A stretch of DNA of 64,000 nt from an uncultured Candidatus Saccharibacteria bacterium (GTDB lineage: Bacteria; Patescibacteriota; Minisyncoccia; Phycocordibacterales; UBA2100): the NCBI GenBank assembly GCA_964633425.1, contig CAZWFX010000006.1:4955-68954 (forward strand), given 5' to 3'. Under the pieces are notes generated by a model, which made no database searches, was not told the origin of the DNA, and saw only the letters and a list, made by a program, of their open reading frames with translations. The translations under genes were made by a program, and so were the position numbers. Of this stretch, positions 1 to 64,000 are shown piece after piece (position 1 is the stretch's first letter; the number at the start of each line of letters is the position of its first letter).

Positions 1-737
1 ACGAGCATTCGATCGATCAGGTCACCGCCCACCTCGACAGTTGATGTGAAAATCGGAACACCTCGCTTCACAACGGCAAAACCGGTGCGCGCACGTCCGA
101 AATCCACCAAGAGCGTTATCGGCTCTTCAGCGTCCGACGATGAAACCGCGCGTGCAATCGAACGCGCCTCGACCTCAAGCGAGAGCAGCGTGATACCTGC
201 GGCGGAGAATGCGTCGACGTAGGCCTGAGCCACGTCCTTTGGGAATACAACAACGCTTATTTCTTCGCTGCCGCCGTCGTCGCGTGAAAGCGTATTGTAA
301 TCATATACAGCCGCGCTCGGAGGGATGGGCACCCGACCCTCAAATTCAAATTCGATCATACCGAGCACCTGAGCGCGTGGCGTTCCGCTCGGCACCTGCA
401 TACTGAACACGTACGCAGCCTCTTCGGGCAGCGCGGCATGCGCACAATAGATCCCCTTTAACTCCTTACGCACCCCCTTGAGCACGTCTGCAAGCGCCGG
501 CACGTCATGAATGACACCGTTCATTACAATGCCTGAGCGCAGCGGAATGTCGCCGTATGTCTGCACACGAAGACCGTTCTCGGCCGAGACAAGTGTGAGC
601 CACTTAATGGATGAGTCGGAAATATCGACGCCTGCGGCACGCGGCATCAGGAGACGCGGCATCGGGAACCACCGCGTGAGGCGTCGCGAGAATGTTTCTT
701 TCGCAGCAGAAAGAGCGGTGGGATCAGAAGACCACAT
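1..737 (-). CDS. pilM: type IV pilus assembly protein PilM, N-terminal part (gene continues past window start)
   Basis: Absent from ORF track because truncated. Hand translation of minus strand from ATG 737 gives MWSSDPTALS..AAGVDISDSSIKWLTLVSAENGLRVQTYGDIPLRSGIV..ITLLVDFGRARTGFAVVKRGVPIFTSTVEVGGDLIDRML, the PilM/FtsA-like actin-fold pattern. Confidence 0.7.
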   Translation of the reverse strand, partial: MWSSDPTALSAAKETFSRRLTRWFPMPRLLMPRAAGVDISDSSIKWLTLVSAENGLRVQTYGDIPLRSGIVMNGVIHDVPALADVLKGVRKELKGIYCAHAALPEEAAYVFSMQVPSGTPRAQVLGMIEFEFEGRVPIPPSAAVYDYNTLSRDDGGSEEISVVVFPKDVAQAYVDAFSAAGITLLSLEVEARSIARAVSSSDAEEPITLLVDFGRARTGFAVVKRGVPIFTSTVEVGGDLIDRML

Positions 738-758
738 CGCTCAATTATATCAGCATTG

Positions 759-1154
759 CTACTTCAATTTCGTTCCCTGTGGAACTTCTCGCTCCGGTTG
801 TATGAGTGCGACACCCTTTTCGTCTGATGCAGCAATCAGCATGCCCTGACTCTCAACACCGCGAAGCATACGCGGCGCCAGATTTACGATGTACGGCAAC
901 TGACGACCGACCAGATCTTCAGGCTGTTTCCATTCTGCAATCCCGGAAACGATGGTGCGTGTGCCCATCGCTCCGAAATCGATCGTGCACTTGAGAAGCT
1001 TGTCGGCGTTCTCCACCTTTTCAACGGCCACGACGGTGCCGATACGTATATCAAGCTTGGCAAAATCATCGTACGAGATCTCAGCCTTCTTCTCGGGAAC
1101 CGGAGTCTGTACTTCGACGGGGGCGATATTATCTGCGGGGGTTTGTTCTGACAT
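759..1154 (-). CDS. tRNA-binding domain protein (CsaA/Trbp111/EMAP-like OB fold)
   Basis: 131 aa. DIRIGTVVAVEKVENADKLLKCTIDFG..IVSGIAEWKQPEDLVGRQLPYIVNLAPRMLRGVESQGMLIAA matches the MetG C-terminal/CsaA tRNA-binding domain. Confidence 0.75.
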   Translation of the reverse strand: MSEQTPADNIAPVEVQTPVPEKKAEISYDDFAKLDIRIGTVVAVEKVENADKLLKCTIDFGAMGTRTIVSGIAEWKQPEDLVGRQLPYIVNLAPRMLRGVESQGMLIAASDEKGVALIQPEREVPQGTKLK

Positions 1155-1161
1155 AGTCTGC

Positions 1162-1554
1162 CTAGTCTACACTTCCGGTTTTGATATCCAAATAGCGCTG
1201 CAGAATGATCGCGGCCGCAGACGCGTCGTCATGACGGTCATCCGGCGCGTAGCGGTTGGCTTCGATGGAGCTCCCCGCTTCCCACGAGGACGCAATCGGC
1301 ACGTCGAGCGTCTTTTTCAGATCCTCGACGAAATCTCGCACCTTCAACGTGATGGGGTTCGGTATCCCGCCGTAGCTTTGCGTATCACCTACCACAATGA
1401 ACCCGATCTTTTCGTCTTCGACGATCTTTTGGATCACACCGATGACTCCCCGCATGTTTGCGATGGTCTCACGCGGAAACGCGATCGTGCCCCCCTCGTC
1501 CGAGACAGCGAGTCCGATGCGCTTACCGCCGTAATCGATGCCCAAAAACTTCAT
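1162..1554 (-). CDS. ruvX: Holliday junction resolvase-like nuclease RuvX/YqgF
   Basis: MKFLGIDYGGKRIGLAVSD and C-terminal DDASAAAIILQRYL are YqgF signatures. Start moved to in-frame ATG 1554 (track ORF runs to 1593), 1 nt after the upstream stop. Confidence 0.8.
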   Translation of the reverse strand: MKFLGIDYGGKRIGLAVSDEGGTIAFPRETIANMRGVIGVIQKIVEDEKIGFIVVGDTQSYGGIPNPITLKVRDFVEDLKKTLDVPIASSWEAGSSIEANRYAPDDRHDDASAAAIILQRYLDIKTGSVD

Positions 1555-1555
1555 G

Positions 1556-2197
1556 TCAGTAATCGTACGCTGTTCCGGTCTCGATTGCATCAAACGCGAT
1601 GTTGTGGGATTTAAGGATGCCGCCGACCATTGCCGGAATAAACGCGGCGAATTGCGGGTGCAGGATCATATCGTGCACCGGGAACGCACGCTGCGGTTTG
1701 AGCATGATTGCGTAATCGATTGCCTGGGACACCTTCATCCATGGACCGGCAACCGGAAGCGCCACGATTTCCACCGGCTCTCCCGGCTCAATAAACGCAT
1801 CCCCCGGATACCAGAGGCGACCCGCGATAAGAAATCCCGTATTTTGGATGCGCGGAATGGACGAGTGGATCTCTTCGTGCACGCCGGATACGCCGGTAAA
1901 CGCAACGCCGCCGTGCTCGTGTGTCCCGTCCGTCATGGTGATGTGTTCGATGTGTTCGCGTGTGAGCAACGCAGACACCCCTTCGTTGCAGATAATCACA
2001 ACCCTCGGGTTTGTAGCCACAAGATGTTTTAACGATTCAAGGTGATAGTGGTCAGCGTGTTCGTGTGTGTAGAGAATAACGTCGATACCCGTCAGGGAGG
2101 AGTGGATGTTTGCAGTGAATGCACCGGGGTCGGTCAGGATGCGGATCCCCCGCTCTTCAATCAGCAGACAACAATGTCCGTATTTCGTTATTTTCAT
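1556..2197 (-). CDS. metallo-beta-lactamase fold hydrolase
   Basis: 213 aa with HxHxDH motif (YTHEHADHY) and downstream His/Asp ligands. Confidence 0.7.
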   Translation of the reverse strand: MKITKYGHCCLLIEERGIRILTDPGAFTANIHSSLTGIDVILYTHEHADHYHLESLKHLVATNPRVVIICNEGVSALLTREHIEHITMTDGTHEHGGVAFTGVSGVHEEIHSSIPRIQNTGFLIAGRLWYPGDAFIEPGEPVEIVALPVAGPWMKVSQAIDYAIMLKPQRAFPVHDMILHPQFAAFIPAMVGGILKSHNIAFDAIETGTAYDY

Positions 2198-2212
2198 GCG
2201 CGTAGTATAGCC

Positions 2213-2626
2213 CTATCGTTCCTGAAGTTTCGATGTTTTGTAGATTTCGGGCTGAAAGGGTTTCAATCGGACGACACGGGTGTGCAATCCTGCACGGTCG
2301 AGCTCGGCCTGCAATTCGTTTACATAAAAGCTGTGCTGATCGTAGCCGAGCCCTATCACCTCGGGATCAGCCAAAACAATATGTCCGATGAAACCCTCAC
2401 GATCTCCGAGAACGACCTCATCCACAAGATTGCAGGCCTCGACCGTCTTGAGCCGTTCAAGCTCCGTATGTTTCGGCTTCATGCCTTTTATGCGTTCGGT
2501 CGATTGATCTCTCGCTATCGAAACAATAAGCTGCGGATCCTCTACGAGCGCGCGGGCCTGACGGAACATATCGAGATGTCCCTCGTGGAGCATGTCGAAC
2601 GTACCGAATACCATTACCCGCCTCAT
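2213..2626 (-). CDS. cytidylyltransferase-family nucleotidyltransferase, candidate FMN adenylyltransferase (RibL-like)
   Basis: [21 protein letters not shown] carries the (T/H)xGH nucleotidyltransferase motif. ATGA stop/start overlap with the upstream EamA gene. Start set at 2626 rather than track 2698. Confidence 0.6.
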
Positions 2627-3576
2627 GATGCGACTTCCTCCTGATTCTCCCGACTGAGCATATAGAGCGCAAACAGAAGCAGTGCGGTGCCTGCCCACTG
2701 CCCCACAAACAGGCCAAAGTAGGTGCCCGGAGCGTTATTCCCTGCGATGAAATATGCGTTCACAAATACAGCCGCGAGCGGAAACCCGAGCTCTGCGAGC
2801 GTTGCGATGGATGCTTTCGTGAACTGCAGTCCGTAGTAGTAGATAGAGAGCGAAAAGACTCCGGAAACCATTGCCACGATTGCGATAAAGAGCCAGTCCG
2901 TGGGAGTAATCGAAGCGAACGGAGGCAACTGGTCTTGCGCCGCGGAAAGCATCATCAGAAACACAAAAGCAATACCGAAACGCAGCGCAGTGAGGGTTTG
3001 GAATGAACTTGTGCGCAGCGCGTACTTGCCCAGTACCGTTGATGCTCCCCACAAGAGCGCCGCAGCGAGCGCGAACAACACCCCGAGCATGTTGGGGTTG
3101 AACACTTCCCCTTCATACATTTGAGGTCGTATATCCGGAAAGCTGATGAGGTACGCTCCCACGATCGCAACGATCGCCCATATCCAGAAATATTTATGCA
3201 TGCGCTCTTTCAGAAAGAGCGCGGCAAGTGATATAGCGATCAACGGCTGCACTTTTTGCAGCAGAATCGCCACTGAGGGATTCACGTACGAGAACGACTG
3301 CGTGAATGCAATAGACGCGAGTGCCGAACCGCCCACCGCTATAACAACGATTGCGGCCCACTCGCGCTTGGTGAACGTTGAGAGTTCACGCCAATTGAAA
3401 AACAGCACCGGGACCACGAACAAAAGGTTTACCGCGTGTTCCGCGAGCACGATAAAGCTCGATGACAGGTCTTTTGTGAGGTAGGTGCGGAACGGTGCAT
3501 CCGTCGCCCACAACATCGCCGCGGCACAGACGAGCAGCGGACCAAAAAATGCGAGGGAACGGGTTACCTGCTTCAT
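2623..3576 (-). CDS. EamA/DMT-family transporter (about 10 TM)
   Basis: 317 aa of two hydrophobic EamA-like halves. 4-nt overlaps with both neighbouring genes. Confidence 0.75.
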
Positions 3577-3917
3577 ATGTTCAGGAAGTATGCACGAACG
3601 AGCGCCACATCGGAAGCCATGGCCGCCTTTAGATCGGCGTCGTTTTCAAACAACCGGTTGTCACGGATCTTTTCGTACACATCTATCCGCGCGGTTTTCC
3701 CGTACAGGTCCCCCGACATGTCCAGCAGGTGCGCCTCGAGCACACCGCGTTTTGCATCACGAAATGCCGCCGCCAGAAACTCCGCGCCGTCGATAACAAC
3801 TTTTGCCGGGTAGATCCCGTCGAGATCACATTCGGCGCACTCGATGTTAATGGTGGGATATCCCAAGAGCGCCGCGCGCTTCGAGCCATGGACCACTTCC
3901 CCCGTGAACGACGTCAT
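3573..3917 (-). CDS. riboflavin kinase (stand-alone RibF C-terminal-type domain)
   Basis: 114 aa. GEVVHGSKRAALLGYPTINI..LEAHLLDMSGDLYGKTARIDVYEKIRDNRLF matches the flavokinase domain. Confidence 0.7.
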   Translation of the reverse strand: MTSFTGEVVHGSKRAALLGYPTINIECAECDLDGIYPAKVVIDGAEFLAAAFRDAKRGVLEAHLLDMSGDLYGKTARIDVYEKIRDNRLFENDADLKAAMASDVALVRAYFLNI

Positions 3918-3920
3918 ATG

Positions 3921-4928
3921 TCAGTTGATTTCGATATCTATATATCGCACATGCGGACATGCACTTTTCACGCGCCCCTCGATTTCGTCGATCTTCTTTC
4001 CGATCATGCGCGGTATACGATCGGCATACCACACACAGAAACGCTTGAATGCTTCGTAGTCGTTGCTGATGTTATCGAATTCCGAGAGTAACGATTCCTG
4101 CTGGTATGCCTCGTTCATCAGCGCAGCGCCATTGAACTCAATCTCAAACTTCACGCGGTAGACGCCGATATCGAGCACGGTCGACTTGAAATCGATCACG
4201 CGCTCGATGGCCGGTTCACCGGCGAGCACGTCCATGATGGCCTCCTGATCGTCCTCGGGAATCGCACGACCGATAAGGTACGAGCGATTCTTTGCAATCA
4301 ACGCGATCGCAACAATACCCAGAAGTGTTGCGATAATGATCGAACCTACTGCGTCCCATCGAGGATTATTCGTCAGGTACGAGAGAATTATTGAGCTTGC
4401 GGCGATGATGACACCGAACACGGCAACACCGTCCTCGAGACACACGGCAAGCGTTGACGGGTCCGCAAGTACGAACCGTTCTGTCCATGACTGTTTGGGG
4501 AACGAACGTGCGAGTGATCGCAAAGCGATCCAGAGTGTGAGCGCCTCGACTACGAATGCCACCAAAAGCACCGCAAACGTAAGTGCGCTGATCTCGATGG
4601 GCTTAGGGTGCTGGAGTGCCTCAATGCCGTGATACATGGTGACCCCTGCCCCGACAAAGAAGATGCCGCACGCCGAAATGAGCGCCCAAAAGAATCGCTC
4701 GTTGCCGAATCCGTACGCGAATTCACTGGTAGGCTTTTTGTGCGAACGGGTAACGCCCACCAAAAGCAATGCCTGATTACTGGTGTCGGCAAAGCTGTGA
4801 ATGGCCTCTGAGAACATGGCGCTTGAGCCCGAGGCGGAGGCAGCCAACACTTTGAATACAGTAACGAGTGCATTCCCTATCAGGGCCGCAAGAACCGGCC
4901 AGAACCCTTTCGACTTCGCGATAGCCAT
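3921..4928 (-). CDS. cation diffusion facilitator (CDF) metal transporter
   Basis: 6-TM core (SAMFSEAIHSFADTSNQALLL, FGNERFFWALISA) plus cytoplasmic C-terminal domain. Track ORF extends to 5123. ATG 4928 (MAIAKSKGFWPV) gives a typical CDF N-terminus. Confidence 0.75.
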   Translation of the reverse strand: MAIAKSKGFWPVLAALIGNALVTVFKVLAASASGSSAMFSEAIHSFADTSNQALLLVGVTRSHKKPTSEFAYGFGNERFFWALISACGIFFVGAGVTMYHGIEALQHPKPIEISALTFAVLLVAFVVEALTLWIALRSLARSFPKQSWTERFVLADPSTLAVCLEDGVAVFGVIIAASSIILSYLTNNPRWDAVGSIIIATLLGIVAIALIAKNRSYLIGRAIPEDDQEAIMDVLAGEPAIERVIDFKSTVLDIGVYRVKFEIEFNGAALMNEAYQQESLLSEFDNISNDYEAFKRFCVWYADRIPRMIGKKIDEIEGRVKSACPHVRYIDIEIN

Positions 4929-5081
4929 TCGGACCACTCTATCATTGAGGGTACGCGTATCGCCGCACAATCTCACATGCGAGCGCGGCCCGGGAATGTC
5001 GACGTTCACCGCAGACCGCCAGAGGGCTTTGTTGAGCCCTCGTAGGAAGATATCCACCGCGGGACTTGACGTGACGTTAGT

Positions 5082-5100
5082 TAGTGTATAACCTACACTT
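5082..5100. promoter_or_regulatory. inverted repeat TAGTGTA-N5-TACACT(T), operator candidate 1
   Basis: Read directly. Lies in the divergent region between the CDF operon (-) and nadM (+). Near-identical to the site at 5147-5165. Confidence 0.45.
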
Positions 5101-5146
5101 AGTGGTCGAAACAGCGGGTACATCCCGCTCTTACTTGATCATTACT

Positions 5147-5165
5147 TAGTGTACGAAATACACTA
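5147..5165. promoter_or_regulatory. perfect inverted repeat TAGTGTA-N5-TACACTA, operator candidate 2
   Basis: 7-bp arms. Overlaps a possible nadM promoter (TTGATC 5135-5140, TACACT 5159-5164). Both sites are preceded by TTA(G/C)T. Confidence 0.45.
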
Positions 5166-5195
5166 TTTATGCTCTTTGAAATAACGGAGAAAACC

Positions 5196-6092
5196 ATGAA
5201 GAAGCTCGCCCGCATCGGAGTGGTCGTCGGCAGATTCCAAGTCGCCGCCCTCCACAAAGGACATCTGCATCTGCTGCGGCATGCCATGCGCAGCAGCGAC
5301 ACACTGCTCGTTGTGCTGGGCTCACCCGAGTTCCCTACCCCACGCAACCCGCTCTCGTTCGAGATGCGCAAGCAGATGATCGAAGAAGCATTCCCCGACG
5401 CGATCGTCGTCGAGCTTCGTGACACCCCGAAGGATGCTGACTGGATCAAGAAGCTTGATTCGCTCATCCGCGCAGTAGGCGCAGAGCGCGACGTGACGCT
5501 CTATGGATCACGCGATTCATTCCTGTCGGTTTACGCAGGCGCGTTTCGCACCGAGCTCGTACCCGAGTTGCCTGGATTCTCAGGGACCGCGGAACGCGCC
5601 AAGTGCATGACGAGCAAGCGGACATCGGCGGCATACCGTGCCGGCGTGATTCACGGATTCGTGTCCCGCCTGAAGGTCACCCGACCAATGGTGGACATTG
5701 CCGTGATGAAACGCCGCGAAGGACTTGTACTCTTGGGCGGAAAGCCAAAGGACCCGAAAGGTCTGTGGCGATTCCCCGGAGGACTCGTCGATCCGAGCGA
5801 CCCGTCGCTTGAGTACGCTGCAAGGCGTGAAGCAAGCGAAGAGTTGTCGAACATCGAAATCGACGATGTGGCCTACATCGGGTCAACGTCGACGAATGAT
5901 CGCCGCTACCGCGGCACCGGTGAATACGCGATCACCGCACTGTGTATCGCGACCTACATCTACGGCGCAGCGCGTGCGGGCGACGACCTCTCGAGAGTCG
6001 AGTGGTTCCCTGTCGCGATGCTGCCGAAGGTGCTCGTTCCCGAGCATAGGAAGCTCGGTGAAATGCTCACCAACTATCTATCCCGCGCGTAA
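5196..6092 (+). CDS. nadM: bifunctional NMN adenylyltransferase / Nudix hydrolase (NadM-Nudix type)
   Basis: N-terminal GRFQ..HKGH nucleotidyltransferase motif and C-terminal Nudix box (GGLVDPSDPSLEYAARREASEEL). GGAG upstream of ATG 5196. Confidence 0.75.
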   Translation: MKKLARIGVVVGRFQVAALHKGHLHLLRHAMRSSDTLLVVLGSPEFPTPRNPLSFEMRKQMIEEAFPDAIVVELRDTPKDADWIKKLDSLIRAVGAERDVTLYGSRDSFLSVYAGAFRTELVPELPGFSGTAERAKCMTSKRTSAAYRAGVIHGFVSRLKVTRPMVDIAVMKRREGLVLLGGKPKDPKGLWRFPGGLVDPSDPSLEYAARREASEELSNIEIDDVAYIGSTSTNDRRYRGTGEYAITALCIATYIYGAARAGDDLSRVEWFPVAMLPKVLVPEHRKLGEMLTNYLSRA

Positions 6093-6112
6093 GCGCTCCG
6101 TAGGAGGACGTC

Positions 6113-7528
6113 ATGAACGCCCATGTATCAAGTGCCTCGATGCTCGCTCAGCCGAACATCATCACGCTGACTGACAGCTACAAGGTCTCGCACTGGAAGC
6201 AGTATCCGAAGAACACGACCCGCGTCTACTCGTTCTTCGAGAGCCGCGGGGGCATGTTCCCCTCGGTCACATTCTTCGGCCTGCAGTACTACCTGATGAA
6301 GTACCTCGCCGGCGTCGTCGTGAACGAACAATTCATCAAGAAGGCCCGTCGTCGCTTCAAGGCGCACTTCGGCACCGATGAGATGTTCAACGAAGCCGGC
6401 TGGCGGTACATCATCGAGAAGCACGGCGGCAAGCTGCCGGTCCGCATCAAGGCGGTGCCTGAAGGAACGACTGTTCCGACCGGCAACGTGCTGATGACGA
6501 TCGAGAATACCGACCCCGAATGCGAATGGGACACCAACTACCTCGAGACCCTGCTCTCGATGGTGTGGTACCCCTCGACCGTGGCGACGCAGAGCCGTGA
6601 AATGCGACGGGTACTGCTCAAGTACCTGGTCATGACCGGCGATCCGTCGCTCATCGACTTCAAACTGCACGACTTCGGTTTCCGCGGTTCGACCTCGGTC
6701 GAAAGTGCGGGAATCGGCGGCGCTGCGCATCTGGTGAACTTTTTGGGCACCGATACGCTCGCCGCACTTGATGTCGCCGAAGACTACTACGACGAAGAAA
6801 GCGCCGGATTCTCAATTCCGGCAGCCGAACACTCCACGATTACCTCGTGGGGTCGCGAGAACGAGGCCGAAGCATTCGAAAACATGCTCACGCAGTTCCC
6901 GAGCGGACTCGTCGCCGTGGTGTCTGACAGCTACAACATCTACGAAGCGTGCAAGAAGATCTGGGGCGAACAGCTCCGGGAGAAAGTGCTTGCACGCGAC
7001 GGCGTACTCGTAGTGCGACCGGATAGCGGCTACCCGCCGGACACGGTCGTCGTCGTGCTGAACATCCTGGGCGAGAAGTTCGGATACACCATGAACGACA
7101 AGGGCTACAAAGTCCTGAATCCGAAGGTTCGCGTCATCCAGGGTGACGGCATCGACTACGAGATGCTCGACAAGGTGCTGGTCGCGATGAAGATCGCCGG
7201 ATGGTCGGCGGACAATGTCGCGTTCGGCTCGGGCGGCGGTCTCCTGCAGAAGGTCAACCGTGACACGCAGAAGTTCGCGATCAAGTGCTCGTATATGGAA
7301 GTCGCCGGCGAAGGTCGCGACGTGATGAAGGACCCGATCACCGACCCGGGCAAGCGCTCGAAGGCGGGCCGACTCGCGCTCGTGAAGATCGATGGCGAGT
7401 TCAAGACCGTCCGCGAGGAAGAGGCAGCCCGCCTCGGACTCAAGGATGAGCTCGAGACCGTGTTCGAGAACGGCGAGATCCTGGTCAAGCACAGCTTCGC
7501 GGACATTCGTGCCCGCGCAGCAATCTGA
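6113..7528 (+). CDS. nadV: nicotinamide phosphoribosyltransferase
   Basis: 471 aa. HDFGFRGSTSVESAGIGGAAHLVNFLGTDT and overall NAMPT/NadV architecture. Confidence 0.9.
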   Translation: MNAHVSSASMLAQPNIITLTDSYKVSHWKQYPKNTTRVYSFFESRGGMFPSVTFFGLQYYLMKYLAGVVVNEQFIKKARRRFKAHFGTDEMFNEAGWRYIIEKHGGKLPVRIKAVPEGTTVPTGNVLMTIENTDPECEWDTNYLETLLSMVWYPSTVATQSREMRRVLLKYLVMTGDPSLIDFKLHDFGFRGSTSVESAGIGGAAHLVNFLGTDTLAALDVAEDYYDEESAGFSIPAAEHSTITSWGRENEAEAFENMLTQFPSGLVAVVSDSYNIYEACKKIWGEQLREKVLARDGVLVVRPDSGYPPDTVVVVLNILGEKFGYTMNDKGYKVLNPKVRVIQGDGIDYEMLDKVLVAMKIAGWSADNVAFGSGGGLLQKVNRDTQKFAIKCSYMEVAGEGRDVMKDPITDPGKRSKAGRLALVKIDGEFKTVREEEAARLGLKDELETVFENGEILVKHSFADIRARAAI

Positions 7529-7547
7529 TTACTCCGTTTTCCCTCTT

Positions 7548-7580
7548 CCGCGCGCACTTCGGTGCGCGCGGTTCTTTGTT
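7548..7580 (+). terminator. rho-independent terminator after nadV
   Basis: CCGCGCGCAC-TTCG-GTGCGCGCGG followed by TTCTTTGTT. Confidence 0.7.
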
Positions 7581-7614
7581 GCATGAACGTTCACAGAAAA
7601 GCTACTATGCTGCC

Positions 7615-8307
7615 ATGTCTCCCCTTCTCATACTTACCTGGACCGCGGCAGTCTCCCTGTGCGCGATCGGCGCCGCGTACTACGCACGAACATCCGGCCG
7701 CGCAGATGCGATCGTCGCACTCTATGTCACGCTCGTCGTGGCCTCGAATTTAGTCGCGTCAAAGATCGTCGGTTTTGACGTCGGTGTGGCCACTCTTTTT
7801 GCACCAGGTGCGACGCTTCTGTTTTCTGTCACCTTTTTGTTGACCGACATCGTGAACGAACGATTCGGCAGACAGGAAACCCAGCGGATGATTTACATCG
7901 CCGTCTTCGCACAACTCGCATTTCTCCTCTTCGGATACATTGCTGTGTCGGCGACACCCGCTCCGTTCTTTACGGGGCAAGCGGCCTTTGAAACCGTGTT
8001 TGGGACGGTACCGCGAATCGCACTCGCCGGGCTCGTGACATTTCTTATCAGCGAATCACTCGACGCATATTTGTATCAATGGTTCCGCCTGAAAACGCAC
8101 GGCCGTAATTTGTGGCTACGAAACGCCTTCAGCTCCATACCCGCGATGCTTTTGGACAGCGCACTATTCGTGACATTGGCGTTTTACGGAACAACCGCAC
8201 TCCTGCCGCTCATCATCGGACTCACGGTTGTGAAATGGATTGTCGCCGTGATCGACATTCCGTTCATGTACGCCGCCCGCTGGGTACTCGGTACGCGCAG
8301 TTCCTAG
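7615..8307 (+). CDS. queuosine-precursor transporter family protein (YhhQ/DUF165, VUT family)
   Basis: Multi-TM protein with FLLTDIVNERFGRQETQRMIY motif. Start set to ATG 7615, 6 nt after TACTAT (track start TTG 7576). Confidence 0.7.
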   Translation: MSPLLILTWTAAVSLCAIGAAYYARTSGRADAIVALYVTLVVASNLVASKIVGFDVGVATLFAPGATLLFSVTFLLTDIVNERFGRQETQRMIYIAVFAQLAFLLFGYIAVSATPAPFFTGQAAFETVFGTVPRIALAGLVTFLISESLDAYLYQWFRLKTHGRNLWLRNAFSSIPAMLLDSALFVTLAFYGTTALLPLIIGLTVVKWIVAVIDIPFMYAARWVLGTRSS

Positions 8308-8348
8308 CAATACCGAAAAAGCCCGCATTGTGTTACAAAGTGCAGCAC

Positions 8349-8433
8349 GGAGGGGTGGCAGAGTGGTCTATCGCACCTGTCTTGAAAACAGGAGTCTCGC
8401 AAGGGACCAAGAGTTCGAATCTCTTCCCCTCCG
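8349..8433 (+). tRNA. tRNA-Ser (anticodon TGA), long variable arm, no encoded CCA
   Basis: Hand fold: acceptor GGAGGGG/CCCCTCC, anticodon stem CCTGT/ACAGG with loop CTTGAAA, variable arm AGTCTCGCAAGGGACC, T arm AAGAG-TTCGAAT-CTCTT. Confidence 0.85.
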
Positions 8434-8446
8434 CAATGATTCAAAG

Positions 8447-8468
8447 AAACGCCTTCGGGCGTTTTTTT
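8447..8468 (+). terminator. rho-independent terminator after tRNA-Ser
   Basis: AAACGCC-TTCG-GGCGTTT followed by a T run. Confidence 0.75.
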
Positions 8469-8556
8469 GATTCACCATTGCGAGCAAGGGGAAGAAACTC
8501 GAGCGTGAGCGGCGGAGGCTCCATCAGCAGATGGAGCGACTCGGACAGGTCCGAGA

Positions 8557-8584
8557 GGAGTGAGGAGTGAGGAGTGAGGAGCGA
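8557..8584 (+). repeat. 4 tandem heptads GGAGTGA GGAGTGA GGAGTGA GGAGCGA
   Basis: Read directly from sequence. Confidence 0.9.
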
Positions 8585-8627
8585 CGGCGACGAACGAGTG
8601 ATTGCCCGCATCTCTCTCTTCAAAAGG

Positions 8628-8659
8628 AAAACCGGCGCAGACAACTGCACCGGTTTTTT
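8628..8659. terminator. bidirectional terminator (candidate sRNA on + / J-domain gene on -)
   Basis: AAAACCGGCGCAG-ACAA-CTGCACCGGTTTTTT, with an A run before and a T run after. Confidence 0.7.
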
Positions 8660-8671
8660 GATTGAAAGATC

Positions 8672-9829
8672 TTATGCGGTCGGCTTATTCGACGTCTGCA
8701 GTTTTTTCGCATGCAGATCGGCAACTCGGTTGAGCTGGCTCAGAAATTCGATGCCCTGCACCGCCTTGAACCTCAGGACCGTGTAGCCGTCCCGGACAAA
8801 ACGCTCAGCCGCACTGCGGTCGTTCACATCTTCGAGCGCATCGACTCCTTCCGGCGGATCAGCAACGCGCACGCTGTTTGCGTCGAATTCCATCACAACC
8901 CATACCCACGTTCCGTCACCGAGCATGCCGAGCAGGACTTTGTCCGTGTACTCCACGGTACCCTTGTCATACTCAAGCTCCGCCGCAATCTCGAACCGTT
9001 TACCGAGGATGTCTTCCCGTTCCGCCGCGAGCGGCTCGAGCAGCGCTTTCTGCCGTTCGAAATGCTCATCCAATCGTGCGGTGTAGTGCGCGAGCACCGT
9101 ACCCACATCAACGATCTCACCCGAGCCTTCGGGCGCGGGTAGGAGTGCTTGTTCCCCTGCTGTGAGCAGAAACACCTGCCGCTCCACGTTCGTTCGCGCA
9201 AGCTCGCGCACGGCAATGAGGTGCTCTCCGACCTGTTGCCGGTATTCAAGTTTCGGCGTCGGTGAGTGATTCTTATCTCCAAGGTTGTCCCAGAGGAATC
9301 CTTCGCGAAGCGACAAATACAGGTCCCGACGTTCAAGTTGTTCCAAGTACGGCGGCTTCAGCGCATCCGGAATGCCCGCCGGCGACTCAGCCTGCGAACG
9401 GAAAAACTCGTACGTCGCCTTCTCGAACCCCGAGAACTGCAGCGCGAGCTTCTCCGCTTCGCGCTCACGCACGTCCGGATCTTCGTTCAGATGATCGACG
9501 AGCGACGCAAACGAGAAATGCGGGTCCGTGAGATCAATAACAATCTCCCCGCGGCGACTGAGCGGACGCTTCCAGTTCGCAAGCAGATTGTCGTAGCCTG
9601 CACGTCTTTCACCGTCGGAAAGGACCGCATACGCGACATTGAGCAGATTGGACTGGTGTTCAGCTTCCCGCAACAACTCGGGCGCAAGCCCTTGGAAACG
9701 GTCGGGATGGTATTGCATCTGCTTTTTGTGGTACGCCGTCGTGATTGCACTCTTATCCGCATCACGCGGGACGCCGAATAATGCGTAGTAATCTATGACG
9801 AAGTCCACGCCAAACGTTCCCGTGTTCAT
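8672..9829 (-). CDS. J-domain protein with ~300-aa uncharacterised C-terminal region
   Basis: DYYALFGVPRDADKSAITTAYHKKQMQYHPDRF (HPD motif). GGAGG 7 nt upstream of ATG 9829 (track ORF extends to 9946). Confidence 0.7.
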   Translation of the reverse strand: MNTGTFGVDFVIDYYALFGVPRDADKSAITTAYHKKQMQYHPDRFQGLAPELLREAEHQSNLLNVAYAVLSDGERRAGYDNLLANWKRPLSRRGEIVIDLTDPHFSFASLVDHLNEDPDVREREAEKLALQFSGFEKATYEFFRSQAESPAGIPDALKPPYLEQLERRDLYLSLREGFLWDNLGDKNHSPTPKLEYRQQVGEHLIAVRELARTNVERQVFLLTAGEQALLPAPEGSGEIVDVGTVLAHYTARLDEHFERQKALLEPLAAEREDILGKRFEIAAELEYDKGTVEYTDKVLLGMLGDGTWVWVVMEFDANSVRVADPPEGVDALEDVNDRSAAERFVRDGYTVLRFKAVQGIEFLSQLNRVADLHAKKLQTSNKPTA

Positions 9830-9991
9830 GGCCCTACCTCCGGAGTCAAAGGTCACACTCGCGCCAGTACACCCAAAACGCGAGCGCAAGTCAAATGGAT
9901 CCATCTCTACCATACCGAGCACTGTAGGCGGTGCGCGTATCAACATGCGCGCACAACAACAGACAACCGCGCAATGCGCGGTTGTTTTGTT

Positions 9992-10498
9992 CTAGGAGAT
10001 CCACACGAGGTTCTCGACTTCGTTCTCGACCTCTTTCATCGTGACGAACATCTGTTCGGTTTTCGTCATCTCGGTGTAGAGGTCCTTTACGGACTCTTTC
10101 AGTACAAGCAGCGCAGTGTCGGCCTCTTCGCGCGAGAGCGTGCCGTGCTCGGCGAGTAGCCGAAACACGAATTCGAGCATCGGCCTCGACTGGATCGGCG
10201 TCTGCATGATTGCCGTACCGTCATCGCAGACCAGTATCAAATGTCCGTGCTGCTCGTGCGACGTATACGGACAGACGACCGTGCCATCCTTGTCCCACGG
10301 AGCGCGCATCTCCCACACCTCTACGCACGATCGGCAAAAGCCGACATGGAACGGAAACGGATGACTCATTGGAATCCGTACCTCGCCGAGCACGAATGCC
10401 ATGCGAGGATCGACTGCGTTGAGCGGATACATGCGCGTCTGCGCAAACACCCACGGGTAGTTGATTGAAAACGTCTTCTCTTCAGACTGCGCACTCAT
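9992..10498 (-). CDS. hypothetical protein (168 aa, Cys/His-containing core)
   Basis: GAGGAG 5 nt upstream of the ATG. No family recognised. Confidence 0.5.
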   Translation of the reverse strand: MSAQSEEKTFSINYPWVFAQTRMYPLNAVDPRMAFVLGEVRIPMSHPFPFHVGFCRSCVEVWEMRAPWDKDGTVVCPYTSHEQHGHLILVCDDGTAIMQTPIQSRPMLEFVFRLLAEHGTLSREEADTALLVLKESVKDLYTEMTKTEQMFVTMKEVENEVENLVWIS

Positions 10499-10588
10499 GT
10501 GCGACTCCTCGTGCTGACTACTCTATCGACACTACTCCTCAGCCGTGACGCAGGCAAGTGCAGGGCCGATGCTACAATTGTCGTATCT

Positions 10589-11059
10589 ATGGAGGACCAT
10601 ACGGTCGTACTGAGGTGGAATGCGTACGAACACGAGCACATCGAGCGCGGAACGGAGTGGTTTTGGGCACTCGGTATTGCCGCCTCATGTGCAGCACTTA
10701 CGGCTTTTCTTTTGAGTAATATCCTGTTCGGGTTGGTGATACTCCTCGGCGCATTCACGATCGCACTCATGGCACGGCACGCGCCCGAAGTCGCCACATT
10801 CGAGATATCCGTCAAAGGGCTGCGCGTAAACAGCACACTCCACCGCTATGACGAGATCATTTCGTTCTGGGTGGAAGACGAGCATGACGGTCACCCGATG
10901 CTTTTGATCGACACGGTAAAATTTCTCTCTCCCAACCTCATCATTCCCATTCACGACATCGATCCGCAGCTCGTGCGAGCGTACCTGAAAGAACATGCGC
11001 ACGAAGTGCCCATGAAAGAACCGCTCGCACACAAAGTGCTCGAGTTCTTCGGTATTTAA
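10589..11059 (+). CDS. hypothetical 2-TM membrane protein with C-terminal soluble domain
   Basis: WFWALGIAASCAALTAFLLSNILFGLVILLGAFTIALMA hairpin TM pair. ATG 10589 lies 10 nt after TACAAT (track start GTG 10499). Confidence 0.5.
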   Translation: MEDHTVVLRWNAYEHEHIERGTEWFWALGIAASCAALTAFLLSNILFGLVILLGAFTIALMARHAPEVATFEISVKGLRVNSTLHRYDEIISFWVEDEHDGHPMLLIDTVKFLSPNLIIPIHDIDPQLVRAYLKEHAHEVPMKEPLAHKVLEFFGI

Positions 11060-11065
11060 AATTGA

Positions 11066-12208
11066 TCAGTTAGCGAGAAGCGTGGTCTTTGCTTCTTTTA
11101 CGTCGCCGTTCACACTCGTGCACGTGAGTGATACTTCGGTATCAGACGCTACGCGCGGGAGCGCGATCGCACCGCTCTGCGGAACAGGATTCCCGAAGAA
11201 CGCCGTGAGGTCGGCATTCCCTGTCGCATTGAGTTCGCATATATCCATACCTCGGGTCACCCATGCGAGCGCTTCGCCCGTAGGCGACGACTGCGATGTA
11301 AGCAGCATAAGCGGTTTTGCAACCGCGACCGCACACGTTGCGCTCACAACATTCTTTCCGTCGGAACAGCGGAGACCGTAGATCATCGTCCCGTTCGGAA
11401 GTCCCGGATCGAGCCGGACTTCAGTCGCTCCCCATAATCGTCCGCCGGTCGAGAATTCGTTGCTGGAACTCATCACTGAGTTTGCACATCCGAACGCCAC
11501 GGCTACCTTCATTCCCGACTGTGCGATCTTCGGCTGGCATGAAATCTGAGCAACCGGACCGGAGACCTGCGAAACCGGAGCGCTCTCGCTGAGTGTTTTA
11601 GAAATATACCGAATCGGAGCCGCATCGAGTCCACCCTCTTCGGCAGCATCGGCCGTTGCTTCGATGATACTTTTCACCGCATCGCGACCGCTCTGCGTGA
11701 GTGTGTCCTTAAGGAGGGGCGCAACGTCTGCTGCCGTCTCACCCTTGTCGTCTATTAGACGCGCCGCAAGAATACTTGCTGCCTGCACGGGCTGTGTTGC
11801 ATTCTGTACGGCTGTGCGGATACACACATCGCCGTTGTCAGCCGGATCACACTCGGTGAGTTTGAAACACACGCCTGCGCTCGCGTACGTCGACGGCGGA
11901 CAGTATCGAATAACACACTTTGACGACACTCCAGACACGCATGCCCCGTTCTCAGAACCTTCGGGACACTGCACTGTGCGCACCGTGCCCGCACCCGACG
12001 ACATGTTGACGGTATGCACGTCGCCCGCAACGCAAGTGGACGGAAGCGCCGTTACAACGGTCGAAGCCGCAGCTGCAGACTGCGAATCGGCGGGCTGCGA
12101 TGCGATCTTGTAGCCCGATATGAACAGTACAAAGATCGCGACAAACACGAGTGCGGCAAGGACCGAGGTACCTGCCTGTGCAGTCGGGCCCGTCTGGCGG
12201 TTGATCAT
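11066..12208 (-). CDS. N-terminally anchored Cys-rich surface protein with C-terminal Ig-like repeats
   Basis: 380 aa. TM GTSVLAALVFVAIFVLFISGY. C-terminal Cys-bracketed beta-rich modules shared with the 12570 and 25637 proteins. Confidence 0.55.
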   Translation of the reverse strand: MINRQTGPTAQAGTSVLAALVFVAIFVLFISGYKIASQPADSQSAAAASTVVTALPSTCVAGDVHTVNMSSGAGTVRTVQCPEGSENGACVSGVSSKCVIRYCPPSTYASAGVCFKLTECDPADNGDVCIRTAVQNATQPVQAASILAARLIDDKGETAADVAPLLKDTLTQSGRDAVKSIIEATADAAEEGGLDAAPIRYISKTLSESAPVSQVSGPVAQISCQPKIAQSGMKVAVAFGCANSVMSSSNEFSTGGRLWGATEVRLDPGLPNGTMIYGLRCSDGKNVVSATCAVAVAKPLMLLTSQSSPTGEALAWVTRGMDICELNATGNADLTAFFGNPVPQSGAIALPRVASDTEVSLTCTSVNGDVKEAKTTLLAN

Positions 12209-12314
12209 GTATGTATCATCGCGTTGATGTGGCTACTCCGCAATGAGAATGCGGGGATATGAACCAGCGACACAACTGGATTTCGTGCGGACTCTACGCT
12301 AGACTCCTCTCCAA

Positions 12315-12386
12315 GCTCCCGTCGTTCAACGGATAGGATGCATCCTTGCGGAGGATGTGATGTAGGTTCGATTCCTGCCGGGAGCA
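12315..12386 (+). tRNA. tRNA-Arg, anticodon read as GCG (hand fold), no encoded CCA
   Basis: Acceptor GCTCCCG/CGGGAGC, anticodon stem CATCC/GGATG with loop TTGCGGA, T arm GTAGG-TTCGATT-CCTGC. Confidence 0.8.
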
Positions 12387-12395
12387 CAATGCAAC

Positions 12396-12419
12396 AAAAT
12401 CTGCCGAAAGGCAGATTTT
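12396..12419. terminator. bidirectional terminator after tRNA-Arg
   Basis: AAAATCTGCC-GAAA-GGCAGATTTT. Confidence 0.7.
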
Positions 12420-12472
12420 GTCGTTGCACGACCGAGCAGAGTACCCGCGCGCTCTGCGTGCAGGAATCGAAC

Positions 12473-12550
12473 GTAGGAGCAATGTGAGGCCAACAGGCCG
12501 AGCAGCGAGGCGGGTTCGCGGAAATGCGTTTGCGACAGCAAATGCGCTAT
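12473..12550. repeat. structured intergenic element, divergent copy C
   Basis: GTAGGAGCAATGTG, GGCC-AACA-GGCC, GCGAGGCGGGTTCGCGG, GCGTTTGC-GACA-GCAAATGC. Collinear with copies A and B. Confidence 0.5.
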
Positions 12551-12569
12551 CCGTGACTGCACTGCTTTC

Positions 12570-15371
12570 CTATTGCACCACCTTGAATGCAGCAGATATC
12601 GGGTTGTCGATGAATTTCGGTTCCGGCAGCGAAGCGTCCTTTACTTCACCGAGGTTTGCATTCACGGGCTGGTACAGCGACGCTAAGATCGCATACGCAG
12701 CACCTGGTATGAGATCGGTACCGCATACACGCGACGACGACATGTCGCAGTCCTCGTCTTCAGTCGGGAGAGTCCATGAATACGTGCCCGACTTCGAGCG
12801 ATGACCCGCTATCAGCGCCACGGTCTTTTTTTCTTCGACGCTGTACAACCACAACGCAACGGCCGAAGCGTCAGGCGCATCCGGGAAGTTCCAGCGCAGT
12901 GTTGCCTCAGACCCGCGCACCACATCGGTACGGTTCTCGATGGAAGCACTCACTGTTCCCGGACGATACACGTCGAGCGAAATCTTTTCCTGCCGACTCT
13001 CACCGGTCACCGTTACACAGTCGACATAAAAGTCGGACCGCTCAACCATCGGGGAGGTTGTCGCTATGCCTGCGGTTGCCGTGCGTGATGCGTTGCGCGT
13101 TGTGAAGTCCTCTTGGTCGGGGCTCGAGACCGTGCACGATTTCATACCGGTGGTCACCCAACCGATCAGCGCACTGCTGCCCACTTTTACCGGATTAGGC
13201 TCGGCGCGAAGCGATATAGAAACTTTTGCGAGCTGCACCGAACACTGCGCACCTGCCGTTACGTTTCCGTCTTCACATTTAACTGCAAAATTCTTCCCAA
13301 TCGCATTCTCCGGCGCGTCGTCGAGCGTGACTGTTGTTGCCCCTGCGGTCGCACCCTTAGTATCGAATCCGAAACCGGTCGAACGTTGCGAATTTGTGCA
13401 TGTGTACGAGATTGTCACGCGCGACCCCTGTTCGGCCACTTCGGGGTTGCAGGCGATCTGTGCGGTCGGTGTCGTTGCGTTATTGGGCACACATTGCCAA
13501 ACCGGGCACACCATACCTGCACCGGACGCGGTCATTTGTCGCCACGTTCCGGTCGGACACGTTGTCGGCGACGGTTGCGCGGGAAGCTGCGGACACTGCC
13601 CGTTCCCGTCCGTCCCGTATCCCGGTCGGCACGGCTGTGGCGCGACAGGTGGCGCGACAGTGTTTGTGTAGCCGTATGAGGAATTGTTTCGCACCTGATA
13701 GTTGTATTGTTCCAGTTGGTAGTTGTACTGCTGCAACTGGTAGTTGTACTGCTGCTGGTACTGCGCATACGCCTGCGGATCAGTCGGGCATGTTTGCGCC
13801 GCTCCTTGTTGCTGCTGTTGCTGCTGCCCGACACCCAAGCCTTTCATGAGTCCACCGAGAAACGACATGAGACCGCTTGCACCTGAGCCTCCGAACGACC
13901 CGAGGCCGCCGGTGGTTTGTCGCGGAGCTGTCTGCGCATCAGGGATGGTCGAGGGCGGTTGCTGCGGCGGCGCAGCCGGAGGACCGGCCGGCGGTTTTGC
14001 CGGGGGCGGTGCCGTCGTAGACGGTTTGGTTTCTACAGGCGGCGGGCATTCGCTGCTGTTACATCCGGTCTGTAAAGCGCCGGACGCTTTTGCGTTCGCA
14101 AGCTTCGGATCACTGCCGTCCCCCATGCAATATGCATCAGCACATTCCGTCCATGTACCCTTACCGATGTCATTGATGCCGGCATCCTGCGCAAGCTTAC
14201 TGCGAGCACGTGCCGCGTCATCTTGAACCGACTGAAACTGCCCGGCTGTTTCCGCCCACTTTCCGTCAAACACCTGCGCGCGAACATCCGCACCGAGTGC
14301 GGATCGAGCGCCCGCAGCTTTCTGATCGTCCTCGTTCACGATCCGTCCGACACCGCCCTCAACCGGCTCAAACGTACTTGTTTGTAAACGAGGAGTGCCG
14401 GCATTTGTTGTCCCGGAATCCGCTCTCGGATCCAGCATGGACGCGTCGGCTTTCGGTTCTCCCCCCAAATACGTACCGCCTGCACCGGGCTCTATCTCAC
14501 CGAACTCATTAAGCTTTGCACCGCCGGTTGTTTCTGTCGGGCACGGATCCACTCCTGAACATACCGTCACGGGAGGAGTTTTCTCCTCTTGGGTTTCCTC
14601 GGGCGCCTTGAACGGCTGCTCTTCACCACAGGGGTCAACTCCCGAACATTGTGTGGTCGGCAGCTTCTGCGGCTGAGGCATCTGCTGCTGCGCGTTCGGC
14701 TGCGGAGCTTCGGGCGAACCACCGCCACCGCCACCGCCGGGAATCTGCGGCATAGGCGGCAGCCCCGCATTTTGCGAATTGGTGGTCTGACCGGCACCGA
14801 ATTCTTTTTTCGGCGCGGAGCACATCTCCTTTTGCGGCTGGCCGTCGAGCACCGGAAACGACTGACACACTTTCGTTATCATGCACTTACCTTTCGCCGC
14901 TTCACGACTCGGCTCGGTTATCGACGTGCTTGAGTCCTTAGTTATCTTTACCTCGCCCTTTCTGCCGACACAGTCGTAGTCTTCGGGCTTCTGGCTCGGC
15001 TTCTTCCCCTGTTTGATGACGCCGCCAAAACACGCGTCCATCGTCGCGTTCTGGCCTTTGTCGACGGCCGTCACTTTTGGTCCTGCCTCTTTTCCGAGCG
15101 CCGCCTTTATAGCCTCTGTGCAACTCTCCGGAGCCGGAGAGTCGTATTCTGTCTTATTCGCCTTATCGTCATATTCGCTCGTATATGCGGCCGCAGTCAT
15201 GGCTAAGGCGTCTGTTCGCTCGGGAGACGTAGCGACTACAGCCTGCGGTTGCGGTCCTACCAGTTGCAAAGAACCGGCAATGAAGCCGGCGACCACAAGG
15301 AGCGAGAACGCAGAAAGCGGCGAAATGCGTCGTTCTGCATTAAGAAAATTCGCGATGTCTTCGCGGCGCAT
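12570..15371 (-). CDS. large (933 aa) N-terminally anchored surface protein, P/Q/G-rich centre, C-terminal Ig-like repeats
   Basis: TM LSAFSLLVVAGFIAGSL. Poly-Q, PPAKPPAGPPAAPPQQPP and GGGGGG tracts. No enzymatic motif seen. Confidence 0.65.
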   Translation of the reverse strand: MRREDIANFLNAERRISPLSAFSLLVVAGFIAGSLQLVGPQPQAVVATSPERTDALAMTAAAYTSEYDDKANKTEYDSPAPESCTEAIKAALGKEAGPKVTAVDKGQNATMDACFGGVIKQGKKPSQKPEDYDCVGRKGEVKITKDSSTSITEPSREAAKGKCMITKVCQSFPVLDGQPQKEMCSAPKKEFGAGQTTNSQNAGLPPMPQIPGGGGGGGSPEAPQPNAQQQMPQPQKLPTTQCSGVDPCGEEQPFKAPEETQEEKTPPVTVCSGVDPCPTETTGGAKLNEFGEIEPGAGGTYLGGEPKADASMLDPRADSGTTNAGTPRLQTSTFEPVEGGVGRIVNEDDQKAAGARSALGADVRAQVFDGKWAETAGQFQSVQDDAARARSKLAQDAGINDIGKGTWTECADAYCMGDGSDPKLANAKASGALQTGCNSSECPPPVETKPSTTAPPPAKPPAGPPAAPPQQPPSTIPDAQTAPRQTTGGLGSFGGSGASGLMSFLGGLMKGLGVGQQQQQQQGAAQTCPTDPQAYAQYQQQYNYQLQQYNYQLEQYNYQVRNNSSYGYTNTVAPPVAPQPCRPGYGTDGNGQCPQLPAQPSPTTCPTGTWRQMTASGAGMVCPVWQCVPNNATTPTAQIACNPEVAEQGSRVTISYTCTNSQRSTGFGFDTKGATAGATTVTLDDAPENAIGKNFAVKCEDGNVTAGAQCSVQLAKVSISLRAEPNPVKVGSSALIGWVTTGMKSCTVSSPDQEDFTTRNASRTATAGIATTSPMVERSDFYVDCVTVTGESRQEKISLDVYRPGTVSASIENRTDVVRGSEATLRWNFPDAPDASAVALWLYSVEEKKTVALIAGHRSKSGTYSWTLPTEDEDCDMSSSRVCGTDLIPGAAYAILASLYQPVNANLGEVKDASLPEPKFIDNPISAAFKVVQ
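13692..13763 (-). repeat. about 3.4 tandem 21-bp units inside the CDS, encoding QQYNYQL repeats
   Basis: CAGTTGGTAGTTGTACTGCTG / CAACTGGTAGTTGTACTGCTG plus degenerate flanking units. Confidence 0.8.
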
Positions 15372-15428
15372 AACGCAATGATGCGGCCTCTTAGCCGCAT
15401 CAGCAATCGGTCCACGGGGACAAGGTGG

Positions 15429-15695
15429 CTATGCAGCGACCTTTTTGAGGGACTTTGAAAGGCGCGACTTCATGCGGGCGGCCGTGTTCTTCTTGATGGT
15501 GCCGTTCTTAGCAGCCTTATCGAGCGCCTTGTAGAGGGCCGGAAGGGACTTTTCTGCACCCTTTGCGTCCTTTGCGGCAACGAGTTTAGACACAGCCTTT
15601 ACGCTGTCCTTCATCGCCTTCTTGCGGCGCGCATTAAAAACGTAGCGTCGCTCGGACACTCGTTCTGCCTTCTTTGCCGACTTCGTATTTGCCAT
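15429..15695 (-). CDS. rpsT: 30S ribosomal protein S20
   Basis: MANTKSAKKAERVSERRYVFNARRKKAMKD..., 88 aa, basic. Confidence 0.9.
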   Translation of the reverse strand: MANTKSAKKAERVSERRYVFNARRKKAMKDSVKAVSKLVAAKDAKGAEKSLPALYKALDKAAKNGTIKKNTAARMKSRLSKSLKKVAA

Positions 15696-15788
15696 TCACG
15701 GGATACTACGCAAAAAAGCGCGCGTTTGCAAGCCCAATGCGCCGCCCACCCCCATGGCGACACGGCGACGGCGCGTTATGATTCACCC

Positions 15789-16358
15789 ATGATCGGATCA
15801 GTCACGGGACAGGTTTCGGCACTCCGTGCCGGTTTTGCGATCGTTTCCGCAGGAGGGATAGGCTACAAGATCGCCGCATCCCGCTCGACGCTCGCCGGAC
15901 TCGCCGTCGGATCCCCCGCATCGCTCTGGACCCACCTCATCGTTCGCGAGGACGTATTGGATCTCTACGGATTTTTGACCGAGGACGAAATGAAATTCTT
16001 CGAGCTACTGCTCACGGTGTCCGGTATCGGACCGAAATCGGCGCTCGCCGTACTTGATATCGCTTCTATAGAAACACTCCGCAACGCGATCGCGAGCGGC
16101 AACTACGGATATCTCACGAATGTGTCCGGTATCGGAAAAAAGACCGCTGAGAAAATCATTGTGGAGTTACGTGACAAAGTCGGGCTTATCGCGAGCGGAA
16201 CGGACGCGTCACTGCGGGGTGACGAGGACGCGCTCGAGGCCATGCGCGCACTCGGCTATTCGGCGAATGAAGCCCGCGACGCGCTGCGCAACGTCCCCTC
16301 ATCTGTTCAAAGCGGTACTGATCGTCTTCGCGAAGCGCTGAAGATAGTCGGTAAATAA
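15789..16358 (+). CDS. ruvA: Holliday junction branch migration complex subunit RuvA
   Basis: MIGSVTGQV..GGIGYKI..LYGF..E..FF..LL.VSGIGPKSALAVL..VSGIGKKTAEKIIVELRDK. ATG 15789 lies 6 nt after TATGAT. Confidence 0.85.
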   Translation: MIGSVTGQVSALRAGFAIVSAGGIGYKIAASRSTLAGLAVGSPASLWTHLIVREDVLDLYGFLTEDEMKFFELLLTVSGIGPKSALAVLDIASIETLRNAIASGNYGYLTNVSGIGKKTAEKIIVELRDKVGLIASGTDASLRGDEDALEAMRALGYSANEARDALRNVPSSVQSGTDRLREALKIVGK

Positions 16359-16363
16359 ATCGT

Positions 16364-17602
16364 ATGCTGCGCTCCATCGCATCCTCGCTCGGATTGCTTT
16401 CGCTCTATCATCTGTGCCTCGCCTACCTCGGTGCGTTCCTGTACAGCTTCCCGTCGGACCGGATGGTGGTTATCGCGGTAACGGGTACGAAGGGAAAATC
16501 GAGTACAACGGAGATGATCGCAGCGATTCTTGACGAAGCGGGCTACAAAACCGCCCTCCTCAATTCGATCCGAATCAAAGTCGGCGATGAGTCGGTGCCG
16601 AACGAAATGCGCATGTCGATGCCGGGACGAATGTACATTCAGCGATTCCTCTCTCGCGCACTGCGCGCCGGCTGTACGGCAGTCGTACTTGAAATGACTT
16701 CCGAAGGTGCTCGGCAGCACCGACACCGCGCAATCTCGCTCGATGCCCTCGTGTTCACCAACTTGGCCCCGGAGCACATCGAATCGCACGGTTCGTATGA
16801 GTCGTACGCCGACGCGAAGTTCATGCTCGGCGAAGCCTTGGTGCGGTCAAAAAAACGCCCGCGCATCATGATTGCGAATGCGGACGACGCACAAGGCGCG
16901 CGCTACCTTGCCCTCCCCGTGGAGATTCCGATCGGTTTTGCTCTCAAGAACTTTATTCCCTACGAATCAAACGACCGGAGCGGATACTTTACGCTCGATC
17001 ATGTGCGCGTACCCGTTGCACAGCCCGGTGATTTTTCCCTGCAGAACGGGCTCGGGGCCGCGCTCGTTACACGAACCCTCGGCGTCCCCGCGCAAACGAT
17101 CGCGACCGCGCTCGGTACATTGCACACCATACAAGGCCGCGCCGAACGTATCGAAGCCGGGCAAGACTTCACCGTGATCGTCGACTACGCACACACGCCG
17201 GACTCGCTCGAAGCACTCTACAAAGCGTTTCCGATGCGAAAAGTCTGCGTACTCGGATCGACCGGTGGCGGACGCGACACGTGGAAGCGTCCGGTGATGG
17301 GTGGGAAAGCGGATGAATACTGCGACTACGTGATACTCACCAATGAAGACCCGTACGACGAAGACCCGGGCGCAATCGTGAGCGCACTTGCAGCAGGTAT
17401 GAAAAAGAAACCGGAAATCATTATGGATAGACGTGCCGCGATCGCAAAAGCACTCTCGCTTGCGCAACCCGGGGATGCGGTGCTCATTACCGGCAAAGGG
17501 ACTGATCCGAATATCGCCGGACCGAACGGTACAAAGACACCCTGGAGCGATGCGGCAGTAGCACGTGAAGAGATCCAGAAACTCGCGTCACGCTCGGTAT
17601 AA
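16364..17602 (+). CDS. Mur ligase family protein (MurE-like, lacking the N-terminal domain)
   Basis: VIAVTGTKGKSSTTEMI P-loop, EMTSEGARQHR, FTNLAPEHIESHGSYESYADAKF. Confidence 0.65.
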   Translation: MLRSIASSLGLLSLYHLCLAYLGAFLYSFPSDRMVVIAVTGTKGKSSTTEMIAAILDEAGYKTALLNSIRIKVGDESVPNEMRMSMPGRMYIQRFLSRALRAGCTAVVLEMTSEGARQHRHRAISLDALVFTNLAPEHIESHGSYESYADAKFMLGEALVRSKKRPRIMIANADDAQGARYLALPVEIPIGFALKNFIPYESNDRSGYFTLDHVRVPVAQPGDFSLQNGLGAALVTRTLGVPAQTIATALGTLHTIQGRAERIEAGQDFTVIVDYAHTPDSLEALYKAFPMRKVCVLGSTGGGRDTWKRPVMGGKADEYCDYVILTNEDPYDEDPGAIVSALAAGMKKKPEIIMDRRAAIAKALSLAQPGDAVLITGKGTDPNIAGPNGTKTPWSDAAVAREEIQKLASRSV

Positions 17603-17609
17603 TACGTTC

Positions 17610-18572
17610 ATGGTCCTTTCGATCCTGAAGTGGGTAGCGATCGCGATGGTCTTGTCACTCTTTGCGCTGTGGTTATGGCAGGGAGGCTATTGGAAAATCG
17701 CGAACTACGCACAGATCATTCCGAATCCGCTCGACGCAACATCAACGAGCGGAGGCTTGTATCAACTACCGGGGCAACCTGATTTTTTTACAATCGACGA
17801 CACAACGTCCGCTCCGGATGAAATGGAGTACGGGGCGGCTGACTACGGCAACGCGAGTGACGCGCTCTACCAGGGCGGTACGTATGATCCGAACGCGACA
17901 CGTTCACCCTATGCTGGATTCATCGAGCTGCAGATCGGCGGCGCTGATCGACCGGACGTGAACGGCGAGTATGTGGTGATCCGCGCGTCCGACTTCGTGA
18001 CACTCCCCATCCCTGTTTCCGGTTGGTCCCTGAAAAGCGCATACACGGGTCGTCGTGCGATCGTACCGCTCGCAGCGTCGCCCTTTTACCAGGGAGTCGT
18101 GAATACTGTTGAGCCTATCGAGCTCTCATCCGGTGAAAGCGTGATCCTTTCAACAGGGGTATCCCCCGTCGGCGTGTCGTTCCGCGAAACTGTTTGTACC
18201 GGATACCTCGGCCAAACACAGCAGTTCTCGCCCGCTCTCTCGAACAGCTGCCCGCGTCCGACCGATCTGATGCCGCGCTCGAACGAAAATGCGGCACGGT
18301 ACGGCGCACGTTGCCTCGACTATGTAGAACGTCTGCCGCAATGCAGTTTCCCGACTATCTTTCCGAGCGATCTGAGCGATGCATGCCGAAGCTTTCTGAC
18401 GACCGCATTTACGTACAACGGATGCACGCAGGTATACGGCTCGCGGAGCGGCAGCGCCATGAGCACATGGCGCGCCTATTACGCTTCGGGCGAAGAACTG
18501 TGGCAGAACGAGCACGATTCGATCGTGCTCACCGACGAACAAGGTCGTACGGTCGCATCTGTCAGTTACTGA
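17610..18572 (+). CDS. secreted protein with lamin-tail-like (LTD) domain and Cys-rich C-terminus
   Basis: N-terminal TM. GFIELQIGG..NGEYVVIRAS..VSGWSLKS resembles the LTD pattern. ATG 17610 lies 6 nt after a perfect TATAAT. Confidence 0.5.
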   Translation: MVLSILKWVAIAMVLSLFALWLWQGGYWKIANYAQIIPNPLDATSTSGGLYQLPGQPDFFTIDDTTSAPDEMEYGAADYGNASDALYQGGTYDPNATRSPYAGFIELQIGGADRPDVNGEYVVIRASDFVTLPIPVSGWSLKSAYTGRRAIVPLAASPFYQGVVNTVEPIELSSGESVILSTGVSPVGVSFRETVCTGYLGQTQQFSPALSNSCPRPTDLMPRSNENAARYGARCLDYVERLPQCSFPTIFPSDLSDACRSFLTTAFTYNGCTQVYGSRSGSAMSTWRAYYASGEELWQNEHDSIVLTDEQGRTVASVSY

Positions 18573-19045
18573 GCGATCGTTCCGAACAGAGCCACTCCTG
18601 CTGCGACAGATACGTTCAGTGATTCCTTAGAGCCATACATGGGGATTTCGATGAGCGTGTCACACGCTGCACAAAGCGCCGGAGAAAGGCCGCGCACTTC
18701 GTTGCCGAACAGATAGAGTGTTGTGCCGGTCCTTTTGAATACTCGGTAGTCGATTGAGCGCGCGTGCTGCTCGACGCCCACCACATGCACACCGTCGGCC
18801 TTGAGACGCTTGATCACAGGCATCGGTGTTTTTACATACCGCCACGGAATGGAGTGTTCCGCACCGAGAGCGGTCTTTGCAATATCTTTCTGCGGACGGC
18901 CGAATCGGTCTACCGGAGACGGTGTGTAGCCGGAGAGAATGATCTCGCTCACCCCCGCACCGTCTGCAGTCCGGAAAATTGAACCGACATTATGTGCGCT
19001 ACGAATATTGTGAAGGAGAACGATGCGTTTTTGCATACGAGACAT
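18566..19045 (-). CDS. TrmH/SpoU-family RNA 2'-O-methyltransferase
   Basis: HNIRSAHNVGSIFRTADGAGV..LFGNEVRGLS..IEIPMYGSKESLNVSVAAGVALF. Start uncertain (19045 or 19036; track 19144). Confidence 0.75.
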   Translation of the reverse strand: MSRMQKRIVLLHNIRSAHNVGSIFRTADGAGVSEIILSGYTPSPVDRFGRPQKDIAKTALGAEHSIPWRYVKTPMPVIKRLKADGVHVVGVEQHARSIDYRVFKRTGTTLYLFGNEVRGLSPALCAACDTLIEIPMYGSKESLNVSVAAGVALFGTIAQ

Positions 19046-19067
19046 CGCGCACTGTATACTAAACGCC

Positions 19068-19412
19068 ATGCTTAGTCTCCTGCCGCAGATCCTGTTCCTC
19101 GGAACACTTGCGCCGTCGGTCATTCGACTGACACTTGCCGGCATGCTCGCCTACAGCGCCTGGAAGAACGCTTCGCGCGGTGCGATCGATGTGCGCGCAT
19201 TCTCGTTGTTCGAGACTGCGGTCGCGGCATCGCTTGTACTTGGTGCATGGACGCAACTCTTTGCGATGGTGGGATCGCTTATACTTGCGCTGTCCCTCTA
19301 CCTGCCGCAATTCCGCGTATGGCCGCGCTCGTCCGTCGCACTTATGCTCGTCATGATGCTCACGCTCATCGTGACCGGACCGGGCGCGTTTGCGTTCGAC
19401 CTTCCTCTCTAA
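19068..19412 (+). CDS. small 4-TM membrane protein (DoxX-like topology)
   Basis: ATG 19068 lies 7 nt after TATACT. Hydrophobic throughout. Confidence 0.45.
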   Translation: MLSLLPQILFLGTLAPSVIRLTLAGMLAYSAWKNASRGAIDVRAFSLFETAVAASLVLGAWTQLFAMVGSLILALSLYLPQFRVWPRSSVALMLVMMLTLIVTGPGAFAFDLPL

Positions 19413-19415
19413 CCT

Positions 19416-19799
19416 ATGGATGAACGTGAACCCATCGGAAGCGGACTCGCGTTCGCGCTTATCGCATTCGGCATAATGATCGATCTCGTACAGCTCCTAC
19501 TCACCTTTTTGATGGTGGGATTTGTACTCAATCCGGTACTCGACCTGTTCGCAATGGGAGTTTTTTGGATCATGCTCTATCATCACGGTCAAAAAGTGCT
19601 CTCGCGCCGCGGTATGTCGTTCGGTTTTTCTGCCCTCATTGAACTGATACCCGGTCTCGATGCGATACCGGTGTGGACCGTCTTTGCGATCTACACCGTG
19701 GTGAAAGACCATTCGGAAGCACTGAGTGAAGGTATGGAGGACGACCCGGATAACAACCCGGGGCCCCCGACGAGGAGCACGTGGTCGAGGGTCTTATAG
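19416..19799 (+). CDS. hypothetical membrane protein
   Basis: 127 aa with 3-4 TM. Starts 3 nt after the previous stop. Confidence 0.45.
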   Translation: MDEREPIGSGLAFALIAFGIMIDLVQLLLTFLMVGFVLNPVLDLFAMGVFWIMLYHHGQKVLSRRGMSFGFSALIELIPGLDAIPVWTVFAIYTVVKDHSEALSEGMEDDPDNNPGPPTRSTWSRVL

Positions 19800-19847
19800 G
19801 TGAATCGTGGCGAGTGCGCCGATTGGGTGGTATAAATCACATCACTT

Positions 19848-19923
19848 GCGCTCATAGCTCAGTTGGTAGAGCAGCTCCCTTTTAAGGAGACGGTCCCAGG
19901 TTCAAATCCTGGTGGGCGCACCA
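19848..19923 (+). tRNA. tRNA-Lys (anticodon TTT), CCA encoded
   Basis: GCGCTCA..TGGGCGC acceptor, loop CTTTTAA, T arm CCAGG-TTCAAAT-CCTGG. TATAAA 11 nt upstream. Confidence 0.9.
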
Positions 19924-19927
19924 GATA

Positions 19928-20055
19928 GAAAAACAGCACCTGCGTGCTGTTTTTCTTTACTGGTGCGGGCCGGAGCGATGTCCCGCAAGCTTGCGGGACC
20001 GCGAGGCGGGGCCTGCGACCAAAACTTTGCGACGGCAAAGTTTTGAGTTGTGGGC
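19928..20055. repeat. structured intergenic element, copy A (terminator-like hairpin + two covarying hairpins + conserved linkers)
   Basis: See findings. Collinear with 62661-62786. Confidence 0.7.
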
Positions 20056-20210
20056 CACGTGTGCGAGCTGGAGGCGCGGCGACCGCGAGTCGGGGTCGCG
20101 GAATTTCGAGGCCGACGGGCCGAGAAATATCTGTGACACATGTTTATTACCCCGATAAACACCCCTCGCCTTTCCCTACCCGAGTGATACCGTCTCCGTG
20201 GAACCACTCA

Positions 20211-20876
20211 ATGGAGGCCCGCATGCCGGCCAACTTTCCGAGCTTTGATGTATACCGCTCGCTCTATCGCAGGAATTACCACGGTCGCAGTATCGATGAG
20301 TTTTTCGAGTTATCCGGCTCGCTTGTCGGTCGTACGGTGCTGGATTTGTGCGGCGGAGACGGCAGTCTCTCGCAAAAGGCGCTGAAGTTCGGTGCCTCGC
20401 GAGTGGCGCTCGTCGACGAACAAGAGGCTATGATCCCGCCCGAGGTGGAGGCAAATCCGAATATCGACGTCCACATCTCGAGTGCGGAAGCGTTTCTCTC
20501 CGGCACCAAGGCGGGAGGCTTCGATCGGATTTTCTGCCGTCAGGCGATGAACTACTGGTTTAACGAGCGGAGTGCAGCACGGCTTGCACACGCGCTCTCG
20601 CTCGACGGCGTGCTCGTGTTCAACACGTTCAACCAAAAGCCGCCGGTTGAGCCGTTCGTGAATCGATACGAACTCGACGGGCGGCGGTACGTGGAGACGA
20701 GCTGGCTCGTCGACAACGACGTGCACCATGTGCAGTTGTGCGAGGGCTTCCCCGCTCACTACTCGTGGTGCCGCTGGATCGCACCCGAGGAGTATCTTCG
20801 AGCACTGTCGCCGTATTTTGATGTGCGCGTGACGTCTCACGAAAAAGCGAGCCTGTATCGGTGCACGAAGCGCTGA
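20211..20876 (+). CDS. class I SAM-dependent methyltransferase
   Basis: VLDLCGGDGSL (motif I) and D-E acidic loop. The track ORF start at 19944 runs through the noncoding repeat, so ATG 20211 or 20223 is preferred. Confidence 0.65.
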   Translation: MEARMPANFPSFDVYRSLYRRNYHGRSIDEFFELSGSLVGRTVLDLCGGDGSLSQKALKFGASRVALVDEQEAMIPPEVEANPNIDVHISSAEAFLSGTKAGGFDRIFCRQAMNYWFNERSAARLAHALSLDGVLVFNTFNQKPPVEPFVNRYELDGRRYVETSWLVDNDVHHVQLCEGFPAHYSWCRWIAPEEYLRALSPYFDVRVTSHEKASLYRCTKR

Positions 20877-20885
20877 TCAAAACAA

Positions 20886-20915
20886 AACGCCGCGCAATGC
20901 GCGGCGTTGTCTTTT
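20886..20915. terminator. bidirectional terminator
   Basis: ACGCCGCGC-AAT-GCGCGGCGT then TGTCTTTT. Shares the 15-nt core CCGCGCAATGCGCGG with the hairpin at 9963-9985. Confidence 0.6.
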
Positions 20916-20922
20916 GGGGCAA

Positions 20923-21186
20923 TCAGTCCTCACTCGGACTGTCGCTACGAACACTTCGGAAATGATCCATCGCACGCTGCATATCGGCTTCACTCGGGGG
21001 CGGCGGTCGCTCGGGCTTGAGGTCAACCACCTCGCCCTCGGCGAGCAGCTTCACGCCTTTCTTCTCACAGCATTCGATGCAGGTGATCGACTGAATCGAC
21101 TGGTGCGGCGTTCCCCACGACGTCACGTCAACGACGAACGCACGCTCACACAGTCCGCATGAGAGCCGCAACTGATAGTGCTGCAT
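20923..21186 (-). CDS. small Cys-containing protein (CxxC..CxxCC, zinc-ribbon-like)
   Basis: 87 aa. Start is 5 nt after the upstream stop (translational coupling). Confidence 0.45.
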   Translation of the reverse strand: MQHYQLRLSCGLCERAFVVDVTSWGTPHQSIQSITCIECCEKKGVKLLAEGEVVDLKPERPPPPSEADMQRAMDHFRSVRSDSPSED

Positions 21187-21191
21187 CGCGA

Positions 21192-21374
21192 CTACCAGAT
21201 CTCGCGGTGACGGCCGGCGCCGATGTAATTCGCGTCGGTGATTTTCTTGGGAACCGTTCCGTCAGCCGACGGGATGTCGATTTTTTCTCCCTCGCCCATC
21301 TGCGCGATCTGATGTTTGATCGCAGCGGTCGACGGCGGCGGTATGACACGGCCGAAACGCTTGGTCTCTTTCAT
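21192..21374 (-). CDS. small hypothetical protein (60 aa)
   Basis: GAGGAG 6 nt upstream of the ATG. Confidence 0.5.
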   Translation of the reverse strand: MKETKRFGRVIPPPSTAAIKHQIAQMGEGEKIDIPSADGTVPKKITDANYIGAGRHREIW

Positions 21375-21436
21375 CGGTCTCTCCTCTTGTTTCCGATATC
21401 ACCCTACCCACGTACGCAGCATGCGTCAACGATTGC

Positions 21437-22204
21437 CTAATACGCCTCGCTCGCGTCCCATAGACCCTCGAAAAGGGCCTCGAACATGCCGTTGAGCTCC
21501 TGAGAGGTAATAAGAATGGCCGACGGCTTATCGAACGACGAAAAGATAGCGATCTTGTCGTCGAACAGGAACATCATGGATTTGAATTTCCCGTGCATAA
21601 CCCACGGCATGAGTCTCGGATTTCGCTCGTGACGCTCCTCGTCGGTGAGTGTGCGACTGGTACGCATACCGTCCTCCCACAAGGTGCGCGATGTGATGCC
21701 GTAGTGCTTTCGTGCGCGCAGGTAGCGGTCGGCGTACTCACGGTCGTACTCACGTAAAAAGTTCTGATACGGGGCGATGATGTCCCATTTCTTTGATTTA
21801 CAGTAAAAGGCTATGTCCATCACGAGCTTCATGCCGTCGATACCGCTGTACTGCACAACGCTCGCCCCGTCGCCGTCGGGTTTTATTTGCGAGACAAGCA
21901 ACGGGATAAGTTCCTCGAGCTTCTTTGATCGAGCTTCCAGTTCCTGACGCTGCTCTTCGACGAGTCCGCGGATGGTATCGGGCGGACACATTGAATACCT
22001 GATTTTCCCGCCTTTCTTTCGCTCGGATACAAGCCCCTTCTCGGTCAGCGTCCCGATCGCGTGATAAATAGTCGGTCGCTTAATCTTTGTCTTGTGTCCG
22101 ATCTCCTGCACGGTAAGCGCATCGGATGCGAGCCCCGCGAGATAGATCTTTGCCTCGGTGCGCGTGAGACCAAGACCAATAAGCGCGTCCTCAGTTTCGC
22201 TCAT
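21437..22204 (-). CDS. TrmB-family transcriptional regulator
   Basis: N-terminal wHTH LGLTRTEAKIYLAGL..LTVQEIGHKTKIKRPTIYHAIGTLTEKGLV. Promoter TTGACA-16-TATTGT-6-ATG. Confidence 0.7.
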   Translation of the reverse strand: MSETEDALIGLGLTRTEAKIYLAGLASDALTVQEIGHKTKIKRPTIYHAIGTLTEKGLVSERKKGGKIRYSMCPPDTIRGLVEEQRQELEARSKKLEELIPLLVSQIKPDGDGASVVQYSGIDGMKLVMDIAFYCKSKKWDIIAPYQNFLREYDREYADRYLRARKHYGITSRTLWEDGMRTSRTLTDEERHERNPRLMPWVMHGKFKSMMFLFDDKIAIFSSFDKPSAILITSQELNGMFEALFEGLWDASEAY

Positions 22205-22378
22205 AGGGGCACAATACGCGCGAGCGCCGTTATGTCAACGTGCTTTTAAACATTATTAGTCATGTTTTGAGCCAATTATTACTCTGTGTTCATCACGATT
22301 ATAAACAACCATTGGCAATTCTCTCCTACGCAATACGCTTACCAAAAGAGATCTTTGACAGCAAGAACTACGGTCTGT

Positions 22379-22493
22379 GCCTTGGTAGCTCAGTGGTAGA
22401 GCGTCGGAATTACACCTGCGAATCTGAAGTAGGTTGTGTAGCCGAAAAAGAGACGCAGTCCGAAGGTCAGGGGTTCGATCCCTCTCCAAGGTG
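22379..22493 (+). tRNA. tRNA-Val(TAC)-like gene interrupted by a 43-nt insertion (22416-22458) 3' of the anticodon loop
   Basis: Removing 22416-22458 leaves a 72-nt cloverleaf. It has acceptor GCCTTGG/CCAAGGT (G1.U72), D arm GCTC-AGTGGTA-GAGC, anticodon stem TCGGA/TCCGA with loop ATTACAC, variable AGGTC, and T arm AGGGG-TTCGATC-CCTCT. Confidence 0.55.
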
Positions 22494-22526
22494 CCCATCT
22501 TCTCTACAACCATGAAAGGAACAGCT

Positions 22527-23789
22527 ATGACCAACAAAGTCGTACATGTTATCGGCGGAGGCACTCGCGCTCGCATCGAGATTGACTCGCACGTCTACGT
22601 CGAGCTGGGTTCGAAGGCAACGGGCCCGACCGCACGAAGAATCGCGGAGCTCTGTCGCGAACACAACACCACCATGGACGTCCGGCTCCACCTCACGAAT
22701 ATGGCGGATCCGCAGAGCGGGATCGACACGAATGCCGACCTGAAGGAATTCGTACAGAGTCTCACCCGCGACATGACGACGAAGATCGTCTTTATGAACG
22801 CCGCGGTGCTCGACTTCGACCCGAGTTTTCCGAACGCAGTTGTCGGCAAAGAAGCCGGCCGACTGCGCACTTCGGACAATTCCGGCAAGCCGATCGAATA
22901 CGACTACACACTGCACCTCTCACCGAGCGAAAAGATCGTGCGACTCATCCGCGCCGAGCGGAAAGACATCTTTCTGGTGGCGTTCAAGCAGACCGACGGT
23001 GCAAGCACCGACGAGCAGTACCGTCTCGGACTGAACATGCTGAAGGCGGCGAGCGCGAACCTCGTACTCGCGAACGATCGCGCATCGAGGGCCAACATGA
23101 TCATCGTGCCGGAGGAAGCCGCGTACCACGTAACGACCGACCGCGAAGCGGCGCTGCGCAGTCTCGTCGAGATGGCGTACCTGCGCAGCCACCTCACATT
23201 CACTCGCTCAACGGTCGTTTCCGGCGAACCTGTTCCCTGGGAGTCAGACATCGTTCCGCCTGCGTTGCGTGCGGTGGTTGACCACTGTATCGATCGCGGC
23301 GCGTACAAAACGTTCCGCGGTGTGACCGCAGGTCACTTTGCGGTGAAGGTCGACGACACGACGTTCCTGACGTCGCGTCGCAAGACAGACTTCAACGACA
23401 TGAAGCGCGTCGGTCTGGTGAAGGTTCGCACCGACGGACCGGACTCCGTCATCGCCTACGGCTCGAAGCCGTCGGTCGGCGGACAGTCGCAGCGGATCGT
23501 GTTCGAAGAGCATCCGGACGCGGACTGCATCGTGCACTTCCACTGCCCCAAGAAGGCGGGTTCAGATGTGCCGACGGTTTCGCAGCGCGAGTATGAGTGC
23601 GGCAGCCACGAGTGCGGTCGCAATACGTCGCGGGGACTCCGGCGGTTCGGTAACCTGCTCGCCGTGTATCTCGACGAACACGGTCCGAATATCGTCTTCA
23701 ACAAGTCGATCGATCCGAAGGAGGTGATCGACTTCATCGAAACAAACTTCGTGCTCGAGGACAAAACGGGCGGATACGCGATCTCGTAA
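22527..23789 (+). CDS. fusion protein: CoaB/PPCS-like N-terminal domain + class II aldolase/adducin-like C-terminal domain
   Basis: N-terminal: VIGGGTRARIEID..KIVFMNAAVLDF..FLVAFKQTDG..ANLVLAND. C-terminal: GHFAVKVDDTTFLTSRR..SKPSVGGQSQRIVFEEHPDADCIVHFHCP. AAAGGA upstream of ATG 22527 (alternative 22512). Confidence 0.6.
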   Translation: MTNKVVHVIGGGTRARIEIDSHVYVELGSKATGPTARRIAELCREHNTTMDVRLHLTNMADPQSGIDTNADLKEFVQSLTRDMTTKIVFMNAAVLDFDPSFPNAVVGKEAGRLRTSDNSGKPIEYDYTLHLSPSEKIVRLIRAERKDIFLVAFKQTDGASTDEQYRLGLNMLKAASANLVLANDRASRANMIIVPEEAAYHVTTDREAALRSLVEMAYLRSHLTFTRSTVVSGEPVPWESDIVPPALRAVVDHCIDRGAYKTFRGVTAGHFAVKVDDTTFLTSRRKTDFNDMKRVGLVKVRTDGPDSVIAYGSKPSVGGQSQRIVFEEHPDADCIVHFHCPKKAGSDVPTVSQREYECGSHECGRNTSRGLRRFGNLLAVYLDEHGPNIVFNKSIDPKEVIDFIETNFVLEDKTGGYAIS

Positions 23790-23795
23790 ATATGT

Positions 23796-23830
23796 CGCCG
23801 CGGCCCACGGGCCGCGGCGTTTCTCTTTCT
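23796..23830 (+). terminator. rho-independent terminator or attenuator between the fusion gene and the MaoC gene
   Basis: CGCCGCGGCC-CACG-GGCCGCGGCG then TTTCTCTTTCT. Confidence 0.6.
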
Positions 23831-23845
23831 GAAGGAGGACATCCT

Positions 23846-24331
23846 ATGGATACCGGCCGAAAGACCATTCCGTTTACGGATCACGACGCTATCTCGAGCA
23901 TGTCGACCGGCGACACGTGGAGCACATGGAGCGAGCCGAAACTCATTACGAGCGACGCGGTCGCGGCATTCGGTGGAATCACCGATAACCATCAGTGGAT
24001 TCACGAAGATCCGACACGATGCATACGGGAAAGTCCGTACGGACGACAGATTGTCCACGGTTTATTCCTGGTAGCGCTGATCCCCTCACTCCTACCGGAC
24101 GAAGGATTCACCATAACCGGGAATCGAGTTCGCATCGTACGCGGTTTCGACCACCTGCGACTACCGTCCCCCGTATTCCCGGACGAATCCGTACGCGAAC
24201 GCATTCGACGGATGCACGCCTATCCTGCAGAAAGCGGAAAGGGCACCATAATTGAGCGCAAGGTCGAGGTGTGGGCGTTGCACGGCAAAAAACCCGCCGC
24301 ATGCGGGATCCTGAAGCTGCAATATTTTTAA
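23846..24331 (+). CDS. MaoC-like (R)-hydratase/dehydratase, hotdog fold
   Basis: FGGITDNHQWIHEDP (DxNxxHxD-type motif) and QIVHGLFL. GAAGGAGGA 6 nt upstream of ATG 23846. Confidence 0.7.
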   Translation: MDTGRKTIPFTDHDAISSMSTGDTWSTWSEPKLITSDAVAAFGGITDNHQWIHEDPTRCIRESPYGRQIVHGLFLVALIPSLLPDEGFTITGNRVRIVRGFDHLRLPSPVFPDESVRERIRRMHAYPAESGKGTIIERKVEVWALHGKKPAACGILKLQYF

Positions 24332-24335
24332 GACA

Positions 24336-24366
24336 AAGGGCGGATCACTCCGCCCTTCTTGTTTGC
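24336..24366 (+). terminator. rho-independent terminator
   Basis: GGGCGGA-TCAC-TCCGCCC then TTCTTGTTTG. Confidence 0.65.
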
Positions 24367-24411
24367 AAAACGATCACGCGGATACCAGGAAAATGATGGT
24401 AGAGTTTTTTT

Positions 24412-24870
24412 ATGGACATGCTGATTATGTTTGCGGCTCGCTACCTCATCCTGCTGCTTCCCATTGCACTGCTTCAGCAAATCTGGATGCTTAGTCCGAA
24501 GGAAAAGTTCAGCTTCATAGCTCACACGCTACTCACACTCCTTATCGCGTTTGCACTCGCAAAACTCGGCACACAGCTGTACGACAACCCTCGACCGTTC
24601 GTCGTCGGACAGTTCGAACCGCTGGTGCCCCACGGTATTGAGAACGGATTCCCGTCGCTCCACACCTTATTCGCCGCAACGATGGCTGCGCTGATTTTCA
24701 CGAAACACCGGTACCTCGGAATCGCCATGTTCTTTGTCGCCATCCTCATCGGTACCGCACGTGTACTCGCGGGCGTGCATCACGGCCTCGATGTGTTCGC
24801 GAGCCTGTGCATTTCGATAGCCGCCCTCTACATTGCGCGACAACTGCTGGGAATTCGTATATACAGATAG
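24412..24870 (+). CDS. PAP2-family phosphatase (BcrC-like undecaprenyl-diphosphatase candidate)
   Basis: KLGTQLYDNPRP, PSLH and ARVLAGVHHGLD, the three PAP2 motifs. Confidence 0.7.
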   Translation: MDMLIMFAARYLILLLPIALLQQIWMLSPKEKFSFIAHTLLTLLIAFALAKLGTQLYDNPRPFVVGQFEPLVPHGIENGFPSLHTLFAATMAALIFTKHRYLGIAMFFVAILIGTARVLAGVHHGLDVFASLCISIAALYIARQLLGIRIYR

Positions 24871-24872
24871 CT

Positions 24873-25640
24873 ATGCATTTTTTTGACGCTGTAATCTTGG
24901 GAGTGGTTGAGGGCATCACTGAATTTCTACCCATCTCCTCTACCGGCCACCTTATTCTCGCAAACGAATTACTCGGTATTCCCGCAACGGATTTCACGAA
25001 AAGTTTTGAGATCGCGATACAGCTCGGAGCAATGTGTGCAGTGCTCGCACTGTACTTCAAATCGTTCTTCGACATTGAGATATTGAAACGACTGATAGTC
25101 GGTTTCATTCCGACCGGCATCATCGGATTCGCCGTCTACCCGTACGTCAAAGCGATACTGCTCGGTAGCCCGCTTGTTGTCGTTATTGCGCTCGCATTCG
25201 GCGGGTTCGTCCTCATAGCATTCGAGTTATTCAACGTGCAGGCAGACGATACCCGAGGGGACCTACGAGCAATGCCCTACAGCCGTGCCGCCCTCATCGG
25301 ACTCGCTCAGTCCGTCGCAGTCGTGCCTGGCGTATCTCGGTCTGCAGCAACGATCGTAGGCGGTCTCGTCATGAAAATGCCGCGAGCAGCCATTGTTGAG
25401 TTCTCTTTTTTGCTCGGCGTACCGACGATTGCTGCAGCAACCGCGCTCGACCTCCTGAAGAGTTATAAAACCTTCGCAGGTGCGGACATACTCCCGTTTG
25501 TTACCGGGTTTGTCGTCGCTTTTTTCGTTGCGCTCGCAAGTTTACGATTTTTGTTGCGATACGTGCGCAATCACACCTTCATTGCGTTCGGCGTCTACCG
25601 GATCGTGATAGCGCTCGCCTTTCTCTTTTTCGTGCTCTAA
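24873..25640 (+). CDS. uppP: undecaprenyl-diphosphate phosphatase
   Basis: AVILGVVEGITEFLPISSTGHLIL and GVSRSAATIVGG BacA motifs. ATG 24873. Confidence 0.85.
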   Translation: MHFFDAVILGVVEGITEFLPISSTGHLILANELLGIPATDFTKSFEIAIQLGAMCAVLALYFKSFFDIEILKRLIVGFIPTGIIGFAVYPYVKAILLGSPLVVVIALAFGGFVLIAFELFNVQADDTRGDLRAMPYSRAALIGLAQSVAVVPGVSRSAATIVGGLVMKMPRAAIVEFSFLLGVPTIAAATALDLLKSYKTFAGADILPFVTGFVVAFFVALASLRFLLRYVRNHTFIAFGVYRIVIALAFLFFVL

Positions 25641-27436
25641 AGCGCGATCTGTACGGTCACTGAGTCCGTAACGTGAGACCCGTTCGGCGCGATGCACGAA
25701 ATAGTGAATGTGGTCGGCTGCGTAAGCGGCACCGTTGACGCGCCGCCTTTCAAGGTTGTCTGGGTAAAGCTCCCGTCCGGCGAAGTTTCGATGCAGTCAG
25801 TAACACCCTGCGTGTTCCAGAAGATCGAGGTTCGAGCACCGAGCGGTACGGTCGTGGGAGACGCCCAGATATCCACTTTTGCATTCAGCGGCTGCGCCGT
25901 GGTTGTTGTGGCCTTCGCAGGTGTTGTTTTGGTACCGCCGACAGTCGTCTTGGTAACCACCGGCTGCGTGGCGGGTGTCGTTGTCTTTGTGGTCACGACA
26001 GGTGCCGTGCTCGGACCCACCGCGTAACCGCGCCATGTGCACAAAGAATCAAAGAACGACGGCGGAATGATGTAGGACAGGAAATTCTTTGACCACGGAC
26101 GGTTGGTGCACATCTTCGCGACTGCACTTGTACCACTGGTAGAGTTGGTCCCGAAGAATCCCGCAACCTCGGTTTTACCTTCGCGGACGCCCGCGATAAT
26201 CGTTGTTCCGTTTGAGAGAATCTTTACATCGCCATATGCTCCCGGCGGGAGATTCTTCGCAACGATCGACTGCACAATCGACTGCGGTGAGTTGAAGTTG
26301 AGCGATGCACCGGCATCGTTGGTGCCGCCGGTCGAGGCCGAGATACCCGTCGATCCGTTACCGAGTGCTGCGCTCCCGCCGGTGGAAGCAGAGCCTCCGG
26401 TCACACTGCCTGAGTTATTCAAATTAGTGAGCGGTGTCGTAAAGAGCGGTGCGCTCGCGTTCGAATTGGAACCGCCGGTTCCCGTCGTAACACCGGTCAC
26501 GTTCGTGCTCGAGCCGCCGTTCGTGCCACCCGTTCCCCCGTTTCCGCAGGCGGTGGCGCTCCCGCCGGTGCCGGTCGTTCCGCCGACGCAATCCTGTCCG
26601 TTGTTCGGGCTTGGATTCGCGCCCGCTGCAATCGTGAGATTCACGCCACCACGGATATCTCCGGTAGAAGCGATCTTCAGGCGAGCGGCGAACGACCCTG
26701 CAGCGGAGTACGTGTGATCAACTGTCTCTTGAATACTGCGGCACCCGTCTTCCGCATGAACGGGCACGTTGTATTTCGCGCCGTCTGCGTAGTCGAGCTC
26801 AAGCTCCGGAGTGTTACAGCCTGTCGTACCGTTGGTGTACGCAAATGTGACCTTGAGCGGCGTTTCTCCTTCGGTCGGGTTTGCCACTAGGCCGCCCGAC
26901 GGATCAGTCTGATTTTCCTTGCTGGTCGGGTCGCTCGCGGGATTGTAGAAGTAACACATAGGATTACTTTCGGCCATCGCGCGATCGCCGGTCGGCTGCA
27001 TGGTGGTACACATACCGGTATTCGGGTCTGTCGGCGAGCCGCCGCCTCCCCCGCCATCTTTACCCTTGAGAGCTTCCATCAACTTGCCGAGCATTTCGCC
27101 GAGCTTCGACATACCCTGATCGAGCTTGCCGTCACTGGTCGACTTTGCTTCGCATTTATTCGGAGCGATACAGGTACCGGGAACACTGAAACCGTTCGTA
27201 TTATCAATGCAGATTCCGGGCGGGCACATGAACTTATTCATTCCCGGTTTACAACCCCCCTTTCCGTCGGGAACGGTCATGCACTTACAGGTTGGAATCA
27301 CAATGTCACACATAGCGTCCGCCATTGTCCCCACTGCATTTGTGACCGCCGGCGCAAAAATCAAAACAGATATCACCGCGACTCCCAGTTTTTTAAGGAG
27401 ACTTGTAGTCGACATACGATACCGAAATGGTATCAC
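25637..27436 (-). CDS. anchored surface protein (599 aa) with PKD-like module, G/T/S-rich linker and C-terminal Ig-like module
   Basis: N-terminal TM, Cys-rich head, PLKVTFAYTNG..DHTYSAAGSFAARL (PKD-like). Confidence 0.6.
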   Translation of the reverse strand: MIPFRYRMSTTSLLKKLGVAVISVLIFAPAVTNAVGTMADAMCDIVIPTCKCMTVPDGKGGCKPGMNKFMCPPGICIDNTNGFSVPGTCIAPNKCEAKSTSDGKLDQGMSKLGEMLGKLMEALKGKDGGGGGGSPTDPNTGMCTTMQPTGDRAMAESNPMCYFYNPASDPTSKENQTDPSGGLVANPTEGETPLKVTFAYTNGTTGCNTPELELDYADGAKYNVPVHAEDGCRSIQETVDHTYSAAGSFAARLKIASTGDIRGGVNLTIAAGANPSPNNGQDCVGGTTGTGGSATACGNGGTGGTNGGSSTNVTGVTTGTGGSNSNASAPLFTTPLTNLNNSGSVTGGSASTGGSAALGNGSTGISASTGGTNDAGASLNFNSPQSIVQSIVAKNLPPGAYGDVKILSNGTTIIAGVREGKTEVAGFFGTNSTSGTSAVAKMCTNRPWSKNFLSYIIPPSFFDSLCTWRGYAVGPSTAPVVTTKTTTPATQPVVTKTTVGGTKTTPAKATTTTAQPLNAKVDIWASPTTVPLGARTSIFWNTQGVTDCIETSPDGSFTQTTLKGGASTVPLTQPTTFTISCIAPNGSHVTDSVTVQIAL

Positions 27437-28062
27437 ACAGCCGACAATACAAAGTGCTCCAGTGCGTATTCGAGTTCAAAACCCTGGCGACGCGCTTCGT
27501 GCGGTAACTCCGCGAGCATGGCAACAAGTTTGCGCGCACGAGCATCCGTCGGTCTGCGTAACAACGCATCCTTTGCCGCATAGAACAACATGCCGTGAAC
27601 CGCTTCAGGCTTACTCCCCGCCTGCAGCTCTCGCTGGTATGCGACCCATAAATCTTTTTTCTTTCCGTCCTGCAACGGACGCACGACGCCAAATATGCTG
27701 TCCCGTGCTTTTGCTTTTACCGACTCAAACTTTTCGGACGACTCCGCGTATTTTTCAATCTGCTTTTTGGTCGCGGCATCGACCGCTGTCTCGTATATAT
27801 AGTATGTATCCGACGCCGCTTTCAGGCTCGGTAGTCGATCGAGCACAATGCCGCGCATTTCGTCGTGCGTGAGCGTGCTGTCCAAGACCACCGTGCGCGC
27901 ACCCCCGAACATCCCTCCGCCCATGAGTGCAGCCTCAAGGTCGGCAAGTGTGTGGGCATCGGTGATGCGGAACACATCGGTTCCCGCACCCGCTAGTTCG
28001 ACAGCGGCATTCAGTTTTGCGCGCGCCGTGTCTCTGTCGGTACCGTAGTAGAGATACAACAT
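27433..28062 (-). CDS. short DNA polymerase III delta subunit-like protein
   Basis: MLYLYYGTD..FGGARTVVL..HDEM pattern and position immediately downstream of polA. Weak similarity call. Confidence 0.45.
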   Translation of the reverse strand: MLYLYYGTDRDTARAKLNAAVELAGAGTDVFRITDAHTLADLEAALMGGGMFGGARTVVLDSTLTHDEMRGIVLDRLPSLKAASDTYYIYETAVDAATKKQIEKYAESSEKFESVKAKARDSIFGVVRPLQDGKKKDLWVAYQRELQAGSKPEAVHGMLFYAAKDALLRRPTDARARKLVAMLAELPHEARRQGFELEYALEHFVLSAV

Positions 28063-28065
28063 GGT

Positions 28066-30564
28066 TTAGCCGTGCTTCACTCGTTCGACGTTCCCCCAGT
28101 TTGTTCCGACCGACATCTCGGCGATGATCGGCACACCGGAGAGCAGCGCAGGATCAACAACCTTCTCCATGACTTCGCGGATTGCCTCACCGATCTCGAG
28201 TGCGTCGTTCTCGTCGATCTCGTAGACGAGTTCGTCGTGCACCTGCAAGAGGAGCTTCGCCTTTTCGCGCCACCCTCTTTGTTCGATCATCTCGTCTGCG
28301 ACGACCATTGCACGCTTAATGATGTCTGCCTGCGTACCCTGGATGGGAGCATTAATTGCCATGCGTTCAGCCTGCGCCTTGATGTTCGGCAGCGGTGACT
28401 GGAATCCGGGAAAATATCGACGACGGCCGTACAGCGTTTCAGTGAACCCCTGTCGCTGCGCCTCGGCCTTCGTCTTTTCTATATAGCGTGCTACGCCGGC
28501 AAAGTTCTTGAAGTATTCGGTCAGGAATGTCGCTGCTTCGTCGCGCGATATACCCTCGCCCAGGTTCTGGCGAAGTGCGTTCACCCCCATGCCATAGAGT
28601 ATGCCGAAGTTGATGACCTTGGCTCGACGACGCATTTCTTTATCGACGTGCTCGGGCGGCACGCCGAACACCTGCGCCGCAGTCGCGGCGTGCACGTCTT
28701 CGCCGCGTCGGAATACATCCGTGAGGATCGGGTCACCGGAGAGACCCGCCGCAATGCGAAGCTCGATCTGTGAGTAGTCGATCGCTACAAATCTTTTGCC
28801 CTTCGCAGCAACAAAACCGGTGCGGATACGACGACCGTTCTCGGTTTTGATGGGAATGTTCTGGAGGTTCGGGTCCTGGCACGACATGCGACCCGTGGCC
28901 GATCCGTTCTGAACGAATTCCGTTCGGAGTCGCCCGTCTTTTCCGACAAGTGCCGGCATTTTTTCGATATAGGTACCGAGCAGCTTCTGCAGCTCACGAT
29001 ATGAAAGCACGTCCATGATGATCGGATGCTGATCCGCCATTTTTAGAAGCTCTTCTTCTTTTGTGGTGCGTGCGCCGGTCGCTGTTTTCTTTTGCTTTTC
29101 CAGTGTGATCTTAAGCTCGTCATACAACACGTCACCCAGCTGTTTCGGTGAGTTTATATTGAACTCATGTCCCGCATATCCGAAAATTCTCAGTCCTATT
29201 TTGGAGAGTTCTGATGCGTATTCCCGCTCGAGCGACTTCATGTACTTCACGTCGAGCTCGATACCCGTGTCGTTCATACGGTTCACGACCGCAATGAGCG
29301 GCTGCTCGATCTCTTTGAAAACCAGACCGAGCCTGCCCGTGACTTCGAGCTGCTTAAATATCACATCGTGTGCCTCGTCAAAGTTGTCCGTCTTAGCAAA
29401 ACTAAGGATGTCCTGCACGCTCGGCGACGTGAGATCGCTCTTTAAAAGCCACGCCGCGATACCGAGCTCTTTTACATCGTCAGCCGTCGCGACAACGTCA
29501 CTCTCACCGACTGTTTGCACAGTCGCCTCGGAAAGCCCGAGCGCCCCCTTGAGTCGCTGGCGTATCGAATGGAATTCGTACTTTTCGAGCACGGGACCGA
29601 TGGTCTCCGCGAATTCCTTCATGTGGTAGTGGTTGGTCGGCAGTTTGAAACCGATTGGAAGGTCGGTGTGAATGGTTGCGAGGTCCCTGGAAAATTCCGC
29701 CTGACTCTGGTTTGCCGCGACAAGTTCTACGTACTGTCGACGGACTCCTGATTCCTTCGAGACCGCTTCGACACCTTTTTTATGCAGTGCTTCGTAGATT
29801 TTGGCCAGCCCGCCGTACTTGATGATGAGTTTACTCGCGCTTCCTGCACCGACACCGGGCACACCGGGAATGTTGTCGGATGTATCGCCGACGATTCCTT
29901 TGTAGTCGATGACGTACTCGGGACCGAACCCGTATTTATTGACGACCTCGGTCTCGTCGTAAATGACCGTGTCCGAGATTCCGGTACGGATCATGAATAC
30001 GCGCGTCCGCGGCCCGACCAATTGAAGCGTGTCGCTGTCGCCGGTAGCGATGATGGTCTCAAGGTCGCTCCGTTTACTTGTCTCGCGAGCGATAGTGCCG
30101 AGCATGTCGTCAGCCTCGTACCCGGGCTTTTCGTAAACCGGAATGCCGAACGCTTCGAATATTTCGGGAGCCTGGTTGAGTTGTGTGATGAGCGCGTCGT
30201 CGATCTGCGCACGCGTTGCTTTGTACGATTCAAACGCTTCATGACGGACGGTTTTTCCGGGCAGGTCTCGTGTGGCGATGATGTAGTCAGGCTTCAGCGT
30301 GTCGCTGATCTTGAGCAGCATGAGAATCAGGCCGTACAGGGCCCCTGTTGGTTCCCCGTTCGCTTTCGAAAATTCCGGTAGCGCGTGATACGCGCGGTGG
30401 AGAATTGCATGAGAGTCGAGCAGCACCACTCGTGTCGGTTTCCCGGCATCTTTCGGCAACTCCTTCCCCATCCGACCCACCGCCTTGCCCGGCTTTGTCG
30501 CTTTTTCGGATCGAGCGTTATCCGGTGCTTTCGTGACTGTTTTCTTTGCCGCCTTCTTTGCCAT
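28066..30564 (-). CDS. polA: DNA polymerase I (5'-nuclease + polymerase domains)
   Basis: LLDSHAILHRAYHA, GDSDTLQL, DYSQIELR, QVHDELV. Start uncertain: ATG 30564 (overlaps tsaE by 47 nt and gives a Lys-rich tail) or ATG 30471. Confidence 0.9.
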   Translation of the reverse strand: MAKKAAKKTVTKAPDNARSEKATKPGKAVGRMGKELPKDAGKPTRVVLLDSHAILHRAYHALPEFSKANGEPTGALYGLILMLLKISDTLKPDYIIATRDLPGKTVRHEAFESYKATRAQIDDALITQLNQAPEIFEAFGIPVYEKPGYEADDMLGTIARETSKRSDLETIIATGDSDTLQLVGPRTRVFMIRTGISDTVIYDETEVVNKYGFGPEYVIDYKGIVGDTSDNIPGVPGVGAGSASKLIIKYGGLAKIYEALHKKGVEAVSKESGVRRQYVELVAANQSQAEFSRDLATIHTDLPIGFKLPTNHYHMKEFAETIGPVLEKYEFHSIRQRLKGALGLSEATVQTVGESDVVATADDVKELGIAAWLLKSDLTSPSVQDILSFAKTDNFDEAHDVIFKQLEVTGRLGLVFKEIEQPLIAVVNRMNDTGIELDVKYMKSLEREYASELSKIGLRIFGYAGHEFNINSPKQLGDVLYDELKITLEKQKKTATGARTTKEEELLKMADQHPIIMDVLSYRELQKLLGTYIEKMPALVGKDGRLRTEFVQNGSATGRMSCQDPNLQNIPIKTENGRRIRTGFVAAKGKRFVAIDYSQIELRIAAGLSGDPILTDVFRRGEDVHAATAAQVFGVPPEHVDKEMRRRAKVINFGILYGMGVNALRQNLGEGISRDEAATFLTEYFKNFAGVARYIEKTKAEAQRQGFTETLYGRRRYFPGFQSPLPNIKAQAERMAINAPIQGTQADIIKRAMVVADEMIEQRGWREKAKLLLQVHDELVYEIDENDALEIGEAIREVMEKVVDPALLSGVPIIAEMSVGTNWGNVERVKHG

Positions 30565-30982
30565 ACGTGAATGTGATGATACGCCCCTCGCCCTCAATGT
30601 CGAATCTGATAGCAATCGCAGTATCGGGGATCGCACCCGGCACAGCCTCAGGCCACTCGAGTACGATGAGATTGTGGGGGTCTGCAAGAATGTCGTTCCA
30701 CCCGATCGTGACGAGTTCCTGCATGCTTTTCAATCGGTACGTATCGATATGGATCAGCTTCTTGTACAGCTGGTCCTTGAGATCGTAGGTCTTTTGGATG
30801 ACGAACGTGGGACTCGCAACGGTTTCGTCGACACCGAGTGCTCGTGCAATCCCTTTGGTAAACGTGGTCTTCCCAGCCCCCAGGCTCCCCGAGAGAGTAA
30901 CAACAGTCGCGGTCGCACCGGGACGAAGCCCCGCCACGAAATCCGCTGCCGCTTTCGGCATGTCTGATTCAAGCACGTTCAT
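30518..30982 (-). CDS. tsaE: tRNA t6A37 biosynthesis ATPase TsaE
   Basis: LSGSLGAGKTTFTKGIARALGV..VASPTFVI..HIDTYRL. Confidence 0.8.
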   Translation of the reverse strand: MNVLESDMPKAAADFVAGLRPGATATVVTLSGSLGAGKTTFTKGIARALGVDETVASPTFVIQKTYDLKDQLYKKLIHIDTYRLKSMQELVTIGWNDILADPHNLIVLEWPEAVPGAIPDTAIAIRFDIEGEGRIITFTYGKEGGKENSHESTG

Positions 30983-31049
30983 CTGCTGATTCTACTCTTT
31001 CACGGTTCCCGACGAAACCGGAGTCGGCGGTGCGATACAATAATCGTAC

Positions 31050-32741
31050 ATGACGACGTTCAACGAAAAGAAACAGGACGAACGCCTGCACGAACTGCGC
31101 CTCAAAGAGGAAGAGCAGCTTGCGGAAATGCTCGCGCACAAATACAGCGTTGACTACGTGGATCTGACGTCGAAATCGATCGACACCGATGCGCTCGGCT
31201 TGTTGCCCGAGGCGGATGCACGAGCAGCTGAAGTGGCGGCGTTCAAACGAATCAACAAGCAGATCATGGTCGCCATGCGCAGCCCCGACCGGCCCGATGC
31301 ACTGAAACAGTGCGAAGCGATCGAACACAAGGGCTACCAAGTTCGGCGTTTCATCGCCTCGCGAGCCTCGCTCGAACACGCATGGGATCGTTACCACGAC
31401 ATCTCATACGCTACACAGACCGAGGCGGGCGTACTCACCCTCTCCAACGAAACTATCCAGGAAATGCTCGGCAAGCTTCACACACTCGAGGATGTGAAGA
31501 CTCAGATCAATGAGAACACCTCTTCCAAGGACTCGCATCGCATCTCTCACGTGCTCGAAGTACTGATGGCCGGCGCGCTCGCGCTCGGCGCCTCCGACGT
31601 ACACCTTGAGCCGCAAGACGACGCGGTGGGCATGCGATACCGCATGGACGGTGTGCTGTTGCAGGTGATGATGTTCGACATTGCGACCTACGCGCTCATC
31701 TCGGCGCGACTAAAACTTCTCTCGGGGCTGAAGCTCAATATCAAGAACATGGCACAGGACGGACGATTCTCGATCGTTGTCGGCGGCAAAGAGATCGAGA
31801 TACGTACATCGGTGCTCCCTGGTGCGTACGCAGAAACGATTGTGATGCGTATTCTCGATCCGTCGACAATTGCACTCCCCATGGAAGTGCTCGGCTTCGA
31901 TAAATATCTGATGGATATTTTCAAACACGAGATCGCAAAACCAAACGGCATGATCCTGAACACCGGACCGACCGGATCGGGTAAGACGACGACACTCTAC
32001 GCATTCTTGCGCGGTGTGCTCTCGTCTGAAATCAAGATCGTCACGATCGAAGACCCCATCGAATACCACCTTGCCGGCGTCGTACAAACGCAGGTCTCGA
32101 AAGACTACACATTCGCACAGGGGCTGCGCTCTACACTCCGGCAGGACCCGGACGTGATCATGGTGGGCGAGATCCGAGACGGCGAAGTCGCATCAACGGC
32201 GGTCAACGCGTCGCTCACGGGTCACCTGGTGTTCTCGACGCTTCACACCAACGACGCAGGCGGCACCTTCCCCCGACTGGTAGACATGGGTGTGTCTCCC
32301 GACATTTTGGGCGCCGCTGTTACGACGGCGATGGCCCAGCGACTCGTGCGCCGACTCTGTCCGCATTGTCGCGAAGCAGTACCGATCACCGGAGCCGACC
32401 GCGCAACGATGGATAAACTTTTGAATAACATCCCGCACGCCGACGAGCTGCCGGAAAATAAGGACACTATGTGGAAAGCAAAGGGCTGCGATAAATGCGG
32501 CGGTATCGGTTACAAAGGACGAATCGCGGTCGTGGAAGTCATTTTGATGGATAAAGAAGTCGAAGAATGCATCCGACACACGTCGTCGGAGCGAGAGATC
32601 TGGGCGGCCGCAAAACATCAACGCATCCGCCGCATGGCACAGGATGGTGCCGTGAAGGTGCTCCAGGGCATCACCACACTCGATGAGCTTTCGCGCGTGG
32701 TCGACCTCAACGACGAGGTCATGCTCTCTACTATTGAGTAG
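31050..32741 (+). CDS. pilB: type IV pilus/type II secretion ATPase (PilB/GspE family)
   Basis: GPTGSGKTTTLYA Walker A, DPDVIMVGEIRD, LTGHLVFSTLHTND, tetracysteine CPHC..CDKC. Confidence 0.85.
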   Translation: MTTFNEKKQDERLHELRLKEEEQLAEMLAHKYSVDYVDLTSKSIDTDALGLLPEADARAAEVAAFKRINKQIMVAMRSPDRPDALKQCEAIEHKGYQVRRFIASRASLEHAWDRYHDISYATQTEAGVLTLSNETIQEMLGKLHTLEDVKTQINENTSSKDSHRISHVLEVLMAGALALGASDVHLEPQDDAVGMRYRMDGVLLQVMMFDIATYALISARLKLLSGLKLNIKNMAQDGRFSIVVGGKEIEIRTSVLPGAYAETIVMRILDPSTIALPMEVLGFDKYLMDIFKHEIAKPNGMILNTGPTGSGKTTTLYAFLRGVLSSEIKIVTIEDPIEYHLAGVVQTQVSKDYTFAQGLRSTLRQDPDVIMVGEIRDGEVASTAVNASLTGHLVFSTLHTNDAGGTFPRLVDMGVSPDILGAAVTTAMAQRLVRRLCPHCREAVPITGADRATMDKLLNNIPHADELPENKDTMWKAKGCDKCGGIGYKGRIAVVEVILMDKEVEECIRHTSSEREIWAAAKHQRIRRMAQDGAVKVLQGITTLDELSRVVDLNDEVMLSTIE

Positions 32742-32820
32742 CCTGTGCACGTGGCGCTCTTGACCGGGCTCCCGCTCGGGCGTACTACTATCTGCGGACA
32801 ACCCCAGCTGGAGCAAGACG

Positions 32821-33168
32821 ATGCGACATGTGATTCCCCCGAATGACGCACACGTGCTTTCGTGTGCAGATCGTGCCCGTATGGGCTTCGATCGCCTTTC
32901 ACGACGGTTCGGCCGCGCAGCCACACTGCAGGCCGCGCGCACGCCCCATCTCGATATCGACGATTCGCGCAAGTGCATGGTCGCTATCGCGAGCGGCACG
33001 GGCAGCTACGAGCAGGGCTGCAAGATGTTGGGCATCCAGAAAGACGGCGTCGAAGCAGTCATGCTCGGATTCTGGATGACAAATGACGGCGGTCCCGACT
33101 ACGATGCGTACCAGCAAGAGTCGCTCGACCTGCGCGACGAATTCCGCGCGCTCGCCTACGCGGCGTAA
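32821..33168 (+). CDS. hypothetical protein, paralogue of 33292..33699
   Basis: GGAG upstream and terminator at 33192-33218. Shared core C.(V/P)IA..G.....Y..(G/A)C..(L/M)GI. Confidence 0.5.
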   Translation: MRHVIPPNDAHVLSCADRARMGFDRLSRRFGRAATLQAARTPHLDIDDSRKCMVAIASGTGSYEQGCKMLGIQKDGVEAVMLGFWMTNDGGPDYDAYQQESLDLRDEFRALAYAA

Positions 33169-33191
33169 CGGGACAAATCGGACTCTGTGCG

Positions 33192-33218
33192 AAGGCGCCG
33201 TGTATCGGCGCCTTTTTG
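33192..33218 (+). terminator. rho-independent terminator
   Basis: AAGGCGCCG-TGTAT-CGGCGCCTT then TTTG. Confidence 0.7.
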
Positions 33219-33291
33219 CTTTCGATATGACTGCTGCAGTTTCATTGACACCATGAAGCTGTTTGTGTACGACGTACGCAGGAGGTGACAC

Positions 33292-33699
33292 ATGAAGCGA
33301 AATGATGAGCATCGACTGAGCATCGAACGGCGCGCGCGGCGGTTCCTGCGGTACATGGACCGGACGTTCCCGCTCGAGAAGAGTAACTGGGTACCGTGGC
33401 ATCACTGCATCCACCTCGAGACAATGCGCGTCGAGGACGCCACGACATGCCCAATTGCCCAGGTAGTCGGCGTCGCAGGCGGCGACTTCTACGCAGCGTG
33501 CGAGCGCATGGGTATCAACGTGAAGGACGAACGCGAGCTCCAGCACGCCGGACTGCTGCCCTATAACTCGCCGAGCGACGACAAGCCGTGGACGGTGGAT
33601 TATCGCGCGCTCGAGATTGCGAAGCTCAATGTGGCACTCAGAGCGAAGGTCGCTGAGCGCTACCGTCACCGGCCGAAACGCATCAGCTTGATCGCGTAA
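33292..33699 (+). CDS. hypothetical protein, paralogue of 32821..33168
   Basis: AGGAGGTG 6 nt upstream of the ATG. Terminator at 33717-33747. Confidence 0.55.
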   Translation: MKRNDEHRLSIERRARRFLRYMDRTFPLEKSNWVPWHHCIHLETMRVEDATTCPIAQVVGVAGGDFYAACERMGINVKDERELQHAGLLPYNSPSDDKPWTVDYRALEIAKLNVALRAKVAERYRHRPKRISLIA

Positions 33700-33716
33700 C
33701 TGTGGTACGGACCCGG

Positions 33717-33747
33717 CGCGCCGACTTGATCGGCGCGTCTTTTTTTA
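33717..33747. terminator. bidirectional terminator
   Basis: CGCGCCGA-CTTGA-TCGGCGCG then TCTTTTTTT. Confidence 0.7.
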
Positions 33748-34275
33748 TTCTTTCTTTTTGTATACCCGCTCGAACAGCCGGGCTCCCCGTTCGGTAACTT
33801 CTCTCAACGTTTTCGGGACAACACCGCTGTCGATTGATCCGGCGCTTGCAATGAGAATACCTCCGGGTTTCAAGACTCGCGCAATATCTTCGAACATCAT
33901 CGCCTGGTCCTGTGCATAGACGTCGGTATCAAATACTGCGATCCCGATAACTACATCGAATGAGTCGTTTGCAAACGGCAGCTGCTCTACACGCGCGGCA
34001 ACTTGCGGACCGCTCTCACCTCGCGGTCGCGCATCGACGCCGACTATATCGACACCGTTGTCGTGCAGACCCTTGAGATGGTCGCCGTTACCGCTTCCGA
34101 TTTCGAGAACCTTCGTATCTTTAGTGAGTATCATGCCCTCTTGCTTGAGCTTGAACTTGAACATCTCGTAGGCAGAGTCGCCGCCGTGATTCAAATTTTC
34201 CCACCAACCGCCGCCGGCATCGCCATACCTGCGCACATCGCCGGTCGGAACCTTCCTGTGTCGCTCTATGCTCAT
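33745..34275 (-). CDS. class I SAM-dependent methyltransferase
   Basis: VLEIGSGNGDHL (motif I), GVDA, LKPGGILI. Confidence 0.65.
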   Translation of the reverse strand: MSIERHRKVPTGDVRRYGDAGGGWWENLNHGGDSAYEMFKFKLKQEGMILTKDTKVLEIGSGNGDHLKGLHDNGVDIVGVDARPRGESGPQVAARVEQLPFANDSFDVVIGIAVFDTDVYAQDQAMMFEDIARVLKPGGILIASAGSIDSGVVPKTLREVTERGARLFERVYKKKE

Positions 34276-34559
34276 GCGGTAAATTTACACCACAAAACCC
34301 GATTGCACGGAGGCAATCGGGTGTTATGGTTCGGGAAGTCCCCGATCGTCTACATGGGTGGAGATGCACAATTTCGGGCGATGCTTTTGTAGGAAAAGTT
34401 GCAGTTGAGATCTAAGGATAGTAAGAGCCGAAACTTTTACGTCCTCGAAGAAACCGCCATCGCCCGAAGCTATGCGTCTCTATCCCCTATGTAGAGAAAA
34501 AGCGCTCTGTTGGGCGCTTTCTGAGGGGGAATATATCATATTAAAACCACTTGTCAAGT

Positions 34560-35576
34560 ATGGTGAATACCGACGATTCCGCGACCCAGAAGGGCTCCCG
34601 GACCCTCGATCAAGCCCTGCGACCGGATTCCTGGACAGAATATGTGGGCCAAGGCCCCATCAAAGAGAACCTTCGCATCCTCCTCACGGCCGCAAAAGGC
34701 CGCAACCATCAGCCTGAGCACGTGCTTTTGTATGGTCCGCCCGGTTTAGGCAAGACAACACTCGCACACCTCATTGCAAAAGAAGTCGGAGCAAATTTAC
34801 GCACGACATCCGGCCCCGCGATTGAGCGCGTGGGCGATCTCGCATCCATCCTCACCAACCTCTCCCCCGGTGATGTGCTGTTCATCGATGAAATTCATCG
34901 CCTGAACCGCACGATTGAAGAGGTGCTCTACCCTGCGATGGAGGCGGGCGTTCTCGATATTGTTATCGGTAAAGGACCGGCCGCGCGTACCGTACAGTTG
35001 GAACTCCCGCCGTTCACACTCATCGCCGCAACCACGCGCATATCAATGCTCTCGGCACCGCTACGCTCCCGATTTTCGGGGGGCACATTCCGACTGCAGT
35101 ACTACACCGACGAAGAGATTGCGGAAATTCTGCGACGATCAGGGAAGATTCTTGGCATTGAGACCGACATGGACGCACTGATGGAAATAGCGAAGCGCTC
35201 GCGCTCGACTCCCCGAACAGCCAACTACCTTTTGAAACGCGCCCGCGATTACGCCGCAGTGTCCGAGCAGGCACTTGATATAAAAGCCGTAAAGCGCTCG
35301 CTCGCGATGCTCGAGATTGATGAGGCGGGACTCAACCAGACGGACCGCGACATTCTGACACTGCTCATAGAGAAGTACGCCGGAAATCCGGTGGGCTTGA
35401 AAACGATCGCCGCTGCTCTTTCCGAGGAAGAAGCGACCATTGAAGAAGTGAACGAGCCGTATCTGATGCAGACCGGTCTGATAGACCGCACCCCCCGCGG
35501 ACGTGTCGCCACAAAAAAGGCGTACCTGCACATGGGTTTTAAACCACCGGCCGAAGAGCCGTCGCTCGGTTTATAG
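34560..35576 (+). CDS. ruvB: Holliday junction DNA helicase RuvB
   Basis: [42 protein letters not shown]. Track start TTG 34551, first ATG 34560. Confidence 0.92.
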
Positions 35577-35637
35577 CTTGACCCCACCACCCTTTTGAGG
35601 ATAATCCCCCGCAGATAAACCAACGGGGGTATTCCCA

Positions 35638-36567
35638 ATGACTGAAGCAGCTGAACGGACGGGCGTATGGCGTGCGGTGCGAGACGAGGAGAAGTCTGAG
35701 GCGGTGAAACGGATCGAGCGGTCGCTCGACCTCATCGACGACAATCTCGCGATCAACTCGGTCTTCACCGTGCTGAGGCGGTACGGCATTCGCCTGAAGT
35801 CGTTCAGGGCGCCGAAGTGCTCCGTTACGAAGGAGGCGTACACGCCGCGTGGCAGCAAGTTCCTGATCTGTGGCAGTGCGTCGCGCGACGAATTCAAGAT
35901 CCATGAGCCCGGCGTGCATCAGCGCGAAGAGCGCGGCGCGAACTACCTACTCACCCTCCTGCATGTGTACTTCCACGAGTACACGCACATGCTCGAGGGC
36001 GAGTACCAAACGAAACAGAAGGAGCTGTCGGTCGGCGGGATGCGGTTCATGGGCTCGAAGCGGGTGAGCGGATACATGACGCGTGTCGTGTTCAATCTGC
36101 CCAAGGAATTCGAATTCCGAGAAGGCACGCTCGTGACGAACTCGATGCTCAACGAGGCCGTGACGGAATCGTTTGCGCGAGAGTGTGTTGCCGAGTATCT
36201 GCGTCTCGATCCGGATTTCGGCGGTGTGGGAGAGGTGGCGATCTCGATCCACCGCGAACTCATGGAGAGCGACTCCGACCTCGTGTTCTACCCCGAACCC
36301 GTGCAGTTCCTCACCATGCTTTCGCAAGAGCTCAAGCAGGCGCTCGGTTCCGAGCGGGACGTGAAGCGGCTGCTGTACGGCGGCTACTTCAAAGGAACCG
36401 ATGTGCTTCGGAGCCGTAAGTGGAAACGGATTCTCAAGCAGTGCGACCTCTACGGAATCATGCAGGCGTGTGCCGGAGAACTGCCCGCCCATGCCTACAA
36501 ATTGATCGCACAGCTCCACTCGGAGATGCGGAAGATCGAGACGGTTCACCTGAAGGTTGTTCGTTAA
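35638..36567 (+). CDS. hypothetical protein with HExxH zincin motif
   Basis: 309 aa with YFHEYTHMLEG and downstream NEAVTESFA. No signal peptide. Confidence 0.5.
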   Translation: MTEAAERTGVWRAVRDEEKSEAVKRIERSLDLIDDNLAINSVFTVLRRYGIRLKSFRAPKCSVTKEAYTPRGSKFLICGSASRDEFKIHEPGVHQREERGANYLLTLLHVYFHEYTHMLEGEYQTKQKELSVGGMRFMGSKRVSGYMTRVVFNLPKEFEFREGTLVTNSMLNEAVTESFARECVAEYLRLDPDFGGVGEVAISIHRELMESDSDLVFYPEPVQFLTMLSQELKQALGSERDVKRLLYGGYFKGTDVLRSRKWKRILKQCDLYGIMQACAGELPAHAYKLIAQLHSEMRKIETVHLKVVR

Positions 36568-36571
36568 AACC

Positions 36572-36605
36572 ATGCCGCCGGCCACTCGCCGGCGGCATTT
36601 GTTTT
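36572..36605 (+). terminator. rho-independent terminator
   Basis: ATGCCGCCGGC-CACTC-GCCGGCGGCAT then TTGTTTTG. Confidence 0.7.
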
Positions 36606-36668
36606 GCGAAAAGTTGCGCTGCGCGCGGATGTGATTAGGATGCAGATAGACAACAAAGGGAGTGTGTC

Positions 36669-37397
36669 ATGGGACTCGCTGAATTAGCGCTTGTTAACGC
36701 CCCGCACGGTAAAAGCAAACTGATCGTGGACTGCACCTACCGCCGTACACGGTTCAATCCGACCAGGGATAAAGGTAGACCGATCGCAGCAAAGTTCGCC
36801 TACTCGATGGCGGCACATCTGCTGAAACTTGATGCCGGCCACAGCGAGCAAGAGATCGCATCGCAGCTCGAGTGTTCGGAATCGCAAGCGAAAACATTCG
36901 TTGAATACGGTGCACACGTCGTGAACCGCTCCGGCGAAGCCCAGGAACTGCTCGCCACGATACGCGACGACGTGCATTCGAGACTCGAGAAGGTCGGTAT
37001 GCAGTTCATGCTGGACTCGGTCGACATGGAACCGCCACCGCCGACGACCCTCGAAATTCCGGACGAGGTGCCGAAGATCATTGCACTCGTTGCGAGAATA
37101 CTGGGTGTTGCGCCCGGTCTCCTGACGGGAAAGTCAAAGCGCTTCCCTGAGATGCATGCGCGCCACATCGCTGTGGCGATTGTGCAGTTCAAGAAGCCTA
37201 CGATGTCGCGTCCGAAGATCGGCTCGTACTTCGGCAAGCGCGACAACACGACGATACTGTCGTCTCTCCAAAAGATCGACCGGATCGTCCGAGGCGAGGA
37301 CGACGACCCTGTACTGTTCAAAAAGATCGAACATGTGCGCGAAAAACTGGGTCTGGATATTAGCGCGTTCTATTTTGTTCCAAAGAAACCTGCGTGA
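36669..37397 (+). CDS. DnaA domain IV (Bac_DnaA_C HTH)-only paralogue with novel N-terminal region
   Basis: The C-terminal ~95 aa, IIALVARILGV..KSKRFPEMHARHIAVAIVQFKKPTMSRPKIGSYFGKRDNTTILSSLQKIDRIV, parallels the DnaA DNA-binding domain. AAGGGAG upstream of the ATG. Confidence 0.6.
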   Translation: MGLAELALVNAPHGKSKLIVDCTYRRTRFNPTRDKGRPIAAKFAYSMAAHLLKLDAGHSEQEIASQLECSESQAKTFVEYGAHVVNRSGEAQELLATIRDDVHSRLEKVGMQFMLDSVDMEPPPPTTLEIPDEVPKIIALVARILGVAPGLLTGKSKRFPEMHARHIAVAIVQFKKPTMSRPKIGSYFGKRDNTTILSSLQKIDRIVRGEDDDPVLFKKIEHVREKLGLDISAFYFVPKKPA

Positions 37398-37885
37398 ACT
37401 TTCGGCGGCCTCGCGGCCGCCGTACGTCTCCACACAAAACACAAAGGCTTCCGTGAAGGAAGCCTTTTGCATGCGCGGCGATTTCGGATCGACGACCGTT
37501 GTTGCTTGGATTGATATGATCTCCCCTCGCCACAACCGTCGCCCTGGAGCTCTCGCAGCCTATTCCCGCTCCTTCTTCCGGCTGTTACCCCGGCGTAGGT
37601 CCTGGGAACTGATCTCCGGGATGCTTGGCGTTGCCGCCACCCCCTTGAAACCGACTGACACACGGTAAAGCGCATCAGTACTACGGAGTATACGGTGCTG
37701 TTTTTATGTGCACATGAGATCAATATCGGTATTTTTGCGGATTCCGTATGTATAAGTGTGTGGAAAACCATGTGAATAGTCGTTCTATGGCTCGGCCACG
37801 TGGTATTCCCCGCTGTTGATAACTGCAGATATACACAGCCTGCCCCGGATGAAGAGACGTATGATACGAGGGACACACGGTAACG

Positions 37886-37916
37886 AAAAAGCCTCGGATC
37901 GCTCCGGGGCTTTTTT
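37886..37916. terminator. bidirectional terminator-like hairpin inside the gene-free region
   Basis: GAAAAA GCCTCGGA-TCGC-TCCGGGGC TTTTTT. Confidence 0.6.
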
Positions 37917-38286
37917 CGTTCTCGGTTATTGAGGACCTGTTCTGCGGGTGTGAAAGGTTTGATACGATCGCACCTTACTCGAGCTGGAGCACCACACTTG
38001 CGCATGGCAACCCCGACCGCAAAACCACTAACCTAACCGACAGTTCCTTCAGTTCGTACCGCTTTCGCAATACTGGGATCCAAGGAACGTTGAGGGACGT
38101 GTCGTTCTTGCGAACGGTCGACCCCTCGGTGCTGACACACGGTAAGGAATGTCAGAAGCTCCATACTAGCCCCATGTAAATGGGTCATATATTGAGAAAT
38201 CCCCCGTTTCGGGGGATTTCTCGTGCGTAACTATGGGGATAGTGCAGTGGATAACCCGGTGGATATCCTGCTCCCCCATTCGGAGA

Positions 38287-38751
38287 CTAGGCGTGAGCCG
38301 GGACGCTCTGATCGTGGTCGTCTTTGCAGGTCATTCCCCCGCAGCCACGGCACTCGCATGCCCATACCGACCAGCGGCCGGAACCGGCAAACGCGATACC
38401 AAGCGAGAGGAGGAAGAGCACGACTTCGAGCTCGTGCTGACCATATCCGTTGGCAAAGTGACCTGTAACCCAGATTGCCACCACCATTTCGATCGCGAAG
38501 AGAATCGCGAAGAGTCGCGGGATGATACCGAGAATAATCGCCGCCCCGCCGATAAGTTCGAGGTATGTGATGAATTCAGCGGTTCCCGTCGGGAAGCCCA
38601 TGCCGGAGAACATACCGCCGATCATGTCGGCGTTGTTGAACTTCATCCAGCCGTGCATTACGAACACGAGGCCGGTTGCAACACGTATTAAAAGTAGTCC
38701 GAGCGACGGCTTGTACATCATCCGCCCGCATGTATCCATGAGTCCTTTCAT
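38287..38751 (-). CDS. DoxX-family membrane protein with Cys-rich C-terminal tail
   Basis: LLLIRVATGLVFVMHGWMKF..YLELIGGAAIILGI. Tail WACECRGCGGMTCKDDHD. Confidence 0.7.
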   Translation of the reverse strand: MKGLMDTCGRMMYKPSLGLLLIRVATGLVFVMHGWMKFNNADMIGGMFSGMGFPTGTAEFITYLELIGGAAIILGIIPRLFAILFAIEMVVAIWVTGHFANGYGQHELEVVLFLLSLGIAFAGSGRWSVWACECRGCGGMTCKDDHDQSVPAHA

Positions 38752-38833
38752 GTAAATAAGCCTTAACTGTTATATGTACAGTATAGCGCCTCATGAAGTT
38801 TGCCATCCACCGGCAAACGAATAGAATTCGTCC

Positions 38834-39367
38834 ATGTCCGGTCATAACAAATGGTCACAAATTAAGCACCGCAAGGGAGCTGCAGACAAGGCGAAATCGA
38901 ACGTGTGGGGCAAACTCGCCAAGCGCATCATCGTCGAGAGCAAGCTCGCAAACGGCGACCCCAACTCCCCTACGCTTCGCACCATGATCGAAAAGGCGAA
39001 GAAGGAGAACATGCCGAAAGAGAACATCGAGCGCGCCATCAAAAAAGGCATTTCCGCCGACGCCGGCTCCATGGAAAGCATCATGTACGAAACCTATGGC
39101 CCCGGCGGTGCCGCAATCCTCATTTCCACAGTTACCGACAGCAAGAACCGCACCGCGCAGGAGATAAAACACCTCCTTACCAAAAACGGTCTCGCACTTG
39201 CCTCACAAGGCTCGGCTATGTGGGCGTTTCAAAAAGACACAGAGGGCGGCTTCGCCGCGACAACAACTGTTCCCCTGAACGAGTCCGACAACGAGGCGCT
39301 CATGAAGATCCTCGAAGAGATCGACGCCCATGACGACGTCGAGGATGTTTATACCAACGCGGAGTAA
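38834..39367 (+). CDS. YebC/PmpR-family protein (short form)
   Basis: MSGHNKWSQIKHRKGAADKAKS..MPKENIERAIKKG..YETYGPGGAAILI. Confidence 0.85.
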   Translation: MSGHNKWSQIKHRKGAADKAKSNVWGKLAKRIIVESKLANGDPNSPTLRTMIEKAKKENMPKENIERAIKKGISADAGSMESIMYETYGPGGAAILISTVTDSKNRTAQEIKHLLTKNGLALASQGSAMWAFQKDTEGGFAATTTVPLNESDNEALMKILEEIDAHDDVEDVYTNAE

Positions 39368-39379
39368 CAACAGGCCGGT

Positions 39380-39859
39380 TTAGAGAACCGAATGTGCGAT
39401 AGCGCCGATGATGGCGCCGGCTGCCGCAACATATGCCATGTGGTATGCGCTTTTCCAGACTGCGCGACCGGTGTGACCGCTCCAGAGTCCGAGAATGAAT
39501 GCAAAGGCAAACGAGCACACGATAGCGCTCGTAAAGGCACCGCTCACGTCCATAAGCATGTACGGAAGCAGCGGCACGATACCCGCAACGATATAGAACA
39601 GACCCATCATGATGCTCTCGGTCACCAGCGGTTTAAGTGAGGCACCCTCTTCGATCTCTGACTGACGGGCGAGCATGTTCCGTGCTGCTGCGGAAACCGC
39701 GGCGGTGCACACGAAAATAGTTCCCACGAGCACAATGGTTGCGCTTGATATACCGGCAATCGCGCAGCCCGAAAGCAGCCCGACGGTCAGAACCAATCCC
39801 TCCTCGATGTTGTGTACGAGGGAGATAACGAATCGCGGCTCGCGCGGGTTAAATGTCAT
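39380..39859 (-). CDS. VIT1/CCC1-like membrane protein (putative Fe/Mn transporter, short)
   Basis: 159 aa, 4-5 TM with acidic loop. Weak family call. Confidence 0.5.
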   Translation of the reverse strand: MTFNPREPRFVISLVHNIEEGLVLTVGLLSGCAIAGISSATIVLVGTIFVCTAAVSAAARNMLARQSEIEEGASLKPLVTESIMMGLFYIVAGIVPLLPYMLMDVSGAFTSAIVCSFAFAFILGLWSGHTGRAVWKSAYHMAYVAAAGAIIGAIAHSVL

Positions 39860-39943
39860 GCGCGGTAGACTACCCTATTGCCTAAATTCGTCAAGCGTGG
39901 TCTCGTTTTTATCCCACGAGAGCGGGTCTTGGTCTTCATTTAC

Positions 39944-39953
39944 GGGGTATACT
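39944..39953 (+). promoter_or_regulatory. GGGGTATACT promoter-like 10-mer, 8 nt upstream of ATG 39962
   Basis: Identical 10-mer at 55887-55896, 61311-61320 and 62246-62255 (all minus strand). Confidence 0.5.
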
Positions 39954-39961
39954 GGCGCGAT

Positions 39962-40114
39962 ATGGAAGGAACCTGTAACCGATGTCATACCGATCTCGCG
40001 GGCGGCGGCATCCTTTTTACTCCCCCGGGCGACAATCAGATGTCGCAGAACCTCTGCATGAAATGCTTCGAGAGCATGAACAGCGGCGACATACAGCCCG
40101 AGCAGGCGGTCTAG
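39962..40114 (+). CDS. 50-aa zinc-ribbon protein (CxxC-18-CxxC)
   Basis: MEGTCNRCHTDLAGGGILFTPPGDNQMSQNLCMKCFES.. The ATG is placed 8 nt after GGGGTATACT. Preferred over the antisense GTG-initiated ORF 39875..40129. Confidence 0.5.
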   Translation: MEGTCNRCHTDLAGGGILFTPPGDNQMSQNLCMKCFESMNSGDIQPEQAV

Positions 40115-40854
40115 TCTATCGCCCGCCACAACATATCGAAATACGAGCGCCGCGTTTTAGCTAACGCGGTGCTTTCGATGACGATGATCATGTCATCCGG
40201 TCGCGGTGAAATGAGGGCGGTGAATTCTTCCCCGATAACTTCCGTGTAGGGCAGCGCGTAGCCCTTGGGCAAAAACTTCGACACCCGGTTCTCTGTCGGA
40301 TCTTTGCGGACGATCATACGCGCGTACGGAGAATCAACGATGAGCTGCATGCTCTGCAGTTTGCGTATCTTCTTTGCCTTAATGATCTCGTCGAGAATGT
40401 ACTTTTCGGATACGAAATCCAGGAAGTTCTCCCCTTCCGTGATGATGCGATACCCGTCTCGCGACTCAAAGATGCGGTCCCATACCGCCTTGAACCCAGA
40501 CGGTCCGTGAAAAAAGTACACCCCGGGTTTTTTGTAGTGAGAGAGTACGAGCGCATCAAGCGCAGGCAAGGATTCCTCGAACATCTGTAATCGCTCGCGC
40601 GCCCGTTTCAAAAGCACCGACGGCGGGCATGCACGCAGATACTCGCGCTTCGCGCGTTTTACCTCCTGGAACGCACCTGCATCCAAAAGCTCCTCGAGTA
40701 CATAGTATGCGGTCGTGCGTTTGATTCGAGCGCGACGTGCGAGCTCCAGGATCGTGCACTCCCCGAGTTCCAGCCCAGCGCGGTAGAGACGTGCGGCCTT
40801 TTCGGATAGTCCGGCTCCTCGAATCGCTTCATCAATGGAATAGGCCTTGGCCAT
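40111..40854 (-). CDS. TrmB-family transcriptional regulator
   Basis: GLSEKAARLYRAGLELGECTILELARRARIKRTTAYYVLEELLDAGA. GATACT 8 nt upstream of the ATG. Confidence 0.7.
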   Translation of the reverse strand: MAKAYSIDEAIRGAGLSEKAARLYRAGLELGECTILELARRARIKRTTAYYVLEELLDAGAFQEVKRAKREYLRACPPSVLLKRARERLQMFEESLPALDALVLSHYKKPGVYFFHGPSGFKAVWDRIFESRDGYRIITEGENFLDFVSEKYILDEIIKAKKIRKLQSMQLIVDSPYARMIVRKDPTENRVSKFLPKGYALPYTEVIGEEFTALISPRPDDMIIVIESTALAKTRRSYFDMLWRAID

Positions 40855-40874
40855 TACCCCACAGTATCAAAATG

Positions 40875-40891
40875 TGTCGAAAAAATCGACA
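40875..40891. promoter_or_regulatory. inverted repeat TGTCGA-N5-TCGACA just upstream of the TrmB -10 element (operator candidate)
   Basis: Read directly. Lies between divergent genes 40854(-) and 40957(+). Confidence 0.35.
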
Positions 40892-40956
40892 GAATGTGCG
40901 GCTTTTCGCGTGCGAAAGCCCTACGCTTACATACGGAACATACAGAGGAGGTTCCT

Positions 40957-41340
40957 ATGCTCCAACTGATTGCGCACCTGATCGGCGACTACATGCTTCA
41001 GAGCGGATGGATGGCGAACAACAAGACGAAGCGGCACTTCCCTGCGCTCGTACACGCACTCGTCTACTTTGTGCCGTTCTACCTGATCTTCAACCCGTCG
41101 CCGCTTGCGGCGAGCGTGATGGTCGGCACGCACTTTGTGATCGACCGGTGGCGGCTCGCGCGATATCTCGCCTTTTGCAAAGAGTTCATTGCACCGCCGA
41201 AAAATTGGCCGCACTGGGCAGACCACGCGGAGACGGGATTCCACAAGGACACGCCCGCGTTCCTTGCGGTGTGGCTGATGATCATCGTCGACAACGGGAT
41301 GCATCTGGTCATCAACTATCTGTGTCTCACGTATCTGTAA
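40957..41340 (+). CDS. DUF3307-family membrane protein
   Basis: MLQLIAHLIGDYMLQSGWMA (HxxGDYxLQ). AGAGGAGG upstream of ATG 40957. Confidence 0.65.
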   Translation: MLQLIAHLIGDYMLQSGWMANNKTKRHFPALVHALVYFVPFYLIFNPSPLAASVMVGTHFVIDRWRLARYLAFCKEFIAPPKNWPHWADHAETGFHKDTPAFLAVWLMIIVDNGMHLVINYLCLTYL

Positions 41341-41399
41341 CCGCGCCATCAAGGGGGCCCGCATCTGCGGGCCCCTCGTTTGTACCCTATACTGAGGCC

Positions 41400-41900
41400 A
41401 TGAAAGTGCTCGCGATCGATCCGGGATACGGCAGGTGCGGCATGGCGGTTGTGGAGCGAGTCGGAACCAAAGACGTGCTCCTGTATTCAACGTGCGTCGA
41501 GACAGACGCGAAGACTGAATTCCCCGAACGACTCCGCGAGGTTGTTGCACGCTGCGAATCGCTCCTTGCAGAACACACCCCGGACCACATGGCGATGGAA
41601 AAACTGTTCTTCAAAGCGAACCGCACGACCGCACTAAAAGTCGCGGAGGTCCGCGGCGCAATCATCAATGCCGCAGCAGTTCATGCGGTACCGGTACACG
41701 AGTATTCACCCGCCGAAGTAAAGAGCGCGACAGCGGGCTGGGGAGGTGCCGATAAAAAACAGATAGCAACCATGATCCACGCACTCGTAAAGATCGAAAA
41801 GCCGATCAAGCACGATGACGAATACGACGCGATCGCGGTCGGCGTCACGCATCTTGCGTGTTACCGGAGTCTATTGACGCGACAAGGCAAGGTGGCATAG
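41400..41900 (+). CDS. ruvC: crossover junction endodeoxyribonuclease RuvC
   Basis: MKVLAIDPGYGRCGMAVV..MAMEKLFF..YSPAEVK..DEYDAIAVGVTH. The track ORF start at 40737 is an upstream read-through artefact. Confidence 0.85.
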   Translation: MKVLAIDPGYGRCGMAVVERVGTKDVLLYSTCVETDAKTEFPERLREVVARCESLLAEHTPDHMAMEKLFFKANRTTALKVAEVRGAIINAAAVHAVPVHEYSPAEVKSATAGWGGADKKQIATMIHALVKIEKPIKHDDEYDAIAVGVTHLACYRSLLTRQGKVA

Positions 41901-41939
41901 TTCCCGCGGACAACACGGTAACTCACAGGGAGATCTCAC

Positions 41940-42764
41940 ATGACCGCATCAGGTAGGGCGTTCGACGTCGTTATGGCGTTGCCGCAGAGTACGACCGCAT
42001 TCGTTCGTGCACATATCGGGGGTATCCTCGGAATCTTCGTCGTGCTGTCGCTCGGAGCCACGCTCCTCAAGGCGAGCATGTTCGGCGACAAACTTAGTAT
42101 TTTGACGCTGGTCATCGTCGGCTTCGGCTGGATCGTGCCCATGATCGGACGCGACCAGGAAAAAAAAGAGACAGACGAGGACTACGCCGTGCGTATGGCC
42201 GGTAAGCGCCTCATCACACGAGTGTGGCAGGTCGTCTCGATCGGAGTATTTCCGGCGATCTTCGTACTGTTTCCGCCGATCAACCACGACCGCTATCCGG
42301 AAAGTGTCTGGGTCCGTGCGTACGACGGCGCAACATCGCTCTCGGGGGGAACACTCTTCATCAACCCCTTTCGCACGGTCGTGTACGACGTAAGCATGTC
42401 GCAGGGATTTTCCGTCACCACACGAGCGACGTCACGCGACGGAATACCGCTGCAATGCAACGCAATAGTCGGCGGCGTCGTGCTCGACAGACGCACACCC
42501 GCCGAGCTCGAGACGTTTCTTTCGTCACTCGCCCGGAAGGGCAACCCGGGCACGCTGATCCAGAGCGAGCTCAAGCAGGCAGCGACCGCGTCGCTTGCAG
42601 CTGTCGTCTCGTCGAAGACAGCCGAAGAGATTGCGTCGCCGGTGAGCAAGTTCACGATTCCCTACGCCGTCGGCACTCCGCTCTACGAGGTGCTCGCACG
42701 AATGCGGCTGCAGTTCAGCGGTGGCAGCGTGCAACCGAGTTGCCGAATACTGTTCGAGAGTTAA
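41940..42764 (+). CDS. hypothetical 3-TM membrane protein with C-terminal alpha/beta domain (possibly SPFH-like)
   Basis: AGGGAGA upstream of the ATG. Terminator at 42791-42825. Confidence 0.5.
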   Translation: MTASGRAFDVVMALPQSTTAFVRAHIGGILGIFVVLSLGATLLKASMFGDKLSILTLVIVGFGWIVPMIGRDQEKKETDEDYAVRMAGKRLITRVWQVVSIGVFPAIFVLFPPINHDRYPESVWVRAYDGATSLSGGTLFINPFRTVVYDVSMSQGFSVTTRATSRDGIPLQCNAIVGGVVLDRRTPAELETFLSSLARKGNPGTLIQSELKQAATASLAAVVSSKTAEEIASPVSKFTIPYAVGTPLYEVLARMRLQFSGGSVQPSCRILFES

Positions 42765-42790
42765 CGATTCGCTGTCGTTCTTTCATGATC

Positions 42791-42825
42791 ACGCGCCCCG
42801 CTTGTTCGGGGCGCGTTCTTTTTTT
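42791..42825 (+). terminator. rho-independent terminator
   Basis: ACGCGCCCCG-CTTGTT-CGGGGCGCGT then TCTTTTTTT. Confidence 0.75.
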
Positions 42826-42855
42826 GAAAGCGGAAAAAAGATACAATGCCCCGTA

Positions 42856-45285
42856 ATGAGCAGACTCCGTGAAGTGCGTCGTCGCACCGGTTATCACTTT
42901 AATCGCCTCCCCGAGTGGGTGCGTCTATCGCTGACCCTACTCGCCGCTCTCACCTTCTTCGGTCTCGGCGGCATAATCGCATGGGCCACGTTCATGCCGA
43001 TCCCTGATATCAATAGCTTCGAGAACCGACAGGTTGCCGAGAGCACCAAAATCTACGATCGCACCGGCAATATCGTGCTCTACGATGTGCACGGATCGGT
43101 GCGCCGAACATCGGTTCCCCTCGAGCAGATCTCACCGAACATCCAAAAAGCGACTATCGCGATCGAGGACGCGTCGTTCTACGAACACCACGGCTTCCGT
43201 CCGACCCGCTTCCTCCTTGCCGCGTGGGCCGACGTGACGACCGGATCGTTCGGTCAGGGCGGCTCAACGATCACACAACAGGTCGTTAAGAATGCGCTCC
43301 TCACGCGCAAAAAGACCCCGACCCGAAAACTACAAGAGATTATTCTTGCCGTCCGTCTAGAGCGCGTGTATTCAAAAGACGAGATTCTGAGTGTCTACCT
43401 CAACGAAAACCCGTACGGCGGCACGATCTACGGCGTTGAAGAGGCGGCACAGTACTTCTTTGGCGTTGATGCAAACAACGTATCGCTCGCACAGGCTGCA
43501 TACCTTGCGGCCCTTCCGCAGGCACCGACCTACTATTCTCCCAACGGTAACCATCGTGATGCACTTGATGCTCGAAAAGACCGGGTGCTGTTCGAGATGC
43601 TTGATCACAAAATGATCACTCAAGAGGAGTACAACGAGGCGAAAGCGGAGCAGGTGCAGTTCCTCGACGTGGCCGAGGCAGGTATTAAAGCCCCGCACTT
43701 CGTGTTCTATATCCGCGAGTACCTCGAGAGTAAGTACGGCGTGGACTCGGTGCAAAAAGAAGGTCTCAAAGTAATTACTACCCTCGACTACGACCTGCAG
43801 AAAAAGGCGGAAGAAACGGTCGCCGCATATGCACCCGGAATGGAAAAGAATTTCGACGCATCAAACGAAGGCATGGTTGCGATTGAGCCAAAAACCGGTC
43901 AAATCCTCACGATGGTCGGCTCGCGCGGATACTTCGACGACTCAATCGACGGAAAAGTGAACGTTGCGGTCGCGCACCGCCAGCCGGGCTCCTCCTTCAA
44001 ACCCATCGTCTACGCCACCGCATTCCAAAAGGGCTACACGCCGGAAACCGTCGTGTTCGACCTCAAAACACAGTTCTCGACCACGTGTGGTGTGCAGGAT
44101 GTACTTAACGACGAGCCGCCGTGTTACAGCCCCGAGAACTTCGACGGCAAGTTCCACGGCCCTATCTCACTGCGTAATGCGCTCGCGCAGTCCATGAACA
44201 TCCCCGCCGTAAAAACGCTCTACCTTGCGGGCGTCGAAGACTCAATCGCGATGGCACAGAAGCTCGGCATAACCACACTGACCGACGCGTCACGCTATGG
44301 TCTCACGCTGGTACTCGGAGGCGGCGAAGTGACACTCCTCGAAATGACGGGCGCGTACAGTGTGTTCGCAAACGACGGATTGAAAAATCCTCCCACCGGA
44401 ATCTTGCGTGTCGAAGACCGCGACGGCGCCGTGCTCGAGGAATACAAAGACACATCTGAACAGGTACTCGACCCCGAGATCGCCCGTCAGGTAAACGACG
44501 TACTCTCTGACAACGCGGCAAGAACGCCCGAATTCGGTGCCGACTCACCGCTCAACTTCTCTGAATTCAAGGTGGCGGACAAAACAGGTACAACAAACGA
44601 TTTCCGCGACGTGTGGATCATCGGATATACCCCGGGTATTTCGGTCGGTGCGTGGGCGGGTAACAACGACAACAGCCAGATGCAGAAAAAGATTGCCGCG
44701 TTCATCATCGCACCGATGTGGCACGAATTCATGTCGTACGCGATGAAAAAATACCCTGCGGAACCGTTCACTGAGCCCGCTCCTGTTGCCGACATAGATT
44801 CGCTGCCCCCAGTTCTACGTGGAGAGTGGAATACGAACCCTTCGCAAGGTGTCCACGAGATCTTGTACTGGGTGAACAAAGAAAACCCTCGCAGCGGCAG
44901 CGGAGGAAGCACAAATGACTCGCAGTTCCGCTATTGGGACTACCCGGTGCAGTTGTGGGCAAGCGGACAGGTTGCTTCATCCACCGGATCAAGCGGGCCG
45001 GTCGAGGGTATTCCCGAGAGCGTGTCAGCGTTCCGTGTTCTCTCTCCTACTGCAGGATCATTCGTCCCGGTAGGCCGACCGATGACAATCACTTCGTACT
45101 ACCCGAATCCCGGTAATGTCATACAGATCACGTACCTGATCAACGGAATTCCGGTCGGAACCGCCAACCAGCCCCCGTTTTCGGTCACCCATGTACCGAA
45201 TATCCCCGGACCATCGAGTCTCCAGGCGATCGTGCAAACGACAGCCGGCACGGAAACCTCGCAGATACCGTTCACTGTTCAGTAA
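42856..45285 (+). CDS. class A penicillin-binding protein (GT51 transglycosylase + transpeptidase) with C-terminal Ig-like extension
   Basis: EDASFYEHHGF, GGSTITQQ, RKLQEI, SSFKP, KTGTT. ATG 42856 lies 8 nt after TACAAT. Confidence 0.85.
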   Translation: MSRLREVRRRTGYHFNRLPEWVRLSLTLLAALTFFGLGGIIAWATFMPIPDINSFENRQVAESTKIYDRTGNIVLYDVHGSVRRTSVPLEQISPNIQKATIAIEDASFYEHHGFRPTRFLLAAWADVTTGSFGQGGSTITQQVVKNALLTRKKTPTRKLQEIILAVRLERVYSKDEILSVYLNENPYGGTIYGVEEAAQYFFGVDANNVSLAQAAYLAALPQAPTYYSPNGNHRDALDARKDRVLFEMLDHKMITQEEYNEAKAEQVQFLDVAEAGIKAPHFVFYIREYLESKYGVDSVQKEGLKVITTLDYDLQKKAEETVAAYAPGMEKNFDASNEGMVAIEPKTGQILTMVGSRGYFDDSIDGKVNVAVAHRQPGSSFKPIVYATAFQKGYTPETVVFDLKTQFSTTCGVQDVLNDEPPCYSPENFDGKFHGPISLRNALAQSMNIPAVKTLYLAGVEDSIAMAQKLGITTLTDASRYGLTLVLGGGEVTLLEMTGAYSVFANDGLKNPPTGILRVEDRDGAVLEEYKDTSEQVLDPEIARQVNDVLSDNAARTPEFGADSPLNFSEFKVADKTGTTNDFRDVWIIGYTPGISVGAWAGNNDNSQMQKKIAAFIIAPMWHEFMSYAMKKYPAEPFTEPAPVADIDSLPPVLRGEWNTNPSQGVHEILYWVNKENPRSGSGGSTNDSQFRYWDYPVQLWASGQVASSTGSSGPVEGIPESVSAFRVLSPTAGSFVPVGRPMTITSYYPNPGNVIQITYLINGIPVGTANQPPFSVTHVPNIPGPSSLQAIVQTTAGTETSQIPFTVQ

Positions 45286-45291
45286 ATCTCA

Positions 45292-45327
45292 AAACAAAAC
45301 GACTCCCGGAAGGGAGTCGTTTTGTTT
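45292..45327. terminator. bidirectional terminator between PBP (+) and dnaN (-)
   Basis: 16-bp stem AAACAAAACGACTCCC-GGAA-GGGAGTCGTTTTGTTT. Confidence 0.8.
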
Positions 45328-45338
45328 GTATGGGTACA

Positions 45339-46436
45339 TTAGCGATTGAGTGGCATCACGAGGTACATGAATGATGCGTCGGATGCGCCACGGATAACGA
45401 GCGGACGACCCGGCCCCGCAAACGAGAGCACTACACTGTCACTTTCTACACTCGGGAGACATTCGGAGAGGTAGCCAATATGAAAGTTAATGTCTAGGTC
45501 CTCACCGGTAAGCGCTGCGTCAATCGAATCGGACATCTCGCCCACATCATTCGAGCGTGCAGTCGCTGTGAATATCTTTTTCTTCGGATACACATGGAGA
45601 CCTACGTGCTGGTCATTACCAGAAAAAACGCGTGCCTTGCGAAGCATTTCAGACAGATCGGCCTTCAGGAGTGTTGCCTCGGTTGCCGTAGTCTTTGGCA
45701 CGATCTCTTTGTAGTTCGGGAATGTTGCGTCTACGACACGGGAAACGAATCGTACGCCGCCCCCGGAGAGCACCAGCTGTGCATCCTCTGTCGCGATCGT
45801 AACCGTGTCGTCATCGATCTTATCGAGGATGTGTGTGAGCTCAAGCGCGTGCTTGAGCGGAATGAGGAGCTCACTTTCCTCGCTCGCTCCGACACCGGTT
45901 ATCGTCTTTTCGGCAAGACGGAACGAATCAGTCGCTACGGATACCATCGAACCGTCTTTGATGACGATATAGATGCTTCCGAGGTCAGGACGGATCATTG
46001 AGGGTGATGCTGCATAGCTAACAGCCTGTAATCCGCGTGTAATTCGCTCCCTATTCATCGTAATACCCTTTTTAGATGTCGTGGTAGGGAGTACCGGGAA
46101 TTCAGCTTGTGGCACGGCTTTTATGAGGGTTTTCGTTCCGCGTGATTCGATCAATAAGTTTCCATCCTCTGCCGAGAGCGTAACGGTATCGCCGTTGATG
46201 GATCGGATCGTCTGAGAAAGAATCGTTGCCGGCACTGCGATCGTTCCCTTTTCCTGAATATCAGCAGGTACCGTGATCTCAACCCCTGCTTCAAGATTAG
46301 TTGCACGTATCACCAGTTCTTTATCCGCATCGATAAGGATGCACGAAAGTATCGGGAGTGATTCTTTTTTCCCCACTACCCTCTCCGCGATCAGAATCGC
46401 ATTTAGGATTTTTTCTTTCGTCGTTCCTATCTTCAT
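45339..46436 (-). CDS. dnaN: DNA polymerase III beta sliding clamp
   Basis: 365 aa with three-domain clamp pattern, located directly downstream of dnaA. Confidence 0.92.
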   Translation of the reverse strand: MKIGTTKEKILNAILIAERVVGKKESLPILSCILIDADKELVIRATNLEAGVEITVPADIQEKGTIAVPATILSQTIRSINGDTVTLSAEDGNLLIESRGTKTLIKAVPQAEFPVLPTTTSKKGITMNRERITRGLQAVSYAASPSMIRPDLGSIYIVIKDGSMVSVATDSFRLAEKTITGVGASEESELLIPLKHALELTHILDKIDDDTVTIATEDAQLVLSGGGVRFVSRVVDATFPNYKEIVPKTTATEATLLKADLSEMLRKARVFSGNDQHVGLHVYPKKKIFTATARSNDVGEMSDSIDAALTGEDLDINFHIGYLSECLPSVESDSVVLSFAGPGRPLVIRGASDASFMYLVMPLNR

Positions 46437-46673
46437 ACTTATTTAATTAAAGACTATTACTACTACTAGTGACTGGGATAACGGGATAACTCAGAAAGAG
46501 CTAGGAAATACGCGATAATTTCTGTCTCCGACACCCGTGGATAACTGCTGCGCGAGGACTGTGTCGTCTGTGGACGAACGTGCGTTGGAGAAGTACACCG
46601 TGCTATTCATTGAGACTTCATAGTGTTGTACCCTGCGTTCTTCCCCTGTTTGTGCAGGTGATATCCACATAGG
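46437..46673. other. dnaA-dnaN spacer with DnaA-box-like sites and AT-rich tract (possible second half of a bipartite oriC)
   Basis: CGTGGATAA 46536-46544 and ATATCCACA 46661-46669 (each 8/9 to TTATCCACA). AT-rich 46439-46470. Confidence 0.4.
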
Positions 46674-48038
46674 CTAGGCGTGAATCAGCGCGCGAATGTG
46701 GTCGAGCTCCTGTTCGAGCGAGCTCGAATTTTTCATCTCCTCCTTAATTTTCTCGCACGAGTGAATAACTGTCGTGTGATCGCGGCCGCCGAGCTTCTCG
46801 CCGATCGACGGATATGAGACTGCGAACTCTTCGCGCAATACGTACATAATGATCTGGCGGGGCTTCACGACCTCTTTCTTGCGAGTTTTCTCGTAGATGC
46901 TCTTCTCCGGCACTTCGTAGTACTGCGCGATACGGCGCACGACTTCGTCGATAGAGACTCCGCGGTTCGGTTTTACGTTGTGTTTGATGAGTGCACGCAC
47001 ATCCGCGTGCGAGATAGCCTTCCCTTTCAGTTGGGACTTACAGACGATCATATTGAGTACTCCCTCGAGCTCACGGATGTTACCTCGTACGTTCTCGGCA
47101 ATGTACTGAATGATGTCTGCGGGAATGGAAAAGCCGTGTTGCTCGATTTTTGCGCCTATGATGGCGGTTCGGCTCTCTACATCAGGCTCAGGGATCTCTG
47201 CAATCATGCCACCCGAGAACCGTCCTTTCAGGCGGTCTTCAAAGCCCGGCAACAGTGCCGGATGCTTGTCTGACGAGAAAACGATCTGTTTATTGTTGTC
47301 GCGCAGAGCGTTGAAGAGGTGGAACAGTTCCTCCTGGGTCTTCTCTGTATTTGCGATGAACTGGACGTCGTCCATGATGAGCACGTCGTACTGGCGGTAC
47401 TGGTCCTTGAAGTTATTGGCGTGACCCGCACGTACCGCGTTGATGTAGTCGATCGCGAAGCGCTCAGACGTTACGTAGAGCACCTTCTTGTTCGCGTGTG
47501 ACTTCTTGAAGTAGTTCCCTATCGCCTGGATAAGGTGAGTCTTTCCGTGACCGGTCGATCCGTAAATAAAAAGCGGGTTATATGCGAGTCCCGGGCGCTC
47601 AAGTACGGCCTTGGCCGCAGCGTGAGCGAGCTGGTTAAACGGGCCCACGACGAATGTCTCAAATGTGTAACGCGGGTTCAGGTTGTCGCGCTTGTCTATA
47701 TAGAGCGACTGGAGGTCGAACGAGGCGTTCTGAGGTGCCTCCTGCTTTTGTGGCTTGCGATCCTGCTGCGGTGCTGTGCGGTGCACTACGTATTCGACCG
47801 TTCGGATGGACGAATCGAGCGAGCGAAGCGCTTTCATGATGAGCTTGTGATGCTTGTCGGAGAGCCATTCCTTCACGATCTTGGACGGAACGGCGACCTG
47901 CACTGTTCCCCCGTCGCGGTGAGCGACATCAGTATTACGAAACCATGTTCGGAACGATGCTTCAGAAGTGCCCAACTCTATCTGTACGAGTGCGTTCTGC
48001 CATAGTTCACGGTTTGTCATCATAATTGTGGGGTACAT
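46674..48038 (-). CDS. dnaA: chromosomal replication initiator protein DnaA
   Basis: GSTGHGKTHL, IMDDVQF, RGNIRELEG, C-terminal ..IGEKLGGRDHTTVIHSCEKI. Confidence 0.95.
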   Translation of the reverse strand: MYPTIMMTNRELWQNALVQIELGTSEASFRTWFRNTDVAHRDGGTVQVAVPSKIVKEWLSDKHHKLIMKALRSLDSSIRTVEYVVHRTAPQQDRKPQKQEAPQNASFDLQSLYIDKRDNLNPRYTFETFVVGPFNQLAHAAAKAVLERPGLAYNPLFIYGSTGHGKTHLIQAIGNYFKKSHANKKVLYVTSERFAIDYINAVRAGHANNFKDQYRQYDVLIMDDVQFIANTEKTQEELFHLFNALRDNNKQIVFSSDKHPALLPGFEDRLKGRFSGGMIAEIPEPDVESRTAIIGAKIEQHGFSIPADIIQYIAENVRGNIRELEGVLNMIVCKSQLKGKAISHADVRALIKHNVKPNRGVSIDEVVRRIAQYYEVPEKSIYEKTRKKEVVKPRQIIMYVLREEFAVSYPSIGEKLGGRDHTTVIHSCEKIKEEMKNSSSLEQELDHIRALIHA

Positions 48039-48218
48039 CGTCTATGCAGTGAGAACAATGCTCCGCATTATACGCACTTCGTGCTCGTATGGAATCTTGA
48101 CCGAGGGTCTCGGGGGTGTTCACAACTATGTGGATAACGCGGGGATATGTTTTTTTGCTCTCGTTGAATTTTTTTTCGCACGTTGCGTTTTTCATCTGCC
48201 TGTCGCATACTGCGCCGC
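48039..48218. other. putative oriC (dnaA-rpmH spacer)
   Basis: Perfect DnaA box TGTGGATAA at 48129-48137, followed by the T/A-rich tract TATGTTTTTTTGCTCTCGTTGAATTTTTTTT (48146-48176). Gene strand bias switches here. Confidence 0.6.
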
Positions 48219-48359
48219 ATGTCGACCAAGCGAACATATCAACCCAAGAAGCGAAAGCGTGTAAAGACGCACGGTTTCCGAGCGCGCACAAAGTCTGCGA
48301 CCGGTAAGGCCGTACTCGTCCGCCGCCGCCGCAAGGGCCGAGCGAAGCTCACGGTCTAA
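48219..48359 (+). CDS. rpmH: 50S ribosomal protein L34
   Basis: Below the ORF-track size cutoff. Hand translation: [46 protein letters not shown]. Confidence 0.9.
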
Positions 48360-48373
48360 GACCGTTCCTGGCC

Positions 48374-48700
48374 ATGCCTAAAAAGCAGCGGCTTACAGGG
48401 GGCGAAATTCGTCGCCTCAAACCTGAAAAAAGGCTTGTTTCAAGCCTTTTTTCGCTTTCGTATGCGCGCGATACGGGTGCCGGGAAGGCTGCGTGTGTAG
48501 TGTCTAAAAAGGTCTCCGTCCGCGCGGTCGACCGCAATACCGTGAAGCGTCGGATGCGAGCTGCTTTGCGGGCGCTCGCTCCCCTACCCCCGCATGTCTC
48601 TATGGTAATAGCCGCCAAGAAGGCGGTGACCGCGGTCTCGTACAAGGAGCTTCACACAGATCTCGAAGCGCTCATCGGACGCGTTCATAGCGGGAAATAA
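48374..48700 (+). CDS. rnpA: ribonuclease P protein component
   Basis: 108 aa, basic, KKVSVRAVDRNTVKRRMRAALR. Canonical position after rpmH. Confidence 0.85.
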   Translation: MPKKQRLTGGEIRRLKPEKRLVSSLFSLSYARDTGAGKAACVVSKKVSVRAVDRNTVKRRMRAALRALAPLPPHVSMVIAAKKAVTAVSYKELHTDLEALIGRVHSGK

Positions 48701-48727
48701 TCTCAGAGAGTACAATACGCGAACCAT

Positions 48728-49462
48728 ATGATCTCCTCAGCATTTCACGCGGCCGTGTATCTCCCGATCTATAACGCACTTGTCTACTTTGTCGACGTAG
48801 TGCCGACGCACGATATCGGCATCGCGGTCATCATCGTCACGATCATTGTGCGCCTGATCCTCTTCCCGCTTGCACGCCGGGCTATCAAGTCTCAGATGGC
48901 TATGAAGGCGGTTGCCCCAGAGATTGAGGAGCTTAAGAAAAAATACAAGGATAAGCCGGAAGAACAGGGTCGCGCTATGTTTGCGCTATACCGGGAGCGT
49001 AAGGTGAATCCGTTCTCAGGGTTCTTGCTCCTGTTGCTCCAGCTCCCAATCCTGCTCGGTCTCTACTGGGTATTCGCTCGTGGCGGGTTTCCGGTGGTAA
49101 AGCCGGAAATGCTCTATTCGTTCGTCGCGGTGCCGGAGGCAGTGAACATGCACTTCGTAGGCCTCATTGATATGGGAGGAAAAAGCATCCTTTTGGCCGT
49201 TTTAGTGGCTATAACACAGGCTATTTACACCCGTCTCTCCATGGGTCCTCAGGGCACCATAACCCAGACCGAAGCATCGTTCTCGGACGAAATGGCGAAG
49301 AGCTTCGATGTCCAGGCGCGTTACGTGCTGCCTGTCGTCATTGGAATCGTGTCCTACTTTGTTGCCGCCGCCGCACCGTTGTACTGGGTCACCAGCAACG
49401 TTTTTATGATCGGACAAGAGATTTTCGTCGGTCGCCGCTTTCACGGCCGTCACGTGCAGTAA
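48728..49462 (+). CDS. yidC: membrane protein insertase YidC (short form)
   Basis: ILFPL..KSQMAMKAVAPEIEELKKKYKD..NPFSGFLLLLLQLPIL. Confidence 0.85.
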   Translation: MISSAFHAAVYLPIYNALVYFVDVVPTHDIGIAVIIVTIIVRLILFPLARRAIKSQMAMKAVAPEIEELKKKYKDKPEEQGRAMFALYRERKVNPFSGFLLLLLQLPILLGLYWVFARGGFPVVKPEMLYSFVAVPEAVNMHFVGLIDMGGKSILLAVLVAITQAIYTRLSMGPQGTITQTEASFSDEMAKSFDVQARYVLPVVIGIVSYFVAAAAPLYWVTSNVFMIGQEIFVGRRFHGRHVQ

Positions 49463-49525
49463 AAGCATCACGTTTGATTGGGCGTCAAGTCGCGCACCGT
49501 TTGAATTGAGAGTATAGTGCCCTTC

Positions 49526-49993
49526 ATGCACGCAACGGTTGAAACAATTTTGAAGGAACTGCTTGCCTCGATGGGGCTTGGGACCGCCAAAGTCAGCCAC
49601 GCAGAAGTCGCCGGTCAGGCCATTTTTTCCATACAGACTGAGGATCCGGCCGAGGCTCGAGCACTCATCGGGGCGCACGGCGATACGGTTCACGCTATCG
49701 ATATGTTGGTAAAGAAGATCGCAGAAAAGCGACTCTCTGCCGAGGACTCCGAGAATATGCACTTCCTTGTGGATGTGAACGACTACCGAGTGAAGCAGAT
49801 CAAGGACCTGCAGACCAAGGCTCTTATGATGGCGGAGCGCGCCCGATCATTCCAGTACGACGTTGAGCTCTCCCCCATGAGCGCTTACGAGCGACTCATC
49901 GTGCACACGACGCTCCAGGATGCCCCGAATGTAAAGACCGAATCAGCCGGCGAAGGCCGAAATCGTCGCGTAGTGATCAAATACGCTGCGTAA
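49526..49993 (+). CDS. jag: Jag/KhpB-like RNA-binding protein (KH + R3H)
   Basis: C-terminal LSPMSAYERLIVHTTLQD (R3H). ATG 49526 lies 7 nt after TATAGT. Confidence 0.75.
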   Translation: MHATVETILKELLASMGLGTAKVSHAEVAGQAIFSIQTEDPAEARALIGAHGDTVHAIDMLVKKIAEKRLSAEDSENMHFLVDVNDYRVKQIKDLQTKALMMAERARSFQYDVELSPMSAYERLIVHTTLQDAPNVKTESAGEGRNRRVVIKYAA

Positions 49994-50004
49994 CGCCCTG
50001 AAAA

Positions 50005-50037
50005 CAAGAAGACGGCACGACGGTGCCGTCTTTTTGT
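50005..50037. terminator. bidirectional terminator (jag + / T4SS-like operon -)
   Basis: AAGAAGACGGCAC-GACG-GTGCCGTCTTTTT. Confidence 0.75.
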
Positions 50038-50051
50038 TTGGAGTACCGTAC

Positions 50052-50507
50052 TTATTTGGAACCGATACCCCCCTGCCCCAGCGGTGTCGTCTGTTTGGGT
50101 GTCACGTATTTGATATTGAGCTGTGTGAGTTGCGGGTTGATCTGGTTCAGGATGAGATACACGCTCAAAAGCAGCAAGAGTCCGATCATTACGTCGCCTA
50201 GTATCTCTTTGGCGTGCGACTTCTCCCCCCATGCGTCTGACGACATGTATTGCCATCCGGCGTAGCCGATGCGGAGTACTGCGAGGATCGCTCCGATCGA
50301 AAGTGCGACCTTAAATGCGGAACCAACGAACGAGCCTAGGTCATTGAAGCCGGAACTGTTGACGCTGTTCACGCCGAAGATCTTAGAAAAATCGGCATTC
50401 TTGGTGAGCGGCACAAAGCCTCCCTGCGCGTGCGAGAGCACGGGAACGGCAAGAGCGAGCGCAAACAGGATCAGAAATGTGAATGTGAGAGTTCGCGTGA
50501 TGCGCAT
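50052..50507 (-). CDS. VirB2/TrbC-like pilin candidate
   Basis: Signal peptide MRITRTLTFTFLILFALALAVPVLSHA plus two hydrophobic helices separated by a short loop. ATG 50507. Confidence 0.5.
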   Translation of the reverse strand: MRITRTLTFTFLILFALALAVPVLSHAQGGFVPLTKNADFSKIFGVNSVNSSGFNDLGSFVGSAFKVALSIGAILAVLRIGYAGWQYMSSDAWGEKSHAKEILGDVMIGLLLLLSVYLILNQINPQLTQLNIKYVTPKQTTPLGQGGIGSK

Positions 50508-50514
50508 AGGTACA

Positions 50515-51747
50515 TTATTCACTGATTCTGAGCAGCCAGAGTGACTTATCCGCAGCATCGCGGAATCCGATCGCTGAGCCCGTTTCGTCCATCATCGGCT
50601 CCTCTACATCAAAGTCGGTGCGAGTATCCGGTACGAAGAACCGTGTCGCTGTTCCGGCTGCAGCTTCCACTCGCCACCAGATATCGTGCGTATGAACTGC
50701 CCCTGCGTACCAGCCGGCAAGGTACCCGTTCTTCGGAGATTCCGCCGGCACTGCGCAGTACGCTATGAGTCCGGCACCCGGTGCCCATACGCATTTGTCC
50801 GCCGTCGTCTCGAGCGGCAGTCTGATAGCATCGCTACCCTCGTTCTTTACATAGAGTGCGAGCTTGCCGTCCTCGACCGCCCCGTAGAGATAGGCCTCTG
50901 CGGTGTCATGGTAGCGAACGGTCAGGCCGTTCACGTTCGAGACGAGCGGCTTCATGGTGCCTGACGGCGAGACGATGAACGAGTACCCCGATGCGGTGTC
51001 CGATGCAGCCTGGACGATAACAGCTCGACCGTCGGCAAGCGCCTGCGCCCTCCACTGATACAGCGGTGAGACGAAAATCTTTTTTGTGTTTGTCCCCTTC
51101 CAGCCCGAAGAGACGCCGATCGAGCCCCCTTCTGCAAGTTTTGCGATGTAGAAAATATTCTTTGCGGTCGTCTGGTAGTTGGGAGTGTCCAAGGCAACGA
51201 TATTCTGCGGCAGGTACGTGCCTTCGAGCACATTCGGTGTCGAGGTCGAGGTGATCACGCTGGTCGTTGCAATGGAAGCGGCGAATGTTGTCACCACGTC
51301 CTGCTCGTTGGTCGTGCGCAGTATCACGTCACCCGAGCGGCTGAACCGCGCATCCATAATCTTCGGCATGAGTGTGTTCGTGAGACGAATGATGCTGCTC
51401 GTGTTGGGGTCGGCTCGCATGATGTTACCCGTTGCTCGCTCTGCGATGTAGATTGATGCTCCGGACGGACCGAATCCGAACCCTGCGATCGGAGTGCGGG
51501 TCACATGCCACAGGCGCGGTGCGCGGCTTCCGATCTCAGAGGTGGACGTACCGGTATCCCCCGAGATGTTCTGGTAGGTGCTTCCGGCACCGCCCGAGAA
51601 CGAGGCCTCTTCGGTGTTGCCTCGTGCGGTGATCTCGGAGGACGTCTCTGCAGTCTTGTTCTTTATAAAAAAGTACCACCCGGCGGAGCCGCCGATGATC
51701 ACGACCAACAGTGCGACGAGCGTGAATTGAATGATTGAGTTACGCAT
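50515..51747 (-). CDS. anchored extracytoplasmic protein, beta-propeller-like
   Basis: N-terminal TM, then repetitive beta-strand-rich sequence. Start ATG 51747 abuts the upstream stop. Confidence 0.5.
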   Translation of the reverse strand: MRNSIIQFTLVALLVVIIGGSAGWYFFIKNKTAETSSEITARGNTEEASFSGGAGSTYQNISGDTGTSTSEIGSRAPRLWHVTRTPIAGFGFGPSGASIYIAERATGNIMRADPNTSSIIRLTNTLMPKIMDARFSRSGDVILRTTNEQDVVTTFAASIATTSVITSTSTPNVLEGTYLPQNIVALDTPNYQTTAKNIFYIAKLAEGGSIGVSSGWKGTNTKKIFVSPLYQWRAQALADGRAVIVQAASDTASGYSFIVSPSGTMKPLVSNVNGLTVRYHDTAEAYLYGAVEDGKLALYVKNEGSDAIRLPLETTADKCVWAPGAGLIAYCAVPAESPKNGYLAGWYAGAVHTHDIWWRVEAAAGTATRFFVPDTRTDFDVEEPMMDETGSAIGFRDAADKSLWLLRISE

Positions 51748-51748
51748 A

Positions 51749-52759
51749 TTATTTGCCGGTGAACGGGTCAACGCTCGCTCCGGATTGCGTGGAGCCGCCG
51801 AGTGTACCGAATGTCACGTTCCAGAGTCCGTGTGCGTCGAGACGGAAGTTTTTCTTATGAGTGAGCGACAGCTCTATGAGACCGACGCCGCCTTCCGCCC
51901 CGGCGTTGATTGTGAGCGTTGCCGGACGTTCTTTGTTGGCTTCTACGGGGGCCTTGTTCACACGCCAGATGTAGGTGAACTGTTTGTCGTTCGGACCGTC
52001 AGCAAATGCAAAGTACGGGATTGCAGTGAATGTCATTTCGGTGTCTCCGAGGGAGGTCTCGGCGGGCACCGCATTGTGATACATGGTTCCGTAGAGCGGA
52101 TGCTCGAAATACAACTGCGTCATTGGTACAACGGTTGCGATCGCTGCAGTACGGTCGGCGCCGAGCGTCCGGTCGGATGTCGTTACGCTGACGCTGATGG
52201 TGTTGGTTTGTGAAAATTCCGCAACCGGCACGCTGAGCGAGGTCTTTCCGCGTCCGCTCAAGAGCGTCTCCCCGCTCTGTGTCCATGTGTAGACGAGCTG
52301 CGACGCCGGGATCTCTACGCCATCCTTTGCAAAATGCGGCAATGCCTGCAGGGTGATCGAAGCGCCGAGGCTCGGAAGATGACGTCCGCGGTAGAGGCCC
52401 GGTGCGTAGGTATTTGCTTCCCAGAGCAGATCGACAGACAGCGGTATTATGGAAAGCGAAGCGTCGCCGTCCACGCCGTCCACGCGGACCGACATATCGG
52501 CACGCTCTCCGCTTTGCGGCGCCTTCATTTTGAATACAGTCTCACCCTCCCCTTCCGCAACAATAGTTCCGCTGTTGCGCCACGAGATCTGGCGCTGTGT
52601 AAGATCCATCACCGGGCTCTGTACCGTAAGTGTGACCGCTTCACCCGGGCGCGGGTACTGCGGCGTGACGGAAACGAACAACCTCGGTCCATTGAACAGC
52701 TCCTGTGCCGAAGCCGGAAGTGCAAGGAGCAACACGACGAGAAAGACGATGTACCTCAT
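51749..52759 (-). CDS. secreted protein (336 aa), Ig-like beta-rich
   Basis: Signal peptide MRYIVFLVVLLLALPASA. ATGA overlap with virB4. Confidence 0.5.
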   Translation of the reverse strand: MRYIVFLVVLLLALPASAQELFNGPRLFVSVTPQYPRPGEAVTLTVQSPVMDLTQRQISWRNSGTIVAEGEGETVFKMKAPQSGERADMSVRVDGVDGDASLSIIPLSVDLLWEANTYAPGLYRGRHLPSLGASITLQALPHFAKDGVEIPASQLVYTWTQSGETLLSGRGKTSLSVPVAEFSQTNTISVSVTTSDRTLGADRTAAIATVVPMTQLYFEHPLYGTMYHNAVPAETSLGDTEMTFTAIPYFAFADGPNDKQFTYIWRVNKAPVEANKERPATLTINAGAEGGVGLIELSLTHKKNFRLDAHGLWNVTFGTLGGSTQSGASVDPFTGK

Positions 52760-54708
52760 ACGATACCGGGAGCGACCGCAGGCTCTGCCGGCGAAGCCGG
52801 AGCCGGTGTTCCGCCGGTTTTCGGGAGCGCGGCTGCGGCGAGTGTTGCGGCTGCCTGCTGTGTCGCTTCGCGCTGTTCGTTGATCTGTGCGTCGGTCGAG
52901 TTTTGGAGGTCCTGTTTTGCCTTCTTGATGGCGAGAATCTGTGACGGGTCCGATGTGATGATCTGGTCTTCCGTATACGACGCGATAACCTTGATCGCGA
53001 CGTGCTTCAGTCCGGCAAAGAAGATTCCCTCACCCACATCCGATTCAAGCAGGAGGTATTTCTCTTCGTCAGAGAGCTTGAAGGTCTGCTGGACGAGGTC
53101 AACGGACGTCGGTGACTGTCGCAGGAGCATCTGGATCGATGAGTTTGTGATCATCGGTACACCGTAGGGTGAGTTCAAGAAGTCGGATACGTCCTGTGTG
53201 ATCGTCGAGATGCCGAGGAAGTATTTTCGTCCGCGCTTTGCGATCGAGAAGAGGAAGGATGCAGTGTCCTCGGATCGCATCATCCACCAGGCCTCGTCGA
53301 TGATGAGAAGTCGTTTGCGGAGCTCCTTTCGCACCGTGTTCCAAATGTGGTGCGTAATGATGTACATCGCCACCGGCTTGAGGTCGTCTTCCATGTCTCG
53401 GACTGAAAACACGACCAGTTTCTTGTTCATGTCGACGTTGGTCGGACGATTCATGAATCCGGACCATGTGCCCTTGGTGTACTTGGAGAGTCGCTGCACA
53501 AGCGACTCAGATCCGTCCATGCCGGAGAGCACGAGTTCGAAGTCGGAAAGGAGCGGCGGTTCGACGGCTGCAAAGTTCGCGTCCGCGGTAATGTCCTTCA
53601 GTGCGTAGGTCTCCGTAATGGCGCGGTCGATAACGGCATCCTCTTCAGGGGTCAGGCCGCCGAGCATGATGCGGAAGAGTCCGACGAGCGTGATGATGTT
53701 ATTACGAAGGACGTCCGACGGCGACTCGTCTTCGCGCGGAATCGGCAGGTCGAACGGGTTAATGTGGTGCTCCGACGAGAGCGAGATATTGAAGTATCGC
53801 CCGCCGACCGTTTCCGCGAGGTATTCGTACTCGCGTTCAGGGTCGATGACGATCACTTCAGTGTCGAACATGAGCGAGCGAAGAATCTCCAGCTTGGTGG
53901 TGTAGGACTTACCGGCACCGGATTTCGCGAAGGTAACGGAGTTGTAGTTCTCGAGCGAGAAACGGTCGAACAGAATGAGGGACGAGTTGTGGCGGTTGAT
54001 GCCGTAGAGAATGCCTCGATCCGAGGTTAGGTCGAATGAGATGAACGGAAAGATCGATGAGAGCGGAGCGGAGTTGAGCTTTGTGTGTACATCGAGCTCA
54101 TCGGTCGCGATCGGAAGAACAGATCGGAAGCCCTGCTCCTGCTGAAAGAGGGCCGGACGGATGTACACGAGTCGTGATTCAAGGACGGATCGGATTTCGC
54201 TTTCGGTCTTGTCGACTTGTTCACGCGTAGCGCCGTAGATTGTGAGGTACAAGCCGACGTCGAATATCTTTTCCTGAGCCTGCTGCAAAGAGTCGCGCAG
54301 CTGTTCGAGGTCGGAGTACGCGGTGTCGAGCATCGGGTCGCGCACCATCCCTTTCTCTTCGCGTGTCGAGATCTGGCTTTGTACTTCGGCCACTTTTTTC
54401 TGGAACTTTCGGAGCATTTCGTTGGTATCCATCGGGTGGATGAAGATCGAAATATCGAGCACCTTGTCCATGTTGATGATCGGCGCGAACCAGCCTGTTG
54501 TGAGGAATCGCGGGTACGAGATCACGAAGAAGGTTCGTGCAATCTTTTCCCCGAGGTCGAGCTCGTGCGACGAAATCTTGAGGGCGTGCGGTGCGATGAC
54601 ATCCTGGAGATCAAGTACGCCCGTCTGATAAATTTCCTCCGGCAGAACCGGGAGCACATTCGGCCCCTGCTCCTGCTTTTTTCCCAATAGTGAGTCGAAA
54701 AGTCCCAT
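52756..54708 (-). CDS. virB4: VirB4/TraC/TrbE-family type IV secretion ATPase
   Basis: FAKSGAGKSYTTK Walker A, LLIIDEAWWMM Walker B, and N-terminal VirB4 membrane-associated domain. ATG 54708 (track 54879). Confidence 0.85.
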   Translation of the reverse strand: MGLFDSLLGKKQEQGPNVLPVLPEEIYQTGVLDLQDVIAPHALKISSHELDLGEKIARTFFVISYPRFLTTGWFAPIINMDKVLDISIFIHPMDTNEMLRKFQKKVAEVQSQISTREEKGMVRDPMLDTAYSDLEQLRDSLQQAQEKIFDVGLYLTIYGATREQVDKTESEIRSVLESRLVYIRPALFQQEQGFRSVLPIATDELDVHTKLNSAPLSSIFPFISFDLTSDRGILYGINRHNSSLILFDRFSLENYNSVTFAKSGAGKSYTTKLEILRSLMFDTEVIVIDPEREYEYLAETVGGRYFNISLSSEHHINPFDLPIPREDESPSDVLRNNIITLVGLFRIMLGGLTPEEDAVIDRAITETYALKDITADANFAAVEPPLLSDFELVLSGMDGSESLVQRLSKYTKGTWSGFMNRPTNVDMNKKLVVFSVRDMEDDLKPVAMYIITHHIWNTVRKELRKRLLIIDEAWWMMRSEDTASFLFSIAKRGRKYFLGISTITQDVSDFLNSPYGVPMITNSSIQMLLRQSPTSVDLVQQTFKLSDEEKYLLLESDVGEGIFFAGLKHVAIKVIASYTEDQIITSDPSQILAIKKAKQDLQNSTDAQINEQREATQQAAATLAAAALPKTGGTPAPASPAEPAVAPGIV

Positions 54709-54709
54709 A

Positions 54710-55369
54710 TTATTGCTGTTCGAGCGACATCGGCTTAGAGTCCTCGCCCGGATTGAACATCTTGTACAACAGTTCGATCGCCTCTTCGGTACCGAGCTGC
54801 ACCGTGCGTACACCTGTTCGCACGAGTCCCTGCTGCACAATTGAGATGCGCTGCTCGAGCTGCGTAGCCTGCTCTTCAAAGGTACGGTTCTCTTCCGCAG
54901 CGTCAGTTTTCTTCTTCCCGAACGGGAAGATCGAGCCTCCGGAGCTTGTCTGAATAACAGCCGGCGTATACGGCACTACGATGAAGAAGTTCTTAGTCAT
55001 GATGTTGGCCGCCTCAGTGAAGCTTTTGATGAACTCGATGTATTCGCGGATCTGAATCCGCATCAGGTCATCGAGCTGGCCTTTATAGGCCTCTTCGAGT
55101 GTTGCGATGTAGGGGCGAATGTCGAGTTGTCGGGACTGCACGAAGATCTGGCATGAAAAGTCGAGTGAGTTCAGGAAGTTCTGAAATTGCACGATGAAGG
55201 CGGTCTGTTCGTCCTCGGACTTCAGTGCAAAGTTGATCGACGATGCGAGCAGGATCGCGCGCAGACCGTTGTCTTTCATGACCACGATACCGTCGCGCAC
55301 CTCCTTGATCGGCACGAACTCCTGTGTCGACTTGTTCTCGCTGCGCGTACTGTTCTGGGTCTGCGGCAT
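54710..55369 (-). CDS. stand-alone VirB4 N-terminal-domain-like protein
   Basis: FVPIKEVRDGIVVMKDNGLRAILLASSINFALKSEDEQTAFIVQFQNFLNSLDFSCQIFVQS parallels the N-terminus of Gram-positive-type VirB4 and of the adjacent virB4. Confidence 0.55.
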   Translation of the reverse strand: MPQTQNSTRSENKSTQEFVPIKEVRDGIVVMKDNGLRAILLASSINFALKSEDEQTAFIVQFQNFLNSLDFSCQIFVQSRQLDIRPYIATLEEAYKGQLDDLMRIQIREYIEFIKSFTEAANIMTKNFFIVVPYTPAVIQTSSGGSIFPFGKKKTDAAEENRTFEEQATQLEQRISIVQQGLVRTGVRTVQLGTEEAIELLYKMFNPGEDSKPMSLEQQ

Positions 55370-55371
55370 AG

Positions 55372-55878
55372 TTATTGTGTGAGTGCTTTCAGGGCTTCAC
55401 GAGGTGTACGGATGCCGCGTGCCATGTCTTCGCTTCGTACAGCATCGCGGTCACGCTCGTTACCTGTTCCGGCGGCGATACGCTCCTTGATGTCGAGACT
55501 CCAGGCCAGTTCGTGGAGTCTGCTGTCGTTGAGTCTCGGCACGTAGAGGTTCTCCTGCGGCATGAGTGGGTTCTTTTTTGCTTCAGCGATACGTTTTTTT
55601 GTCTTGTTGTTCCACAAGTAGAGCTTGGAGTGGATGAGATAGAAGAATGCGGTTTCAAGCGCGACCATGAAAGGGCGGCCGTTGTACTGCATGAACGCGA
55701 GCGCAACCGAGAAACCGACTACCATCATCGCGATCGGTGCCGCTATAAACGACGGGAGTAGTCGCCACACAAGGTATGCGAGACCTAATCCGCCCGCCAT
55801 GTAGACGAACTGTTTGAATGTGAACGGTCCGAAGATTTTATCTTCGACCTCAATGAATTGAGGTACCTGAAACTGCAT
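55372..55878 (-). CDS. PrgI/VirB3-like membrane protein
   Basis: MQFQVPQFIEVEDKIFGPFTFKQFVYMAGG followed by 2 TM, the PrgI-family pattern. Confidence 0.6.
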   Translation of the reverse strand: MQFQVPQFIEVEDKIFGPFTFKQFVYMAGGLGLAYLVWRLLPSFIAAPIAMMVVGFSVALAFMQYNGRPFMVALETAFFYLIHSKLYLWNNKTKKRIAEAKKNPLMPQENLYVPRLNDSRLHELAWSLDIKERIAAGTGNERDRDAVRSEDMARGIRTPREALKALTQ

Positions 55879-55886
55879 GCAGTATT

Positions 55887-55896
55887 AGTATACCCC
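55887..55896 (-). promoter_or_regulatory. GGGGTATACT promoter-like 10-mer, 8 nt upstream of ATG 55878
   Basis: Plus strand reads AGTATACCCC. Confidence 0.5.
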
Positions 55897-55951
55897 GCGT
55901 CGAACGCTGCCCGCTGCGCTTTTCACAGTCGTAACCGTGATGCGCGCGTAA

Positions 55952-56539
55952 TTACGACAGTTGTTCGCGGTACGGATCACCCTCGATACTTTTTCGTTCG
56001 TGACTTGCGCTCGCGCTGTATGTTTGCGGTATCTGGGCGCGCACTGCTTTTTCTTCCGGTGCGGGCGCCGGGGGTGTTGCAGGGACGACAGCCGGCGTGG
56101 GCGGCTCGACTGGTATGCCGACTTCGGGTGTATCCCCCGACGAGCCCTCTGCGTGGAGTGTTTCAGCTCGCAGAGTGTCGACGTCTGATATTGCCTGCTG
56201 CACTGCCGTCGGGTGACTGAGCGAGCGTTCCATTTCGCCGCGGATCGGCTTGAATACGATGTCTGAGACGCTCTGAGAAAGTTCGGTTGCGACCTCTGCC
56301 GTCACGTTGAGGTCTTTTTCGAGCCGGGTCGGCAACTCTGCGACCGGCTGGAAGCCAAGGAGCGTCAGCATTACGTTATTCTCGAGCACCTGCCACTGAT
56401 CAACGTGAAGTTTGTGACCTTCCGCGAGGTCGCGCATATGCTTTTGAACGTCTGCAGACGTTATTGCATCCTGGACGACCTTCGGGAGGGTTGCGAACCG
56501 CTCTGCAAACTGTGCCGACATGTCCTGTTCTGTGTCCAT
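55952..56539 (-). CDS. hypothetical cytoplasmic protein (195 aa)
   Basis: Helical N-terminal domain and P/A-rich tail. Embedded in the T4SS-like operon. Confidence 0.45.
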   Translation of the reverse strand: MDTEQDMSAQFAERFATLPKVVQDAITSADVQKHMRDLAEGHKLHVDQWQVLENNVMLTLLGFQPVAELPTRLEKDLNVTAEVATELSQSVSDIVFKPIRGEMERSLSHPTAVQQAISDVDTLRAETLHAEGSSGDTPEVGIPVEPPTPAVVPATPPAPAPEEKAVRAQIPQTYSASASHERKSIEGDPYREQLS

Positions 56540-56542
56540 ATA

Positions 56543-58861
56543 TTAGGTGGTTGTTCCGCTCGAGCCGCCGGATTTGAGCGAGGCCTGAATATCCTTAAAG
56601 ACGCTCGACGGTGAGTCTTTCTTCGTATACTTGGTGAACGACTTTTCGATGATGGCTTTGCCTACATCGCCTCCTTGCGCGTGGTGTGACGTTTCTTCTG
56701 CAAGGTGGCTGATACCGCTCTTGACCCCCTCCTCCGCCTTTTTGACGCGAGCCTCCAGCTTTTCTTTGATATCGCGCTGCATTTGCGACGAGACGGCATT
56801 TGCTTCCTTGCGCGCCTTGGTAACCAGGGTGTTCTTTTCGGCATGCGTTCGCTGTGCCGCTGCAAGTCGGGTCTGTGCATCGGTCTTCGGTCGGTCGATC
56901 TCGGCGTTGATGGTCGTAAGCTTCTGGTGTGCCTCCTTGATGCGCTGTGTTTCTTTGCCGAGCGCCTCCTGCTTCTCTGCGCGCGCTTTGACGAGTTCTT
57001 GCTGAGCCTTCTGGCGTTCTGCTGCTGCGAGCGTCTGATCGTTGGATCGGTGTTCGTGTTGTGCGATGACGCTGTCGTATCGCGTGTTGACGTCGCGCTG
57101 GTGTTCCTCGTGCGCCGCCTCCACTTCCTTGGTGACGGTCTCCACCTCGCCCTTCCGTGCATCGCGATTCGAATCTGCCTGTGCGCTTGCTGCGGCAAGT
57201 TCCTTCTCTGCCGTCTGCATGCTGTCGCGAGCGATCTCGAGTTCTTTCTCTGCTGCTTCCTTTGCCTTTGCCTTTGAGTCGGCTTCGTTGCCGTACTGCT
57301 TCGCAATTTCTTCTTCGGTCTCCTTCTTCATCTTTGCCTTGTCGTCGGCGGTCAGCGCCATCGCCTTTGCCTTTTCTTCGTTGTGTTCGGCGTGCGCATT
57401 CATGTTGCTAACAAAGCCACCCTTGGTCTCGCCCACGCCCTTGAGTCCGGCGCTGCCGGCGATCGCCTTGCCGAGTGCGGTGTTCATAAAGTTGTAGCTG
57501 CGGTCCGCCTTCTTCTCGAGTTCGGCCTTCTGCTTGCGGAGCTTATCGAATGCCGCCCAATCGCTCTTGAGGCCCGTTTCCATCGCCTTGCGCTTCGCCT
57601 TGTCGACGCCCTCGTTCATGTTCTGTGCACGACGCGCATTGTTCCAGCCGAGGGTTCGCTGACCGAGGCCCGCACCGAGGAGTGCTCCGCCGATCAGCGG
57701 GAGCCCGGCGGCCATTTGTCCCGCACGTACACCGCTGATCGATCCGGCGAGCGAGCTTGAGAGGCGGAATGATGCAAACAGCATGCCGGTGCCGATGATG
57801 TAGAGGAACAGAACACGCCACCCGTCGGCGAGTACCTGCTGCTGCGGCGCGTTCAAAAGTGCACCGAACGTATCGTTGCCGGTTACACGCAGCGACGCTT
57901 CCTGCATCACGAGGATCGAGATAGAGAGGAACACCATCAAAAGAGGTGCAAACGCTGCGTTGTTGATGAGTGACTTCCACCACGCGGTCCACCCGAAACG
58001 GCTCGCTTCGAAGTGCGGAGAGAGGTAGGTAGCGTACGCGATGGGTGCGGTAAGCATGAGGATGAAAAACCAGATCGCGCGCGCGATGATGAGAAATGCC
58101 CCGTAGAGGATCACGAGCGCGAGCGCTGAAAGAATGAAGAAGCCGAACAGTCCGAACAGGAAGGCTTTCATTGCTCCCCCGTCGGTCTGCTGTGCGACGC
58201 GAAGTGCAAGTGCGGATGTATCCCATACACCGGTTACGTGCAGTGGTGAGAGAATCTTGTCTGCGATCGAGAACTGAGGCACCGCGCCGCCGTTCGGTAC
58301 ACGGGCTGTTTGTGAGTAGATCGAGTACGCCATGAAGTTCGAGGCGTCGATAACAATCTTTGTGAACAAGAGACTGAAGTTCATCAAAACGGCGATCACG
58401 AGCACGCGAGCGATCATGCGCTTTTGGCCGTATTCCTTAAGACCGAGGATGAGACTGATCGCGATGAATACAAAGATGCCGATCATCAGTATGTTCGCGA
58501 TATCGCGGAAGAACGTCCATCCGCTGTTGATGATCGGGACCAACGACATCGAATCAAGCGTGTTCTTGAAGTCCATGATGGCGCGGTTCACGCCGAAATC
58601 GAATATCGATCCGGCGAATCGCAAAATACCTCCGCCCATCGAGAGCATTGCGGAACTCGCCCAGAGTGTGACGGGGACTGCAACGCAGCGCGCGAACTGG
58701 AAGTTGTACCAGCAGCCGCTGGGGTTCTGCAGGGCCTGACTTGCGTCTTTCGTGCCCCCTGCTGCGGCTTGCGCGAGCGCACTCTGAGGGATCAGGGTGA
58801 ACGCGAGCGTCACGATGATTGTGAGGAGTGCGATTGTCCAGGTTGTACGAGAGAGAGTCAT
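56543..58861 (-). CDS. VirB6/TrbL-like polytopic membrane protein with ~330-aa charged coiled-coil C-terminus
   Basis: Signal/TM then at least 7 TM segments. K/E/A-rich C-terminal tail. ATG 58861 (track 58918). Confidence 0.6.
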   Translation of the reverse strand: MTLSRTTWTIALLTIIVTLAFTLIPQSALAQAAAGGTKDASQALQNPSGCWYNFQFARCVAVPVTLWASSAMLSMGGGILRFAGSIFDFGVNRAIMDFKNTLDSMSLVPIINSGWTFFRDIANILMIGIFVFIAISLILGLKEYGQKRMIARVLVIAVLMNFSLLFTKIVIDASNFMAYSIYSQTARVPNGGAVPQFSIADKILSPLHVTGVWDTSALALRVAQQTDGGAMKAFLFGLFGFFILSALALVILYGAFLIIARAIWFFILMLTAPIAYATYLSPHFEASRFGWTAWWKSLINNAAFAPLLMVFLSISILVMQEASLRVTGNDTFGALLNAPQQQVLADGWRVLFLYIIGTGMLFASFRLSSSLAGSISGVRAGQMAAGLPLIGGALLGAGLGQRTLGWNNARRAQNMNEGVDKAKRKAMETGLKSDWAAFDKLRKQKAELEKKADRSYNFMNTALGKAIAGSAGLKGVGETKGGFVSNMNAHAEHNEEKAKAMALTADDKAKMKKETEEEIAKQYGNEADSKAKAKEAAEKELEIARDSMQTAEKELAAASAQADSNRDARKGEVETVTKEVEAAHEEHQRDVNTRYDSVIAQHEHRSNDQTLAAAERQKAQQELVKARAEKQEALGKETQRIKEAHQKLTTINAEIDRPKTDAQTRLAAAQRTHAEKNTLVTKARKEANAVSSQMQRDIKEKLEARVKKAEEGVKSGISHLAEETSHHAQGGDVGKAIIEKSFTKYTKKDSPSSVFKDIQASLKSGGSSGTTT

Positions 58862-58872
58862 ACAGGTGGTCG

Positions 58873-60462
58873 TTATAGTGCTTGCGGGCACGCCGCTCCG
58901 GACCAACATGCGGTCCATTCTTCTTTTACTGCCGGCGCCGCCGTCTCAGAGAGATTGCACCAACCCTTCACCGGGTCAGGGTCCTCTTTCCATTTCTTGA
59001 CCGCATTCTCGACGATTTTGGGCAGCATCTGCCTGAATGACTCGTACGTCGTGCTTTCGTTCGAGGCGCTGTGGAGCGTGATCGCGTTCAGTGCCGCCTG
59101 GGCGATCGTTTGCTGAGCGGCGGTCGGGTTTGCGATCAGGGCGTCGCGGACCAGCGTGATGGCTGTGATATTTGTATCGGCCGGACCGAGCTTCTGGGTT
59201 GTTGCGAGTGCGCTTGCACGGAAATTGTCTTCGATGACCTTCTGCGAGAACTTCGTTTCTTTGATGAACGTAAGCGTACCGCCGGCAGTCGCTGTGCACG
59301 ACGTCTCATTAATGGTGCCCGCCTGGCAAACCGCGTTCGCGATATCGGTGTAGCACTGGGCTTCCTGCGTTCGTAGCTCGGTGCTGTTCGTGCTGAAAAG
59401 CGCGATCGTGTCAGTGATTACCTTTTTATAGGCGGTTTCCTGCGCGATCGCGTTTCGCAGGAGATCGAGTGTAAAGTTGCCCGTCTGTGTGACAAGCGAG
59501 CCTCCAGCGGATTGTTTGACCTGCTCCATGTACGAAAGTGCGCCGCTGATCGCCTGGGTGATGGCTGAGAGTCCGCCCGTGCTTCCTGCTGTGCCGCCGG
59601 ATCCGCTGCCGAGTGTACCGCCGGTAAGCACCTGATTCGAGATACCGGCGTACAATCCTTCGGTCATCTCACCAATGTCGTCGGCTTCGCGTGCCTGAAC
59701 GTACCCGGACTGCACCGACTGAATACCGTTTGCGAGCACGATGGCGCCCGGCGTATCGGTCACATGGAAACCGTCTTCGTCGTAATGGAATACGTCGGTT
59801 ATACCCTGCCCCCAGTTGAGCCGTTCATGTTGTTTGTATAGCTCGTACGCGCTCTGCTGCTCAATGGCGTTGTATGCGAGTACCGATGCGGAAAACACAC
59901 TGCATGCCGGATTATCAGTGACTGCATCGAACGCATCCCAGTAGTTACCGCTCGGCGTGCCGCTGTAGACCTGGTTGAGGTCGCCTGTATATTTACATTC
60001 AAATCCGAGACGAGGGTCGCGGGCATAGTTATATGCCTGACCGATCCAGTTCTTTACCTTACCCTCGATCGTATCGTTGAAGTTCGAGAGCGAATCGTTG
60101 CGGAGGTATCGGTTGACGGTGCGGTCATTTAAAAACACATCTTCCTTACCCATTTCTCGCGACGGGTAACTGTTGAACTGTTTCAAAACTTCTGTGTCGA
60201 GTGCCGCAAGAGCTGCCTTGCGCTTCGCGGTTACGATCTCGCGCAGGACACATTCTTTATAGACAAGAAGCCCCGTGTTCAATTCAACCGCATAGTCGGC
60301 TACCGGAACGTACGGACCGCCGAGCGGTCGAGTGGATCCTGCACCAGTCGTCGCCTGTCCGCTTGTATTGCAGTTGTAAATATCGTCCGGTCCTGCGAGC
60401 GCAACAATCGGAGTGGCTCCGACGCAAAACGCGATGACCGCTAAGAGGATCGACTTTTTCAT
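58873..60462 (-). CDS. secreted protein (529 aa), no recognised domain
   Basis: Signal peptide MKKSILLAVIAFCVGATPIVALA. ATGA overlap with the upstream gene. Confidence 0.5.
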   Translation of the reverse strand: MKKSILLAVIAFCVGATPIVALAGPDDIYNCNTSGQATTGAGSTRPLGGPYVPVADYAVELNTGLLVYKECVLREIVTAKRKAALAALDTEVLKQFNSYPSREMGKEDVFLNDRTVNRYLRNDSLSNFNDTIEGKVKNWIGQAYNYARDPRLGFECKYTGDLNQVYSGTPSGNYWDAFDAVTDNPACSVFSASVLAYNAIEQQSAYELYKQHERLNWGQGITDVFHYDEDGFHVTDTPGAIVLANGIQSVQSGYVQAREADDIGEMTEGLYAGISNQVLTGGTLGSGSGGTAGSTGGLSAITQAISGALSYMEQVKQSAGGSLVTQTGNFTLDLLRNAIAQETAYKKVITDTIALFSTNSTELRTQEAQCYTDIANAVCQAGTINETSCTATAGGTLTFIKETKFSQKVIEDNFRASALATTQKLGPADTNITAITLVRDALIANPTAAQQTIAQAALNAITLHSASNESTTYESFRQMLPKIVENAVKKWKEDPDPVKGWCNLSETAAPAVKEEWTACWSGAACPQAL

Positions 60463-61304
60463 AGGGATTTTCGTGCGAACAATGATCGCATGCGGTCGAA
60501 GGAATCATAAATGCCCTGCTCTTTCTCGTTGTAGGTGCGCAAGAGTGCGACAGATGCATACGGGTCGTCGCCGTGGCTCACGAGTCCGTCGAGTACGGCA
60601 GCGAATGCGCGGAGAGAATTCAGCAGCTCCCGGTGATAGTTGATCGCGTCCTGCGGAACACGGATCTGTGCCCCCGCATCGGCCGATGCTCGGTACGCGG
60701 CAGCTGCGTCGGTCAGTTGTGTCAGGTATTTGGGATCACTCGTTTCGACGTAGTGGCCGTAGATCACATATTCGGCGCTCGGAATGCTTGAGAGCGGCTT
60801 GAGAGCCTCCTGTAACTGGTCGCGGTATACGCGCACTCGCTCGGCCGAGGAGTCCGGATCTATCGTGAAGTCGCTGTTCTCGAACGCGTCGTACGCGACC
60901 GCTGCTTTCATGCGCTCGGCGATACGTGCCGCAGCTTGGCGCAGGTCTTCTTTTGTGTAGTCCTGTCCGCTATCAAGAATGCGTGCGTACGTACCCAACA
61001 TCTCGCCCGCAATCATCGGTCCGATCAGCGACAAATGATCGTTGGTCGTCGTTGCATCGAGATCTGTCGAATCAGACATACCGAGGAGAACCATTGACTG
61101 CTGATCGAACGAATCGAGGGGTACCGGCGTGGTATCTGACGGTGTTGTAGCGTCTACAGCTGCGACTACCGCAGGTTCCGCCGGAGCCGGTCGCAGGGCA
61201 AGTGTTATACGGACAACCGAAACGCTCAGCAGCAGCGCAATCGACAAGAGTGCAGTCACTGCAATAGGAGAAAAGCCGCCGAATACCGCGCGTAATTTCT
61301 GCAC
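60459..61304 (-). CDS. bitopic membrane protein (short cytoplasmic N-terminus, 1 TM, ~230-aa external helical domain)
   Basis: Start proposed at GTG 61304, 6 nt after GGGGTATACT. The track start GTG 61349 is the alternative. Confidence 0.45.
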   Translation of the reverse strand: MQKLRAVFGGFSPIAVTALLSIALLLSVSVVRITLALRPAPAEPAVVAAVDATTPSDTTPVPLDSFDQQSMVLLGMSDSTDLDATTTNDHLSLIGPMIAGEMLGTYARILDSGQDYTKEDLRQAAARIAERMKAAVAYDAFENSDFTIDPDSSAERVRVYRDQLQEALKPLSSIPSAEYVIYGHYVETSDPKYLTQLTDAAAAYRASADAGAQIRVPQDAINYHRELLNSLRAFAAVLDGLVSHGDDPYASVALLRTYNEKEQGIYDSFDRMRSLFARKSL

Positions 61305-61310
61305 ACTAAA

Positions 61311-61320
61311 AGTATACCCC
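61311..61320 (-). promoter_or_regulatory. GGGGTATACT promoter-like 10-mer
   Basis: Plus strand reads AGTATACCCC. Confidence 0.45.
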
Positions 61321-61369
61321 AGTGAAACGGCGGCGCGTGGCTCAAACACGGGAAAAAATGGGATAGCAA

Positions 61370-62239
61370 TCAGTTTCTGCGGAAGCTGAACGCAGAACCG
61401 GCATCGGTCTCGTCGAACGTGACGTCGTGTGTAGAAAACAGATTCACCATGCCGACAAAAGCGAGGGTGAACGCGTCGGCCTTGTTGTTGTATGAGGTAA
61501 TAGCGCCGATGAACGCCTGGTCATCGCTTGCCCGCGGGACTGCAGCGAGTGCTGTTCCGAGGTTTACATATGAGTCCCCGAGCGCTTTATGGGCTGCTTC
61601 GGCGCTCACGGGTACATCGTGAAAGCTCAGGATACCCTCTCCGAGCGCTTTGTACCGGTTTCCGAGTTCGATAACGGCGTCCGCATAGGTTTTATTGTCA
61701 CGGTGGGTCGCTTGATTGACGACCGTTTGAGACATATTCGGGTTAACGGCCGCGAAAGCCTGTACCCTGCGACCGATTTCATTTCCATAGGCGAACAAGA
61801 GCTCCTGTTCCGGGGTGCGGGCGGGTGCGGCGGTCGCCTGCCTGCTCGGAACGAACGTGAACGCGCCGATTAGCTCTTCGTAGGTCTTTGCGGTCTGCGG
61901 ATGAGTGGGGGCCTCATCGTGTGCGAGTCGGGCAAGCAGTGCGTTGTAGTCAAATGACTCGTCACCTGGCTTTTCTATGATTTTTGCGGTCACGCCCGTG
62001 GACGGTTTCGGGATGACGAGCTTCTCGGGCGCAGGTTCCGAGGCGGTCTCCGGAATCTCATGCTCGGGCACTGTGGCTTCGGTGGTCGGTGTCGGTTCGA
62101 TGTATCCGTTCACTGTGTCCCATGAAGAATTGCTGCCGGTGGGGGCAACAGCTCGCTGGCGTTCGACGAAATACAGGCCTGCGAGGACGAGCACGAGCGC
62201 AGCAACGAGTGTAAGGAGGACCGGATGCCTCAAATTCAT
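61370..62239 (-). CDS. bitopic membrane protein, probable paralogue of 60459..61304
   Basis: MNLRHPVLLTLVAALVLVLAGLYF. ATG 62239 lies 6 nt after TATACT (track GTG 62245). Confidence 0.45.
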   Translation of the reverse strand: MNLRHPVLLTLVAALVLVLAGLYFVERQRAVAPTGSNSSWDTVNGYIEPTPTTEATVPEHEIPETASEPAPEKLVIPKPSTGVTAKIIEKPGDESFDYNALLARLAHDEAPTHPQTAKTYEELIGAFTFVPSRQATAAPARTPEQELLFAYGNEIGRRVQAFAAVNPNMSQTVVNQATHRDNKTYADAVIELGNRYKALGEGILSFHDVPVSAEAAHKALGDSYVNLGTALAAVPRASDDQAFIGAITSYNNKADAFTLAFVGMVNLFSTHDVTFDETDAGSAFSFRRN

Positions 62240-62245
62240 GATCAC

Positions 62246-62255
62246 AGTATACCCC
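62246..62255 (-). promoter_or_regulatory. GGGGTATACT promoter-like 10-mer at the head of the T4SS-like operon
   Basis: Plus strand reads AGTATACCCC. Confidence 0.5.
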
Positions 62256-62320
62256 GCAGCCTTTGTACGTATGCCACATATCCTCTTTTTGCGGGCGCAT
62301 CTCCTCGGGTCGAGGCGGGT

Positions 62321-62662
62321 ATGTCGTATACTTCATACATGCGTGCGATCGCAGGTACACTCGCGGGGATCATACTGCTTATGGCCCCTACCGCTGTAGT
62401 GGCACAAACGAACCCCTTCGGCGGACCGATCACGCAGATCATTTTTTGCTACAACCAGGCGATTTGGACGACCGTCGGCCCCCCGGTGGGAGGCATCTAT
62501 ATATGGACGCCCTCGACGGTTACATACCAGTTCGGACCGCCGGCACATGTGGGCCAGTACCTGCTCGGGCTCTACGGTGCCCCCTACTACTGCCTCGTAT
62601 CGATCGTTCCGATCATCGTGTTTGCAGGCATCTCCATAACCATGATGGGCAGTAGCCAATGA
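62321..62662 (+). CDS. small secreted/membrane protein (113 aa)
   Basis: Signal peptide AGTLAGIILLMAPTAVVA and C-terminal TM. GAGGCGGG upstream of ATG 62321. Confidence 0.45.
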   Translation: MSYTSYMRAIAGTLAGIILLMAPTAVVAQTNPFGGPITQIIFCYNQAIWTTVGPPVGGIYIWTPSTVTYQFGPPAHVGQYLLGLYGAPYYCLVSIVPIIVFAGISITMMGSSQ

Positions 62663-62786
62663 AAAAGAGTGCTTGAGCACTCTTTTTCTTTAGGCTACTG
62701 AGCCGGAGCGATGTCGCCAAAGCTTTGGCGACCGCGAGGCGGGGCCTGCGACCGAGTCGCGCGACGGCGCGACGAGAGTTGTGGGC
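62661..62786. repeat. structured intergenic element, copy B
   Basis: Collinear with 19928-20055. See findings. Confidence 0.7.
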
Positions 62787-62801
62787 GCAGTCAGTAAACT
62801 C

Positions 62802-63578
62802 CTACCCCACCAACGTCCTCGTGATGGTCTTCCAGCTTTCTATTCCGATATCCTCCGCCCGCGCTTTTTCTGAAATTCCTGTCTGCGCAAGTGCGGAAAG
62901 AGCCTTTTCTTTCCCGAACGTGACTGCAAGATTGTTCGCCACCATCTTTCGCTTCGAAGCAAAACCGGCGTGCGCGACTTTGAAAAAGCCCTCCTCTGTT
63001 ATGTCGCTGAAGAATTTTTTCGATACGTTGTCGATGACGAGGATCGCAGAATCCACGTTCGGTGCCGGAGAAAAATGTTTTGCGGGAACTTTATCCGTGA
63101 TGCGCGGCGTACCGTACGCCTTTATCGACAGTGAAAGCAGGCTTTCTTTTTTGGAAACGGCGCGTTGTGCGACTTCCTTTTGTACCAGGAGTGCGAGTGC
63201 GCGCGGCTGTACCGGTGCAGTCAGGAACTGCCGGATAATTTCCCCTGTTATGTAATACGGAATATTCGCTGCGACGACATACGACGAAAGCCCGAGCGAC
63301 TCTGCCGACACGTTACGGACGTCGTCTTCGACGAGTCGAAACGTTCCCGCAGCGATCTCGCTCGCGAACATTGCTTCAAGTTTCGGTATAAGCTCGGGAT
63401 CTTTCTCGACAGCGACCGTGCGCCCGAGTGTGAGCAACTCCTTCGTAAGGATGCCCTTGCCCGGACCGATCTCAAGGTAGGTCTCGCCGTCGTTCAATGG
63501 CACCGCGTGCGCAAGCGCCCGCGCTGCCCACGAGTGAATGAGAAAGTGTTGTCCGAGTTTTGCGCCGCCCCGCTTCAT
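62802..63578 (-). CDS. rsmA: 16S rRNA (adenine1518/1519-N6)-dimethyltransferase RsmA/KsgA
   Basis: LGQHFL, LEIGPGKGILT, ANIPYYITG. Confidence 0.88.
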   Translation of the reverse strand: MKRGGAKLGQHFLIHSWAARALAHAVPLNDGETYLEIGPGKGILTKELLTLGRTVAVEKDPELIPKLEAMFASEIAAGTFRLVEDDVRNVSAESLGLSSYVVAANIPYYITGEIIRQFLTAPVQPRALALLVQKEVAQRAVSKKESLLSLSIKAYGTPRITDKVPAKHFSPAPNVDSAILVIDNVSKKFFSDITEEGFFKVAHAGFASKRKMVANNLAVTFGKEKALSALAQTGISEKARAEDIGIESWKTITRTLVG

Positions 63579-63587
63579 AGGGCGACA

Positions 63588-64000
63588 TTACCGAATGATG
63601 TCGTCGTCGTCGAGGAGTGAGCGTTTGCGGGCGACTGTCTTGAGGAGGCGCGCATCGATGTCGTCTATGAATTCCGATGGGATCGCGTATTCGCGCGACC
63701 CGTATTTCATGCGCTCCGCAGCGTACGAAAGGAACAGTTGTTTGCGTGCACGCGTGAGCGCCACGTAAAACAGACGCCGTTCTTCTTCATCGTCGCGGGT
63801 ACTGTCACCCTGGCGGATCGAGGGAAACAGACCCTGCTCGAGTCCGCTCACGAACACGGCATCGAATTCCAGACCCTTCGACGCATGTATTGTCATGAGC
63901 GAGACGGCGTCCTGTTTTTCTTCGAGTTCGTCCTGGTCGCTCTGGAGCGCGGCCTCTTCGAGCAGCTTTTCAATGCCCGTCGGCGGCTGCTCAAAATCGT
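63588..64000 (-). CDS. UvrD/PcrA-family helicase, C-terminal part (gene continues past window end)
   Basis: TIHASKGLEFDAVFV..RRLFYVALTRARKQLFLSYA. The reading frame is open to the window edge. Confidence 0.8.
   Translation of the reverse strand, partial: DFEQPPTGIEKLLEEAALQSDQDELEEKQDAVSLMTIHASKGLEFDAVFVSGLEQGLFPSIRQGDSTRDDEEERRLFYVALTRARKQLFLSYAAERMKYGSREYAIPSEFIDDIDARLLKTVARKRSLLDDDDIIR

Follow-up and report, generated by a model that had tools for sequence, protein, structure and literature searches.

A three-hairpin cassette between a small-protein gene and ksgA, and its strand-specific family at gene 3' ends in Patescibacteria

The element between a small secreted-type protein gene and ksgA (copy B) is a genuine member of a large, undescribed family of three-hairpin cassettes, and this family resides at the 3' ends of tRNA, tmRNA, and some protein genes of Kaiserbacteria-type Patescibacteria. 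Taken alone, its identity, its strand, and its history of insertion are highly probable. The functional part of the explanation, in which the cassette would serve as a portable module for 3'-end formation or termination, transcribed by read-through from the upstream gene, is more tentative and, to our judgement, falls somewhat short of an even chance. The whole statement, by which copy B is a resident copy of an old strand-specific cassette family with this insertion history and with a function as a 3'-end module, is given roughly even chances. Positions refer to the window, i.e. the whole stretch of 64,000 nucleotides that was analysed.

The cassette core and its covariation

From 62702 to 62786 on the + strand, copy B agrees block for block with copy A (19969-20055), while the stems differ by compensatory changes, just as the initial annotation had described. 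GCCGGAGCGAT (62702-62712) is followed by the palindrome GTCGCCAAAGCTTTGGCGAC (62713-62732), which carries AAGCTT at its centre as had been noted, and by the 20-nt linker CGCGAGGCGGGGCCTGCGAC (62733-62752); the GACG loop is at 62763-62766 and AGTTGTGGGC at 62777-62786. The window contains the 20-mer exactly twice, with 0.05 occurrences expected, and a direct repeat of 52 nt with 88% identity. The + strand folds of copies A and B are far more stable than those of shuffled sequences (z -5.2 and -6.0).

The family was defined by a covariance model (R1) of the core formed by hairpins H1 and H2. This model gave 33 matches in ksgA loci and 115 units in metagenome loci, and copy B matches it with 83 bits (E ~1e-13). 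Paired cells amount to 91.3% and 93.2%, compared with 67-70% in shuffles and ~40% when the partners are slid, and double changes are present at 29 of 34 and 33 of 34 pairs. The covariance model and the pairing statistics thus bear out the earlier claim of a structured, covarying element. Copy B has the H1 and H2 structure, the conserved blocks, and covariation in every helix, and it is placed after a co-oriented small-protein gene with H0 and a complementary arm X. The GGA/GA internal loop and the AU bulge of H1 are conserved. The lower stem of H2 contains a bulged A and two conserved G.U pairs (G.U in 101/111 and 74/111 sequences), its upper stem is variable, and a tandem G.A pair near its loop is the majority state. 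Variants with a short H1, with H1 only, or in a decayed state are common in the family.

A small peptide starting at the ATG at 62711 (M-S-P-K-L-W-R-P-R-G-G-A-C-D...) was considered, since copies A and B have GGAG 2 nt before this ATG and frames open for 22-28 codons, and since 72 of 117 cores have an ATG within the first 20 nt. However, the ATG is absent from the other 45, core lengths are spread evenly over the three frames, the substitutions compensate pairing rather than being synonymous, and the GGAG-ATG spacing is too short; the peptide is rejected.

When the whole window was compared with Rfam 15 at gathering thresholds, only tRNAs were found. Rfam E-value scans around copies A and B and one metagenome unit (locus L138) returned chance-level matches only, such as the KDPG-aldolase RNA, whose 19.9 bits fall below its threshold of 54.6, and miRNA hairpin models that matched H0. 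Domains V/VI of group II introns and the K-turn were considered for H1 and H2 and set aside, since bulge sides and loop sizes do not fit and there is no Rfam intron match. No description of the three-hairpin element was found in the literature searched, and the H2 pattern has no match in viral contigs.

Strand, orientation, and genomic context

The conserved fold is that of the + strand, antisense to ksgA, since the wobble and G.A counts on this strand are asymmetric: G.U 56 vs A.C 4, and G.A 51 vs C.U 3. This signal alone is no proof of RNA, since single-stranded DNA likewise tolerates G.T and G.A mismatches.

The orientation of the cassette matches that of the upstream gene. The tRNA link was measured by a pattern scan of the metagenome loci, the ksgA loci holding too few tRNA genes. 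A co-oriented tRNA lies upstream of ~76% of metagenome units, at no more than 120 nt in 71 units and within 400 nt in 16 more, as compared with one tRNA in the opposite orientation (87 vs 1). Nearly every tRNA in the sampled loci has some variant of the cassette, and some units are located between the tRNAs of operons, with the next tRNA 9-60 nt away. Upstream genes other than tRNA include tmRNA (five loci), a topA-like gene, rpsI, dnaJ, and a kinase gene. In a wider sample, 91 units had a downstream neighbour; for 66 of them it was another unit, a tRNA, or an ORF on the same strand, and for 22 an ORF in convergent orientation.

Four units were found by the covariance model in the window, all on the + strand (Table 1). 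The third (core 12470-12561) and the short fourth (20070-20141) had been overlooked in the initial annotation. A probable decayed unit after tRNA-Ser shows a long hairpin that includes the tRNA-Ser end, an H1-like hairpin, a GC-GACG-GC motif, and a GAGGAGT microsatellite. In copy C, the target segment 12366-12378 corresponds to the T loop and the 3' strand of the T stem of tRNA-Arg. The window loci lie on both sides of a dnaA-linked origin, yet all are on the + strand. Therefore, orientation follows transcription and not replication, and an IS200/IS605-derived hairpin element, whose orientation would be tied to the lagging-strand template and which would be accompanied by TnpA or TnpB in the genome, was rejected on the same observation at three window loci. 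The 42.7 kb that separate copies A and B were also considered as a prophage or island, which was rejected since the interval contains housekeeping genes such as polA, ruvB, bacA, a PilB-type ATPase gene, dnaA, and dnaN.

Table 1. Features of copy B, its neighbouring genes, and the other cassette copies in the window
Feature	Position	Strand	Basis or detail
Small secreted-type protein gene, 113 aa, 'host' gene of copy B	62321..62662	+	ORF, synteny
T segment of copy B, final codons of the small-protein gene, CAGTAGCC	62650..62657	+	pairs with arm X
H0 of copy B, terminator-like hairpin AAAAAGAGTGC-TTGA-GCACTCTTTTT, A and T tracts	62662..62687	.	part of repeated unit
Arm X of copy B, GGCTACTG	62693..62700	+	reverse complement of T
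H1 of copy B, GCC-GGA-GCG-AU-(8-bp variable stem, AGCU loop)-CGC-GA-GGC	62702..62740	+	fold, covariation
H2 of copy B, long hairpin, GACG loop	62744..62786	+	fold, covariation
Y of copy B, candidate decayed direct copy of the small-protein gene end, GCAGTCAGTAAAC	62787..62799	+	
ksgA/rsmA, convergent neighbour, outside the element	62802..63578	-	database protein 100% identical, Pfam RrnaAD
Copy A, unit after tRNA-Lys	19918..20058	+	95.9 bits; H1-H2 core 19966-20058
T segment of copy A, GCACCAG	19918-19924	+	3' end of tRNA-Lys
H0 of copy A, CUGC loop	19928-19955	+	
Arm X of copy A, CTGGTGC	19960-19966	+	
Copy A2, tandem short-H1 unit, common H2 type (GGTCGCGGAA...ATCTGTGAC)	20070..20141	+	43 bits
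Copy C, unit after tRNA-Arg	12366..12561	+	49.8 bits; core 12470-12561
Arm X of copy C, GCAGGAATCGAAC	12460-12472	+	exact reverse complement of 12366-12378
Probable decayed unit after tRNA-Ser	8435..8620	+	weak model matches only

The two gene calls on either side of copy B were correct, and no Pfam family was found for the 113-aa protein. It had been proposed that on the minus strand the element forms the 3' UTR of ksgA and ends in the terminator at 62687-62662. Transcripts of ksgA must indeed pass through the element's complement on their way to the symmetric hairpin, and a convergent ORF, without a Pfam family, also follows copy C. However, the G.U and G.A of the + strand become A.C and C.U on the minus strand, whose fold is poorer; copy A has a + strand methyltransferase gene downstream and no convergent gene; a convergent ORF comes next in only 22 of the 91 units with a neighbour; and orientation tracks the upstream gene. 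A ksgA 3' UTR is thus highly improbable. Transcription of the + strand past the terminator of the upstream gene, which had been mentioned as the other option, fits better, except that this terminator is not separate from the element.

Gene-end arms and insertion history

The unit is larger than first described. It runs from H0 through X and H1 to H2 over ~140-170 nt, and Y often follows; that the 'terminator' and its surrounding bases belong to the repeated unit had been missed. Among 141 units, 61 have CUGC and 12 have CUUC as the H0 loop, and a T run of at least 4 is present at H0 in 72% of units. H0 of copy B shows the pattern of an intrinsic terminator, a G+C-rich stem-loop followed by a U tract, and with its A and T tracts it could terminate in both directions. 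It was not listed by a consensus terminator scan, probably because the T run falls inside the stem counted. The hairpin at 62662-62687 had been assigned as the terminator of the upstream gene; the hairpin with A and T tracts stands, but it does not belong to that gene only, since it is part of the cassette.

An inverted copy of the upstream gene end (X) of at least 8 nt is found in 76% of units at tRNA loci, compared with 9% of controls. As X reverse-complements the last nucleotides of the gene, the gene end, H0, and X make up one long hairpin; in copy B, X lengthens H0 to a hairpin of ~23 bp and adjoins H1. The register of X is fixed, at tRNA position 70 in 33/36 units, with or without an encoded CCA, and at U54 in 16/19. 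The units of the ksgA locus have a T/X lower stem in 22 of 26 cases, at a fixed distance of 49-50 nt from the core, and 26 distinct covarying versions of T/X occur at this locus. Pairing in the T:X stem is Watson-Crick almost throughout, and the few mismatches are symmetric between G.U (6) and A.C (6), which fits a palindrome process at the DNA level as well as selection.

A direct copy of the gene end (Y) of at least 8 nt is present in 36% of units and in 4% of controls. The direct repeat begins at C56 of the T loop in 14/26 cases, and its length ranges from 6 to 86 nt. The longest is an 86-nt diverged duplicate of the gene end after H2 at a topA-like locus; a template/variable repeat of a diversity-generating retroelement (DGR) was rejected for this duplicate since, by inspection, the differences between the copies are not adenine-specific. 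A closing stem of X and Y of at least 6 nt was seen in 46% vs 29%, which is a weak signal. In copy B, Y contains a relic TAA at 62795-62797 and lies 4 nt from the ksgA stop. The gene ends of two related loci, L004 and L008 (GCAGTTCTCAGTAAC), are similar to it, by a match that is short and degenerate in copy B; this suggests that Y may be the original end of the small-protein gene, displaced by the insertion.

Of 81 related loci, 56 keep the small-protein gene in convergent arrangement with ksgA, and orthologous units are present in 24 of these 56, as had been expected of related genomes if the element belongs on the 3' side of ksgA. At empty loci only 1-15 nt separate the two genes, a spacing in favour of Y of copy B as a displaced gene end. 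At the ksgA site, the element persists to ~52% KsgA identity with its blocks and structure kept, and the units nearest to copy B are its orthologues in loci L018 and L034. Copies within a contig are no more alike than copies of different contigs (0.63 vs 0.62). Overall, the copies are ~62% identical, old, and diverged, and there are no bursts of near-identical copies. From these comparisons, the cassettes appear to be what remains of old duplicative insertions, now kept at their sites. At the ksgA locus, a duplicative insertion would have occurred ~12 nt before the stop codon of the small-protein gene; the gene would thereby have received a new end together with a hairpin terminator, and its original end (62787-62799) would have come to lie against ksgA. 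The copies would then have been retained in place over a long time.

The same arms may be read as the marks of a selfish, non-autonomous insertion element, which is possible, though on the unlikely side. Here H1-H2 (and H0) would be the recognition structures of a trans-acting recombinase, transposase, or reverse transcriptase that works on + strand single-stranded DNA or RNA, with X as a target-matching or templated arm and any terminator effect incidental. This would account for inverted and direct repeats derived from the target and for the preference for tRNA and tmRNA. The junctions are located at the T loop and the 3' end of tRNA genes, the sublocations that integrases classically use. 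Tandem arrays with partial tRNA ends between the units (L157, L164, and L086), the patchy occupancy of the ksgA site, and two units of locus L152 that are 96% identical and 1 kb apart, one of them away from tmRNA yet with tmRNA-derived flanks, also suit such an element. A structure that is conserved and strand-specific while the sequence varies is typical of folded single-strand recombination sites. However, no protein family, including integrase, transposase, reverse transcriptase, and RAYT-type families, recurs in the flanks of 80 loci, and no insertion enzyme was found among the window neighbour genes scanned with Pfam. The age of the copies, the absence of near-identical bursts, an orientation independent of the replication strand, and the zero matches in viral contigs speak against it as well, as does the ksgA-site copy, which has stayed intact to ~52% KsgA identity when decay would be expected in streamlined genomes without selection at the level of the host.

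3'-end function and comparison with known systems

In the preferred explanation, H0 would be a bidirectional intrinsic terminator between genes that otherwise nearly touch. Once read-through occurs on the + strand, the gene end would base-pair with X, and H1-H2, transcribed in this way, would fold into very stable hairpins that may cap or insulate the transcript or mark it for processing. Under this model, the element would be made as a trailer of the upstream gene and not as a 3' UTR of ksgA. Two points count against a module of this kind: if termination at H0 is efficient, X, H1, and H2 would be transcribed rarely and their conservation would be unexplained, and no single processing register suits tRNA, tmRNA, and mRNA hosts.

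The conserved unpaired nucleotides (GGA/GA loop, AU bulge, and GACG loop) together with the two G.U pairs and the tandem G.A might instead indicate a family of trans-acting small RNAs, in which the ~90-nt H1-H2 part is set free from the precursor or read-through RNA of strongly expressed genes, the T:X-H0 hairpin serves as a processing site (e.g. for RNase III), and the loops bind protein or RNA. The very stable folds and the location behind strongly expressed genes and between operon tRNAs agree with this. Dozens of diverged copies per lineage with hypervariable stems, however, are unusual for a trans-acting RNA; the units have no terminator of their own, and no own promoter was seen near copy B; the short-H1, H1-only, and decayed variants are common; and X and Y are left unexplained. 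Such a small RNA is distinctly unlikely.

A cis-acting device for the maturation of tRNA and tmRNA 3' ends is very unlikely. It would consist of a guide arm with a ribozyme-like or nuclease-recruiting module, or of an X:Y helix that mimics the acceptor and T arm for tRNA-processing enzymes. The constant register of X at tRNA position 70 regardless of CCA, and the occurrence of some variant on nearly all tRNAs of the sampled loci, would be in keeping with it, and in L119, L126, and L096 the X:Y helix could equal the acceptor and T stems with H1-H2 replacing the T loop. At protein genes, however, cleavage in that register would remove the stop codon, and the class with the U54 register would require the tRNA to unfold. 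Moreover, Y is decayed in old copies, and no known ribozyme family was matched.

A more radical proposal, which is speculative and rather unlikely, is that the cassette represents a new type of small element. It would use or template a target-copied antisense arm to home to tRNA, tmRNA, and other genes at their 3' ends, duplicate the gene end, deliver a terminator, and become a maintained part of transcript 3'-end formation in genome-reduced Patescibacteria; in its strongest version, H1-H2 would be a catalytic or nuclease-recruiting RNA that shapes tRNA and tmRNA 3' ends.

Patescibacteria form a large, poorly understood share of bacterial diversity and have very small genomes. Since the conserved structure is found on most sampled tRNA genes, on tmRNA, and on some essential protein genes of these small genomes, it is improbable that the cassette is idle. 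A portable terminator or 3'-end module would show one source of terminators between nearly touching genes and the way in which strongly expressed RNA genes are kept insulated from adjacent genes. Should the cassette be mobile, the target-copied inverted and direct arms would point to an insertion mechanism undescribed for bacteria, one that acts at the tRNA positions used by integrases. In practice, the covariance model allows annotators to explain many 'long intergenic' stretches in such genomes and offers a target for metatranscriptome mapping. Several of the loci (L102, L107, L109, L118, L124, L136, L163, and L164) originate from wells in the Hainich groundwater, and metatranscriptomes of these wells are reported (PMC12960796).

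Among known systems, REP/BIME of enterobacteria are multi-copy, oriented, imperfect hairpins at gene 3' ends and between convergent genes; roles in mRNA 3' stabilisation and termination have been proposed for them, and they persist for long at fixed loci. The cassette is likewise multi-copy, strand-oriented, and located at gene 3' ends and between convergent genes, and mosaic or tandem arrangements are seen in both. By definition, however, REP sequences come with a RAYT transposase and consist of 20-40-nt palindromes that share a tetranucleotide on the 5' side, whereas the cassette has three distinct hairpins with conserved CUGC, AGCN, and GACG loops and a conserved core of ~90 nt. Its hairpins are ~40-45 nt without a GTAG-type motif, no RAYT-type gene was seen in its flanks, and it strongly prefers tRNA and tmRNA ends; one of its arms reverse-complements the neighbouring gene end, and a duplicate follows.

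Tyrosine-integrase elements target the 3' part of tRNA, tmRNA, and housekeeping genes. The cassette resembles them in a direct repeat that starts in the T loop or at the 3' end, in a target gene kept intact by a replacement end, in tmRNA and rpsI-type targets, and in tandem accretion. It differs from them as an insert of ~150 nt without an integrase or any other gene, with an inverted target copy (X), and with an interior that shows RNA-type covariation instead of protein-binding arm sites.

The Correia-type MITEs of Neisseria have fixed terminal inverted repeats and a TA duplication; they are transcribed together with their neighbours, fold into hairpins, and can function as terminators. Like these, the cassette is a small non-coding insertion near gene ends, whose transcripts would fold into long hairpins that can affect termination or processing. 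In contrast, its flanking repeats are copied from each target over 6-86 nt, and its copies are old and diverged. A classical MITE was rejected since there are neither element-specific terminal inverted repeats nor a target-site duplication of fixed length.

Integron attC and the attP of CTX phage are folded, single-strand recombination sites, and the cassette shares with them a conserved structure, a variable sequence, and strand specificity, with mismatches tolerated on one strand only. Unlike these, its orientation follows transcription and not the lagging-strand template. An integron attC was excluded since AGTTGTGGGC and ATCTGTGAC fail GTTRRRY and there are no R''/R' (RYYYAAC/GTTRRRY) cores, no cassette array, and no integrase. 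A retron ncRNA was rejected as well: ksgA, the methyltransferase gene, and the Pfam-less ORF are what follow the window copies downstream, with no reverse transcriptase and no recurrent family.

TIGR systems occur in parasitic bacteria, with units of 36 nt and 9-nt spacers in arrays beside Nop-domain genes (PMC12045711). The cassette is similar to TIGR arrays and to IS110 bridge RNAs in having guide-like segments that match both target strands (PMC12045711), but its X and Y cover one target segment and pair with each other, and no protein gene is associated. A TIGR array was rejected since unit size and context differ.

Finally, H0 resembles ordinary intrinsic terminators in its G+C-rich stem, its A and U tracts, and its position directly after a gene. 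Unlike these, its stem is extended by 8-20 bp that include the last nucleotides of the gene, two conserved hairpins follow, and its loop sequence is conserved across unrelated loci.

Anatomy of the cassette in the window

Re-reading of the sequence bore out the layout that the initial annotation had claimed for 62661-62786, and copy A was likewise found to have blocks identical to those of copy B with different stems. Each unit, or cassette, consists of a terminator-like hairpin (H0), an arm (X) and two hairpins (H1 and H2), often followed by a second arm (Y). The linker 20-mer occurs twice in the window against 0.05 expected, a direct repeat of 52 nt between the copies has 88% identity, and copies A and B fold 5-6 standard deviations better than shuffled sequences. 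Therefore, their resemblance is not due to chance. A covariance model recovered four units from the window, all on the + strand, and one unit follows each of the tRNA-Arg and tRNA-Lys genes. After tRNA-Ser, a stretch at 8435-8620 (+) holds a long hairpin taking in the tRNA end, then an H1-like hairpin, together with a GC-GACG-GC motif and a GAGGAGT microsatellite of 3-4 repeats; it looks like a decayed cassette.

Features of the copy B locus and of the other units, in window positions
Feature	Position	Strand	Remarks
Copy C	12470-12561	+	49.8 bits; after tRNA-Arg; absent from the initial annotation
Copy A	19969-20055	+	95.9 bits
A2, tandem short-H1 unit after copy A	20070-20141	+	43 bits; absent from the initial annotation
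dnaA	46674-48038	minus
Small-protein ORF	62321-62662	+	113 codons, TGA stop
T arm at copy B	62650-62657		CAGTAGCC
H0 hairpin	62662-62687		AAAAAGAGTGC-TTGA-GCACTCTTTTT; directly past the ORF's TGA stop
X arm at copy B	62693-62700		GGCTACTG
Copy B	62702-62786	+	83 bits
Block	62702-62712		GCCGGAGCGAT
Palindrome	62713-62732		GTCGCCAAAGCTTTGGCGAC; 20 bp, AAGCTT centre
Linker	62733-62752		20 nt
GACG loop of second hairpin	62763-62766
Block	62777-62786		AGTTGTGGGC; 15 nt ahead of the ksgA stop
Candidate Y at copy B	62787-62799		GCAGTCAGTAAAC; directly after H2
ksgA	62802-63578	minus

Fold, strand and direction of transcription

Two hairpins, H1 and H2, are formed by each copy on the + strand. H1 is composed of GCC-GGA-GCG-AU, a variable 8-bp stem with an AGCU loop, and CGC-GA-GGC; in H2, the lower stem contains two G.U pairs and a bulged A, the upper stem is variable, and the loop is GACG. 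Compensatory changes occur in 27 of the 35 pairs of an eight-sequence alignment made without the covariance model, which was then built from it. The model gave 33 matches in the related ksgA loci and the window together and, among the matches listed, 115 in metagenome contigs. Paired cells amounted to 91.3% and 93.2% in the two resulting alignments, as against 67-70% for shuffled and about 40% for slid partners, with changes on both sides in 29/34 and 33/34 pairs, respectively; these counts are somewhat inflated since both alignments were fitted to the model, and the model-free alignment agrees with them. A small peptide, one of the rival explanations, has to be set beside this conservation of paired structure.

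Mismatches on the + strand are strongly biased, with G.U outnumbering A.C by 56 to 4 (28 to 3 without the two conserved G.U columns) and G.A outnumbering C.U by 51 to 3. Therefore, the selected fold is antisense to ksgA, and the + strand is clearly the folding strand. The rival reading favoured by the initial annotation, in which copy B forms the 3' UTR of ksgA on the minus strand, is thus wrong. At the apex of H2, next to the GC-GACG-GC tip, most sequences (59-65 of about 100) have a tandem G.A/A.G pair (columns 111/168 and 112/167 of alignment A5), which suggests a specific recognition motif.

The replication origin is placed near 48 kb by dnaN and dnaA (minus) and yidC (+), at 45339-49462, and by the cumulative GC-skew minimum. 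Copies C and A are left of the origin and copy B is right of it; all three are on the + strand and co-oriented with their upstream genes. Therefore, orientation follows transcription and not replication, which argues for an RNA-level, or at least transcription-linked, role. The + strand copies on both sides of the origin also argue against elements dependent on the lagging-strand template. With the origin there, replication would meet transcription of the tRNA genes at 8-20 kb head-on. No promoter-like site was seen near copy B; therefore, + strand RNA, including that of a trans-acting small RNA as another rival would have it, would need read-through of H0.

Arms copied from the upstream gene

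The terminator previously placed ahead of copy B does exist as a hairpin, but it is not separate from the element, since H0 recurs within the repeat. Among 141 units, the H0 loop reads CUGC 61 times and CUUC 12 times; a T run of at least 4 is present in 72% and an A run in 64%. X, the 8-20 nt from H0 to H1, is the reverse complement of the final nucleotides of the upstream gene (T), and therefore T, H0 and X together make up a single long hairpin. Of 26 units at the ksgA locus, 22 have a T:X lower stem of 8-10 bp; the stem invariably starts 49-50 nt ahead of the core and exists in 26 sequence versions that track the terminal codons of the small-protein gene. Unlike H1 and H2, this stem is nearly all Watson-Crick, and its rare mismatches are symmetric (six G.U, six A.C); selection may preserve it, but so may a palindrome process acting on the DNA.

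Arm statistics were obtained from 67 non-redundant tRNA-linked units, with mismatched pairs as the control. X carried an inverted copy of at least 8 nt from the 3' end or trailer of the tRNA in 76% of units (9% in the control), and Y carried a direct copy of at least 8 nt in 36% (4% in the control). The registers of X are discrete and fall into two classes. In the first, the pairing partner of the X 3' end is tRNA position 70 in 33/36 units, whether or not CCA is encoded; in the second, it is U54, the first T-loop base, in 16/19 units. Copy C belongs to the U54 class, its 13-nt arm GCAGGAATCGAAC being exactly complementary to the T-loop and T-stem sequence of tRNA-Arg. For 14 of 26 direct repeats the first base is C56, and the repeats extend to the tRNA end plus 0-4 nt.

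The target-copy rule is also valid at protein genes, on a larger scale. In one metagenome locus (L159), H2 is followed by an 86-nt, ~80%-identical copy of the terminal codons and stop of a topA-like gene, and X is complementary to the beginning of the duplicated block. The topA-like C-terminal coding region is duplicated past the cassette both there (element 3018-3105, -; 86 nt) and in L097 (5712-5802, +; 77 aligned positions). The duplicate has diverged in each case, and a single old insertion was probably passed down to both lineages. Partial tRNA ends lie between the units of two arrays (L157, L164), and the entire unit is perfectly duplicated in tandem in L086. In L152, two units 1 kb apart (11030-11120 and 12084-12175, -) are 96% identical, and both have arms from the tmRNA 3' end, with just one adjoining the tmRNA gene; this pair gives the strongest indication of recent copying. 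After tRNA-Arg cct in L088 and tRNA-Val in L094, a motif ...TCGAAGCCCGATTGA... was seen in which X-like and Y-like arms are joined by GCC alone; it could be the footprint of H1-H2 loss or a minimal variant.

Distribution, age and possible function

A pattern derived from H2 was found in at least 120 stretches of metagenome contigs and had no match in viral contigs. Among the matches listed, 71/148 lie at most 120 nt (median 46 nt) after a co-oriented tRNA of any anticodon, a further 16 within 400 nt of one, mainly as second units of arrays, and one after an opposite-strand tRNA. In ten cases among them, the next tRNA begins 9-60 nt past H2, and the unit is therefore the inter-tRNA spacer. Many tRNAs scored as element-free have variants missed by the model (H1 only, X-Y only). 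Units also follow tmRNA genes (L095, L099, L105, L152, L160), the topA-like gene of L159 and L097 (identified by C-terminal sequence only), and other protein genes, namely rpsI (L146), dnaJ (L118) and a histidine kinase gene (L114). A tRNA 3'-maturation device, another rival, has to be weighed against this range of contexts.

No family in Rfam 15 matches the cassette, and no description of it was found in a literature search. REP/BIME elements are near in kind, being alike in position and hairpins and possibly in roles, as are integrase-borne islands, which use the same tRNA sublocations and replace gene ends, Correia-type MITEs, and folded single-strand recombination sites. However, the cassette lacks at least one tested defining feature of each, and TIGR arrays are different objects. 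It is best filed with structured intergenic repeats or insertion elements, among which its target-copied architecture is unusual; the finding is real, and of greater interest than the initial annotation stated.

By its KsgA homologues, the organism falls among Candidatus Kaiserbacteria-type Patescibacteria. The gene order kept at the loci of relatives is uvrD-ksgA, a gap, a convergent small-protein gene and a type IV secretion-like cluster. The element, expected at the ksgA 3' side in relatives, was found in the gap of many loci: the convergent gene is kept in 56/81 related ksgA loci and the element in 24 of these 56. Many of those without it have only 1-15 nt between the two genes and no terminator at all. 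The candidate Y of copy B resembles the gene end GCAGTTCTCAGTAAC of two relatives (L004, L008) and includes a relic TAA 4 nt off the ksgA stop. On the simplest reading, the two genes originally abutted, and the cassette (new gene end with H0, X, H1 and H2) would have gone in ~12 nt ahead of the stop codon, leaving the previous gene end behind as Y. Since the Y relic is short, this insertion step at copy B is one that we infer from sequence; the identity, strand and insertion history are together given high confidence.

Mean identity among units is ~62%, same-contig copies are no closer than different-contig ones (0.63 vs 0.62), copy B is nearest to its orthologues in L018 and L034 (0.76) and then to copy A (0.72), and the ksgA-site unit can still be recognised where KsgA identity is down to about 52%. 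Therefore, the family is old and kept in place, and not an actively bursting repeat. A host-level function of H1-H2 is likely, since a 150-nt insert of no use should be lost from streamlined genomes.

The cassette's anatomy, its folding strand, its placement after gene ends, its target-copied repeats and its structural conservation are all directly shown. With low confidence, the cassette may be modelled as a portable 3'-end module. H0 would terminate the upstream gene and, by symmetry, a convergent neighbour such as ksgA; in read-through RNA, X would clamp the gene end into a hairpin of at least 20 bp, and H1-H2 would form a stable block (predicted -55 kcal/mol for copy B) that protects or insulates the RNA, or marks it for processing. 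In the main rival reading, the cassette is a selfish, non-autonomous insertion element, and its hairpins would be there for an enzyme acting in trans; the copied arms and the L152 pair are also relevant to it. This reading and the 3'-end module are compatible, not exclusive.

Cassettes in L163 (6100-6190) and L156 (250-330) follow tRNA-like 3' ends not called by ARAGORN, which may belong to intron-interrupted tRNA genes, as reported for Patescibacteria (PMC13011429). The window tRNA gene at 22379-22493 (+; Rfam 54 bits), also without an ARAGORN call, has a 45-nt anticodon-loop insertion, below group I intron size, and no cassette behind it. The conserved cluster at 52756-62662 resembles a type IV secretion system: it includes a VirB4/TraG-type ATPase (52756-54879) and genes that synteny with the related locus L001 marks as PrgI- and TraC-like. 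Its last gene encodes a 113-aa secreted-type protein of no Pfam family, which could be a pilin-like subunit.
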